Part shown: positions 1 through 64,000 of the stretch, piece by piece
Numbering within the stretch: the first letter of the stretch is position 1
Layout of the letters: each line of letters starts with the position of its first letter
Translations under genes and position numbers: made by a program
Notes under the pieces: generated by a model
What the model saw: the letters and a program-made list of their open reading frames with translations, nothing else
Told to the model about the DNA's origin: nothing
Databases searched by the model: none
Origin: Monocercomonoides exilis PA203
Lineage: Eukaryota; Protista; Preaxostyla
Length of the DNA stretch: 64,000 bases
NCBI GenBank assembly: GCA_001643675.2
Contig: LSRY02000056.1
Coordinates: forward strand, 434,001 to 498,000
Direction: 5' to 3'

Positions 1-413
1 AACCCTCACGGAAATGATTCTTCCAACGGCGAGAAACGTCTTTAAGATAGCTCATTCTTCCTGTTCCTGTAGTTCTACGACGGTTGGCTTTCATTGACCA
101 TCCATCTATTTTGAGTAACAAAAAAGAAAATAAAAAGTGATAAAAATTATTAAACAATTGCACATCATTAAGAATTAAATATATTAAAACAAACATTTTC
201 TCATTTTTGGATTTGGATAGGCACATGAAGCGCAACGATGGTGCTGCAAGTGGTATGCGCGCTTTCCACATCTTGGGCACATTCCATGTGATTTACCATG
301 ACGAGGTCCGAATGAGCTTGTTCCTTTTGTCTAATATATTTTAATATAATTATAAAGATTTCCACACAAATTGGATCGTGAGACTACGGTCAAATAAGCA
401 AAGATCAAACCAT
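1..413 (-). CDS. RPL37: 60S ribosomal protein L37 (eL37), 3' end outside window; exons 411-413 (ATG only), 195-330, <1-105
   Basis: Spliced translation M|[46 protein letters not shown]|[34 protein letters not shown] matches eL37 (TKGTSSFG, CxxC...CxxC zinc finger, RRxTTGTGRM). GTTTG...AG introns at 331-410 and 106-194. Not in the ORF track. Confidence 0.95.
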
Positions 414-923
414 CTCGCTAAGACTTCCTAAATAAGATTTTTAAAATCCAACAATGATCTTGCCCATCAAACCAATCTTTTTTCTTTGAAGAGAAAAAAA
501 TTTTAATTTGCCGAATATTTTCGTTTATAATCTCTTAATGCTGTTTCTTTTCGTTTAGTTATAATTATGTATATTTTATTAAAGAGAAAAAATATGTAGG
601 AAATGGTGATGACTTATGTTGCTGACAATAGTATTTTTTCATATTTGGAAGCAATGTTCACTTCTCATCGTTGTCAACAAAGTGAAAATTTTTTATGTTG
701 ATAAATTTTCTCTCCTTTCGCCGAACTGTACATCTAAATAATTGTGAACACCATCTGAATCGAGTGTTTATGTCAAATGAAGAACAAGATATGAAGCCCT
801 AAAAAAATGTCTTTCTAAATTATCATTTTATAATTGAAATATGAATAATTGACAAAGTTCATCAACTTTCCCTGTTTTATTTGATTCAAAATAAAAATAC
901 ATTTTTTCTTTGAAATTCACATA

Positions 924-1001
924 CAGTCTGTCCAAAATAAATGTTGATCTGTCCAAAAAAAATGTAGATCATCCCTCAAAATTAAAAAAAGAGATATTCC
1001 C
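924..1001. repeat. Left terminal inverted repeat (78 bp) of the Tc1-like element
   Basis: Perfect inverted match to 2996-3073; contains the internal direct repeat TCTGTCCAAAA twice. Confidence 0.95.
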
Positions 1002-1034
1002 ACAATCTCTAGCTGAAATTACGAGAAAAATTCA

Positions 1035-2297
1035 ATGCAAACTATTTCCTTTCTGGATGCGAGAACACCAAACAAAAGGATGTTATTGAGCAGCCAAGTT
1101 CCAAATATATCAGAATACAGAGTTGAATACATCGCATCGCATTTTTCACATCCTTTGGAAGAAATGATGCATGAAAATATTAGAATGAGAGCAGCTTTGA
1201 AAGAGAAGGAAGACAGAGAAAAAAAAATTGAACAATTCAGGCAGAAGGATACTGAGGTTGAAGGAAAATGCAAAAGGCCATACACTCCAGCAACTGTCGA
1301 AAAAAGAAAAAAACTTACAGATTTATTCAGAACGTATGGAAGAAGCAAGTCCGAAAGCTGGTATGCGAATGAATGTACCCTCACAAACATCACCACCAGC
1401 AGATATTTACAAAAACTGCAGATTGGTATAGACATTATTCACAACGAAAAACAAAAAGGAAGAAAAAAAATAGTGAACAATGATCGATATAAGAATCTCA
1501 TAAGACAAAAAATGAAGCAAAATCCATTAACCACACTTCGAACAATATCACACGAGCTTTCTTCAACTGGATTGCATATCTCTAAATCTACTGTGCACAA
1601 TATGCTACATGAAAAAAACAACGATACAGATTTATTCCCAATATTTTCTTTCAAGAGAATAACTGTCAGGCCAGCATTCGCAAACACCGATGAAAATAAG
1701 AAACAAAGAATTCATTTCATTGAACAATTATTTCGATACGAGAAAGATGGCGCGCTAATTTTCTACATCGATGAGACGTCGTGGAACGTCAGTTGCATCA
1801 GGAAATACGGTTGGGCAGAAAGAGGAGAAAAAGTGTTGGTTCCTCCACCTCCACTATTTCAATCTGTAACAGCTATCACGTCTATATCCATGCTTGGAAT
1901 GGGCTACACAGAAGTGATTAGAGGAACAGTCAACCACGAAGTGTTTGAAGCCTATATTAAGCGTTTTCTATTATCCATTAAAAATTACAAATCGTCTGTG
2001 ATCGTAATGGATAATGCAACAATTCATCATATTAACACGGACAGTCTTATTAAAGAAGCTGGTCATGTCGTTCTATTCAACGCTGCATATTCCCCAATTT
2101 TGAACCCAATCGAGAATATTTTTGGCATTTGGAAGGCAAGAGTTGAATCAAATACGTTAAAGTGGGAAGGGGAGTCACACTTTTTCGCTGAAATGGCAAA
2201 AACCTTTGAAGAAATTTCTGCCAGAGAAGTCAGAAAAACCATCATGGATATCGAAACAAATATATGGCCGCAGGTCATATCCTTGAAAGATCTGTGA
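1035..2297 (+). CDS. Tc1/IS630-family DDE transposase, 420 aa
   Basis: HTH-like segment (NPLTTLRTISHEL...ISKSTVHNML) and catalytic motifs FYIDETS, VMDNATIHH, YSPILNPIENIFG; uninterrupted ORF inside the TIRs. Confidence 0.95.
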   Translation: MQTISFLDARTPNKRMLLSSQVPNISEYRVEYIASHFSHPLEEMMHENIRMRAALKEKEDREKKIEQFRQKDTEVEGKCKRPYTPATVEKRKKLTDLFRTYGRSKSESWYANECTLTNITTSRYLQKLQIGIDIIHNEKQKGRKKIVNNDRYKNLIRQKMKQNPLTTLRTISHELSSTGLHISKSTVHNMLHEKNNDTDLFPIFSFKRITVRPAFANTDENKKQRIHFIEQLFRYEKDGALIFYIDETSWNVSCIRKYGWAERGEKVLVPPPPLFQSVTAITSISMLGMGYTEVIRGTVNHEVFEAYIKRFLLSIKNYKSSVIVMDNATIHHINTDSLIKEAGHVVLFNAAYSPILNPIENIFGIWKARVESNTLKWEGESHFFAEMAKTFEEISAREVRKTIMDIETNIWPQVISLKDL

Positions 2298-2995
2298 AGG
2301 AAGTTTTTTCTTTTAATTTTTTTTCCTCATTTCATAAGTTTTTTTTTGTTTCAAACGTAACATTCGCTTTCTAATCACAATGATTTTTTTTGAAACAAAA
2401 ACAATGTTGAAAAAACATTTGCGTAACTAATTGATACATTTGTTCGTTCATTATATTTTTTGTAACTTCTATTTACAAAACAAAAACAAGTTCAAACAGA
2501 ATGTCTTTTTGTTTTTAATTAAAAAAATAAAAATAAAATCACATTATCCAATAGTTTTTCACAATTCTATTGAATGAGGTGATCATTGAAATGAATACAA
2601 TAGCTTTATCAAAAACAACTACAAACAATACGTCAACAACTATTTTTTAAACATGCAAGATTGAAAAGAAATAAGTTGTTGCAACGTAAATCAAAAGAAT
2701 AATGATGACAAATTTTAAAAACAAACAAAAACTTTACAGCATGTGAAGAAAAATAAAAGCACTTTGTCAAAAACTTCAACTTGTTTGTTTTCAAAAGAGA
2801 TATACACAATTAAACACTTTTCTTTTGAAAATATAACTATTTGCTAAACAATTCATTATCAAAATGAAAACAAATAAAAAAACAATGTTTAAATTGCAAA
2901 AACAACATACCCTTGTGTCATTTTTGCTTCAGAGTTCATTTATTCATTGAAAATTCACAAAATAATGAAAAGAAAAAGTTTCCACAAGCGATGTG

Positions 2996-3073
2996 GGGAA
3001 TATCTCTTTTTTTAATTTTGAGGGATGATCTACATTTTTTTTGGACAGATCAACATTTATTTTGGACAGACTG
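2996..3073. repeat. Right terminal inverted repeat (78 bp) of the Tc1-like element
   Basis: Reverse complement of 924-1001. Confidence 0.95.
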
Positions 3074-3316
3074 TAAACAATTTTAATAATATTCCAGTTT
3101 TTGATAAACCAGGAATATTATTTTATAGTGAATAAATACAATTAAGATGATGAGAATAATCATTCAAGCATGAAAAAGATCAAAAATAATGAAATTTTTG
3201 CATAAACATAATTTCGCGGGTTCAGATAATTGATAATTGTTGCAAGTACAAATCGAATATACATTTATTATTCAATTCGTATTTAGTCCATACATACAAC
3301 AGAACACTTAATTGCA

Positions 3317-6300
3317 ATGACGCATCTGCAAACTTTTGATGAACATCGTATTTGGGGTGGTTTGCAGTGTTTAATCATTTTAACGCATTGTTTCATCTTT
3401 TTTATAGCATCATCTCCAGCGGGATTTGATTTATCTTCGAATGAAAGAATATGTATGTTTTATTTACTTCGTTTTTTCAATTATGAAAATAAATATTATA
3501 GATTCTCCGTCACTTCCATTTTATAATCCATCTATTCCTTCAAAACCTTTACCAAAAACAATTATATCACATCCAAGTAGGCCCATCGTGAACGACGAGG
3601 ATATTTTGGAAAATAGTCATGAAAATTCTATCGAAAGTGCAACTGATTTTCAAAATGAAATTGAAAATCCGACAGATAGAAAAGATGACAGAGAAGGAGA
3701 GCTTCATTTTTCTACCTTTTCTGCATTTGCTCATGTTTCAAAGCAACCAATTACTTCCCCATCAAAATTTCATCGTCACAAAGAAGACATTTGTCATGAT
3801 ACTTCAACGTCAGCAATAATAGAAACAGAAGACGACGTTGATGTCGCACTTGCGGCAGCGGCTGCAAAAGCAGCGATGGAAATGAAAATGGGGATGAGTT
3901 TCAGTGGTCGTTCCGGCTTGAAGCGGACTTTGTCAATAAAAGGAAAAGGCCCAACATCTCTTGCTTTTCAACCTCCTTCACTAACTCCAGCACCTTCCCC
4001 CCATCCATCAATGGTGTCTTCTGGTAGAGGAGGTGAAGAAGGCGAAGTGTTTGGATCGTCTATTTTGGTCGGTCAAGGCCGCGAAGGCAGCCATCTTCTC
4101 AAGCAGCGGGAAACAGCATTGCTGATGCCAGCCTCCACGCCTGTGCAGTTTGCCACCGTGTCCTCCTCAACAGCCCCTCCTCTCTCGCTCCATACATCAC
4201 CTTCACACCATGCTCACTCCAGTCCATCACCCACTTTTATGAAGAGCGACACTTACGGACAGCCTGCTCCTGCTTATCAGCATTCACCTTCTGAATACTC
4301 ACAGCCAGGCATGTCTAATGACAGCAGCCAATCACTTCACGATGTCCCACTTCATCCTCAGCAGCACGTGTCCTTCATTGGTCGTTCTGCCTCTCCTCTG
4401 CGGAACTCCATCTCTTCCTCCTCCAAACAGCTAAGTACTGCATTTGTGCCATCTGGCCTGTCCTCATCCACTTCAGAAGTCAAACACGCCGACTCCCCGG
4501 GCTACTCACCAGGTGCTCCTTCATTTCTTCCTTCTTCTTCTCGTCTCTCTCTTTCTCCTATACCACACACATCAGCCAATTCATCGTCTTCTCACGTCTC
4601 CTTTGCCACCCCGCACCGCCCCCAGCAGGCACAACCAGGCTCTCGCTCTTCCACGCCCATCCAGCAGCTCGGTAGACCTTCTTCTGCTTCGTCGTTTGTG
4701 CTGTTTCTTCAGCCTTCTGCTTCTACCAATTATTCACAGACTGTCAGTTCATCATCATCATCATCATCTTCTTCTTCTTCTTCCTATTCCTCTTCTTCTA
4801 CCCCTTACTCCTCTTCATCCTCTCCTACCTACCCCTTATCTTCATACACTGCCTCAACCACTCTCTCCTCTGCCCCTTCTCCACTCCCCACCGCCCTCCC
4901 GAAAGAGCAGCACTTCCACGAGCAGCTCCTCTTCTGGCAGAAGGAGGTCATTCCACACTGGAGCACCCGGAGCAACCAAGAGAACGTGCGGCAGCTGTGG
5001 CGGCAGGGCATACCAGCCCCAGTGAGAGGGCAGGTGTGGCTGAAGACGATTGGAAACAGACTGAATATCACAGAGAGACTGTACAAGATGCTCGAGGCAA
5101 GCAGGAAGGAGGCGATGAAGGCGATGGAGGAAGAGAGGGAGAGGAGTAAGGCAGAAATAGGGAATGAGGGAAGTGGAGATAATAATAATATCAATAATAG
5201 TTATAATAACAGTTCTGATTGTGGAGAAGGCAATACAGCAAGTGCTCATAACACACCAGAAAAAAAAGGAAACAGAAGAGCAAGTGACCAACAAGCAAAA
5301 GAAAATGAGATAAAAAGGATTGAAAACAACCCAAACCAGTCAGAGAATGAAGCATCTCGGAAAGAAAACAGGACAAAGTGCAGTTCTCAAAGGCAAGAAC
5401 ACGAGACACATCATCACAAATCCACCTCTTCTTCTTCTTCTTCTTCTTCTTTACCTCCTCTTCAATCAACCACATCTGCCTCTTCATTTTCTGAGTGTGC
5501 TTCATCTGGACTGTCTTCTTCATCTATTTCCTCTCCATTTGCTGACCCAACAGAAGGCTCCTCTTTCTCTCCCAGCACAACACCTTCACATTCACATTCA
5601 CATTCACCCTCACTCACCCTCACTCTCTCCCCCTCAGTCTACACACCAGCCTCTGATATTTCTCTGGCCAATCAGCGTTCACAGGGAGTTTCGAATTCAA
5701 ACAGAGCAAATGGATTCACTTCTTCTCCACTCGCAATGGCTGACATATCACAGCCTGACACTCCTTCATCGCCTGGTTCTGTTGCCTCTTGTTCAAACTC
5801 CTCTTACTTGCCTTCTGTGAGCTTATTATCTTCTTCTTCTTCTTCTTCTTCTTCTTCTTCTTCTTCAACTGCATCATCTGCATTCACTTCACTTGAGTGT
5901 TCTTCTTCTTCTGCTGCTGCTTCTGCTTCTTCTGAAAGGCAACACAATTCTTCATCTGCTTTGCCTCCTTCAATCTCAACTCCTCCACAATCTCCTTCTC
6001 CTCTCACTTCTCCTTCTCCCTCTGAAACTGCTTCTCATTCAACTCAGCATTCACTTCGCCATCAGATCTCTTCTACTGTTCTTCAAGCACCTTCTTCCTC
6101 CTCCTCCTCCTCTTCTTCTTTTAATGCTTCGAATAGCATAACTTCATTGCAATCATCATCGTCTTCTTCATTCATGCCGGCTTCTGCAGAAATCCTTGAT
6201 CTTTTTCCCACTTCAGCTGCCAATTTACAATTTTCTTCTTCTTCTCTTTCTCCTCCTTCGTCTTCGCCAAACAATTACAAAAAATTCTCTTATAAGTCAA

Positions 6301-7482
6301 CTTCTTTTGATACAAGCACTTCATCAACATCGTCTTTATTGTCATCGTCATCATCATCTTCTTCCATTTCATCCACTTTCTCAAATGCATCCAACGCATC
6401 CATAACAACCACAACAACCATCGCATCCAATGCAATCCCTTCTCCTCACCCAACGAAGTCCACAAACACACCAAAATCCCTCAAATCTCCCCAATCCTCC
6501 AGTGCCAGCCGTTCTCCTCTCCTTCTCCCTTCCTTCTCTTCCTCTCTCTTCGACCCGATCGCTACCTTGCGCTGCATCCACTTCGACATCCCCCGCACGC
6601 TCAACACACTCACCACGTTTCAGTCCAGCCGCTCTGACTGTGATGCCCTCTGCTCCATTCTCTACTGCACCGCTGCTTTTCGGCCAGACATGGGCTATGT
6701 ACAAGGTATGTCCTTCATTGGAACGATGCTTCTGATGCACATGTCACCCTTCAACGCCTTCGTCTCCCTCGCCAACATGCTCACCACGCACCACTTCCTC
6801 TTCGCGTTCTTCTTCGGCGACTCGCACTCGCTCCAGCAGCATCTGCGTCTGTTTGAGCAGAGCATAGCGCTGTGCCTGCCGGATGTGGCGAGGAGGCTGG
6901 AGGAGCTGTCGATAGATGGGTCGCTCTATGCCATCTCCTGGTTCATGAAGATGTTTGTGTCGACGCTTCCGAGAGAGACCACGGAGCTAATCTGGGACAG
7001 ATACATGTGCGATGGAGAAGTGGCGCTCATTCAGGCAAGTCTTGGTGTGGTGTTTTTTGGGTTGTGCTGAAAAGAAGATGAAAGAAAAAAAAAATCCTTT
7101 TGACTTTTCGTTTTTTTATCTCCAATTGCTTTGGAATACTTTTTGTATTTGCACATAAAATTTCAGATTTTCAGTTTTCAGTTTTTATTTCACCGAATTT
7201 TCCCTCTGAAATCGTTGGACTTATGTTCTCTCTTCTTATTCATCTCTGTTTCCTTTTTTATTCTATCTTCTAATAGCAATTCTGAAGTCCTTGTCTCATG
7301 TTATTCTAAACAGCGATTTTGAAGGGGTGATGACGGTGCTGCACTGCACACAAAAGGGAATGTCTCCGTCCACAATGAGCGAGTCAATGGATTCTGTTGG
7401 ACTGACAAGGAAAAAATGGCATAAGTTACTTGAGCAGCATGATTTGTGCGACCACGACCTTTGGTTTAAAGCGGAAGATTAA
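3317..7482 (+). CDS. TBC-domain Rab GTPase-activating protein with long Ser-rich inserts; proposed exons 3317-3359, 3408-3452, 3502-7044, 7277-7482
   Basis: TBC motifs LWRQGIPAPVRGQVW, IHFDIPRT (Arg finger), GYVQGMSFI (Gln finger), YAISWFMKMF, IWDRY. Splicing 7044/7277 gives ASL-AILKSLSHVILNSDFEG, the usual TBC C-terminal helix. The 5' exons are inferred from frame-consistent GT-AG sites and are less certain. Confidence 0.88.
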
Positions 7483-8131
7483 AGAAGTCATTTTCTTTTT
7501 CTTTTTTGATAATTCTGTTGGTTGATTGTGAGTTCTGTTTTGATTCTTTTTTGCACTTAATGTGGAAATGTGTTTTTTGTTTTATTTGAAAGTCATATTT
7601 AATTTTTTGAAAACAAAAAAGAAAAAATTGTTGCTTTTCATCATTCCATATCATAAATGGAAATTATTGATGTCCACGTACACACACGTTTGGAAAAAAA
7701 ACATTACGATGAGTTTGGTCATTGTTTCAATTCTTTTCAGCTCTTCAGAATTTCATAAATTTAATATAGAGTTCATGAGTAATATTTATTAGCCATTTCT
7801 ACAAAAAATTATATCCATTTTACGTTAAATTTGTATTTGTTTTGAATTTTTTATATTTTGTTCCAATTTTTCAAATGGGAAAAATTTTTTTGTTTTATGA
7901 ATTTTGTTCAACTCGGTTCATTCAAAGATTTTTATTGTTTTTTAACATTTTAATATTTAATATTGCCCGATAATGTTAGAATAATAATCATACGATTGCG
8001 GAAATCCTTTGGAACATATCAAAAAATCTACAAAAATTCAGTCGTTTTATTTAATAAAAGATTAATTGAGAATCAAAATAATATGGGGCGTTGGGATTTT
8101 TCATTTCCATATTTTTCCTGCGTCCACATCC

Positions 8132-11100
8132 ATGGTTCGACTCTTCACCAGCGCAAAAGCTGCACTCAATATTGTTGCATTGCTGTTGCTTTGTGCAAGA
8201 TGCCTTAATGCTGAGGGTAATGCCAATGCACAAATTCTACGAAAAAGGAGCGAGGAGATACAGAAAGGCAATATCTGTATTGCAGATGAAAATATCAGGC
8301 TTGACACTAATTTTTTCATTCGAAAGGAAGCATCTAGAATTACATCTGGCAACCACGTCTGTTGTTCTCAGACAAGTCTCAATATCATCAACAGCTCGTT
8401 ATGCGTAAGCCATCTCACCATAGTGCCTCTCACCGGTTGTCCGCCCCTCACCGCTCAACACCACTCAGCTGCCACCATCCTCTCCTCCACTTGCCAGATC
8501 AACCCAGCAGCAAAATCTCCACTTTTCCTCTCTACCCATGCTTCCCTTTCCCTCGCCAACTTCTCCCTCATCACCCCTCAACCGGCCGTCCTCTCCTTCC
8601 CCCTCTTCTCCACCCCAAACAATCTCCTCCCAGATACCCACTCCCCAATCCCTGCCTCCTTCTCCATCTCCCACTCCTCTTTCTCCTCGTTCGTCTCCCT
8701 CATCCAGCCCTTCCTTTTTTCTCCTTCTTCCCTCTCTTCCCCATCCCCTTCTCCATCTCCATCCCTTTCCTCTTCTCCTTCATCTTCCTCATCCTCATCC
8801 TCATCCTCTTCTTTTTCTTCCCCTTCACCTTCCCTTTCCCCTTCGATTTCCTCTTCCTCTTCCCCTTCCCCTCTCCATATCCATCACCAATACCATCCCC
8901 ACCTCCAAATCCACCTCAATCTCCATCTCTCAAACACACTCTTCTCCAACATCTCCTCTCTTCAATCCCCTCTATCACTTCCATCCCTTCCTTCACATTC
9001 ACTCAACCCATTCACCTCAACCACCTCTTCCTCTTCTCTCTCTTCCACCAACACCAACACCAATTCAATCCCCTCCTTCTCCCTTCACTCCTCCCTCTCT
9101 ATCCACTCAACCATTTTCCTCCACACCCACAACCCCATCGATGGTGCCATCCTCCCCAACCTCAACAGCCCATCAACTTCTCTCTCTGCCTTCAACACCT
9201 CTTTTCTCCAGCAAACACGATCTTCGCCAAATGATCCTGTGATACATGAAGGAACAGAATCTGAAAGAATAAGACTGGGAAGATTGGCTTCATTTGATAA
9301 GAACAGCCATCGCTTTGAATGGTGCGAATGGGAAAATACAACTGGTGGAAGAAGCCATGGCGGCGCACTAAATGTTAATTGTGCGAATGCAAGTATTGCA
9401 ATTACGCTATGTTCTTTTGATAAATGCATTTCTGATGGAGGCAGTGGCGGAGCGTTATACTGTGCATATTTGCTTAAAATCAACAACACAAAATCGAATT
9501 ACACAAATTGCTCAGCATTTCATGGAGGTGCAGCTTGCGTAGATGCTCCTCAATCAAGTTCAATTTGGGAATTCTCGGAAAACAAAGTTGAAAATTGCTC
9601 GATAACAAGTTGGTGCGCAACAGGCTGGTATTTTTGGCTTGAAACCTTAAAATCAAACGGTCATTTCCAGTTTTCTAAATGCAAATGCATTACAAATTAC
9701 GGTGGAGATTCTTCTGGATCTTTATCATTAAATTTTCCTCCAAATATAAAGCCAAGCCTGTTTTTGGTTGATGATTGTCAGTTCATAAACAATAAACTGT
9801 CGTCCTTATCAACGAAATGGGGAGGCGCAGCAATATTTTTCAGAGATACATATCCTTGGATGAGTGGAACAAAATTCATCACATTCTGTTTCTTCGATGG
9901 TAACTCCGCTGCAAATGGTAGGGGAAACGATGTGTTCCTCAATGGAAGCAGCATCACTAAATCTCCATTCGAGAATTGCGGTTCAACAACGCTCACAAAA
10001 AGAGTCTGGAATGCTGGAACAGCAGATAATACTGAGTACAACAGCTGGCTCCCACTTATCGCGAAGAGCATAACCGTGGCCAACAACGGAATTGATGCTG
10101 ACACATGTGGTAGAATGCAGCAAAGCCCATGCGCCACAATCGAGTATGCCCTAGGATGCGTTGCTCCCTTCCAAGATGCTTCCCTCATCCTCCTCAAATC
10201 CACCTTTGCACCCATCCAAACGCTTATTTTCCATGCTCCAAATACAAGTATCACAGGAAATGGAACAGATGCCACCACCATCGCCTCCAGTCACATTCCT
10301 CAACCACCAAACTCACACTCACAATCATCGCAATCAACATCTTCATTTTCTTCATTTTCCTCCTCATCATCATCAACAACATCTTCTTCACCAGATCCAT
10401 CTGCCTCGTCTGCCCACTTCCAACAAACTCAGGGCTCCCTCACAGTCTCTGCCCTCGCCATCTCCCACAATTCCACAAATGCAATCACCCCCATCCTCTT
10501 CCACCTCTCCGAAAACTCCCCTTCCCTCAACCTCAACACAATTACCATCACCGGAACAACCTCCATAACAATAAAAACACCCCTCTTCTTCCTCACTGCT
10601 GGCTCCCTCGCCCTCAACCACACAGCAATCACCAGTCTCACCCTCAACAGCCAAAGCATCTTCCACCTCGCCTCCCTCGCCAGTCCTCTCACCCTCAACT
10701 CCTCCAGCATCACCGATATCACCTCCACAGCCACTCCAGCCAGCTGTGTCCTCTCCTCTACCACCTCCCCTGCCCTCTCCATCTCCCTCGCCAACTGCAC
10801 CATCACCAACATCAACTCAGAACAGTTGAGCCAACAGACTGCCACCAATGGCGGGTGCATCTCATTCGCCTCGTCTGCCCCTGCCAACTCCTTTTCAGTG
10901 AGTGATTCCACCTTCTCCAGCTGCTCTGTGAGCGAGGATACAAGTTCTGGAGGAAGAGGGGGTGCTCTCATGATCGAGTACAAGGATGATTCACAAGTGT
11001 CAGAATCCTCCTTTTCCATGACAAATGTGATGTTTTCAGCTAACAAGGCCAGTGTCGGAAGAGATGTGTATTTTGTGTGTGAATCCTTTGTGGCTTCTGT

Positions 11101-14100
11101 GAACGAATCTTCCTTCACCTTCATGAGAAGCATCACTCAGAAAGACAACTCAGTTGTTGGACATGACAGAACAGAGGCATTCGGCAACTGGAATGTCGAT
11201 TTATTTATATTTCTCGATGGATATTTCTCAGATACAATTTATGTGGATGGAACATCTGGAGTGGAGAAGGCATATTGTGGCTTGGAAAAGGCACCTTGTT
11301 TGAGCGTGAGTTATGGAATGGAACATTTGAAGAAAACACAGAACGCAAAACAGGAGATTATTTTATGCACCAATTCATCTGTAATTGGATGTGTGGATAT
11401 GAGCGTGGTGAGTGTGAAAGCAAAAGAGGAAGAAATTATTGGCATTGAATGCAAAAGTGAATTGAATGGCTCTGAAGAATACATTCTGAAATCAGCATCA
11501 CTGACAGAAATGAAGTTCATTGGGATTGTTGTTCCATCGAGCTTTAACAGAACAATCACATCAGTGATTGGATCGAGCACTCAAAATGGGGAGCTGTTCA
11601 TGAAGAATTGTGCGATGAGTGTAAATGGAGGGAAGCAAAACACAATTGAATTTTTCTTGATCAAATCGACAGGAAAGATGGTTGAACTGGATTCTATCAC
11701 AATTTCAGATGTGAAATCATTGCACTCATTGTTTTCATTTTCACTTTCTTCTGGAAGTGCGAATGAAGGAGACACTGAACAAAAATACAAATCGAAGCTG
11801 TTGAATTGTTCAATGGAAAGATTGGAGATTGATAGCACAGCAGCAGTTGATGGAGAGGCAGCCATGTTTGGAGGGAGCGTTGGAGTTGGGATGGTGATGA
11901 ATGGAAGCAGAATTGAAGGGGCAGTGTCGGAGAAGAACAAAGAAGGAGGAGGATTGAAGATAGCGTTGGGTGAAGGAGGATATGTTGCGCTTGAAGAGAG
12001 CTCATTAATTGGATGTGTTTGTGAGAATTTGGGTGAAGAAGGAAAAGGAGGAGGGATATATCTGGATTGCTATTCGAATGAAGGAGGATTTCAGTTTTCA
12101 TCGATATCATTTTCTGGATGTTCAGCAACAGTTGGGAAGAATATGTTTGTGAAGAGCAACAATCTGGTAAACAGTGTGAATACACAGCGTTTTGCAATTG
12201 TAAACACAGATTACGAGGATGATGAGAATGCATTTGTTGGAGAAGATGGAAAATATGGAGAAATGGATCTTCGAGTGTTTCTCGTTTCTTTGAAGTGGGT
12301 GGTTGTATCTGTGTCGATTGGTGGACATGACACATTGGGATGTGGAATTGAAATATTCCCATGCGAATCGATGAAAAGCGGAATTGACCACATTGATAGA
12401 AGTGATGCAGAGGGGGAAAGGAAAGTGAAAGCGAAAGATGAAGGGACAATAGAAGATATATATTCTTTCACAGATGCACTTGTGATTGATGGAGAAGAAA
12501 CCAAACACAAGCCAATTCATTTTGAAGGGACAATCAAAGGGAATTCTTCACCATCATCTTCATCTGTTATTTCATCAACAGTTTCACTCAGCTTGTTTTC
12601 TTTAAAGTTACAGATTCCAAGTCAATTTGTTCCAAATATAAATTCTTTGATCTCTTCGAGTGGAGTTCTTAAACTCGAAAACTGTTTATTTGAAATCCAA
12701 TCATCAACAGATATTGTTCAATACTCATTGATAACAACAACCAGTGGAACTTGCGCATTGAAAGGATGCAGTTTATCAGGATGTTCATTTACCAAATCTT
12801 CATTTGTGATTGCTTCGTCTGTCTTGCTTGAAAACAGCAACTTTTCAAACATCGAGAATACAGGCAGCGGTGAAGAAGGAGGCGTTGCAAAAGTGACATT
12901 GCAAGGGAATGAAGAATTGGTGATTAAATCGACAAGAATATCATCTTGTTCGCTTTCATTAAGCAATGGAAAAGGAGGGTTTTTGTATTTGGATTGCCAA
13001 GAATGTTCCAGTAAAAAGCCATTTCTTTTAGAAAACGTTTCGTTTGCAAACAACAAAGCAGCAATTGGAAAGAATGTGTTCATTTTGGGAAAGGATTTTA
13101 ATTCTTCTGTGACAAATGACTCATTCAAGTTTGATTATTCCTCAATGATCAATGATGGATATTTGTTTGTTGGAAGTGATGGAAAACATCAAGAAAAGGA
13201 TTTGTTCATGTTTTTGATTCCATTCAGCTCATTTGAGATATTTATCTCATCAGAAGGATTTGATGTTGCAAGATGTGGAAGTGAGGAAGAGCCATGCTTC
13301 ACAATGTGGAAAGGGATGGAAAACATGGAGAAGGGAACTGGAATGAAGACAATTCAGGTTGAAGAATCAACAATTATTCGAGATTCATTCAATGTTTCCA
13401 ATTACCAGATCAAAAAAAGTGTAAAGATGGGTGAAGAGAATGAAAAAGCGATATTGAATTTTGAAAAGGCAGTTGGAAGTCAACTTGAATATTTCATGGT
13501 GAATAATATTCATCTTGAATTGATGAATATCCAACTTCAATTGACATCTGGATTTGACAACTCGGCCAAAACGATTATTTTAAACAGAGGAGGAGATTTG
13601 GTGATAACTGGATGTGCATTCCATTCAGAAGCGGGAGTGAATAATGGATTTGATTGTGTGTTTGTGGATGCGATTGGAGGTAGCGTGGAAGTGAATGATT
13701 TGTCGATTGAATCGTGCAATGTTGGAAATAGCATATTTACCATTCATGATGTTGGAGTCTCTTGCCATTTTATGACTATTCGAATGGAATCGTTGAATGA
13801 AAGCAGAGGATGCGTTTTATCAATCAAGAAATCTGAACCAGGATTGAAGATAAATGGAGAAAATGAGGAAAGAATAAATATTGAGATTGTCCAATCATCA
13901 ATTTCAGGAGTGAAGAGAAGTGATAATGGACCAAACATTCTGCAATCAAAGAGTGAGAAAAAGATTTGTTTGATTGTGAATGCGAGCAACATAACAGAAG
14001 ACAAAGCAGAATTGAGTGAAAAAGGAGGGGCTATATTCTTCACATTGGGCGCATCTGGATCAATAAAGATGATTGACTCAACAATCATTCAATGCATCTG

Positions 14101-17100
14101 CGTTAATGGAAAAGGAGGAGGAGTGTATTTGGCAACAAAAGAAAGAGAAGAATTGAACTTCACATTTGTGAAGATGAAGTTCAGAAACAACGAGGCAAGA
14201 GTAGGGAACGATATTTTCATTGAATGCTTCAATATCACATCTCAGATCAATGAAACTCAATTTCAATTTGATCTTCGAGAGAATCATTATTCACGAATTA
14301 ATGCGATTTATGGAAGAGATGAATGCGATTATCCGAGTGACACTGATCTGATTGATTTTGTGACGATCCATCAGAGTGACACAATCATTGTGAGCAGTGT
14401 GAACGGATCAAATGAGAGACAATGTGGAACAATCACACTTCCATGCTATTCGATTGAACATGGAATTGTGCATCTGACTTCAGATATCATGAGTCTGATA
14501 TTTGTTATTGAAGAAAGTGAAATTAGAGGCGAATTGGATCTGAAAGAGATGAGTTTGAGTTCGAAGAGTAGAGACTTGTGTGAAGTTGAAGTGAAATTGG
14601 AGATTAAAAGAACGAGAGAGACTTTGGCGACAACAAACGGAGCAGTCTCATTGTTGAGAATGAACTTTATGTTTGACTCAAATTTCATCTCTTCACATGA
14701 ATCGCTGATATTACCAGAGGGAGGGATTCTTGAGATAATAAATTCCTCATTCACAACAAAACAATCCAATGAAGAAGGAAAAGCAAGATTGGCAAATATT
14801 CCATTTCATATAATTAAAATGGCAAAAGGAGAATTGCAACTTGATGGATGTGCAATATCAAATCTAATTCTTCATAAATCTGCATTGTATCTTTCATCAT
14901 CACTTCCATCAGTAGTTTATTCGTTTGATATCAGCAATTCAACGATTTCTCATTCTCTTGTTGAAATCATTGAATGTGGACAATTAAACATGGAAAAGTT
15001 TCATACAGAAAATATTTCAATTGAAGGAAATGAAGAATCGTTGATATCTTGCTTTTCAATGAAAAAGACAATTCAGTTGACAAATTGTACAATAGGTGGA
15101 ATCAGTTCAAACAAAGCAAAAGGGAAATTGATGAAATTTGTCGATTGCATAGATGTGAAAATGGACAATTGCATTTTTGATGGGAGTGCAAACGAAAGAA
15201 ATGAACAATATTTGAATGTGAAAGAAGAAGAGATGTGCAGATGGGATGGATCTCTTGTGGATGTTGTGAAGAGTTCTGTGATGATGAAAGACACAACAAT
15301 CTCGAATTCACCAGATGGAGGAATAACAATGAGTGGAGGGGAGTTGACTGTTAATGATGGAAGATTTGAGAATAATAATCCATCAATTGAAGGATATCCA
15401 TCATCGAGAAGAAACATAATCTGTTCAGATTATGGAACATTGAATGTGTTGAGTTTGAAAGGAGGAGATGGATTGGAGAGAAATACTTCACTTTGGATGT
15501 TGAATGAAGGGTGCAGTTTTGAAGGGATTGTTTCTGAGAGAGATTCATCATTCTTTATTCCTGTACTGGAGAGTGTGGAAGCAAAAGAAGAGGCAAATCG
15601 AATGAAGCTGACATTCAAAGGAATGCTTCTTGTTTCATGCAATCTGTCATTTGCGGTTGTGAAGCGGAAGGGAGATGAAAAAGAGATTGAAAAACACGAT
15701 TTTGATTCAAATGGGTTTTTGTCAGAAAGAGAAGTTGAAGGGAGTGTGGGGAAAGATCTCATCAGCAGTTGTGGAAATGAAATAGAAGTGAATGCGCATA
15801 TTTTGTTCGGAGATGCAGAGAATCCTTCATCAACTCATCCATTCATTCTGAAGAACAAAAGTGAATCAGAACCAAAAGGAGATGAAAAGATTGTTGAAGG
15901 AGGAAAAGAAGGGAAATCGTTTTGGCTGATTATTGTTATTGTGATTGTGTGTGTTGTATTTGTAATACTTCTGCTTGTAATTGTTATTATTCTGGCTATT
16001 CGATGGAGAAAGGCAAAGAACGAGAACAAAGATCTGAGAGAGATTGTGAATGATAATATCAGAAAAGATCCAAAGGCATTTGAGATGATGACGATGGAGA
16101 TGTCGCCTGAGGAACAGTGGCGAAGAGCCGAAAGAGAGGCAGAGAAGAAGAACGAAGAGAGGATAAAGAAGAGAGTATATGCGAAAAGCCTTGGACACTC
16201 GGAGTCATCTGAGCATCTTCTGTCTGAGAGTGGCTCAACTGAATACATATTGGGAAAGGATTCAGACAAGATTCCAGATTGGGCATTGGAGAAGATAGAA
16301 GAAGACGATGATGACGAAGAGGTGCAAAAGAGAACACCATCTCCGTCAATTTCATCCGCTTCAACAACGGATACAGACACAACATTTGTTCGGGTGGAGA
16401 GTCCGTGTCCAACCACCTCATCTATGTCGAACTTGGTGGATGCCATGGCCTGCTCATGCCCTTACGAGAAGCTGATTGTGGATCTGAGGGATTCGATGTT
16501 CATGCTGCTTCATGGGAGGAACGAGAAGAAAGATCTGGGGATTGGTACGTTGAAGGAAAGGGAGGTGACGGGAGCACAGATGCTGTTTTGGGTGGCGAAT
16601 GGGGCTTTGCACTCACTTGAAGATGAGGAAGATGAACTTCCCTCTTTGCGAAACCTGGATTCGCACATTGTGCTGTTCTCGGAGCACATGGTGATCTGCA
16701 TTGCCCTCCACTCCGACTGCTCTTCAATTTCAACTTCTTCTTCTTCTGATGATGATGATGATTATGACTCAGATTCGGACATTTCATCTATTGTCACTTC
16801 AAATTCTGATTGCTCATCGGTGAATGGGAATGGCAAGAGCTCTTTGCCTCCGCCCTCAACTGCGTTTGAGGATGAAGATAACAACAGAAAAGAGTGTCTG
16901 AGGTGGAAGGCTCCAGAGCTACTGATGAACAAGAAGATGGGAGCAACAGAGAAGTCAGTTGCATTCTCAATTGGGATGATGCTGTGGGAGTGTTTGACCC
17001 TGCAAATACCGTTTGGGGAGTATGAGGCAGAGGTTGCAGGGCAGAAGATTGTTGATGGAGAGAAGCCGAATAAGTTGGGAATCGAAGATAGTGGAGTAAA

Positions 17101-17335
17101 GAATGTGGTAGATGCGTGCCTGTCATCAGAGGCATCGAAAAGACCAACCCTTGCCGAGCTGAAAAAAGAGCTGATTGGACTGCTTCCAGTTGGAACATTT
17201 GTTGTGACGATAACAGATGCAATCTTGCTTGAAGAAAGCAGTGAAGAACACGAAGACGAAGGCAAGAGCGACAAAAACGAAAAAGAAAGGACATTGGAAG
17301 TGAATGAGATGAAAGATATGTTTAATGAGGAATGA
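8132..17335 (+). CDS. Giant type-I membrane receptor-like protein (~3070 aa): signal peptide, tandem Cys-capped beta-helix/Pmp-like modules, TM helix, degenerate TK/TKL-like kinase domain
   Basis: The ATG at 8132 opens a hydrophobic signal (MVRLFTSAKAALNIVALLLLCARCLNA). Repeated GGA(I/L)/GGGxYL and FxxNxA motifs, five CGxxxxPCx(T/S) motifs, TM FWLIIVIVIVCVVFVILLLVIVIILAI followed by RWRK, kinase C-lobe motifs RWKAPELL, FSIGMMLWECLTLQIPF, KRPTL. Single exon. Confidence 0.85.
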   Translation: MVRLFTSAKAALNIVALLLLCARCLNAEGNANAQILRKRSEEIQKGNICIADENIRLDTNFFIRKEASRITSGNHVCCSQTSLNIINSSLCVSHLTIVPLTGCPPLTAQHHSAATILSSTCQINPAAKSPLFLSTHASLSLANFSLITPQPAVLSFPLFSTPNNLLPDTHSPIPASFSISHSSFSSFVSLIQPFLFSPSSLSSPSPSPSPSLSSSPSSSSSSSSSSSFSSPSPSLSPSISSSSSPSPLHIHHQYHPHLQIHLNLHLSNTLFSNISSLQSPLSLPSLPSHSLNPFTSTTSSSSLSSTNTNTNSIPSFSLHSSLSIHSTIFLHTHNPIDGAILPNLNSPSTSLSAFNTSFLQQTRSSPNDPVIHEGTESERIRLGRLASFDKNSHRFEWCEWENTTGGRSHGGALNVNCANASIAITLCSFDKCISDGGSGGALYCAYLLKINNTKSNYTNCSAFHGGAACVDAPQSSSIWEFSENKVENCSITSWCATGWYFWLETLKSNGHFQFSKCKCITNYGGDSSGSLSLNFPPNIKPSLFLVDDCQFINNKLSSLSTKWGGAAIFFRDTYPWMSGTKFITFCFFDGNSAANGRGNDVFLNGSSITKSPFENCGSTTLTKRVWNAGTADNTEYNSWLPLIAKSITVANNGIDADTCGRMQQSPCATIEYALGCVAPFQDASLILLKSTFAPIQTLIFHAPNTSITGNGTDATTIASSHIPQPPNSHSQSSQSTSSFSSFSSSSSSTTSSSPDPSASSAHFQQTQGSLTVSALAISHNSTNAITPILFHLSENSPSLNLNTITITGTTSITIKTPLFFLTAGSLALNHTAITSLTLNSQSIFHLASLASPLTLNSSSITDITSTATPASCVLSSTTSPALSISLANCTITNINSEQLSQQTATNGGCISFASSAPANSFSVSDSTFSSCSVSEDTSSGGRGGALMIEYKDDSQVSESSFSMTNVMFSANKASVGRDVYFVCESFVASVNESSFTFMRSITQKDNSVVGHDRTEAFGNWNVDLFIFLDGYFSDTIYVDGTSGVEKAYCGLEKAPCLSVSYGMEHLKKTQNAKQEIILCTNSSVIGCVDMSVVSVKAKEEEIIGIECKSELNGSEEYILKSASLTEMKFIGIVVPSSFNRTITSVIGSSTQNGELFMKNCAMSVNGGKQNTIEFFLIKSTGKMVELDSITISDVKSLHSLFSFSLSSGSANEGDTEQKYKSKLLNCSMERLEIDSTAAVDGEAAMFGGSVGVGMVMNGSRIEGAVSEKNKEGGGLKIALGEGGYVALEESSLIGCVCENLGEEGKGGGIYLDCYSNEGGFQFSSISFSGCSATVGKNMFVKSNNLVNSVNTQRFAIVNTDYEDDENAFVGEDGKYGEMDLRVFLVSLKWVVVSVSIGGHDTLGCGIEIFPCESMKSGIDHIDRSDAEGERKVKAKDEGTIEDIYSFTDALVIDGEETKHKPIHFEGTIKGNSSPSSSSVISSTVSLSLFSLKLQIPSQFVPNINSLISSSGVLKLENCLFEIQSSTDIVQYSLITTTSGTCALKGCSLSGCSFTKSSFVIASSVLLENSNFSNIENTGSGEEGGVAKVTLQGNEELVIKSTRISSCSLSLSNGKGGFLYLDCQECSSKKPFLLENVSFANNKAAIGKNVFILGKDFNSSVTNDSFKFDYSSMINDGYLFVGSDGKHQEKDLFMFLIPFSSFEIFISSEGFDVARCGSEEEPCFTMWKGMENMEKGTGMKTIQVEESTIIRDSFNVSNYQIKKSVKMGEENEKAILNFEKAVGSQLEYFMVNNIHLELMNIQLQLTSGFDNSAKTIILNRGGDLVITGCAFHSEAGVNNGFDCVFVDAIGGSVEVNDLSIESCNVGNSIFTIHDVGVSCHFMTIRMESLNESRGCVLSIKKSEPGLKINGENEERINIEIVQSSISGVKRSDNGPNILQSKSEKKICLIVNASNITEDKAELSEKGGAIFFTLGASGSIKMIDSTIIQCICVNGKGGGVYLATKEREELNFTFVKMKFRNNEARVGNDIFIECFNITSQINETQFQFDLRENHYSRINAIYGRDECDYPSDTDLIDFVTIHQSDTIIVSSVNGSNERQCGTITLPCYSIEHGIVHLTSDIMSLIFVIEESEIRGELDLKEMSLSSKSRDLCEVEVKLEIKRTRETLATTNGAVSLLRMNFMFDSNFISSHESLILPEGGILEIINSSFTTKQSNEEGKARLANIPFHIIKMAKGELQLDGCAISNLILHKSALYLSSSLPSVVYSFDISNSTISHSLVEIIECGQLNMEKFHTENISIEGNEESLISCFSMKKTIQLTNCTIGGISSNKAKGKLMKFVDCIDVKMDNCIFDGSANERNEQYLNVKEEEMCRWDGSLVDVVKSSVMMKDTTISNSPDGGITMSGGELTVNDGRFENNNPSIEGYPSSRRNIICSDYGTLNVLSLKGGDGLERNTSLWMLNEGCSFEGIVSERDSSFFIPVLESVEAKEEANRMKLTFKGMLLVSCNLSFAVVKRKGDEKEIEKHDFDSNGFLSEREVEGSVGKDLISSCGNEIEVNAHILFGDAENPSSTHPFILKNKSESEPKGDEKIVEGGKEGKSFWLIIVIVIVCVVFVILLLVIVIILAIRWRKAKNENKDLREIVNDNIRKDPKAFEMMTMEMSPEEQWRRAEREAEKKNEERIKKRVYAKSLGHSESSEHLLSESGSTEYILGKDSDKIPDWALEKIEEDDDDEEVQKRTPSPSISSASTTDTDTTFVRVESPCPTTSSMSNLVDAMACSCPYEKLIVDLRDSMFMLLHGRNEKKDLGIGTLKEREVTGAQMLFWVANGALHSLEDEEDELPSLRNLDSHIVLFSEHMVICIALHSDCSSISTSSSSDDDDDYDSDSDISSIVTSNSDCSSVNGNGKSSLPPPSTAFEDEDNNRKECLRWKAPELLMNKKMGATEKSVAFSIGMMLWECLTLQIPFGEYEAEVAGQKIVDGEKPNKLGIEDSGVKNVVDACLSSEASKRPTLAELKKELIGLLPVGTFVVTITDAILLEESSEEHEDEGKSDKNEKERTLEVNEMKDMFNEE

Positions 17336-18129
17336 GTGATAAATGCAAAAGAAATACTATCCGTGCAAAAAAAATGTTCGGAAAAGAAAGTTGTCAGAGT
17401 ATTTTTGCATCTATTTTGATCATAGCTGTAATAAGATTCGTTGGATTTGGAAATGGACGTGTGACATGATGGAAATTAATCGAGCAAGCAAATTTTGAGA
17501 TTTATTGTTTTTATAAAATCGCTTCAGATGACATTTAAATAACTAATTTTTGATGAAAATTTTGAGGGAAAAACAAAAAAATATTGCAATAGTTTGTATG
17601 GCATTTACAAATTTAATTTCGATGGTGTAAAAATGCTTCATTATTCAATTATTTGAATCTCAAAACAAATAAATTTCAAAGTTTTGGTTTTTTCAAATAA
17701 AAGCTCGACTGAAGAATGCAAAACGTTAATAAACTTGCAACATATGCATATCCATTTTCATTTATTCAAAGACGTTCATTTCAATAGAAATCAATATATT
17801 AATATTTTATTCGAAAGAGAAAGATAGAAAGAAAGAGACATCAAAAATTGGGGAAAATCTGGATTTATGAGCATTTTTTGAGCAAAATATCACAACTTCA
17901 TTTCAAATTATTCAAAATATAATCACTGAAGAAGGTATTTATTTTGTTTTTTTTTTCCCTCGTTTTTGAATAAATATCTTATAAACAAAATATTATTTCT
18001 TTGAACCATTCAATTCAAGTCAGCAATAAAGCTCGGAAATATGAATTTCCACAAAAATTTTATAAATAAATAAATAAATAAAATTGAATGAAAATGAAAA
18101 TGAAAGAAAACAAAAACAAAAACAAAAAC

Positions 18130-18162
<33 letters not shown>

Positions 18163-18691
18163 AAATATTAAAATTATAATAATAATAATAATTTTTTTTT
18201 TGATTATTTGATAATTATTTGTTCTAAATTGAAGAATTGTAAATGATATATGTTGCAAGTTTTCTCCCATTGTGTGTGGAAAAATCTGCAACTTCTTGTT
18301 TTTGCAAAAATGAAAAGAATTATTAGTAGATACAAAATAGAAATGTTTGTGATTAAATGTGGAACAAAATGTATTATTATCAGAAAACAAACATAATGTT
18401 CATTGTTTGAGAATACTTGTTTTCAACCTTTTTATTAATATTTTGGAAGAATAACTCAAATGGATGTTTTTTTTATGAAGAGATAAAAGATGAAACAAAA
18501 AATGAGTTCCATGAAAAGTGGGGATAAATAAAAAACCTAAAAATCGAAAAATGATCTTGTTTTTGCTGCACTTTTACCTGAAAATGATGAGTTGGAACAT
18601 CAAACAAAACTTCAAAATTACAACTCAAACTCTAACACTTGTCCAAAGTATCTAAAGTATAATTAATTTATTATTTAGGCGATTCAAATAA

Positions 18692-21190
18692 CAATGAGTT
18701 AAAAACCAGGTATATAGGAAAAAAACCGGGACTTAAAAAAATGAACTTTTTTCTTTCAATAAAACAGTAGCATGTTTAAACTGAATATTGACTGATGAAA
18801 CATTTGAAGTTGGAAAGTTCTAATTTTTCAAACTGTTTCGATGTATTTTTTCTTTAATTGTTGTTCAATTGATGGAATGATAATTCGTTATTCCATATTT
18901 GTTGTTGAAATTATAATAGGAAATTAAGCTAATTTGAAGAAATAAGAAATTATCACTCCGTATTTTTAACTGTTTTCGTTTTGTTTATTTGATTATCCTT
19001 TCAAACAACATTTTTTCCTTCTTGATCATTTTGATCATTCCCTTTTTTGAAATGGAAAAGAAATCAATTTCTACGGAAGAGCTTCTTTGGATAGCTCCAA
19101 CAAGTAAATACCGTGCAATTCATTCCAGATCAAGGAAATTTTTGGAAAACTAGAAAACATATCCATTAACAGTAAACGTGGCAGTCAAAGCGAAAGAAGT
19201 AACAAGGCAGGCTTTGTTCAGAGGCAAAACAGCGGAAAAGAAAAACAGAGATGTTGGAAAGAAAGGAAGACCATCTCTTAAAAATTTTGAGCAACTGGAA
19301 AAAATTGAAAATCAGGTTTTGTCTTTATTATTAGAAGGAGATGTTGTTCGAATGAAGCACATACATGAAATGGTTTTCATTTTTTTATATGATTATTTTT
19401 AATCTTTTTTGCAATAGGCAATTTAAATATTGGACATGAAATCAACAAATGAAGAAGAAAATGAGAAACTCCATCCGAAATTACCTTTTTTCTTAGTTCA
19501 AAGAAGCACCATATTAAAGGTCGCCCTTGCGAGACCACTGGAAATTGCGAAAATTCGATCACAGAGCCCTGAAAGTGTGACTAATTGGTTTGAAGAAGTC
19601 AAAGGAATCGTAGAAAGAAACAATATCGAAGTTTCCAATATTTTTAATTTTGTCGAATCTTCTGTGAGAATCGGAGAAAGTTCGTCAAAATTAGTTATCT
19701 GTTTGAAAGATCAGATCCCTCCTTCTCCTCCAGAACCTCGAAAAATTGCCAACGCAACTCTTTGCGTTTGCGTGTGTTCTGATGGTTCCTGCCTTCCTCA
19801 TTTTTTTCTTTATCCAAAGAAAAAAATGCCTGAAGAGTTTTCTAATTTGATATTTTTTAATATAAATTATATTCCTGCGCCTTCCGGATGGATTACCACT
19901 GAAATTTTCAAAATCATCATGCTTCAAAATTGGATTCCTCTCATTCATCAAAAAATACAATCAACATCTTCGAAAAAGGCTCTTCTTCTTCTTGACAACC
20001 ATTCGACCCATACATGTTCAGAAGTCATTATGGAAGCTGAAAATAACGGAGTCTTCATAAAAACATTTCCGCCTAACATGATTCATCTCCTCCAGCCCTG
20101 CGACAATGTGATATTTGCCAGATTAATAAGAACGTTATTCAATAATTACAAAGTTACAATGGATGATTCATGTTTTTCATACAGAAAGCACTTTCTGAGG
20201 TTTTTCCTGACGCAATCGCAGCAGCGACCACTCCTTCAGTAATTAAAACTGCCTTTCTAAATACAGGAATCTGGCCACTTGCAGCTTCGCAAGTTTTCTC
20301 CAAAATAAGTGAATCTTCAACAAAATCTTCTTCAGCAATTTCTTCAGATGAAGTTAACAAGGAATTGTTTGGTTCTTTTTCCCCAAAGCGCAAAGTTAAA
20401 TCAACAAAAAATGTGCAAAAGGAAATGAAAATTGAAGAAAAACATTATAGGGATGAATACATGAAGACAGATGATGATAATTTCTCAGACGAAGATCGTG
20501 ACCATGCTTCAAGAAACAAATCAATATCAAAAAGAAACCCGTGAATAAAAAAGAAAAAAATCGATGATGACAACATTTATGAAGACGATGAAGCTTCGTC
20601 AAAAGAAATGGGGATTGATGAGCAAAAGGAAAGCGCAGAAGAGACTTCTCAACCTGAAAGCAAAAATTTTAAAATACGGCACGATGATAACGAAAAGATG
20701 GAAGCATTAACTGGTTTGAGAAATACTTATTTTTTTATCAAATCTTTTCTTCATTTAAAAATAAATTTTCATATCTGACTTGATATTAATTGTTAATTTT
20801 GGACTGGATGCCTTTTAATAAATGGAAAAATTTTTTTCTAAATTTTCACATTTAATTCAGAATAAGCAGTGGTTGGAAAAGACTGAGCATTGGGAAGCAA
20901 ATAGCTTTGGTCAAAATCATAACAATTTTCATATTTAGAAGATCTAACTTAAATAGTTATATATATTTGAGGAATATCATTTCACACGAAAATTTTTAAT
21001 TCGTTGATAAAATATGAAAGTTGTTTTTGACTGCTAAGTTTAATTCTTCTTTTTTCCAAACGTTCATTAATTATCACTTTCAGCATTAAAAAAACATATT
21101 ATTTGAATAAAAACTGAAAAAAATTGAAGATACAGTTGCTAAATAAAAAATCCGGGTTTTTTTTCTTAATATTTGGTTTTTTACTCATTG
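18692..21190 (+). mobile_element. Decayed pogo/Fot1-like DNA transposon (~2.5 kb)
   Basis: Imperfect 40-bp TIRs at 18692-18731 and 21151-21190 (33/40 identical, starting CAATGAGT). TAA on both flanks (18689-18691, 21191-21193). Contains a broken transposase. Confidence 0.85.
19052..20544 (+). pseudogene. pogo/Fot1-type (DDE_1, DD35D) transposase pseudogene
   Basis: Motifs IFNFVESS (first catalytic D appears as V), SGWIT, LLLLDNHSTH, FPPNMIHLLQPCD, TAFLNTGIWP. In-frame TAG near 19151, frameshift near 20190, probable short intron near 19373-19417. Confidence 0.85.
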
Positions 21191-21883
21191 TAACACAATG
21201 TTCGAAGATGAAATACAAATAATTGATTCCTCTAATTTTTTCTCAACAATTAATGTTTCAAAGATAATTTGTCAGAAATTTTTTGTTAAGTGTGTGATTC
21301 TTTTTGAAATCATAACTTTTTTCGGGATGTTGATTCTTCAAAGGATTAATTTCTTTGGGAAGAGATTTTGTTTTTTAAAGCTAAAATTATCACAACTGTT
21401 TCAAAAACAAATGCACGATATGAAATAAAAATAAAGAAGTCTTGAATATGCCTGTTCACTTTTCAGTGTTTTTTTGATAGTATTAAATAAAATTTTCGAA
21501 CCGAAAATTTTGATAGAAAAAAAATTATCTCAAAAATAATCAACTAAGTTCTTTTTTTTAATTTTCAGATTAACTGAAAAATTCATATTTTGATCAAATT
21601 TCTGTCCACACTCACGAAACTTCACAAGAATCGAATTTTCAACTTGATAATTTTATTTTATATGATTTCATCTGTCTTGACAGCATATTTCTTTCGATTT
21701 TCATTTATTATTTTTATTGAAAATTTTGCTTTGTTTTTAATATTATTTATGATAAAATAGAAAATTGCAGTGAGGAAGATGATATCTTTATTGTTAAAAA
21801 AATGAAAACAGATATGGGGCAAATAATTTTTTGCATTTATTAAAAATTCAATAATTTATTCCGAACTTTTTCTGCAATAATGT

Positions 21884-22124
21884 GTCTAAATTTTTTTGAA
21901 AAGTTCCTTTTGATTAATTTTCAGGAAAAAATGAAAATAAAATATTTTCCTTAAAATTTTATACCAACTCACCAACTTTCAACTGTATGGAAATTTTAGC
22001 ATTGTCAAGATTTTGTTTTCATAACAGCGAAATTTGGTGAGTGGGAGAAGAAAATTGATGAAAATATGAAATTTTTATTATATTTGTAAATTAAACAAAA
22101 GGAACTATTCAAAAGAATTTTTTC
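21884..22124. mobile_element. ~240-bp palindromic MITE, degenerate copy, opposite orientation to 30132-30370
   Basis: Arms TTTTTTGAAAAGTTCCTTTTGATTAATTTTCA ... AAATTAAACAAAAGGAACTATTCAAAA. The reverse complement of its interior aligns by eye with the interior of the 30132 copy (CCCACTCACCAAATTT...ATGAAAA...AATCTT.ACAATG). Confidence 0.8.
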
Positions 22125-22979
22125 ATATCTTAATAAATCTTCCATTTCATTTAAAAAAAAACAAAAATTTATAAAATAAAAAAATTATTTTTTCTTTTTT
22201 GAATAATGTTGAATGGAATAATATATAATTAAGCTAAAAATGTAATTCCGTATGTTAAGAAAAGAATTAACAACATTTCGAAAGTTGGATAGAACGTTTT
22301 CAGCTTTTGACATCTCTTAATTGTGAACATTGCAACTTATTAAGTTATTTCTTTTCTTTTTCTTTTTTTGATTTATAATAAAAAAATAATTTCAATATTT
22401 TTTTAAAATATAATTTTGAAAACTCAAAAATAATAAGTGGGGAATATTTCTTTCTTTTGCGAAAAAAATCAAGATTTGTTCCAAACAAAAACAGCTTTAA
22501 CATCACAACGTGTATAACATTTTTAAGATAAAAAAGAATTTGCAAGTTGTCCATAATAATATTTTATTTTGCACTTTTCGAAAAAATCCAATATTTGAAG
22601 TATTATTTGGAAGAGGAATTAGAAATGAGCGGCAAAGATCGATATTTTTATTTTTTGTTATGAACAATATGAAAAGGAACTTAATGGAATTGTCTGAATA
22701 ACATTTTAAGATTTTTAATCATGAATGAAATTTTGTGAATAATAATTGTTGTTCATTAAGTAAATTATGTTATTCAAACAGAAATTGAAAGGCAAAGCGA
22801 TTACCACGGGAGATTAAGAATTCAATATTTTTTTCAGGAAATGAAAAGAAGAAAAAGAAGAAGCTGAAAGTGGCTTAGAAAAAAAGAAGAAAAACCACCA
22901 GTTTTGCTTTTTTGTCTTTCTTCATCTCCTTCTTTTTTTCTTTTTTCTTTTATTATATGTTTAACGAATAATTTCAGAA

Positions 22980-25900
22980 ATAGCACTGCGGTAATCTAAA
23001 GCCAGTGGAGATTATAGCCTTCTTCAGATATAAAGGAAAGGATGACATTGCAGAAGTTGGTAGATGAATTAACGAAAAGTGTATCGAAAGAATGAAACGT
23101 GTCATGTGCGGTGGAATTTGCATTGGATAAGAATGGGCAAGCAACAACATGGAAAATGGATGGGTTGGGGCAAGAGAGATGAAAAGATCGTCTTTGCTGG
23201 ATTCGATGGAATTTGAGATGAAAAACAGAAGCTTCTCTGGTTAGCATTCGTGTTCTTCTTCGTCTTTTTCATCTTCTTGCTCGTTTTCTATTTCATCTTC
23301 TTCGGTATTTGTAACAAGCTCGCTGCAAAAGTTTCTGGACTTGGAGGCAATGACACAGATTCCAAAGTCAGTGACAACATCTTCCTCTTCTTCTCTTGCA
23401 TTATCATCTTCGTCGTCTCCAAAAGTGTCATCGTCTTCATCTTCTTCTGTAGCCTCCTCCTCTTCTGACCCATCGCCCTTCTCCAATGTGCCTCACTTTC
23501 TTCCACTTCCAGTTCTCCTGCTTCTGTCAAAAAGGCCATCACTTATCCAAATTGAGAAGCACCAGCTAAAGACGATCTTTTCGCAGGAGTTCCAGGTGAC
23601 TCCAGAGAGCTCATCTGATACACACAACGCATCTTTCGGGTTCATCATCGGCTTCTTTGTTGTTGTTATTAGGCAAGAACAACTCACGGCTCAAGTCAAA
23701 GTCTCCATCATCCTTCTTTCTATTCTTCATCTGTTTCGTCTTCAATTGCTTCCTCCTGCTCTTCTTCAGCATACAGCCATATGAAGAGGAAGAGACAAAT
23801 GGGGTCTCGATTCAAGCAAACACACAAATCTTATAAGTCTGACAACACTCACGAAGCTCACGAAGCTCACGAAACTCACAAGGTTCGTAAGGGGCAGAAA
23901 TCACATGCACATCGAAGCCATCGGTGCCATCGTCGATCTCCTCATTTGCACAGAAGCCATCGCAATTGCAGAAGACATTTGCCCTTGATGCATCACACAA
24001 GCCAACAGCGACACAAGGCACATTCAATTGGGCCATCTGTGGGGATTGGATATTCCAGCAGGGAATCAACGTCATCGGTGGCCGGTATGGGGAAGGGGGA
24101 AGGCAGCACAGGAGAGGGGATAATGCGAAATGTTTTGGAGGGGAAGAAGCTGAGAGGCTTTGCAAGGGAGATGGAAATGAGCAGCGTGAGGTTTCCTGCA
24201 CACGAGATGGAAGATAAACACACTTCTCTATTTCCTTCATATGGCCAGAAAAAGAGAAAGAATTCATCAAGAAAAATGAAGGGGAAAAGAAAGAAGGAGA
24301 AGGATGAAAGGGCGAGCAGAGACGAGAGCGATCAGAAAGGGTTGCATTCGTCTTATTCTTCGATTTCTTCCTCGCCATTGCCTGTTCCTCATTCGCCCAG
24401 CTCTTTTTTTGGAACAACCATTTCGCGTTCTTCTTTCTCTTCTTCTTTTTCGTTCTGCTCTATTGGCAAGCAGTCTACGAGCAGTGTAAGCAAAAGGCGT
24501 AAGCGCAGCAGATTGTTGGGGGGTCTTGAGCATTCGCACAAATCCTATCAGAGCAAACACAGACACAGACATGGGCACAGACGCAGACGCAGACACAGAC
24601 ACAAGCATCTCGGTGGCGATTCAGATGGTGGCAGAACGGAGCACATGTACGAGGGCCTTCGGCATGGACACATCGGCAGGCGTCAAAAGCGAAAAGAAAA
24701 GAAAGAAGAAGAAAGCGATTCATCATGTCTTGGTGGTAAAAGAAAGGAGAAAAGAGGGGGAAAGGAAGGAAGAGGGAAGAAGGAAGAAGGAAAAGAGGAT
24801 GAAAGCGATCGAAATGAACAGTCAAAATTCGATTTGCAATTTTATTCAAGAAAGACTCCAACTCTTTTGTCTCAGTATCATCAGCATCAAAAATTGTTCT
24901 CCTCTCAAAGTTCTTTTTCTCCAGCACCTTCAGCACCTCCAGCTCCTCCTCTTCCTCTTTTGCCTCCTCCTTCTTTCAATCCATATAAATTCCTCATCTT
25001 CAACAATTCCAGCAGCTGAACATAATTCTTTCTCTTTTTCTCCTTCTTCAGATAGTCTTGTTGGAATGGAGCGCTTCCCTTTCCACACACCGTCTGTTCG
25101 CTTACAGACCTTCTCCTATCTTTCGCACATGGGAGAGGGCACTTCACTGAACATGGGGATTGTTCCACTGGGAAAGACAAAGATGTGTTCTACAACATCA
25201 CAGCTTCTAGTGAGGAGCGTGGAGGGAAAGGGAAAGGAAGGAGGGCAGATAACCATGGTGGGATCTGCAGATGATACATATGGCGATAAAGAGAAAAACG
25301 AAGAGGAAGAGGAAAGGCGGAGAAGAAGGTGTGGGAAGATGGAAATGGAGGATAGAGGTTGCAATGGAGGAGAAATGAGCAGACGAGATAAGACAGAAGA
25401 ATGTGTCTCTGGTTGTGTTTGTGAATCACAATCATCAGCATCATCGGGTTCATCGGCATCGAGTGGTGTTCAGGCAGACATGGCATCAGCGGCGAGTGTG
25501 TCATCTGCTATCAACACCACAAACACCACCACACAAAGCGTGTCGGCTGCTTCGATGTGCCTTCCATTTGGCTCGACAACATCCCCAAAGGCAGGTGATG
25601 GGGCATTCGGCTCTCGTACAGATGCATTGCACCATCTGGATGCACTTTCTGAGCCCACGAGTGCTGCCAACACATCCACCCATCCCCTTTCACATTCTCC
25701 GTCTTCTTCTGTTTCTCCTGTGTCGCTTGCATCACCAGTGTCGCCTGTATCACCAATGTAGCCAATGTCTCCCGTGTCTCCCGTGTCGCCTGTGTATCCT
25801 GTGTCTCCGCGCTCTCCTCCGTTTTCTCCTTCGCCTTCATCACCGACATCATCCCTTCCATCCACAGCTGTTCTGGGTGCATCGCATTATTTCTATTCCT

Positions 25901-26420
25901 CCTTTTTTCCCCTCATTCGTCTCCTTTGTGTTCTTAATCTTCTTCTGCTGTTGCTGCTAATTCTCCATATCTCATTCTTCAGGCTTGCCTTTTCAATCAT
26001 CATCTTCTTCATGGTCTTTCTCTTCTCCGTCTTCTTCTTTCTCTTCTCTTGCCTTCTAGCACCTGCCCATCTTCCTCGACATCCGCTCAGCCGCGGTGCT
26101 GCTGTAAATCTTTAATCTCTCTTTCGTGCTCTACTCAGATTATCAGTCCCAATTTCTGTTGTTGTATCGACCAATACTCGTTTCAATGCCCATCTCATCC
26201 TTCTCGCCAGTGAAGCTGCCTCCTTGTTTTGTGCTGTTGTGATGAATTACCCAGCTGACTCGCTCTCTTCTCATATCTATACTTATGAAACTGATAATAG
26301 CAATAGAAATTGTGATGATAATAGAAGTCCTTATGCAAGTGATAATAAAAGTGGATCAAGTGATTCTGTATATAGAGGGAAAAGCAACAACAACAGCATT
26401 GAAAGCAGTGAGAGATGAAT
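22980..26420 (+). pseudogene. Degraded Ser/His/Arg-rich low-complexity gene remnant
   Basis: GC-richer coding-like sequence. The Ser-rich reading passes between frames (23341-, 23781-, 24526-, 25765- ORFs) and is interrupted by in-frame stops (TAG near 23242, TAG 25759-25761 inside a PVS repeat). No recognisable domain. Confidence 0.55.
25710..25810 (+). repeat. 9-bp tandem repeat (CCTGTGTCG-like) encoding Pro-Val-Ser units
   Basis: About ten imperfect units, translating SVSPVSLASPVSPVSPM*PMSPVSPVSPVYPVSP. Confidence 0.8.
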
Positions 26421-26657
26421 AGGAATAGGAATGGGGAATGAACAAGACATCTTTTGTTTGCAATCTTATGGTGCTTCTTTGCAGGCTAGTGCAATTTTGT
26501 CTGAAGAACAGCAAGATTTTTGTGAGAATTTGACAGTCGAGAAAAAATTCAAACATGAGAAATAATATATTTTCATCGACACTCATTTTTGATAAATAGA
26601 GCGCATAATTATATTTTTGTTTTTAATTTTTTGATTGACATTTCATAAATACGTCAT

Positions 26658-27480
26658 TCATGAACATGCAAATCTATTTATTTTGAACATTAATAAAATG
26701 AGGACAAATGTATTATTCAAAGATGAATGAAGTGAAAAGACAGAAAAAAAATTAATAAACAGTTCTACAATTCTAACACGAACAAACAATTTTTCAATTA
26801 TTATTAACAAAAAATTTAACCCAAATTCCCCTTTGTCAATGTAACAGCGCAATCCGATGATGCAATCCTCGTATCCTTCTTCTTCCAACTTATCAAGTTC
26901 TTTTCTATTCTGCTCTATTGATTTCGCTTTTTCAATTTCAATAATTAGCTTTCGTTTCAAACAAAATGAAATTTCATGAAAAATTGTAAAGCATTCATAT
27001 TCTTCATATTCATTCAGTGTCTGCCATTGAATCTTCTCCAAAACAGCGTCAACAGCTCCTCTCTTCAACAAGTCATCAACTACCACATCTTTTTTTTTCT
27101 GTTGTTTTTCTTTAAGATAAAGCGCATGACCAACTAATTTTTCAAGGATTATCCTAGGCTGCTCGAAGTACTTCAGTCATGATGCTTCAATGCCCAACAA
27201 ATATTTTGTTCCACATTGTGCAAGAGAGAAAATTATGTTCCAAAATTAGTCGCCATCTCAATATAATAAACTCTTTTTTCTTATCTTTTATCTTTTTTCT
27301 TCTCTTCCGCATTTATTGTCTGTTCAAATTATTTATTAAACAATTAAGAAAAGAACAAAAACATCCGAACAATAATTCAAAAATACCCTATGCATACACT
27401 GAAACATTTTTTGCTGGGTCTGTGCATTCCGCAAAATCAAAACAGAAACAATAGGTTTATAAATTTTCTGAATGTTGGTT
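26658..27480 (-). pseudogene. Truncated member of a lineage-expanded helical-repeat hypothetical family
   Basis: Fragment VVDDLLKRGAVDAVLEKIQ...LDKLEEEGYEDCII resembles, from memory only, the C-terminus of a large Monocercomonoides hypothetical family; upstream sequence is broken by stops and frameshifts. Confidence 0.55.
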
Positions 27481-27863
27481 GAATATCCACGTAAACGAAT
27501 TACAAGCACCTTTTGAAACATCTGAAGAAGGATAATTCAAAGCTTATCTTCTGAATCATCCTTTGTCTTTCGTTTCCATGAGAACAAATGAATAAGGATG
27601 ACGAACCTTTAATTTTATTTGCGAAGAACTTTGATTGATGATCTGCGACAGCCTGAGAATGTTTGAGGTGCTTGTATTCACTGTTAAGTTGCACTCATGT
27701 AAGTTATTACACTGCTGAAGAACAAGATCTTTTCTTATTGACGAAGGGATAAGCAGATATTTCCATAAATTTCCTGCAAAAAGTATGATGATTTTGAAAA
27801 CTGTACGTTACTTCAATTTTGTAAAATATTACAAAGCATACGACGCAATATCGGCTGCGATAT

Positions 27864-28103
27864 GTGTTATTCTTTTTGAAAAGTCGCAAATGTTTAATTC
27901 TCAGATAAATAAAAAATTTCAAATTTTACTCAAATTTTTGTTAACACAAACCAAACTTCACTAACATGGAATCTATAACTTGATAATGCCATTTCATGAA
28001 TAGTTAAGAAGATTCATGAGCGGTAACGAGAATTTGAGCAAAATATGAATTTTTTGATTTATTTGAAAATTAAACTTTTGCGACTTTTCAAAAAGAATGA
28101 CCC
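27864..28103. mobile_element. 240-bp palindromic MITE with 4-bp ATAT target duplication
   Basis: Left arm GTGTTATTCTTTTTGAAAAGTCGCAAATGTTTAATTCTCA pairs with right arm TGAAAATTAAACTTTTGCGACTTTTCAAAAAGAATGACCC; ATAT at 27860-27863 and 28104-28107. Confidence 0.88.
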
Positions 28104-28266
28104 ATATTTTGAATGAAAATATAGTCTTGCGATAGACAAAAAAAAGTAAGTTCATGTGCGATAAAGAAACAGCCCAAAAAAAAGCAGGAGAAGAAGAAGG
28201 TTAAAAAGTGAAATCAATGTTTGAAAAAACTTATAAAGGTAATTAAACCATTATGCAAATAATCAG

Positions 28267-31007
28267 ATGCAGACTGGAAAAAATGATTATCCTCTTCGTC
28301 CTCGTTCCACAAAAAGCCGTCATTCTACAAAAATCTATGACTTATTGACATATCTTGCGGAAGACGATCCAAAAGGGTGCTTATTAAATTTCCTATTCCA
28401 CTCCAAAAAAGGAAAACCGTTTCGCGATAAGATTAATGCTCTCTATAACAGTTTGTTTTTAATTTATTTTTCACTTATTTCATTGTGATCCATTGGTTAA
28501 TTTTATTTTTCAATTTTTTGTGACTTTTTCGCATATAAAGAAAAAACTACGAACATATTAATCAAATAATTGCAGCTGTACAATTCGTCAAAAATCAATG
28601 CCAAAGTCTGCATTTTGCACTCAGTTTCTTCTGATTTTTCCTTCCAGGAGCTGCAAAACTCCGGATGGAATATTACGAAAGCAGAGTCTTATTACTCAAG
28701 AAGAAAACCTTGTAATCCAAACGAAGAAAAACAGTTTGAAACGTCAGAAAAAAGTTTACAAAAAGGTTTGATTTTCTTATATGAAATGTGTTAAATGTTC
28801 TATTTTTCATTTTCTATCTTTCTTTCTTAAAAAGCAAATGATTTCACATTGGCTGAAAGTTGGTTTTTAGCCCATAGTTCTTGTAGTTGTCAAAACGATA
28901 GAATTTCAAAAAAAAGTGTGATCCATTCTTCTTCAATAAAATTTTTTATTGATAAAGATTTATTCTGTATTTTATATTGCAGAAAAAAATAAAGATGATA
29001 AAAACAATGAAGAAAATAATAAAGATGATATTAATAAAAAAAAAAAATAAAGGATATCAAAATTTTAACAAAGAAAAAACATTCTCCTTCTCAGAAAAAA
29101 GAATTATAGAGAAAACAAAAAAAGAATTAAATTCTGAAATGAAAAAAGAAGTTGAAATAAAAATGTTTTATTCTTCTTTCTGCAAAAAGACAAAAAACTT
29201 CAAAGAAGCAAAAAAACGCACTGATCTTTGTGAGTTGTGTGTAAGAGGAGATTTTTTAGCAAATAAAGAAAAAGAATTTAAGAAAAATATGAAAGAGTTG
29301 AAAGAGGAAGAAAAAGAAGAAATAAGATTGATAAATGAGTATAAGAAAATGGCACAAAGCCAGAGAGACTTTTTTAATTTTTAAAGAAATAATTTGAAAA
29401 TGAATGAATGTGTCATATTAATGGATTTTGAAGAAAATTGGTCTCTCCCAATTTCTTTTAATGAAACTGGAAGAAGTTTTTTTGAAAAGAAACAGATTTC
29501 TCATTTATGTTTTGTTGTGTATTGTCTTGATAATTATTGAAAAATGAAAAAATGTTGTTTTAATTTTTTTTCTGAGATTTTATCTCACGATTACCGTTTT
29601 GTTTTGGAATGTTTAAATAAATTGTTACGTTTTGATATTTTTATGAAGGTTAATAATTTTTGTTTTTTTTTTGTGATAACGGTCCTCATTTCCGTAATTC
29701 GCATATTTTATATTCATTGTTTTCTCCAAATTCAATTTTTTTAAAAACAAACACTGTTCATTGTCGTTTTTTGTTGAACATCACGGTAAAAACGACTGTG
29801 ACAATGAGTTTGGATTGTTAACAAACATTTTAAATCATTATTTAAGAAACAAAGAAATTAACACTATTTATGATTTAATAGATTTTTATTGTTGTTATTT
29901 TCACACTTATTTATTTAATATCGATTCTGACGGTTCAACTATTTTTTTGTCGGTAAATAATAATTCTTCTTTTGAATCACCTTCTTCTTTATCAGCATCG
30001 GCTTCTTTTTCTTCACAATTAATAGAATCAATTGAAACAAAATGCAAAACGGAACATTTCTTTTTGAAGTATTTAACTATTTTTTTATTATTTTATTTTT
30101 TTATTTATTTTTTTAATTTATTTATTTATTTGTCAAAATTTTTTTGAAAAGTTCCTTTTGTTTAATTTTCAAATAAAGAAAATATTTCATATTTCGATCA
30201 AATTTCTGTTCCCACTCACCAAATTTTGCTGTCATGAAAATTAAATCTTAACAATGTTATTATTTCCATTTTAGTGAAGTTTCGTAAGTGGGAACAAAAA
30301 ATTAATGAAAATATGATTTTTTTCTTTATATGAAAATTAAACAAAAGGAACTTTTTAAAAAAATTTTGACATTTATTTATTATTTATTAAAATTTTCAGA
30401 CACACAGAAATGGAAAATACTATTTGGGGAGAGCTAACTCTCAATGGAATGAAAAATTATTTGCATTTCTCAAATAATGATGGAAAACTTTGTTCGTCTA
30501 CTCTTAGCACCTTTGATGAAAAAGAGATGGATGAAATGATGTGTAAAGAAAAAATGGTGGAAGATAAAAGAATTAGAAAGATATTAAAAAGATAGAAAAT
30601 GATTAAAATGAAATTTATGGTGTGAAAAAAGGAAAATTCGGAAAAAATGTGAAAAAAGTGATAGAAAACCGATTAAAATTAATTGAAAAGAAAAATTATG
30701 AAAAGTTAAATTATTTTAATGATAATTTTTTTTCTAATTCTATGTTTTTTTGACAGACTCGACTGCGTGAAGAATAGCTCAGGTATGTCTCAGGTATGTT
30801 CTTTTTCAGAATCATAAATTAATTCTAATTCTTTTTCATATAATTATAATTCAGATTTTAATTCTATTGATTCTTTATTATTTAGTCAACCACTTGAAGA
30901 CTGTTTCGCTTATTCTGTTTCCGATAAAAGGAATGAAGGTATGTGTTGTTCTGATTCAATTGAAATGGATGTGAGTGATGATGATGTGATTATTACTGAA
31001 TATTAAT
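28267..31007 (+). pseudogene. Intron-containing Sola-like DDD transposase pseudogene
   Basis: Joining frames gives KKRTDLCELC, CVILMDFEENW, FFSEILSHD, FCDNGPHFRNS, FFVEHHGKNDCDNEFG; the D...D...HGKxxCD pattern is Sola-like. Stop at 29382-29384, frameshifts in T runs. Element ends not identified; 3' boundary approximate. Confidence 0.65.
30132..30370. mobile_element. 239-bp palindromic MITE inside a predicted intron of the Sola-like transposase gene
   Basis: Terminal 40 bp GTCAAAATTTTTTTGAAAAGTTCCTTTTGTTTAATTTTCA match the reverse complement of the right end at 39/40; imperfect pairing continues inward. Flanked by ATTT (extendable to ATTTATTT) on both sides. Confidence 0.9.
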
Positions 31008-31760
31008 TCTTTTTTTTATAAAAATGAATTGTCAAAATTTTCAAATAAACTTCAATTGAATCAAACTGATTTTCAAAAATATTTTATATTCGAAAAAAAA
31101 TTGAAACTCACTTTTGCTTTCTCAACGATTCCTTAATTTTTTTCTAAAAATCAAGGTTGAGAGCTAGATTAATTCTATCCTGTTATTTTCAATTATTATA
31201 AAAAGAAAATAACTTGCAGAGTTTGGGCTCAGAATTAGTTTCCCACGAAAGTGAGTTATAATTTTTTTCTATTAAAAAACGCACGCACACACACACACAC
31301 AAAAAAAATGAAAATAATTGGATTCGAAACAAATATTTATATTGTTTGATATTGAATTAAAAACATTCTGAAATAAACAATAAAGAATATTGAAAATATA
31401 ATTTTTAAATAATGGGTGGAACATGTTCTAAAGTAAAAAATTTTTCCCCAAGTTAAAGCAATTTTCAAGTATTAAAAAAAAAATGGTTTGTTTTTAAAAC
31501 TCTGCCAAGTACAAATACTTACAAAGCAAAAAATTATACTTCATACAAAAAATACATAATATTTGTCATTACATAAAACAACAATAGCTGCATTATAATC
31601 CAACATAGATACGATGTCATTCATGTTAAAAAAAAAGTATGACTCTTAAACAATCAATAAGATGTAAACTCTTCAAACTAACGCTATTCTTTCAATTCAT
31701 ATATAACAGCACAATTACTGATAATCAACATTTTACAGCTTCTTTTGTTTGTTGCGCTTT

Positions 31761-34700
31761 TCACAGAAAAGTGGGATATGTTGCAAATGTTGAAAATGGG
31801 TTAGAAAATAAAACATTTCCAAATGCTGTTTGATAGTTATTGTAACGCTCATTTATTGGATGAGACACATCAGAAGGTGCGGGGAAGTGTACTGGATAAT
31901 CAAAGTTGTCAAAAATTTTGGCCAGATTTATTTTATTTGGGGTGACCCTCGGTAGCATCCAGAACAATTGTAAATTCAAAGGAATCAACACTGGCTCAAC
32001 AAGGTCGCGCATTCCAGATTCTTCCATTGCATCGTCAAGAAGGCGGAGAAGATATGTTCCCGTGTCATCTTCTTTCTCAATCTCCTCTATTTCTTCGTCC
32101 ATACTTATTAGCGATTTGAAACATGGCTGATTGGTCATTTTTCTGTTCATTTCATTGATATCAGATGGTAGACAAATAACGCTATCCAGCTGCGAGATGT
32201 TTTCCCATTCAGCTAATGGAGGCGCATTCCATAGGTTGGCTGAATGCTCCTTAAAGTATTTATTTCGCTTTGCAATCGATTTTATAAACTGCTCAATAAA
32301 ATTGAGGCGGTTCTGACGAGAGGGCAACATGAACGCAACACACTTTTCGTGGAGCACTTTGATTGCCAGACAGAACACATTACTTGGAGGAAGACTTTTT
32401 GGTGCCATCCAATAGATAAGCTGGGAAACGTATCCAATCTCAAAGATATAAGGTAGCTCCTTCACAACAGACGTCAAAGTTGTTATCACCAACAATTCAA
32501 TAAGATATTGAACAGATTCCAACGACCGAGGAACTAACATGTTGCTTTGAATACCTTTTATTGATATTGGAGCAGAAAGCGGAAATGGTGTTGACATCTT
32601 CTCCATCAGACGGCAAAAAAGGGGATCCAGAACAATTTTGTCAGCAGAGCATGACTTTTCAAGAATGAAGGTGAACAAGCACATAGCAATGTAATAGAAG
32701 CGCTGAGATGAAAGAGAATGGTGGAATTTATAAGGCGTAAAGCAATAGGAGACTTTGTACTGTAAGCTCATAAAAATGTTAAAGCTATTTCTAATGGATG
32801 ATTTGATAACAAAATCATGATCGCACTTTGTTAGCAGGTCGCAGTAATGATTTCTTGAGAACTCAAGTTCAATGCAGTTAACGTAATCAGAAATACGAGG
32901 CTGTGGATAAAAATTGCTTTCGCTTTCGCTTTGCGCAAAATGATTGTGGTCAAATCCTTTGGGAATTGAAAATGTTTCGTATTCTTTCATTTCTTTCTCT
33001 ATTTCTCTTTTGACTGCGTCCTTCATTTCTTGCTCTACATTATCCAACTCAGTCAGCAACTCACTTTCAAGCATAGAAATCAAAGAACCACAAAAATTGT
33101 CTGAAAACTTCGATAGAAGACTGAGGCATATCCAAGAATAATGCTCGAACGCTTGACACGGAAACCTGAAGAGACAATCATATAACAAAATTTAAAATAT
33201 ACAGCATGACAAGGAAATCTATTATTTTTTTCAATTTGTCAATTTGATTAATGCATCTACATGTGAAGTTTTTGATTGTTTCACAAAACAAAATTAGTGA
33301 AGAAGAATAAAACAACAATTAGCGAAAGAACATCAACAAATAGTCACCAAATATTAGAATTACATATAAATTGGTTAAAAATACTGTCATTAAAAGAAAA
33401 TGATAAAAAGAAGAGCAAACTTTGTTAATCGCCGTAATGCAACAACAGTTTTCATAATTATTGATTCAGGAAAGGATTGATGATAATTATACACTAAGTG
33501 TGCAATGATACAACATATCAGACATTCGGTGCAAGCAACAAAAATTTCAGAGAATGTAACAAGAAAAAGATCAATTAGATGGACAACATCGCATAAAAGC
33601 AAGCCAGTTGTAAAAATTTTTGTCAAATAAAGAAAACAAAAAACATCAAATTGGAAAATTTAAAGTAAAATGAAGATCATTTTAATCAAATAAACGAAAA
33701 TTGATCCATAGTGAATTTTTTCAAAAAAATTAAAAAAACAGCAAACATTTATTCGCCATAAAATCAATCATCTCAATTAAAGTTTTCCTGATCCGTTGAT
33801 ATTTGGGATGATAATCACAATCAGTAAATCTCGTTTTTGTGCACTTGTAAATTTCTCCTTTTCCCTCTTTCTCGCCTTTTTCTCTTTTATATGTCTCGCT
33901 CTTCTCGGTTTTACTCAAGTCCTCCAGCTTCTTTCTCTCATATTCTTCTTCTTCTCCTTCTTTCAGCTCCAAACTCTCAACAAGAACATACATAATGCTT
34001 TCTACTTGATATTCTGAGGCTGGCAGATATCCGAATTCTCTAAGCGCGAATAAGGCATCCAATCGCACAGAAACTGGAATTATGTCCAAGTTCTGCAAAA
34101 CAAAATCATTTGAAGAAGAATCAGACAACGATGAACACGGCACATCTGATCCTAAAGAAGAAGAAGAAGAAGAAGAAGAAGAAATTGTTGTTGTTGTTGC
34201 TGATGATGATGGTGGAGAATTTAGCTTTAACAGTTTATTTTCTCTTCCTTCATCTTCCTTCTTTTTTTGTTGTTTGCGCTTCACATTACTCTCTTGATTA
34301 TCAGATTGCTTCTTTTCTGCTTTTTTACTTCGACCTTTCGTACTTTTTTTATTTTCTTCTGTCTTTTTTACTCTCCCTTTCAACCTTTTCATTTTTGGTA
34401 TTGTAATCTTTTTATCTTTTTTTGTTGTTTTTTGTATCTTTATCCGCTTCATCATCATCATCTTCTTCTAATCTCACAAGTTGCAAAATATTACAAGCTT
34501 CATGTGTAATAATTCTTTCTTGTTTTTTCTTTGAAATTCCTCTCTTCTTATGATCCACAATTATTTCCATTAGAACCACCGGAAATTCGTAGTTTTCCAA
34601 GCAATTAAGACTCCCGTATCTTGAATAGGAGCACTCCTTCTGGACAGCGAAATGCACCAACTGCAGAGCATATAATGCACAAGACAAACCGTCTGGATCC

Positions 34701-35374
34701 TGACATCGAACAAGGATATCATTCAACCCGTCCAAAAAGTGCTGACTAACAAGCCTGTCTATAACAGTTGAATCGTTCATAAGAACTACATTTAGTAGAA
34801 ACTTCGACAGAATGGAAAGCGTTTCATTATTTTCCAAAGTGCTCATGCGCTCCACTACATCAGGAATTAATTTGTTCTTCGTGACAATTTGCTTTAGTAA
34901 AGGAGACACTAGAAAATCAGATTGCGCAATGTTTCTTGAATTTGTAAATCTGGATCTGTACATCATTGTTTCATACATATTCTTTTGTTCTTGCTGAGGA
35001 TCTTTAAGCTCGTGGAATTCCTTCGAATATGACAATGGATTTGTCAGCATTTCCATAATCATTTCATAAGTTCCAATAACTTCATCGTTACCAACAATAA
35101 AGACATATGATCCACAATCCAATAAAATTTTCAACATATCAGAAGGAACAGTTTCCATTTTCCCAATAAAATTATTCAAAAGCACAATAGCTTCTTTCAA
35201 ATTTGTTAAAAGATCAATCTGCTTCAATTTGCAAGAACTTTAAAAAATTCAAATTCTTTCGAAATAAATAAAAAGAAATCACAGTCACACTGAAGTATTT
35301 TTTGTTATCTCATTTAGCCTTTCGGTATCTTTGGAAATATTACATAAAGATAGTATTTTCAAAGAAATATCCAT
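31761..35374 (-). CDS. Multi-exon lineage-specific hypothetical protein, probably helical/ARM-like; apparent frameshift(s) near 34360-34430
   Basis: Consecutive minus-strand ORFs 34412-35227, 33730-34461, 33390-33626 and 31761-33188 separated by AT-rich intron-like gaps; possible first exon from ATG 35374. No known domain recognised; exon model tentative. Confidence 0.6.
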
Positions 35375-36262
35375 TACAATTTAAAAAACTTACACTCATT
35401 ATTGGCAGGTTCGATTTTCCTATCCTATGTATATGTAACAATTTGAGCAAAATTAAATCGCAACAAAAGAAAAACAAATATTTATTTCAAGCAGATTGAA
35501 ATTAATTAATAATGAAAAAATTTCATTACAAAATGCAAAAGGAACAAAAAAGAAATGATTTATCAAAAACTAAAATTTGAAGCAAAACTTTGCATATGGA
35601 ATTTTCAGCGATAATATCTTGTCCTCTTGTTTTTATCTTCTTTGTTGAAAACATTTTTCGGAAATGGGAAGATCAGAACTACTGTTTGTTTTTTGTTTGA
35701 TGATAATTCACATAATAAAGAAACGTATCCTTGAAATATTAACTGTGTGCAAAAGAAAAAACATTTCATAAGTTTAGAAATTTCTTACAAAAAGTTTTCA
35801 TTGAATAGAATTAGAATTTCTCAATCAAAAAATATTCAAATGTTTATTTCCAGATAATCTTCAACCTTTGAGCAATGCACTGTTCAATTTTTTAATTTTA
35901 AAATGCTTTGACGTTTATAGAAGAAAACAGCAAAAATTTTAAAGAAAATAACGACTCAATTTTTTCGTAAAAGTAATATTTGATCATTAAAAATCACCTT
36001 TTATAAAATTGAAAGTGATTTCTAACTTGAAAAATTGTTGAATGTAATGAAAGCAGTTCAAATGATAAAGAAAATTAGAAGAAAAAGAGAGAAAGAGAAG
36101 AATAAGAAAGAAAGATGTGGCACAGTGAGAGAATGAGAAAGAACAGCCAAGCAAAAGAAGTGTAAAGAAGTGTGGAGTGATGATTTTTAAATAAAAATTA
36201 AAAAAAAAAGTGACTTTTATTTATTATTTTTGAGATAAAGAAAGAGATTGTGATTTGAGTTG

Positions 36263-39232
36263 TCAGTGTTTGTTTAATTCTTTCATCTGTAAAAGAGATT
36301 CTGTTGTGTACATCCACTTCCTTGCTCTGTCGCTAAGAACATGACATGCTCCCCCAAGATCAGTCGCTCCTATCGCTGTATTCCTCGAAAACACCACACA
36401 ATCGCTCGCTTCATCATAAAACCCACAAATTTCACCGCCAAGCAGCATCTTAATAATCATTGTGCGAATAATCTCTTTTTGTTTAGCTTCATCTTCTTTT
36501 TCTTTTTCTGGTGTTTTCTTCTCCTCACCAGCCTTTTCTGGATAATACTTTCTCCAAAAATAGTCAATTGAAAGTGATTCATACAATTTCGGTGCTTGAA
36601 TAAGTTCAACACGTTGAGCTGTCATGTTGACCAGTCGAGTGATCCTTGACTCAACATCAGCAATGCCAAATTGAGAAAACAGCCTCCACCCAGGCATCTG
36701 CAGAACTGCTGCAACTGCCTTTTCCCACTCACCGCCCAACAAGAAGCCAGCTGCCTCGAGAACGCGATCACGTGCGCCGGGTGTTGGGTTTGAAGACAAC
36801 ACACGTCCGCGGTAGCCCCTTGAGAGGCAGACAAACCGCTTCTTCTGCTCAAGTTGTGAGGATGTGGATGAAATGGACATTGCAAGTGCACTGTTGACTG
36901 TGAGGCCGTGCTGTGCCATAGAGATCACCTCAGACAGCAGCATGCTGAACAGATAAGCAGTCTCAACAATCTCATATGGAATAACATTATGCGGCGCAAC
37001 CCACCCGCTTTTCTGTCTGTCGCTCATTTCTCCAAGAAGAGCTCCCCATAAGTTCTGCCTTTTCCCGTCGTCTCCTTTGTCTGGCGATCCCAACAGATCT
37101 TTTCCAATAGGCAAGTCTGCAATGCCTTCCAGCCACATTCCTGTTTCTCTCAGAATTTCTTTGTTGAATGCAGTAAGTCCCATCTGAGCAATCATGCGAT
37201 GATATTGCGTGCACAGACCAACCTCTCCTTGATACCCTGCAGAGCCGACCTCTTTCACTGCATTCGCTGATTCTTGTGTAGGAATTGCCATTTTTGAAAG
37301 TGCCGATGTTGGTGCTGAATCAGTCTGCTTCCGAAGCATCTCAACAATTTTGTCACCGTTGCGATCATCCAAATCATCAGACTTTGAGGAAGACATGTTT
37401 CTATCTTTAACCTCTCGCAATGCCATCATTTCCAGAGTAAGCGAGCCATTAGCCAGTCGTGACATGGTGTCTCCTAATCCCGTGGCTGCAATCAGCTCAC
37501 GTGCCTCCACATACCAGCCATTCAGAGCCAGAAAGTGGCACAAGCCGATCGAAGAACGCAGGCGGAGGGCAACAGACGCAGGTGTAGGCACAAATCGCAG
37601 GTGCTTCTGAACAAAGCCGTTGAGTGACTTGATCAACGAATGCTTCTCTTCGCGAGAGCTTGCGTCGTTGTCTGCCAGCCGCTGTGTGCAGATGTGGTCA
37701 AGGCGCATCTGTGCAAGTGCTGCAGCTGATGGCATCTCTTCAATGGCAGTGCACAAATGCTGGCCCTCAGCTATCACAGTCACCAGAGGAGCATCATCTT
37801 TCAGAACTTCTAAATACTCGTTTCGGTTGATGTCGGAATCAATGAGGGCATAGCAAGACTCCTGAAGCTGATTTAACCGATGAACAAGTGTAGGTATCGA
37901 ACATATAACCACTCCATCAGTCTTGCTTTCTTCTTCCTCTTCTTCCTCTTCCTCTTCTTTTTCTTCTTTTATTTTACGATTTTGTTCTTTGGCTTTTGCT
38001 TTTCTGATATTAACTATTGCTTTCTGCACTTTTTCTAAGATAAATGGCTCCACACCAGCAGCTGTCAGCGACTCAAGAGTACCCATGATATCTCCACTTA
38101 ATCCCACACTATCTGGCTCTATAACCATCACACGCTTTCTCTTCTCTCTGACTTCATTGTCAATGGATCCCTGAAGTTTTCCTTTTTCCCTCAGCGATTC
38201 TTGTGCGAAGTTAATTCCATATTCATCGCTAAGAGCCTGAATTAACTGATGAAGATCACTCAGAGTCCTGCGCCAGAAGATACGATCGATTTTGCACGTA
38301 GTTTTGCGCACTGCAGCAGCAGTCGTTGATGAAGGTTCCGAAGTCGAAGAAGACTCAGAAGATGGATTAACTGAAGAAAAGAGAGACTCATCAACAGTCT
38401 GGAACTCAGGCGAAAAAATGCGAGAGCTTACCCCTGCTGTTAAAAGTTGAATTTCGATTCCTACAAGTTGCATCAAGGTTATTAAACGAAGTTCAAATAT
38501 TTCTGTTTCGTTTGAGCCTTCCGATTTTATTGGTAGAAATGGCAGCATTGCTCGAAGCTCTTCTGCAGATGAACGCAGAACGGATCCTTTTCGTCCTCCA
38601 GCTTCACCTAATGTTGCAAGAACAGATGCAAGTCTCTGTTTTAATTTTTCTGGTGTTGTTTCTGAAAGTGGAATAACAACACCAACATGTGCCTTTTCTT
38701 TTTTATGTCCTTCAGATTTTTTAGCGGTGCTTTTTCGTTTTTCTTTTGCTTCCTCATCCGCTGCGGCAGCTTCCCCTCCGCCAGCTTTTTGATGCCTTGA
38801 ACGTTCTTTTTTGGGCCTGTCTTGTTTTGCAGGTTTGGTTGTTTTTTCATCAGAAGATTTTCGCTGCTCTTCTATCTCTTCTTTTGAAAGCATCCACCAC
38901 GGTCTTCCATCTTCATAACGATCGATGTCTCCTGGTTTCTTTGAGCTAGCACCAGATACAATTTTCTTTCCATCAGCAGATTGTGCTTTTGAATCCTCTG
39001 CAACAATTTTACTGACATCTGAACTACGAATAACTTCTTCTCCAGATTCTGAAGAAAACGATGAATCAGATGAAAATGATGAAGAACTTTCGTCATCATC
39101 GAAAGATGAAGAAAAATCACTGTCAGTGCTATCATCAAATGAATCCGAAAAAGAATCTGTTGAAGACTCGTCGTCATCAAGTGCTGCAAAAGGATTTGAT
39201 GACGAAGGCTTAGAAGAAGGTTTTGGTGGCAT
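36263..39232 (-). CDS. EIF3C: Eukaryotic translation initiation factor 3 subunit C, divergent, 989 aa
   Basis: Acidic Ser-rich N-terminus, then eIF3c-like blocks EYLEVLKDD, LALNGWYVEARELI, QYHRMIAQMGLTAF, PHNVIPYEIVETAYLFSMLLSEV, ARDRVLEAAGFLLGGEW and YESLSI...IIKMLLGGEI (PCI). Single exon. Confidence 0.85.
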   Translation of the reverse strand: MPPKPSSKPSSSNPFAALDDDESSTDSFSDSFDDSTDSDFSSSFDDDESSSSFSSDSSFSSESGEEVIRSSDVSKIVAEDSKAQSADGKKIVSGASSKKPGDIDRYEDGRPWWMLSKEEIEEQRKSSDEKTTKPAKQDRPKKERSRHQKAGGGEAAAADEEAKEKRKSTAKKSEGHKKEKAHVGVVIPLSETTPEKLKQRLASVLATLGEAGGRKGSVLRSSAEELRAMLPFLPIKSEGSNETEIFELRLITLMQLVGIEIQLLTAGVSSRIFSPEFQTVDESLFSSVNPSSESSSTSEPSSTTAAAVRKTTCKIDRIFWRRTLSDLHQLIQALSDEYGINFAQESLREKGKLQGSIDNEVREKRKRVMVIEPDSVGLSGDIMGTLESLTAAGVEPFILEKVQKAIVNIRKAKAKEQNRKIKEEKEEEEEEEEEESKTDGVVICSIPTLVHRLNQLQESCYALIDSDINRNEYLEVLKDDAPLVTVIAEGQHLCTAIEEMPSAAALAQMRLDHICTQRLADNDASSREEKHSLIKSLNGFVQKHLRFVPTPASVALRLRSSIGLCHFLALNGWYVEARELIAATGLGDTMSRLANGSLTLEMMALREVKDRNMSSSKSDDLDDRNGDKIVEMLRKQTDSAPTSALSKMAIPTQESANAVKEVGSAGYQGEVGLCTQYHRMIAQMGLTAFNKEILRETGMWLEGIADLPIGKDLLGSPDKGDDGKRQNLWGALLGEMSDRQKSGWVAPHNVIPYEIVETAYLFSMLLSEVISMAQHGLTVNSALAMSISSTSSQLEQKKRFVCLSRGYRGRVLSSNPTPGARDRVLEAAGFLLGGEWEKAVAAVLQMPGWRLFSQFGIADVESRITRLVNMTAQRVELIQAPKLYESLSIDYFWRKYYPEKAGEEKKTPEKEKEDEAKQKEIIRTMIIKMLLGGEICGFYDEASDCVVFSRNTAIGATDLGGACHVLSDRARKWMYTTESLLQMKELNKH

Positions 39233-39450
39233 TATTCTAAGTTTTTTTCCTTTTTGATTTGGAAAACAGCCAATTGCGGAATTATCAATGTCTTTTTCGA
39301 AAAAGTTTTATTATGGCTGATAACCATTACAATAATAATTCACATAATTGTTGTGATTTCTGTTTTTTTACATGTAGATTTAGTTTGAGTTATTGTTGTG
39401 ATAACTGTCAATAAAAGAAAGTTCATTTTGTTTTTGAATTTTTTCAAAAA

Positions 39451-42001
39451 GTGATTACTCAAGCTTGTTGCTTTAATCTTCATGAAGGAGAAAGAATTAT
39501 TCCACATGCTTTTTTCACTGGAATTGCATTTAACACTCGAACATTTATTGGGGATGTTACACTAACTAATTATAGGATAGTTTTTTGTCCTTCGTCACCG
39601 AGAATTGTATGAACTCTATATTTTCTATAATTAAAGATTTGCTTTAAAAATCCTCTTTAAGATCCACGAATATGAAATAGAGGGGAAAACACCGAAAATA
39701 TCTGTGCCTTTGATGTCGATTTTAAAATTTGAGCAAGTTTTAATTCGAATTCCTCAGACTGAAATGGAAACAAAAGCAATTTTTTTTGTATTAAAAGATG
39801 CTCGTCAATTGACGTATACTTTTTTTTCTTTGTCTTGCCATTTTTGAAGTTGCAATGATTTGTGCGCTTAATAAAAAGTCTTTTTTCAGATAAAAATAGT
39901 GAGCAGCTTTGTTCTCTCTATTCAGTACTGACTCTATTCTTCCAAATAGACGAAAGGAATACACCAGACGATTTGATATTTGCGTTTAAACATAAACAGC
40001 CAAAATCACCCTGTATTTTAGCAAAAAGCCCGACGCATGCAGAAGAAGTCGAATGGACTCAGTTCGATTTGGAAGCAGAGTACTTTCGAATGGGAATACC
40101 TCCTATTGATGAGCCAGTTGGGGAGCAAGACGACGAATGGAGGATGACAGGCATCAACAAACGCTTCGAAGTGTGCGACACATACCCGCAGCTCATCTGC
40201 GTGCCTTCTTCAATGAGCGACAAGGATATCCGCAAAGTGGCCACGTTTCGAACACGAGGACGCTTTCCGGCGTTGTCTTACAGGCACCCCACAGGAATTT
40301 GCCTGCTGCGTTCGTCGCAGCCGATGAAAGGGCCGTTCTGCCAGCGGTGCTCAGAGGACGAGAAGATGCTCCGGGCGTATGCAGAGATAGGCAGGAGGAA
40401 AAGAGACAGCGCTACACAATCTCCGCCACTGGAGACATTAGATGCGACGATTGAGAGGATAACGAGCATCAAAAAGAGAAAGAAAAAGAAGATGAAAAAT
40501 TGTTTAAATAAAGAAAAAGCAGATGAAAAGGATAGAACAGACAAGGTTGACAAAGAAGACAAGACAGAAGGAGAGAAGAAAGGAGAAGACGAAAGCAAAG
40601 AGAAAGATGAACTAAGAGCAGAAGAGATTGGTAACAAGGAACAACTGGCAGAAATAGCACATTCAGTACAGAACTCAACACAAAGCCCAGAAACATCAGA
40701 AAACAGCACATCACCTCAAGATGATTGCGCACAAATGGAAAATACTCAGTTTATTGCACCTTCAGACATTCACATCATTTCATCACTTTCGTCTTCAACT
40801 TCTTCATTTGCATCATCATCTTCTTCTTCCTCTTCTTCCTCTTTTTCTCCATTTCATTCAACCTCATCAGAATCATCTTGTTCATTCAACCACACCCAAC
40901 TCCTCTCTCACCCAAAGGCCTCTCTACAGGCTGCTCTTTCTGACACATTATCTGCTTCCTCTCCTCTTGCCTGCTCTTTCACTGCCCCTTCACCCGAGTC
41001 TTCCCCTTGCGACTCAGCCTCTCTGTGCTCTTCGTGCCCTGCCGGCAACTCCAGCAGCACGAGCAGCACAAGTTGTACTATCACCAGTAGCACCAGTGTC
41101 ATCACATACACCTCTGCTCTTTCTCTCACATCCACACCCTCTCTTTCACTTACACCTTCTCCTTCACCGACACCCTCATCTTCACCTTCTCCTTCTCCCA
41201 CTCCAACATCCACATCCTCATCCACATCCTCACCCACACCCATCCTCACACCAACTCTTTCATTCACTCAGCCTTCTTCTGCTTCTTCGTCACAGGCACA
41301 AACCCCTGCTTTGCTCTCATCTTCTTGTCATTCTTCATCAGCTGATTCATTTTCAATGCCTGCTCATTTAAGTCCTCTCTTCTCTTCTGACAGCAGCCAC
41401 TTACATATTCACAGCACATCCAACAAGGGATCAGGGAAATGGCTGCCGTTCAGCTGCAACAGCAGCAATATCAGCAATAGCATTATTAATAACACACACA
41501 GCAACCCCATCCTCCCCCTCTCACACCCGTTCTGCCTACCTCGCAGCTCACTCACTCCTATTCCCATGCCTTTGTCTTCATCCCTCAGTGAGCACAGCAT
41601 GTCACCCCCGGGTCTTTCCTTTGGCCCCCATCTGCTTGTGCAGAGGACACTCCACATAGCAGACGCACGGCCGGCTCTGGCAGCATACGGCAACACGTTC
41701 TTCCAGGGCGGGTTCGAAGGGGAGAATCATGTGCCCTTTGCGACGTTTGAGTTTCTGGGGATTGACAACATACACAAGATGAGGAATTCGCTGAAGTGCT
41801 ATGTCGGGGCGTGCTGGAAGGCGATGGAGCCGAATACCACGTGGGATGAGTATGCAGTGAAGATTTATTTATTTATTTATTTCATTGTGAATATTTCTTT
41901 TCTATTCTTTCTTCATTTTTTATTCTTCCTCATCAAAATATTTTTTCAACTTTGCATACAAAAATAATGATCATGGATTTTTCTTTTCTTTTCTTTTTTA
42001 T

Positions 42002-42082
<81 letters not shown>

Positions 42083-43543
42083 CTTTCTTTCTCTCTCTCT
42101 TTGCATTCAACCAGATTTGCCTCCAACGTGATAGAGTCCAACTGGCTGCACCACCTCTCCACCATTCTGAAGTCTGCAGTCAACCTCAGCCGGCTGATGC
42201 GTTCAGGGCAGCATGTACTCATCCACTGCACAGACGGATGGGATCGAACGCCTTCACTTTGCTCGCTTATCAGTTTGATGATGGATCCATATCACAGAAC
42301 GATTGCTGGCATGTTTGTGCTCATTGAGAGGGACTGGTGTGCGTTTGGACACAGGTTTGGGCTGAGAACGGGGTGTAAACTCAAACAGAAGCAGAAGAAG
42401 AACGAGAACTTGAAGGAGAAGGAGAAGGAGAAGGAGAAGGAGAAGGAGATGCAAAAATACGGGGAAATGGGGGAAATGTGTTTGGAGGCGGGTAAAGAGA
42501 GAGAAAGACAAAGAGAAAGAGAAAGAGAAAGAGAAAGAGAAAGAGAAAGAGAAAGAGAAAGAGAAAGAGAAAGAGAGAAAGAAGGCAGAAGTGAAGAGAA
42601 AACGATGTTCAAAGCCGACAAATCAGCCATTTCTCCAACTTTCCTGCAGTTTCTTGACTGTGTGCACCAGCTCTGCATTCAGTTTCCAACTGCTTTTGAG
42701 TTCAACCTGAGCTTTCTGTGTTGCATTGCGAAGCATCTTTTCTCTTGCCGGTTTGGACAATTTCTGTGTGACAATGAAAAGGAAAGGAAAGAAAGGAGGA
42801 TTGTGCAGAGGACGGAGTCGCTGTGGAAGTGGATGGAGGGAAAGAAGAGCAAGTATCTGAACCCAGATTATAAGAAGACAAACACGGTATGTGAATGTGA
42901 ATGTGAATGTGAATGTGGTTGTGGATGTGATTGTGATGCGTGTTTGGAATTATGAAGTGATTTGTGCATATGTGATATTATTGTTTATATGCATTGACGC
43001 AAACTTTCTGATTTGTTCAAAATCATTCAATAATAAAACAATACACACATTTCCGTTCTTTCTTCCTTTTCTTTCTTTTTCTTTTCTTTCTTTTTTTTGA
43101 TTTATGAATAAAATATTTATTTATTAATTTATTTCCTTTCCCTTTTCAACTTTTCAACATCCTTTCAGATTCTCAACCCCTCATTCGACACACTCTCTGT
43201 CTGGTCCATCTACTTCCCCCACCACGCCAAGTTCTTCCGACCTCGCTTTCTCAGCCGTCCTCTGCATCTTGTGCCTCAATTAGCCTCCACACCAACCATC
43301 TTGTCTTCTCTCGCTGGACCTCTTTCAATGTTCTCTTCAACTCCTCGCGCTCAGCTGACTATAAATCCACCTATATTTCCCAATCACTCTAACTCTTTTC
43401 GAACTTCAAACAAAATTCACGATGACTCCGATGAATGCCCGTGTGACCAGGCTTCAAAGGAGGTGGCTATTGAATATGTTCCTGCGGAATTTGTATCTGA
43501 TAATTCCGGGTGCGAAGATGATACTGATAGTGACAGATACTAA
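39451..43543 (+). CDS. Myotubularin-family phosphoinositide 3-phosphatase, predicted active; exons ~39451-39607, ~39662-39813, ~39889-41849, 42115-42886, 43169-43543; start codon not resolved
   Basis: PH-GRAM-like LHEGE...GDVTLTNYRIVF, then EYFRMG, WRMTGINKRFEVCDTYP, FRTRGRFPALSY, RSSQP, IADARP, IDNIHKMRNSL, catalytic VLIHCTDGWDRT, DPYHRT, GHRF, SPTFLQFLDCVHQL, FPTAFEFN. Confidence 0.93.
42001..42100. repeat. (CT)n/(CTTT)n microsatellite in a myotubularin intron
   Basis: Pure pyrimidine tract directly upstream of the 42114 acceptor. Confidence 0.9.
42496..42580 (+). repeat. (GAGAAA)n microsatellite encoding Arg-Glu repeats
   Basis: Translates as ERERQREREREREREREREREREREKE inside the myotubularin exon. 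Confidence 0.9.
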
Positions 43544-43829
43544 TTTAATAATTTAAGCATTTTGTGTTATTTTTTTGAGATTGTTTATAAATTAATAAAA
43601 CAAGCATCGGGATCGATTGCAACGTAAACTCACGTTGCCTTTTGAATTATTTTACGCTGATTATCTTTATTATTGAAAATTTAGAAACGTTTCAAAACGA
43701 AGAAAAATTAAATAGATCAATAATGGATTACGGATCAAGTTCTCACTATCTTTCAAGACATCCTAAGGCAGCATACAATTTTTCACATCGAATCATTAAT
43801 TTATTCTAATAGCTGCATTTTCAATAATT

Positions 43830-46444
43830 ATGATTTGGATTCCTGTCATCTATTGTGAAACTGAAACCATGCCTCAGTTTCATCTCCACCTCTCAGGGAG
43901 TATGCTGACCAATGACGAAACAATATATGACCAGATTAACGAACAATTACTTCGAGATTTATCCAAGCCAGATAGTAAGATAAAATATCACAAAACTGTA
44001 TGGCTACGCAATTGTTTTTCATAATACTTTGATCATTGTCATATCATTTTTGCTAACAGTTAACCCGAGATGTCTGTCCTATAAATGCCTGCCACCCACC
44101 AGAGGCTATTGATAAGTTAACGTTACAACAGTTTAAAGACTCAGGAGGATGGTATGCACTCAAAAATTGAACAAAAATCCTTTTTATTTTTCTTATTCCG
44201 TATAGTTTTCTTGTTCAAGTTCGCCAAGATTCAAAAAGAAGTGGATATTTTACTGAGACTCTCCACGAATTGAGCTTGTCCAAAACGCTTTGCGTGAATA
44301 CCCATGCGAAATTAGTTGGAACCGAAAAAGAATTAGTCACTCTAAGGGCCCAGTATAACAGAATGAAGCAATTAAATTCCGTTCTCACGGATAAATTAGG
44401 AGATTTGCAAGTTGATTATAAAAAGAAGGAACAACAAATTACCGAATACCAGAAATCAAATGATCAGCTTAAAAAGCAAATTTCAAATTTTCAGCGCTTG
44501 CTCGAAGAAGAGAAAAAACGCTCAAAGCAATTGAGAACGGAAGTTGAGAAGCAGAACAAGCAAATTCTGTTATTAGAAGAAGAAAAAGGCAAACTTCTAA
44601 AAGAACTCAGAAAGCCAATTGTTTCTGCAGAGCGTGTTCCCTCAAGCAAAAACGGATTAAAAGATACTCATCCACTTCTGAATGAAGAAGGCGAGAACAA
44701 AGAAAACAAAGAAAACAGAACCAACAAAGACGACAAAGCGAACGAAAGCGAAGAAAGCGAAGACGACGAAAATGCCACTTATCAGTCGCCAACTGCTTCG
44801 CCTTCAGAAAAGCTGCATTTTCTGGAGTCTCTGTCTGAGATGGAGATTGAAGAAGCTGCAGAACACGAAAGAAACATGAGAAAGCATAACAAGAACAATG
44901 GAGCAGAGGAAAAGAGCGAAATAGAATCTGAGAGTGAGTTTGAGACAGAAGAAGAAAAAGAAGAAGAGGAAAACGTCAATGAGAGGGAGAGAGAGGCCAA
45001 AGAGAAGAAAAGAGAGGAGAAGCAAAAGAGAGGACGCATATGCGAACTGAGGCGTGCCGAGCGCCTTAAAACTAAAGAAAACAAGGAAAATTTGAATGAA
45101 AAAGCAGAAGACAACAAATGTACATCAAGTAATTCTCAACAAGAACAAAATTCAAATCCAATCGTGCCAAATGTGTCTCTGTTTTCTCAATCACTGTTTG
45201 CTTCTCCTTCTCATCAGAAACATAATCAAAAAGAAAGTCCTACCTCAAAAACGACTTCTCAAATTTCTTCTTCTTCTTCTTCTTTTTCTTATTCTTTGGA
45301 CTCATCTTCTCCTTCATCATCATCATCTTCTTCTTCTTCTTTTTCTTCAACACCTTTCTCTTCCTCTTTCTCTACCCCTTCTTCTTCCTCAAATGCTGAC
45401 TCTGTGCTCTCCTTCTCTCCTCATTCAGACAGCACTGCCTCTCAACTCCTCTGCAGTGATGATGAACAATCTACAAGTGCTCTTGATACTTCAGCATCAA
45501 ATGACATAACAAACACAAGATTTCCTTCTGTTTCTTCCTCTTCTGCCTCTTCTTCCTCTTCCTCTTCCTTTTCTTTTTCTTCTTTATCTACTCCTTCCTC
45601 TTCCCCTTCCTCCTCCTCTTCCTCTTCCTCTTTGTTTCCTTTTAATCCTCCTTCTTCTCTTTCTTTATCTGCGCAATCTTCCTCTTCCTCCTCCTCTTCC
45701 TCTTCCTCCTCAACAACCCCTCTTTCTTCTCCCCTCACTTCCCTCTCTTCTCCTTCCCCTTCCCCTCCTCCTCCTTCTCTCTCTGCTTCTCCTTCCTCTC
45801 CTTCCTCACAGCGCCTTCGTGAATACTTTTCTTCTCTTTCTCCTCCGCCCGAGCCTTTTGAGAAGAGGAAAATGGAGATAGAAAAATACCTTTCAAACAG
45901 ACCTTCAATTAATGACATGAAAAAGAGACACATTTTGGCTGGTGTGTGGTGATGGTGAATTGATTTTCTAGTTTTTTTTTGATTTATTTTTGTTAAAAAA
46001 AAAGAGAGAGAAAAGAAGAGTTTTGGAGAGATCATCGTTTTCGCAATGAGCTTTTTAATTATTCGAGTTTGTATTTACACGGAGTAATTTCAAATTCTGT
46101 TGTGACTATTTACTTATAATTCTCATTAACTTTGTTATTTCTTCCCCACATCTTCACATATCCTTTTCTTTCTCCTTCTCCTCCTTCTCCTCCTTCTCCT
46201 CCTTCTCCTCCTTCTCCTCCTTCTCCTCCTCTTTTTATTCCACCATCATTTCATCAGAGCCTGGAGCCCATGCGTCTGTTGTGTCTGTAGGCCATTCTCT
46301 TCATTATGACATACACAGAAACCTGCTCAGCCGGAAGCTGAGGAAAAGAGCAGACAAACAGGACTTGATAGACAGAGGAGTGATTAAAAGTGTGTGGGGT
46401 GTTTGAGAGAAGAGAAAGAGATGGAGAGAGAGAGAGAGGGAGAT

Positions 46445-46484
<40 letters not shown>

Positions 46485-48105
46485 AAAAAGAAAAGAACAA
46501 ATGAGCAGAATGCAAATTCGAAATACTCAGAAAATAGTTAAATGTTATTCAAATGAAATATCCACATTTTTATTGTTTTATTGATTCATCACGATTTATT
46601 TCTTTTTTTCATGTAATTTTTTATTTTTCAATCTTTATTTCTTCTCTTCTCTTTTTCTTTTCTCTTCTCTTCTCTTCTGTTCTTTCTTCTCTCTTCTATA
46701 TCAGCTGCCTCCACCACTGTGAAAGAGAAGCAGCAAGCACTCATCAACGCCATGGAGCAGATAGCAACCTCTTCTCATTCAAAAACCCATCAGAACACAC
46801 ACTCAATATTGAATGAAGTCAGAAATTCAGATAAGACTAGTAATAATAACAATAATAGTAATACTAACAATGCAATGGAAGGAGCAGAAAAAGGAGAGAA
46901 AGAAAAAGAGAGAGAGAAAGAGAAAGGAGAACGAGATAAAGAGAAAGGGAAAGACAAGCCAAGAACCAAGAAGCATGGCCCGTCAGAAGTCATCGGCACA
47001 GAAAGAGAGAAGGGGACAGTGGTGATTGATGTGGAAGATGAAGTCTGCTATCTGCCTCCTCTTTCAACTCGTCTGCTCATTCCAAATGCTGACACTCCAT
47101 TCTCTGTTGCGAATGCTTCTTCTTCTTCTCCTTCTGCTTCTGCTTCTGCTTCTTCTTCTGCTTCTGCTTCTGTTTCTTCCTCTTCTTCTTTTAATTCTTC
47201 TTCTTTGAATTCTTCTTCTTCTTCTTCTTCCTCCTCATCTTCCTCTTCTTTTGTTTCTTCTTTCTCGTCTTCCTCTCTTCATTCTCCAACAGAAACAACA
47301 CATCTTCTTGGCCAATTAGAACAATCTCGTCATTCTTCTTCCTCTCCTTCTTCTTCCTCCTCTTCCTCTTCTTCTTCTTCTTCTCTTTTTCCTTCATCGT
47401 CATCTTCTTCTTCTTCACAAAGAAAGAAGGAAAAGAAAAACTCAAAGAAAACAAAAGCATCAGAAACACAACAAACCAATCCTTCTTCTCTTTCTCCTTC
47501 TTCCTCCTCTTCCTCTTCTTCTCTTTCCTCTTCCCAATCTTCCAAACAAACCAGATCTCATTCTTCTTCTCCAGTCAATCTCTTCACTCTTTCTCCTTCT
47601 CCTGTCTCTCGTTCCACCTCTTCTCCTTCTCCCCCTCCTCCTCATTCTCCTGCCATATCTTCCATCCCTTCTGAAACTAATGATCAAAACAATTCTTCGT
47701 TATCAGCTTCTTCTTCCTCCTCTTCCTCTGTTCCTTCTTCTTCTTCTACCTCTTCTTCTTCTTCTTCTTCTTCTCTTTCTTCCTCTCCCTCTCCTCTCCC
47801 AAAGATAACCAAAAGATCCAATTCAGCCCCAGAGGATGATTATGAGCGAGTGTCAAATGCAACAGAGAAAGCAAGGCAGATGTGGTTGAAGTCACAAGAG
47901 AGAGAGAAGGAGAAGATGAAGGAGAAGATGAAGGAAAAAATGAAAGAGGGGAAGAAGAAGACGGAGAAAATGGAGAAAATGGAGAAATCGGAGAAAATAG
48001 AGAAAGGAGAGAAGGAAGGAGAGAAAGGGAAGAAGAAGAAAGGAAAAGAAAACAACTCAGAAAAGACAACAAAAACAGAAGAAACAGATAAAACTAATCA
48101 AATAA

Positions 48106-48137
<32 letters not shown>

Positions 48138-51100
48138 TCTTCTTCTTCTTCTTCGAAAACAAACAAACAAACCACAAAAACAAAGCTACAACAACAACAA
48201 CAACAAGCTCAAAAAGCACCGAAACCAAAAGCAAAACCATCAAAGATGAGCAGCAAGCAACTGAAACAAACAAAGAATACATCTTCTTCTACTGCTTCTT
48301 CCTCCTCCTCCTCCTCTTCCTCTTCCTCTTCTTCTTCTTCTTCTTCTTCTTCTTCTCCTTCCTCTTCCTTTCCTTCATCTTCTTCCTCCTCCTCTTCCTC
48401 ATCATCAACTTCTTCATCAACAGATAAACCACAAGCATCATCTCCTTATCTTGAACCAACATCAACAGACACAAAAATGAATGAAACTGAACAACAACAA
48501 CAAAAACAAACAGGAGATAAAAATAATGATGCCTTATCTTTCTCTTCTTCTTCCTCTCCTTCTTCTTCTTCCTCCTCTTCTTCCTCTTCTTCTCAACAAA
48601 CTCATTCAAAATCAACAGGAGCATTCACATTCTGTGAACCGCACACAATCACAGTAGATTCATCAGCCTCAGCACTCCCCACGCCTCACAATGCATCTTC
48701 CAATCAGAAAGAGTCTTCTTTTTCTTCTTCTTCCTCTCTTTCATCTTCATCTTCATCTTCTCTTTCCTCTTCCTCTTCTTCTTCTTCTTCCTCTTCCTCT
48801 TCCTCTTCCTCTTCCTCTTCTTCTTCCTCCTCCTCCTCCTCTCCTTCTCCTTCCTCTTCTCCCTCTCCTTTCGACATCTGCCGTGATGACAACACCTTCC
48901 CCCGCAGTCAGTTTGCTCCTTGCATCGATGCCTTCTTCAACCCAAACTATGCAGAAGCAGGCGAAAATGCTAACTTTACAGTAGAAGAAGTACAAAAAGC
49001 CAAAGAAACAAATGCATATGCACATGATAGCTCTTCTGCTCTTGCTCTTCTTGCTTCGATTGCTTCTTCTTCTTCTTCTTCTTCTTCTTCTTCTTCTTCT
49101 TCTTCTTCTTCTTCTTCTTCTTCTTCTTCTTCTTCTTCTTCTTCTTCTTCTTCTTCTTCTTCTTCTTCTTCTTCTTCTTCCTCCTCCTCCTCCTCCTCCT
49201 CCTCCTCCTCCTCTTCCATTTCTTCGTCTTCATCTTCATCATCAACACCTACATCATTTAACTTTAATAGTTTTGCACATATTAGTAAATCGCCATCAAC
49301 AATGCCTTCCTCCTCCTCCTCCTCCTCTTCTTCTTCTCTTTCTTCTCTTTCTTCTTCTTCTCTTTCTTCTCTTTCTTCTTCTTCTCTTTCTTCTCTTTCT
49401 TCTTCTTCTCTTTCTTCCTCCTCTTCTTCTTCCCTCTTCTCCCTCAAACCCTTCCACGCTCGATCCTCACAAACAGCCAATCTTGATGCTGCCAAGAAGC
49501 AAGTGGCATTACAAGGGAAAGGCAAATTAAATGACGAAACTTTTAACTTGCTTAAGGAAGTTGTTAAGACACAGGAGAAGAAGAAAGATATGCTTGCTTC
49601 TTCTTCTTCTTCTTCTACTGCTTCTTTTCCTTCTTCTGCTTTTTCATCTTCTTTTCCCTCTCCCTCTCCATCTTCTTCTTCTCTTTCTTCTCTTTCTTCT
49701 TCCTCTTCTCCTTCATTTGCCCGTACGGCACATGAATTAGAAGAAGGACGATATTTAGACACAAATGATAGAGTAGCCTCAGCCAAAGAAGAAGGAGAAG
49801 AAAGAAAAGAAAGAGAAAGAGAAAGAGAAGAAGAAGAAGAAGAAGAAGAAAATGACTTTCAAACTAGCAATAAACCCAAAATAGGAGCAGATATTTCAAC
49901 ATACCTTCACAACACATTTGCTGAGGCATCAAAAAGGGAAAAGCTTGGATCTTTTGGTTTTCCTACGTTTAATTCTGCTTCTTCTTCTCTTTCTTCTTCC
50001 TCTTCCTCTTCTTCTCTTCCTTCATCTTCTTCTTCATTGTCTTTTCTTTCTTCTCGTTCACTTGCTTCGTCTTCTCCTTCAACTGCTTTTAAGAAAAACA
50101 CAAAATCAATTAGTTTTGGAGGAGAAGGAAAAGAAAGAGGAAAAAGAGAAGAAAAAGAGGAAAAAGAGGAAAAAGAAGAAGATGATGATGATGATTCAGA
50201 TATATATGAGTTTAAATCAAAGAATGAGATTAACAGAAGAGTTGATTATGGAACATTTAGCAGTGAAAAGAGTAAAATAACAAGTGTGAAACATGATGAA
50301 GAAGGAGAAGGAGGAGGAGAAGAAAAGAGAGAGAAGGAAGAAAATAATGAAGAAGGAAAAGGAAAAGGAGAAAAAGGAGAAGAGAAAGAAGAGAAAGAGA
50401 AAGAAAAAGAACAACAAAACACCAAAATGGATAAGAAGCAGAAGAAGAAAGAGAAAAACAAGAAGAAGAAAGAGAGGAAGAAAGCAGAGAAAGAAGAGAG
50501 GAAGAAACAAATGGAAGAAAACAATACAACAGAAAAGATTGATACAAAAGAAAGAGAAGAAAAACAGGAAGAAAAAGAAGAAAAAGAAAAAGAAAAAGAC
50601 AAGAAAAAGAAGAAAGAAGAAAACGAACCAACAATAAAAGAGAAAGCAACAAAAGAAAAGGGAAAAGAAAAAGAAGAAAAGAAAGAAGAAGAAGAAGAAA
50701 ACGAAGATAAACAAAAAGAACAAAAAGAACAAAAGGGAACAAGTGGAGAAAGTGAGCAAAAACAAGATTCAACAGAAAAAGCATCAGCAACATCTTCTTC
50801 TTCTTCACAACCAACAAATTCTTCCTCTTCTTCTTCCTCTTCCTCTGCTTCTTCTTCTTTATCAACCTCTTCAGAACCATCAGAACCAAACAAAACAAAC
50901 CAATCAGAATTTTCAAAAACATCAGAAGACAAGAAAGACAAGCCATCACAACAACAACAACAAAATTCATCTTCCTCCTCCTCCTCATCATCTTCTTCAT
51001 CTTCTTCATCTTCTTCATCTTCTTCTTCCTCCTCCTCTTCCTCTTCTTCTCTTCCTTCAAACCCCAAATCCGAAAAAGAATCCGAATCTCAATCAGAAAG

Positions 51101-54100
51101 CGACAAAAGAGAAGCGAAGAAAGAAGAAAACAAGAAAATCGAAGAAAAAAAGAAAGCTCTTTCGATTTCTGCTTATTTGCCATCGTTGACAGAGCCACTG
51201 ACAAAAGAAGAGAAAAAACAAAAGCAAGCAGAAAGGAAAGAGAAAGAGAAGAAAGAAAGAGAAGAGAAGGAGAAAAGAGAGAGAGAGAGGAAGGAGAAGG
51301 AGAAGAAAGAGAGAGATGAGAAAGAGAAGAGGGATAGAGAAAAGAGAGAGAGGGAGAAGAAGGCAAGGGAAGAAAAGCTGAAGGAAGAAAAGGAGAAGAG
51401 AGAGAAAGAGAAGGAGAGGAAGGAGAAGGAGAGGAAAGAGAGAGAAGAGAAGGAGAGGCAAGAGAGAGAGAAGAAGGAGAAAATGAAGAAGGAAAAAGAA
51501 GAGAAGGAGAGGCAAAGGAAGGAGCAACAAGAAAAGGAGAAAGAACAAAAAATGAAAGAGAAAGAAAAAGAAAAACAAAAAGAAAAACAAAAAGCTCAAC
51601 AAACAACACAGAAGAATGCTCAACAACTTTCTTCATCACAAAAATCAGAAAAATCATCTTCTTCATCACAAGCAGCATCAAAAGACAAAGAGAAAGAGAA
51701 AGACAAAGATAAATCATCTTCTCAATCAACAAATGATACAAAGCAATCAACATCATCAGCTTCTTCTTCTTCCTCCTCCTCTTCTTCTTCTCATTCTTCT
51801 CATTCAGCAGCTCAACTTCAATCCAAACCCAAAAATAGCTCAAAACAAGCACAAACACAAACAACAGCGAAACCGAAGCAAACAACTGCCAATTCAACAG
51901 CAAAATCACAATCGAATGCGAAGAAGGAGAAAGTTGAGAAGAAAGGGAAGAAGAAAGGAGAAAAGGAAGAGGCAGAGAAGGAGATGGACAGAGAAAGAGA
52001 GCAGATGAAGAAGGAAGAGGAGGAGATGAGAGAGAGAGAGAAAGAGAAAGAGAAAGAGAAAGAGAAAGAGAAAGAGAAAGAAAAAGAAAAAGAAAAGATG
52101 AAAGAAGCAGGAAAACACCAAGATGATAAGAAAGATACAGACAATAAATCAACATCAACAACATCATCAGCACAACATAATCATTCTGAAACATCTGCTT
52201 CTTCTTCAGCCTCAAATGAAATATCTTCTTCTTCCTCTTCCTCTTCTTCCTCTTCTCTAACCACTCCAACACTGCCAAGTCAATCAAGAATGCGTTCTGC
52301 TTTCACCCCTGTCTCTTCTTCCTCTCCTCTTAATTCTCCTTCTCTCTCTCTTTCCTCTTCCTCTTCCTCCTCCTCCTCTTCTTCTTCTTCCTCTTCCTCT
52401 TCCTCTTCCTTTTCTTCCTCCTCTCCTTCTTCTTCCTCCTCCTTCAATCCAATGCTCACCCCCCAGCGTGATATTAAGCATCTTGCATTCAACACTGCCT
52501 CTCCTCCTTTCTCACCAAGACGGGGTGAGTTGACTCCTTCTTCCTCTGCTTTTTCTGCTTCTTCTCGTTCTTCTTCTGCAAATTCTCCTTCTTCCTCTTC
52601 TTCCTCTTCTACTCCTCAGAACTTTTCAGTGGTATATGCCAACTCTCAATCTTCACAACAGAACCTACAATTTACACAGCCCCAGCATTTCTCTTCATTC
52701 AACTCTTCTTCTCTCTCTTCCTTGTCTTCTCCTTCTCTCTCTCAATCAGCCAATTCTTCTTCTTCTACTACTTCTTCCTCCTCTTCCTCTTCCTCCTCTT
52801 CTTCTTCCTTCCTCTCTTCCTCCACTCTTCCTCCTCGTCCTTCACAGAACAGTCAACAGAAACACTCAAGCGAACCAAACCGTTTTCATTGGCTTCCTTT
52901 GAAGAATAAAACAGTTTCATCAGCATCATCATCTGCAGCACTGTCAGAAGAAGAGAGAGAAAGAGAAAGAGAGAAGGATAAAGAGAAGGATAAAGAAAGA
53001 GCTAAAGAAAGAGAAAGAGAGAAGGAAAGGCAACAATATGTCTACAACAACGACAGCACCCTTCTTCCTTCTCATTTGCTCCCAACACAATCTCTATCAT
53101 ACCAACAGCCTCAGCAAAACCATCCTTCTTCTTCTTCTTCTTCTTCCTTCTCAGCTATTCTCCTTCCTTCTGCCTTCTCTCCCATCCCTTCCCTCAACTC
53201 ATCCCCATCCTCTTCTTCTTCTTCTTCTTCTTCCTCTCCCTCTCTCTCTTCTTCCTCTTCCTCTTCCTCCTCTTCTTCTTCTGTTGCCCATCTGCACTGC
53301 CCACGCTCCACCAAGCCCACAACTTTCCCTGAGCCTTACTCCAGGCTCTACATCGGCTCCATCAACGACAGAGAGATGGATTGCTCTGACATGCCTGTCA
53401 CAATCGAGGAGATTGAGAGGAATCTGAAGAAAGACGTTCAGTCAGAAGCATACGAAAGAGATGTGCTGGGATTAGCTTACAGAGGAGATGCAACGTTCTC
53501 ATCGGCTTTTCCGTACAGTCAGCAGAACGGGATGTTTGCAGCACCATCATCTTCTTCTGCTTCTGCTTCTTCTTCCTCTTCGTCATCATCTTCTTCTCAT
53601 TCCATGCAGCTTCAGTCACTGCCATTACAGAGAAACACACAGGGCACTCCGCAATCCATCGGCTCCTTCCACAGCTTCTCCCACACTCTCCCTTCGAAGC
53701 ACACGATCGGCCTCACTCCATTCTCTGTCTCCTCCTTCACAGCTGTCGTGCCTGATGCCTGGAGAATGGGCGACGACATCAACCCAGACGAAGACTTCCA
53801 CAACGACGAGAAGGATTTTCCTCTGACTTCGCGCTCTCTGACTGACGATGAGGCCATCCAGAGACACAACTTGCTCTCTCGCAATTCATTCTCAGTCAAT
53901 CCACGCCTTGCCTCGGGCCAAGCTCAGTATGCAGATGCCTTTTCTCCTTCGTTTGATAGCTATGCGGCTGTGAATGGAAGAGGGAGAAGGGTGTTCTCCA
54001 CTACTGATGATGTGATTCCTGCGCATTCATCGTCGTTTGACAACAGAAACCTCCCTATTCAACAAGGGCTGAGTCAGCGCTCACATCCAACAACCACACA

Positions 54101-54884
54101 ATCTCTACATGCATACACCACTTCTTCTTCTTCTTCTGCCAATCAATCTCTTTCCTCCACTGCCTCTCTGAACCACCTGAAGTACATCCAGCAATCTTCT
54201 TCTTCTTCTTCTTATTCTCCTTCCCTTGCCCCTTCTTCCCCTTCTACCTCTTCCCTCACCCGCTCCATCCATCTCCCCACTCGCCAGTCAAATTCTGTCC
54301 CTCCCCAAACCTTCCTCTTCAATGAGCAGCTGACTGACACCTCTTCCATTCAGTCTGTGCCTTCATACATCTCACCCGCCACCTCCCCCGTTCTCCCTTC
54401 TTTCAACCCTATTCAACAGCAAAGCTCTTCTTCTGTTTATCATCCAAACGGCACATCATCATCTTCTTCTTCTCCCTCCTCCTCCTCCTCATCATCATCA
54501 TCATCATCCTCTTCTTCTTCCTTATCATCTTCACAATACATTTCATCTCCCTCTCATTTCATCTATCCACACAGCACACCCCACTCCTCACACACCAACA
54601 CTTCATCTGACTCACGCCGTGCAAAGACACCTCAGCCTTATCCTTTCCCTCTCCTCTCTTCTGACCAGTCGCCTGCCTCTGCCTCCTTCTCCTCTTTCGA
54701 CCCTGCCTATGACGATGCTATGAAGGACAGAGCGAAAAACACACTGCAATCGGGCTATGCATTTGGTGTGCAGAGAGCTTCGACTCCACAGCCAACATCT
54801 TCGACTTCTATTTCTTCGTTGACTTCTTCTTCATCTTCTTCTTCTTCTAATTCTTTCTCTTCTTCCTCATCTTCAAGCTCATCA

Positions 54885-54919
<35 letters not shown>

Positions 54920-57900
54920 CAAAGCATTATCCACCTTTTCCCCTTCCTCCTTCTCCCGTGTCCTCCACAACTCTCCTCAGCAGCGCCCTGTTTCTCCTTC
55001 CAGCTCTTCCATTGCCTCTGCTCTTTCCACATCCACTCAGCACAGCCAGTCCACATCGCAAGTGCCTTCTCTCTCCACCTCCCGCAAACACCTCTCCCTC
55101 GCCTCTGCTAAAGCTGCCCCATTCTATCCATCTTCTTCTTCCAATCAGTCATTCAAAGCCATTCGTGGCAGAACCTCATCAACAGATGCTGCTCAGACCT
55201 CATTCGACAGAAGATCATTGGCAAGTGAAGGGGATGCTGAGATTGGAGGAGAGAGAGAAAGAGAAAGAGAAAGAATGATTGCCTCAGACGACAAACGCTC
55301 TTTGAGAGAAGAAATGCTGTCTGCTGCCTCACACGAGAGAGGGAGGGTGAGTGAGAGAGGAAGAAGCACCGCTGACAGAGCAATGGCCAATGCACGCTCT
55401 CATTCACAGTCTGCACAGCCCATCCCGCTTTCGCCGTCCATCCGGTCTATTTCTTCAGTCAGTTCTCTGCCAACGTCTGTTGAAGATATGGCTGCATTTG
55501 GAGAGAGAGAGAAGGAGAATGGAGAGCAAATGAGAGGAGGGATGAGTGATGTGTTCTCAGCCACTGCGCCTCTGCCTGTGACATCGACGAGGAAGACATT
55601 TGGAGACATACAAGAACTGCAATCGAGTCAACAACAGGAGAAAGAAAAGCATTCTTCATTGAACTTGCCAAGAATAAACTCATCTGTAAAGACGAGTGAT
55701 GATAACAAAGCTGCTCATTCAAATCAGACAAATGGAGGATCTTCACAGCCGTTTTCTTTGGATTCTGCTTCTTCTTCTTCTGCTGCTGCTGCTCCTTCTT
55801 CTACTGATTCTTCATCTTCCTCCTCCTCCTCTTCCTCTTCCTCTTCCTCCTCTTCCTCTTCCTCTTCCTCCTCCTCTTTTTCTCTTCAATCTCTCCCTCC
55901 TCTTTCCCCCAGCAAAGGCCGCCTCCACTTCAGCAGCTCTCCTTCCACTCTCGTCCGCTTCCAGTCTCCTCTCCCTTCTGCCCCTTCTGTTTCTTCCTCT
56001 TCCTCCATCAACTCTCTCAACCTGTTCTCTTCAAAGATCCCCAGCCAGCCTCACAAGTTCTCTTCAAGGCAGTCCTTCAACTCATCCCCTTTGACTTTGT
56101 CGTTTTCTCGTGAGTCACTTTCAGGCGATGCTTCTTCCCTTTCACTTCGATCTTCACTGGCTGGGAAATTTGGATCTTCCTCGTTATCTTCGTCATCATC
56201 ATCATCTTCTTCTTCTTCTTCTTCTTCTTCTTCTTCACGTTCTTCCTCCTCCTCCTCTTCCTCCTCTTCTCTTTCATCGTCATCATCATCTTCTTCTTCT
56301 GTTTCTGGCAATTCTTCTGAAAAGCGTCGTCCATCTGAAGTTGTTGATGACAAATCCTATGTCTATCCATTGACACACTCTTCTTCCTCTTTCTCGCCTC
56401 GTCCACCTTCTGCTCCCTCTTCTACTGCTGCTGCCTCTTCTCATTTAACTCGCTCTCATTCTGCTTCTTTTGTTTCTTCTTCTTCTTCCAATTCTTCTTC
56501 CAATTCTTCTTCCAATTCTTCTTCCTCATCTTCTTCCTCTTCCTCTCCTTCCTCTCAGTCCATCTCCTCCTTCTCCAACCATTCCACTCCAACTGACTCT
56601 CCTTCATTCACTTTGAATGCTGCTCAATCGCCTTCTGCTGAGCTCGACCCATCTGCTGTGACACCTGCCCCTCTCTCCACCACTCCTGTCTCTGAACAGG
56701 AACAGTCTCAAACTTCTTCATTTTATTCTCAACAGCAACAGCAAACACAGCAGCAGCAACAACAAGGTTATCTTGCCTCTCAGCAATTCCAGCCAAAGTC
56801 AACACCAACAAGAAATGCTCAGTCCAATTTCATCTTCCAGCCATCGGGGACAAACTCATCATCTGAACTATCTTCTCCACAGGTTGCACAGGGAAATACT
56901 TCACCTTCATCATCATCATCATCTTCTTCTTCTTCTTCTGTAATCTCTTCTCTTCCTCATCTCCCCCAGAATTCTCCTGCTGCATACTCCTCTCCATCCC
57001 CATCTCCTGTGCCATATCAGCCAGGTCTTCCATACACCACCACCACTGCTGCTGCTGCTCTTTCCCAACATCCCCAGCTCCCAGTTATTTCTCCTCCTCT
57101 TCCTCCTTCATCATCATCAACAACATCCATCTCATCTCTCCCAAACACTCTCCATCCACAAGGTCTTCCTCTCCCCTTGCAGCCCAACCCTGCTCTTGCT
57201 GCAATGGTGCCTGCTGCTCAGATGAATGCACAAATGACTGCACAGATGGCTTCACAAGCAATGCCAGCTGATCTGCCCATGCAGTTCTATCCAATGTCCC
57301 CTGCTTCTGCATTGCCAGTGGCTGGCGGGTATGCTATGCCCTATATGGGCAACGGGATGTATCCTTATTATGCAGCACTCCAGTCGATGATGATGGGACA
57401 TCAACGGCAAGTGAACACGCCATTCATCTACACTCCCTCTCAACAGCAGCAGTCACAGCAGCAAAGCCAACAACAATCTCAACAAGCACAATCACCGCAG
57501 TCTCAACAGCAGCAACAACAACAACAGACCCAGCAAATGCAGCAAAGCCAGCAGAACCAACAGCAAATCCTTCAGCAGCTCCAGCAAATGCAGCAAATGC
57601 AGCAGTTTCAGAGGATGTCGATGATGCAGTCACCTGCGTTCCACCCTGTCTCTTCTCAAATGCCTTCTCCCTTTCCAGGTGCAGGCGTGGGTATGTCTAT
57701 CCTTCCCCACCCTCCTTTCTCTCCTCCTTTCATGTTCCCTTCTCAGAACCCTCAACAGCAACAGCAACAGCAGCAGATAATCTTGTCTCTCATGCAGCTC
57801 CAGGCTCAGCAGGCTGTGGAGCCTTCTGCCTCTGCGCCTGCCTCTTCTTTACTTTCTGCTTCCACATTCGGACGCATTCGATCACTCGCCAGTCTGTTTG

Positions 57901-60900
57901 CAAGGTTAAACAGATTGGGCTTTCGAGAATCAACAAAGGCGTCTGCTAATTCGATGCTGCACTTGACAGTTATTCCTTCTGGGAGAATAAACACCAACAA
58001 AAGAAAGCAGAATTCTGCTGTGAATACAAACGCAAATACAAATACAAACACAAATACTCAAGTGAATACGAATATGAATGCCAATGCAAAGAATTCTGAA
58101 GAGAATGCTCTGTCTGCTTGTGCATCATCCAACCCTGTCTCTCCAGACACTGCCTCTGATTCTCTCTCAAGCAACACTTCTTCCATTCCATCAGCATTGG
58201 AATCTGTTACAGCTCCAACTGTAAAGAAAATCAATCAGAATCCACATCCATCCACAGATCTTGTTAAAGCATCGCTTGTTGCTTCTCCATCATCCTCTTC
58301 TTCTTCCTTCTCCACAACAACAACAACAGCCATTGATACCTACGTCAAACACCCTCCTGTCTCTATTCCATTGCGCACAGCCTTTGTCCACACTTTCTCC
58401 CTCGTGTCATCCCTCATCCACTCTGCTTATAAGAAATCCTCTTCGTTCAATTCTAAACCCCTTTCGTTCTGTGCACCTTCTCTTGGCTATTCCACACACT
58501 TGACGATTCCTCCCCAGCCTTTCCAGCACTTTACCACTGCTGCTTCTTCGCTCTACACAATCACTGGACTCTTCTCTCTCTATTTCCTGTCTTTGGCTGA
58601 TGCACATGTGCCTTCTATTCCACCAGCCATTCTTGGAACTGTCATCAACCCCAATGAGAAAGAGACTGGGAGCCCGTCCTCATCTGCTGCTGGGATTTCT
58701 TCTGTGGTGGCTGTAAGATATCCTGTCCAATCAGCATCTTCTTCTTTCTCTTTTTCCTCTTCCTCTTTCACTCCCTTCTCCTTCCCCCACTCCCCTGAAG
58801 AGCATGAAACCTCTCTTGTCCGCCTCTCTCATCCATCGTCTGTGGCTGACATGTCTCCTGATGGAGAAATGGCTTCATTGCCATGGCTGTCACATCCATC
58901 TGGTGTTTATTCGTTTGTGGTGGATGAGATGGTTGAATGGATGGAGAAGGAGAAGAAAGAACACGAAGAGAAGCTGAGGAAGGAGAGGGAGAAGGCGAGG
59001 AGAGAGAGGGAGAGGAAAGAGAGAGAGATGGAGAAGAAGAGGAAAGAGGAAGAGGAAAGGAGGAAGAGAGAGGAAGAAGAAGAGAAAGAAAGAATTGCAG
59101 CAGGAGATTCAGAGAAACCGAATAAGAAGAAGAAGAAGCGAAAGGGAAAGCAAAAAGGAAAAGAAAAAGATCAAAACGAAGACAAAGAAGGATCACCGAC
59201 AGCAGATACACCTTCTTCGACAGCCACATCTTCTGCTTCGAAAGCCAATCAAGCAGGTTCTATTCAAATCTCTCCTTCTCCCTCTTCTTCCCCGTCTCTT
59301 TCCCTTTCTCTTTCTTCTCCCTCGCCTTCGCCTTCTCCGCTCTCTTCTACCATTCTTTCTACTCCAACAGCAACATTATCAGAAGATCAAATGAATTCTA
59401 GTGAAAATGATGCTTTGGCTTCTATTTCTGCCTCACAAAAGCTCCCGTCTTCCATCTGGGCAGCTCTGCATTCATTCTATCGCACACAAAATCCATCAAA
59501 TTCTCAATCTTCTTCTTCTTCTTCTCTTTCCTCCGACAACAAGCGCTCATTCACCATCCCCTCCTCCATCAAAGAGAAGATGCTGTCTGACGAGATCTCT
59601 GCCTTCCACTCGTACATGTCCCTCACAAAAGCCGAATGTCTTGCACGTTTTGATGTCGTTGACCGCATTCTGCAGACTGCGCTGTGCATCAACAAGAACC
59701 TGGTGATGTGTGTCTATGGCTCTCTGTCGACTTATCTCTCTCTCCCAACCTCTGATGTGGATGTGGTGTTCATCACAGTGCCCCAGCTGAGATATGTGCT
59801 GCGGATACAGAGACTGATTAGGGTGCAGTTTGAGAGGTGGTATGGCGCGAAGTTTAGAAGAGGGGAAGAGAAAGAGAAAGAGAAGGAGAAGGAAAAAGAA
59901 AAAGAGAAAGAAAGTAAAGAAGATAGGAAGAAGAAAGGGAAGAAGGAGAAGGAGAAGGAGAAACTAGAGAGGCTGCTGAAGAAGGAGAGGCAGAATGCAA
60001 AGAAGTTGGAGTCATTCAAAAACGATTATGTGAGCATCATTGAAGAGAAGCTGTATGGAAGAGTCCAAAAGGATAATGAAGGGAAAGACAAGAACGGAAG
60101 CAAAGCAAACAGAGAAAGCAGAACAGAACAAGACAAAGGAGCAAATGATGCGCCAACAGCATTCCCATCAAATATCACATCTTCACTGGAGAACTTCGAA
60201 GGAACACAAAACGACCAAACCACATTTTCTTCCTCAGCAGAGTCAACAGAGCAATCTCTTCAGCCATCTATTTTACAACAACAACAACAACTTCAGCAGC
60301 GGTCGTCTCAAAGACCTTCAATAGGCATTTGTGTTCGGTGTGGCACGTTGGATCTGAATGGACACTGCATCTGCAAAGCATACGCGACAATTGATGAAGA
60401 GGACAGGATTGCGAGAGAACTGGAGAAAGGAGAGAAGAAAGAGAAGGAGAAAGAAAAGAAGGAAGGTGACAGAGAAGATGGTTCACAGGGAAAGCAATCT
60501 GATGCCGCTAATGCTTCCAATCAAGATGGTGGGCAAACTTCTTCTTCTTCTTCCAAAACTTCTTCCTCTTCCTCATCCTCTTCTCTCTTCCCTCCTCTTT
60601 CTCCTCTTACCTCTCCTTCTCCTGGAGTACAGCGTACCCCATCTCCATCTTCTCTTCCATCTGCTGTCTCTGCTTTGCTCCAATCTTCTGCCACTTCTTA
60701 TTCATCAACTGCCCTTTCTTCCTCTTATCACGCCATTTTCGACTTTACTGCTCCTCTTTTTGCATCAGACAACGAAACAATTTTATCTCTCTTTGCTTCT
60801 CCTTCGTATCCTCATGTGCCTCCTAAACAAAGTACTTCTCATTCTTCTTCCTCCTCATCTTCTTCTTCTTCGGTTCTTTCTACTCAATCAAATGATGATA

Positions 60901-63900
60901 ATGTTGATTCCATGCAGTCAAAGATTACTGAATCATCAGCAGCTTCTCCTTTCTCATCGTCCAATCAATTGAGCACAAAAGTTATTCCTCTTGAAACATC
61001 TGACAATTCTGTTTCATTTGTTTCACTGGAACACACTCAAACAACAACTAAATTATCATCAACAACAGAATCAACCACAACTCCAGTGATTCCTCAGCTT
61101 ACCCTTACAAATGAGAAGCAACAGAACAAAGCACCAACCAATGCAATATCGCCTTCATTAAATGCATCACATTCATCGCTGACTGATCGTTCTTCTCCTG
61201 TTTCGATCACAAACACAGACAATTCAGAGTCAGGCGATGGAACAGAAAGAGAGAAGACAATACAGATGGATATGCAGAACAATGAAGAACATGGTGAGGA
61301 AGAGGAGGAAGAGGAAGACATCAATGAAGACAGCTGCGAAGCAAAGAATGCAAAGAATGCTAAAGAATCAAAGAAGAAGTCCAAGAAGCTGAAGTCAGAA
61401 GGAGAGAAAAGAGAGGTCACAACAGGAATGAAGAAGTCATCATCAGCACCTTCTTTGCAGATAGTTGCAACACCCAAAGCGATTCTGGCACAGATGAGTG
61501 ACGAAGACGAAGATGGTGAGGGAATAATCGTTGGGCAGATTGGTGTGGATGAGTGGGAGCTTGCAGCAGACAGCAGAAATGGAGAGAATGGAGGAGCAGG
61601 AGGAGGAGTTGCAAGTGCAAGTGCAGAAGGAGGATGTGATGGTGAATCAATGAGCTCTTCTCGCCATGCATCTTCTCCGCTCTCCACTCCCCTTCGACCA
61701 GGAGCAGTTCCCAGCATCATCGGCTCAGCTACTTCTGCCAGTCAGTCAGGAGAATCTGTATATTCTCCTTCTATTTCATTCACTCAGCTCTTTTCTCCTC
61801 ATCCGCAGGGTATCACCTCTCCGTCTCCGCTAGTCTATCCACCCACTGCTCCTTCCCCTACACACACAAATATCTTCACCTCACGCGCCTCTCCTTCACT
61901 TCAGCCACGCACAATCACACCACCTCCTTCATCTTCTCCTCGTCCTTCTCCTCTGCATCGCTCACTCCAAACATCTGCTCCTTCTTCTTCGAATTCAGAT
62001 GGAAAAACAGAGCTAGAATCTCCGAGTCAGCTGGGGCTTTCATACAATTTGTTGGGAGATTCCAGTGCATCATTATTATCAGCATCATCAACAACTTCAT
62101 CATCATCGAAGTCAAATACAATAGACACTGCAAATACAGCACAAACATCATCAACAACATCAGCTGCTTCAGCGATTTCCAGCACATCCACACAGCTCTC
62201 TTCAACCACCGGCACGACATCCACTCTCTGCCAGCCATTCAAACCACCAGACACTTCTTCCGCTGTCGATCTATTCACCCGCCTGCCTGCTCCTCCCACA
62301 GTCACCCGCAGCGAGACAGTCGAGAAACTACGTGAGCTCCACCAGATATTAGCACACAACCCAGTTTTCCCTCCGATGCCTCTGAACTTCCTCTCCTCAG
62401 CGAGTGTGCCCATCCTCAAAGGAGAAGATCAGAAGACAGACATCCACGTGGACATCGGCTATGGCACTGTGTCTGGCATTGTCAACTCAGACTACGTCAG
62501 ATGCCTGCTGACTGTGTATCCAGCAGCACGACCGCTCATCGTTGTGCTGAAGACGTTTCTGGCATATCATCACCTGAACGAGCCATACAAGGGAGGAATG
62601 AGTGGATACCCGCTGACACTTCTGGTTGTGTCGCATCTGCAGCAGTTCAAGCGCAACTTTGGAGAGGACTGGGAGAATGCGTCGCTGGGGAAGCTGCTGG
62701 TCACTTTCTTTGAGCTGTATGGAGAATCTCCAACTCTGCCAATGCCTTCTGCTGCTAACTGCTCGTCGACCACTGACTTTTTGAATTCTTCTTATTCTTC
62801 CTCGTCTTCATCCGGTTCTTCGGGCGAGGATGGCTTTTCTTCATCTTCTCCTTCCTCTTCTTCATCTTCTCTATCTTCATCAACTACAACTTCTCCTATC
62901 AAAGACGGAAGCAGCACTGGAATCAGTGGAAGTGGTGTAGGCAGTGGGAGCAGTGGAATGGCAGTTGCATCAGCCATCTCTCCAGCAACCTCTGCGTCTG
63001 CACTGCCTCAGCGCTTCTCCTTCTCAAAGTATGCAATTTCTGTGAGAGGGCACGGGGCATATCTCAATTTGGAGCAACTAAAGCACACCAACCGCAGCCT
63101 GGCGATGCGAACGGACTTTACGTTCTGCCCAATTGTGGTGGAGGATCCGATGAACATTGAGAACAACACAGCCAGAAGCTGCTTTGCCATCTCCACCATT
63201 CAGAAGCAGTTCCGACTGGCGTATCAGCAGCTGCGATGGACAGAGATGACTGAGAAAAGCTCACTTGCCTTTTTCCAGCCATCACACTCGCCTTCTGTTT
63301 CTGCAATTTCATCGCTTTCATCGCTTTCTGAATCGACTGCCTCGTCAGACGGGACAACTCCACAGTCACCACTTTCTCAGCAACAGACTCCGTTCATGTC
63401 TTCGAGCGCATCAATAGCACATTCACACTCAATGGTCGCCTTCACTTCTCTGCCACCTCCTGAACTTCTGGAGAAATACGACGATATTTTGACTCTGCGC
63501 CAGGCAATTGAGCGAAGAACAAGTGCGAAAGAAGGCGAAACGTATCAAATTGGTTCAGATGAGAAAACAGTTCAAAACGGCACTATATCATCAGCATCAT
63601 CATCATCAAGCACATTGACTGATTCATCACAAATATCGAGTGATTCGAAGGACGCTGGAGCAGAAACACCATCAGCAGGATCCACTCCTCTTCCATTTCA
63701 CAGCAGTTCATCTTCTCCTGGTTTAATCAGCCACACCACTACCACTTCAACCACTTCAGCTACTGCCTCCTCCTCCTCTTCTTCTTCTTCTTCCACTTCA
63801 CTTTCTTCTTCCCCTGCACAGTCATATCCTCTCATCCGCCTGCCTCGCCCACTCAATGCGCCCTTGTCTCGACTGCTCTTCAGAACTTCCAACAGCTTCA

Positions 63901-64000
63901 CTGTACCCACCTGCCTCGGTGACATCTTCACGTTTGATGCGCTTTTTGCAGAGAGACGCTCGCAAATGAACCGTTTCATGGAAGAGACGCCTCAGTTCGG
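43830..64000 (+). CDS. Giant (>6400 aa, 3'-incomplete) protein: coiled coil + 2 RPEL motifs + low-complexity region + Trf4/PAPD5(TENT4)-like nucleotidyltransferase; proposed exons 43830-43997, 44060-44151, 44206-45941, 46258-46389, 46705->64000
   Basis: All four introns are GT-AG and frame-consistent. The frame at 46707 is the same as that of the polymerase motifs at 59751 and 62400. The ORF track lists no stop-closed ORF in that frame despite many in-frame ATGs, so it is open to the window end. The 5' start is uncertain. Confidence 0.8.
45860..46389 (+). other. Two RPEL-like motifs in adjacent exons
   Basis: IEKYLSNRPSINDMKKRHIL (end of exon 44206-45941) and LSRKLRKRADKQDLIDRGVI (exon 46258-46389) fit LxxxLxxRPxxxELxxRxIL; the second lacks the Pro. 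Confidence 0.75.
49063..49217 (+). repeat. (TCT)n(TCC)n microsatellite encoding ~50 consecutive Ser
   Basis: Uninterrupted trinucleotide run in the giant exon. Confidence 0.95.
59560..63240 (+). other. Trf4/PAPD5-like NTase + PAP-associated domain, in three pieces (~59560-59790, ~62310-62725, ~63010-63240)
   Basis: LSDEISAFHSYMS...RFDVVDRI...VYGSLSTYLSLPTSDVDVV; SASVPILK...IHVDIG...RPLIVVLKTFL...LNEPYKGGMSGY...SHLQ...LGKLLVTFFELYG; FSFSKYAISV...VEDPMNIENNTARSCF...IQKQFRLAYQQL. Confidence 0.92.

Follow-up and report, generated by a model that had tools for sequence, protein, structure and literature searches.

Does a single gene of the oxymonad Monocercomonoides exilis join actin-monomer-binding motifs to an RNA-tailing enzyme? 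The question is raised by the 3′ part of a 64,000-nt stretch of the M. exilis PA203 genome (the window; coordinates refer to it unless stated otherwise), in which, judging by sequence, there is a genuine arrangement of two RPEL (actin-monomer-binding) motifs encoded directly upstream of a giant Ser-rich Trf4-type RNA-tailing enzyme. RPEL motifs are the best-understood sensors of G-actin, which they occupy in the cleft separating its subdomains 1 and 3. The initial annotation of the window proposed that motifs and enzyme belong to one protein, and the sequence features on which it drew were all recovered at the positions given, including a junction between exons D and E that reads ...GVIK-T-ASTTVKEKQQALINAM. 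The reading preferred here is that of one five-exon gene combining an RPEL pair with a Trf4-type polymerase; we give it a probability of about 0.5.

Structure of the candidate gene

The locus is preceded by a myotubularin-like gene, the stop codon of which lies at 43541-43543; an intergenic gap of 287 bp separates it from the candidate gene. The 5′ exons were obtained by enumerating open, frame-consistent models, and their boundaries are tentative. The first coding exon (43830..43997, + strand) would start at ATG 43830 or 43869 and end at a GTATGG donor at 43998, and the second (44060..44151, +) would be bounded by the acceptor CTAACAG at 44059 and the donor GTATGC at 44152. Exon C (44206..45941, +) lies in an open frame at 44171-45949 (593 codons) that terminates in ...KYLSNRPSINDMKKRHILA; its 5′ boundary is also tentative, its 3′ boundary is taken from a GTGTGTGG donor, and it ends in phase 1. 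It encodes a heptad-rich, coiled-coil-like region, acidic and Ser-rich low-complexity sequence and, at its end, RPEL motif 1.

Intron 1 (45942..46257, +; 316 nt) extends from the GTGTGTGG donor at 45942 to CATCAG, with the acceptor AG at 46257. The sequence gives good support to a real splice here, because exon D lacks an ATG and is correctly phased only once intron 1 is removed. The GC content of the intron is 0.34, compared with 0.47 in the flanks, and its ends base-pair with each other (MFE -62.7, z -4.0). Exon D (46258..46389, +; 132 nt, 44 codons, phase 1/1) consists of a spacer and RPEL motif 2, and its translation reads ...LLSRKLRKRADKQDLIDRGVIK. Candidate intron 2 (46390..46704, +; 315 nt) would run from a further GTGTGTGG donor at 46390 to the acceptor TATATCAG at 46704. 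Tandem duplication of an "RPEL exon plus intron" unit was considered and rejected: alignment of 45811-46257 with 46258-46704 gave no convincing nucleotide homology, and the two match in layout alone.

Exon E occupies 46705..64000 (+) in the window and stays open to 64205, 205 nt beyond the window, for a length of 17,501 nt. The frame that holds it is open from 46617 to the end of the window (5,794 codons), with a stop 69 codons further on. The encoded sequence is 27% Ser and about 64% low complexity, contains 11 non-repetitive segments of 66-170 residues each, and has its conserved module confined to the part from about 58540 on. Opposite exon E, a mirror ORF is present on the minus strand at 50260-52302.

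Annotated proteins were also searched with parts of the model. Those of 3170-10087 aa gave no match to the PAP region, those of 315-1003 aa none to the start of exon C, and those of 1001-3185 aa none to the start of exon E; these blanks are taken as uninformative. The annotated protein of the neighbouring gene is present in the collection that was searched for gene models.

The RPEL pair

RPEL motif 1 (45881..45937, +; KYLSNRPSINDMKKRHIL), in the tail of exon C, matches the PF02755 profile with 15.8 bits (E 0.011), and RPEL motif 2 (46326..46388, +; LLSRKLRKRADKQDLIDRGVI), in exon D, with 20.4 bits (E 4e-4); the exons were searched singly, and both scores lie below the curated cut-off of 23 bits, which applies to a whole protein. 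The initial annotation had pointed to both the RPEL and the PAP-associated profiles: the second is matched above its cut-off (see below), the first only beneath it in this exon-by-exon search. When the 82.3-Mb genome is scanned for RPEL in six frames, two of the three hits are motifs 1 and 2, on the same strand and 389 bp apart (motif 1 at C54:479881-479937), and motif 2 is the best hit of the whole scan. When compared by phmmer with 177,635 PDB sequences, both pieces match only RPEL chains of MAL/MKL1 and Phactr1. The sole match of motif 1 is the Phactr1 RPEL domain 4b1z_M (E 0.0089), and each of the five matches of motif 2 is a MAL/MKL1 or Phactr1 RPEL chain. The nearest neighbours in protein-language-model (ESM) feature space are RPEL clusters in 30 of 30 cases for motif 1 and likewise in 30 of 30 for motif 2, with a top score of 0.93 for the latter.

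In the spliced reading, the distance from Arg to Arg between the two motifs is 44 residues by hand count, which equals the MAL period; the periods of MAL (44) and Phactr1 (38) were taken from the PDB-search alignments. The RPxxxEL core and the hydrophobic helix positions (L/I-x-x-K/R-L upstream, R-x-I-L downstream) are provided by KYLSNRPSINDMKKRHIL and RKLRKRADKQDLIDRGVI. The departures from RPxxxEL are RPSINDM in motif 1 and RADKQDL in motif 2; D replaces E in both motifs, M replaces L in motif 1 and A replaces P in motif 2. The sub-threshold profile matches, genome scan, PDB matches, feature neighbours and spacing support the identification of the pair as RPEL motifs, as originally annotated. 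The further reading of TASTTVKEKQQALINAM as RPEL-linker-like did not hold, neither a third RPEL motif nor an RPEL linker being detected past the D/E junction by the profile and genome scans.

The Trf4/TENT4-type enzyme

The conserved module of exon E scores 54 bits with PF22600 (cut-off 27), 31-33 bits with PF03828 (cut-off 22.6) and 17.7 bits with NTP_transf_2. The enzyme shares its GS, DxD and third-Asp motifs with its relatives; YGSLSTYLSLPTSDVD is at 59715-59762, HVDIGY at 62445-62462 and VVEDP near 63135, and the first two of these align with the catalytic strands of Trf4. On reading of the motifs the catalytic triad of the nucleotidyltransferase is intact, all three Asp residues being present, and the third is invariant in our alignment (A2).

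The palm is split. Its N-terminal half (59574..59855, +) comprises a helix followed by YGS and SDVD, aligns to Trf4 residues 20-83 and shares 47% identity with P0001, a Blattamonas protein described below. An insert of about 800 residues, mostly of low complexity (59856..62264, +), then separates the DxD strand from the third-Asp strand. Within it lies a Cys4 motif, CVRCGTLDLNGHCIC (60330..60374, +), of the form CxxCG-x7-9-CxC, which is possibly a zinc knuckle. This motif falls in a block colinear with P0001, and it recurs in the M. exilis paralogues on contigs C5, C14 and C28 and in Blattamonas P0001, P0006, P0007, P0008 and P0010. The remainder of the palm, together with the central domain (62265..62759, +; PF22600), carries the third Asp in HVDIGY and aligns to Trf4 residues 113-228 with 47 bits. 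A Ser-rich insert of about 83 residues (62760-63008) precedes the PAP-associated region (63009..63233, +; VVEDP...NNTARS; PF03828), which aligns to Trf4 residues 263-296 and shows 64% identity to P0001.

The best solved relative of the enzyme is yeast Trf4 (3nyb_A), matched with E 7e-16 in three colinear segments; GLD2 follows with E 2e-6. The corresponding PDB search scores are 60 bits for Trf4, 29 for GLD2, 23 for TUT4 and 20 for URT1. In these sequence comparisons the enzyme is nearer to Trf4/PAPD5/7 than to the branches of Cid1, GLD-2, TUT4/7, MTPAP or Star-PAP, whereas the M. exilis paralogues on contigs C47 and C8 have URT1, CutA and Cid1 as their best matches instead. The assignment to the Trf4/TENT4 type is borne out by the Trf4 match and by the nearest relatives, which are Blattamonas proteins named "DNA polymerase sigma / PAPD5/7" by their source.

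Relatives and distribution

In a tree built from the two matched enzyme segments, concatenated, Blattamonas P0001 is the sister of the M. exilis gene (support 81/90). This sister, the B. nauphoetae protein KAK2961223.1 ("putative DNA polymerase sigma", 1,949 aa), has about 1,000 residues colinear with the M. exilis gene, in blocks that cover residues 3946-5759 of exon E (translated from 46707) and show 47-64% identity. A split palm, the Cys4 motif and the tail at the C-terminus are common to the two proteins; the palm inserts of the Blattamonas relatives stand in the same place and are shorter (260-440 aa). The N-terminal 3,900 or so residues of exon E show no conservation. The P0001 gene differs in having one exon only and no space for any further upstream, its upstream neighbour lying 137 bp away on the opposite strand.

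The initial annotation had named Blattamonas among the relatives in which to look for the same architecture. There, no RPEL motif was detected in P0001 or in six frames of its 25.8-kb locus, and no match to the RPEL core is present in the best 150 homologues of the enzyme. Because the Blattamonas sister gene has no RPEL, the architecture would be confined, at best, to the lineage of Monocercomonoides. Only the enzyme gene itself is syntenic with the Blattamonas locus, and scans of metagenomes for orthologous loci gave no match. The enzyme belongs to an oxymonad-specific expansion, apart from a compact Trf4-like gene on contig C30.

The junction between exons D and E

Splicing of exon D to exon E would produce an RPEL-Trf4 fusion as one protein of 6,543 residues, and the sequence around 46390-46704, rightly named by the initial annotation as the weak link, makes this splice probable. 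The evidence comes from the donor 8-mer, the phases, the start context and the pairing of the intron ends. The 8-mer GTGTGTGG directly follows each RPEL motif, in phase 1. It has six matches in the window on both strands, compared with 0.5 expected, and two of its three + strand copies are at the ends of the two RPEL exons. Donors of the GTGTGT, GTGTGC and GTTTGT forms are present among 11 inferred introns of Ras genes in the M. exilis genome. The phase of the candidate acceptor matches that of the exon D donor. The 120 nt preceding ATG 46752, which is in frame with exon E, have a GC content of 0.41, a pyrimidine fraction of 0.75 and a pyrimidine run of 41 nt, and the final 47 nt have a GC content of 0.55; at 14 control start codons the GC content is 0.19-0.29 and the pyrimidine runs measure 5-14. 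These 47 nt have the look of coding sequence that follows an acceptor, and in this they differ from the 14 control gene starts. Candidate intron 2 has a GC content of 0.31, and its GA-rich 5′ half pairs with its CU-rich 3′ half (MFE -96.5, z -3.2); introns 1 and 2 are alike in their near-equal length, their layout and their end-to-end pairing.

If intron 2 is left unspliced, the frame meets a stop at 46404-46406, five codons after the putative donor, and an AATAAA is found near 46483, about 77 nt past this stop, so that a stand-alone RPEL protein of 714 residues is feasible. The locus could then consist of two adjacent genes on the same strand, with actin binding and RNA tailing unconnected: one encoding a 714-residue coiled-coil/low-complexity protein that ends in the two RPEL motifs, with exon D as its last exon (...RGVIKSVWGV-stop), and the other a 5,818-residue Trf4-like protein starting at the in-frame ATG 46752. 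Short spacers between tandem genes do occur at this locus, since the gap just upstream measures 287 bp. The Blattamonas sister is a stand-alone single exon without RPEL, no RPEL was detected in the best 150 homologues, and the 3,900 N-terminal residues of exon E, being unconserved, are not tied by anything to the upstream exon. However, two separate genes would need a chance copy of the rare GTGTGTGG at the same position relative to the RPEL motif, and in the same phase, as the preceding real donor, together with a chance in-phase acceptor carrying the 41-nt pyrimidine run. The context of ATG 46752 also differs from all 14 control starts, and, as a weak point, no 714-residue model containing exon C is found among the annotated proteins of 315-1003 aa, although the protein of the neighbouring gene is present. 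We consider two genes to be rather unlikely.

A locus that makes both products would accommodate the coexistence of donor, acceptor, early stop and AATAAA. The short RPEL protein would arise from alternative polyadenylation inside 46390-46704, and the giant fusion from splicing; exon D may in addition be a cassette, as it is symmetric (132 nt, phase 1/1), so that skipping preserves the frame and exon C can also be joined in frame to exon E. Such a dual output seems improbable to us. Far more remote is the notion that the locus is non-functional, the RPEL-like strings being chance products of low-complexity sequence and the giant frame decaying or driven by repeats. The PF02755 scores under the cut-off and the low complexity of about 64% of exon E would agree with it, and the minus-strand mirror ORF at 50260-52302 shows that such composition keeps frames open. 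Against this, four independent lines indicate RPEL, the 17.5 kb free of stops include the 11 non-repetitive segments of 66-170 residues, and the catalytic residues and flanking blocks are kept at 47-64% identity with Blattamonas.

Proposed control by monomeric actin and comparison with known systems

In the single-gene reading, the protein of about 6,543 residues would begin with a coiled-coil-like and low-complexity part, followed by the two RPEL motifs with the 44-residue MRTF/MAL period, of which the second has a symmetric 132-nt exon to itself. Some 3,900 residues of Ser/Lys/Glu-rich disordered sequence would then lead to a C-terminal conserved module of about 1,900 residues around the Trf4/TENT4-type non-canonical poly(A) polymerase, the splice signals and phases being consistent with the joining of exon D to exon E. 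By analogy with RPEL motifs of MRTF, Phactr and ArhGAP12-family proteins, the pair may bind G-actin, and its occupancy could control the location or the binding partners of the enzyme. The simplest route would be for actin to mask basic residues inside and beside the motifs, as in MRTF, and oligoadenylation of RNA would in this way be tied to the monomeric actin pool. This coupling of RNA tailing to G-actin is something that we infer from the analogy. That the fusion is real, that the RPEL pair binds G-actin and that an oxymonad gates a Trf4-type tailing/surveillance enzyme by its actin monomer pool is, as a combined proposition, doubtful.

The M. exilis enzyme shares with Trf4/Pap2 of the yeast TRAMP complex and with TENT4A/B (PAPD7/PAPD5) a Pol-beta-type nucleotidyltransferase with hGS, DxD and third Asp, followed by central and PAP-associated domains, and no RRM was detected. 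It differs in the palm, which is split by the Cys4-bearing insert of about 800 residues, in the insert of about 83 residues ahead of the PAP-associated region, and in being about ten times longer. The partners of Trf4 in TRAMP are Air/ZCCHC7 and Mtr4.

With MRTF-A/MAL the predicted protein has in common tandem RPEL motifs, the 44-residue period and basic residues inside and beside the motifs. In the alignment, MAL RPEL1 (RRTREEL) has no Pro, like RPEL2 of M. exilis (RADKQDL). There are two RPEL motifs in M. exilis and three in MAL, those of M. exilis lie about 650 residues into the protein while those of MAL are N-terminal, and the SAP, B1, Q and transactivation regions of MAL have no counterpart. 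In Phactr1-4 and the ArhGAP12/9/27 family, RPEL motifs are likewise joined to an enzyme or enzyme-regulating module whose activity G-actin can gate, a parallel drawn by analogy, and RPEL1 of M. exilis aligns best to the Phactr1 repeats. The Phactr motifs, unlike those of M. exilis, have a 38-residue period and abut a PP1-binding tail. Because about 3,900 disordered residues would lie between the RPEL pair and the catalytic module, direct steric gating of the Phactr/ArhGAP12 type is unlikely.

To our knowledge, RPEL-gated targets have so far been transcription cofactors (MRTF), PP1 cofactors (Phactr) and RhoGAPs. Literature text searches returned no paper combining RPEL with Trf4, TENT4 or PAPD5, and none combining RPEL with Monocercomonoides; the searches and sequence comparisons suggest an RPEL-Trf4 architecture found neither in the closest relative nor in the searched literature. 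If the proposed control is real, RNA 3′-end modification would join the processes that are read out from the actin monomer pool, and an amitochondriate oxymonad would provide the first case in which actin dynamics are wired directly to an enzyme modifying RNA 3′ ends. The arrangement would also represent an independent, lineage-specific reuse of RPEL beyond transcription-cofactor, phosphatase and RhoGAP contexts. Even as two genes, the locus documents RPEL motifs in a metamonad and an oxymonad-specific expansion of giant Trf4-like enzymes with a split palm and an embedded Cys4 motif.

Gene model

The locus combines two RPEL motifs, an intact Trf4-like active site, a long open frame and compatible splice signals, all on the forward strand. 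A stop-to-stop scan found an open frame at 44171-45949 and a giant one of 5,794 codons that begins at 46617, is still open at the window end, continues for 69 codons more and terminates in ...MQIGGG-stop. Reading of the sequence places the 3' end of the first RPEL-bearing exon (exon C, 5' start tentatively 44206) at 45941, in phase 1 and followed by GTGTGTGG; the CAG acceptor of intron 1 (45942-46257) ends at 46257. The 132-nt exon D (46258-46389) has phase 1 at both ends and is again followed by GTGTGTGG. The acceptor of the candidate intron 2 (46390-46704) consists of a 41-nt pyrimidine run leading into TATATCAG, which ends at 46704, and exon E, from 46705 onward, is in frame with the giant ORF. 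Two small exons ahead of exon C (43830-43997 and 44060-44151, boundaries tentative) probably make up the beginning of the gene. The five-exon model adds up to exactly 6,543 codons, in agreement with the more than 6400 residues of the initial annotation, provided that exon D is spliced to exon E. Length-windowed searches of protein collections, in which annotated proteins of the same assembly are present, found no annotated model that takes in exon C, the first part of exon E or the region of the polymerase; the locus (43830-64000) may have no annotation, or a gene model of unexpected form.

RPEL motifs

Sequence comparisons indicate that both RPEL motifs are real. With the exons searched singly, PF02755 matched exon D with 20.4 bits (E 4e-4) and the exon C tail with 15.8 bits (E 0.011); in this profile search, proposed earlier, both scores lie below the 23-bit cut-off. 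A six-frame PF02755 scan of the whole assembly (82.3 Mb, 101 contigs; E up to 10) gave three matches only, the first and third being the exon C tail and exon D motifs, which share a strand and are separated by 389 bp. When compared by phmmer with all PDB sequences, the exon D piece (43 residues) matched four MAL/MKL1 RPEL chains and one Phactr1 entry, these being its only five matches, while the exon C tail (47 residues) had a single match, the Phactr1 RPEL domain (E 0.0089), aligned across all three Phactr1 repeats. A protein-language-model search placed both pieces among RPEL clusters (30 of 30 neighbours each; best scores of 0.93 and 0.92). Splicing puts the two core arginines at a distance of 44 residues, which in the PDB alignments is also the period of the three RPEL motifs of MAL, whereas that of Phactr1 is 38. 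The cores read RPSINDM and RADKQDL; the latter resembles the RRTREEL core of MAL RPEL1 in having no proline, indicating that this residue is dispensable. Intron 1 appears well supported, since exon D contains no ATG and the 44-residue spacing arises only once 45942-46257 is removed.

The Trf4-like enzyme

In the last 1,500 residues, Pfam identifies MTPAP-like_central (54 bits), PAP_assoc (31-33 bits) and a weak NTP_transf_2 (17.7 bits); exon E yielded no Pfam domain over its first 3,000 residues. The closest solved structure is yeast Trf4 (3nyb_A, E 7e-16, three colinear segments), with GLD2, TUT4 and URT1 scoring far lower in the PDB search. The catalytic signature is complete, with YGS...SDVD at 59715-59762 and the third aspartate in HVDIGY at 62445-62462, unchanged in nine relatives. 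The Trf4-like motif set recognized initially is thereby borne out. The DxD strand and the third-Asp strand are separated by approximately 800 largely low-complexity residues; the insert at the same palm position in relatives is shorter (260-440 residues).

The palm-splitting insert also carries a CxxCG-x7-9-CxC motif (60330-60374), which is found in the paralogues L009, L011 and L012 and in the homologous proteins P0001, P0006, P0007, P0008 and P0010. It is kept by the majority of the oxymonad Trf4-like clade; P0002, P0004 and P0005 lack it. The motif may be a built-in putative zinc knuckle, taking the role of the Air/ZCCHC proteins that are supplied in trans in TRAMP. Serine makes up 27% of exon E as a whole and forms 25 runs of at least ten residues; low-complexity sequence accounts for about 64%. 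A 681-codon minus-strand frame (50260-52302) opposite its Lys/Glu-rich part, where the AT skew is 0.54, most likely reflects the biased composition as a mirror artefact.

Relatives of the enzyme

The M. exilis genome contains at least ten Cid1/TENT-family loci (L004-L025, on contigs C5, C8, C14, C22, C28, C30, C47 and C55). Several lie within open frames of 1,800-3,960 codons, so that giant size is a habit of this genome and is not peculiar to the RPEL-adjacent gene. Among the paralogues, those on C47 and C8 are of the URT1/CutA/Cid1 kind, and a compact one on C30 is Trf4-like.

When the C-terminal 615 residues served as query in an exhaustive HMMER search, 2,909 relatives were recovered, ten of them below 1e-30: two metagenomic fragments, and eight Blattamonas proteins that bear the names DNA polymerase sigma or PAPD5/7-like. 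The best, KAK2961223.1 of Blattamonas nauphoetae (P0001, 1,949 aa), is colinear in blocks with exon E residues 3946-5759 (47-64% identity in the main blocks). It is the sister of the M. exilis gene (support 81/90) in a maximum-likelihood tree restricted to 30 of the database matches, represented by the segments that match P0001 residues 1534-1800. The P0001 gene is a single exon; its neighbour upstream is oppositely oriented, at a distance of 137 bp. The RPEL + Trf4 architecture sought in Blattamonas was not found: Pfam gave no RPEL in P0001-P0012 at E 0.1, and a core regular expression that picks up both window motifs matched none of 150 homologues and none of the six reading frames across the 25.8-kb Blattamonas locus. 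The closest sequenced relative therefore has no RPEL association. The flanking genes of the two loci show no synteny.

Fusion or two genes

Splicing of exon D to exon E, giving one RPEL and Trf4-like protein, is favoured with a probability of roughly 0.6, isoform mixtures being counted as fusion. Two adjacent genes, with the enzyme starting at ATG 46752, are a less likely arrangement. It would agree with the single-exon, RPEL-free Blattamonas sister, and unspliced exon D meets a stop at 46404-46406, with AATAAA near 46483. An intergenic spacer just upstream of the locus is only 287 bp long, so such close tandem genes are possible. Against this stand the donors: the two strands of the window together hold six copies of GTGTGTGG (0.5 expected), and two of the three forward-strand copies are in phase 1, each directly behind the final residue of one of the RPEL motifs and at a GC drop; the remaining four of the six lie away from frame ends. 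Donors in 11 introns inferred from Ras-family genes of this genome are loose, including GTGTGT, GTGTGC and GTTTGT. The phase of the exon E acceptor also fits exon D, which has a one-in-three probability by chance.

The surroundings of ATG 46752 likewise argue for the splice. The 120 nt ahead of it have a GC content of 0.41 (0.55 in the final 47 nt), a pyrimidine fraction of 0.75 and a pyrimidine run of 41 nt, whereas 14 control start codons (those of 12 Ras genes, of the RPEL gene itself and of one annotated neighbour) show GC of 0.19-0.29 and runs of 5-14. The ATG thus looks like an internal methionine behind an acceptor rather than a start codon. Introns 1 and 2 are similar: each is some 315 nt long, purine-rich towards its 5' end and CU-rich towards its 3' end, and both fold end to end (closing pairs 3-313 and 9-313; z-scores -4.0 and -3.2). 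The same fold was seen in two of three other long introns, a small sample (that at ~42887-43168 and one of two Ras-gene introns), and was absent from a 286-nt intergenic control. For the intron that the initial annotation considered its weak link, pyrimidine tract and phase are thus confirmed and a repeated donor is added, while the Blattamonas gene, the stop and the AATAAA count against it. The end-to-end pairing of these long introns, whose 5' part is purine- or GT-rich, brings donor and acceptor within a few nucleotides.

The literature searched contained no paper joining RPEL motifs with Trf4, TENT4 or PAPD5, or RPEL with Monocercomonoides. A true fusion would be a new lineage-specific domain architecture built from two known modules; otherwise there is still a metamonad protein with RPEL motifs, together with an expansion of giant split-palm Trf4-like enzymes in oxymonads.

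Possible coupling to actin

RPEL proteins of the MRTF, Phactr and ArhGAP12 families are established G-actin binders. By analogy, the RPEL pair would accommodate one or two actin monomers. It is parted from the catalytic module by some 3,900 disordered residues, making direct steric gating unlikely; control via localisation or partner binding is more plausible. In one speculative version, actin would mask basic residues in and around the motifs (EKRK..., RKLRKR), as it does the MRTF nuclear import signal.

Other genes in the window

Upstream of the locus lies a myotubularin-like phosphatase (39862-43543, +), with a frame change near 41900-41960 and an intron at ~42887-43168. An eIF3c-like protein of 989 aa (36266-39232, -) is the sole window product confirmed as an annotated protein in a public collection. 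A 3,067-codon open frame (8132-17332, +) matches the C-terminal lobe of protein kinases only (profile positions 160-258, residues 2915-3014), with no N-lobe match in the frame. An intact-looking 420-codon ORF (1035-2294, +) with DDE_3 and Tc3-type HTH domains is probably a Tc1/mariner-type transposase.
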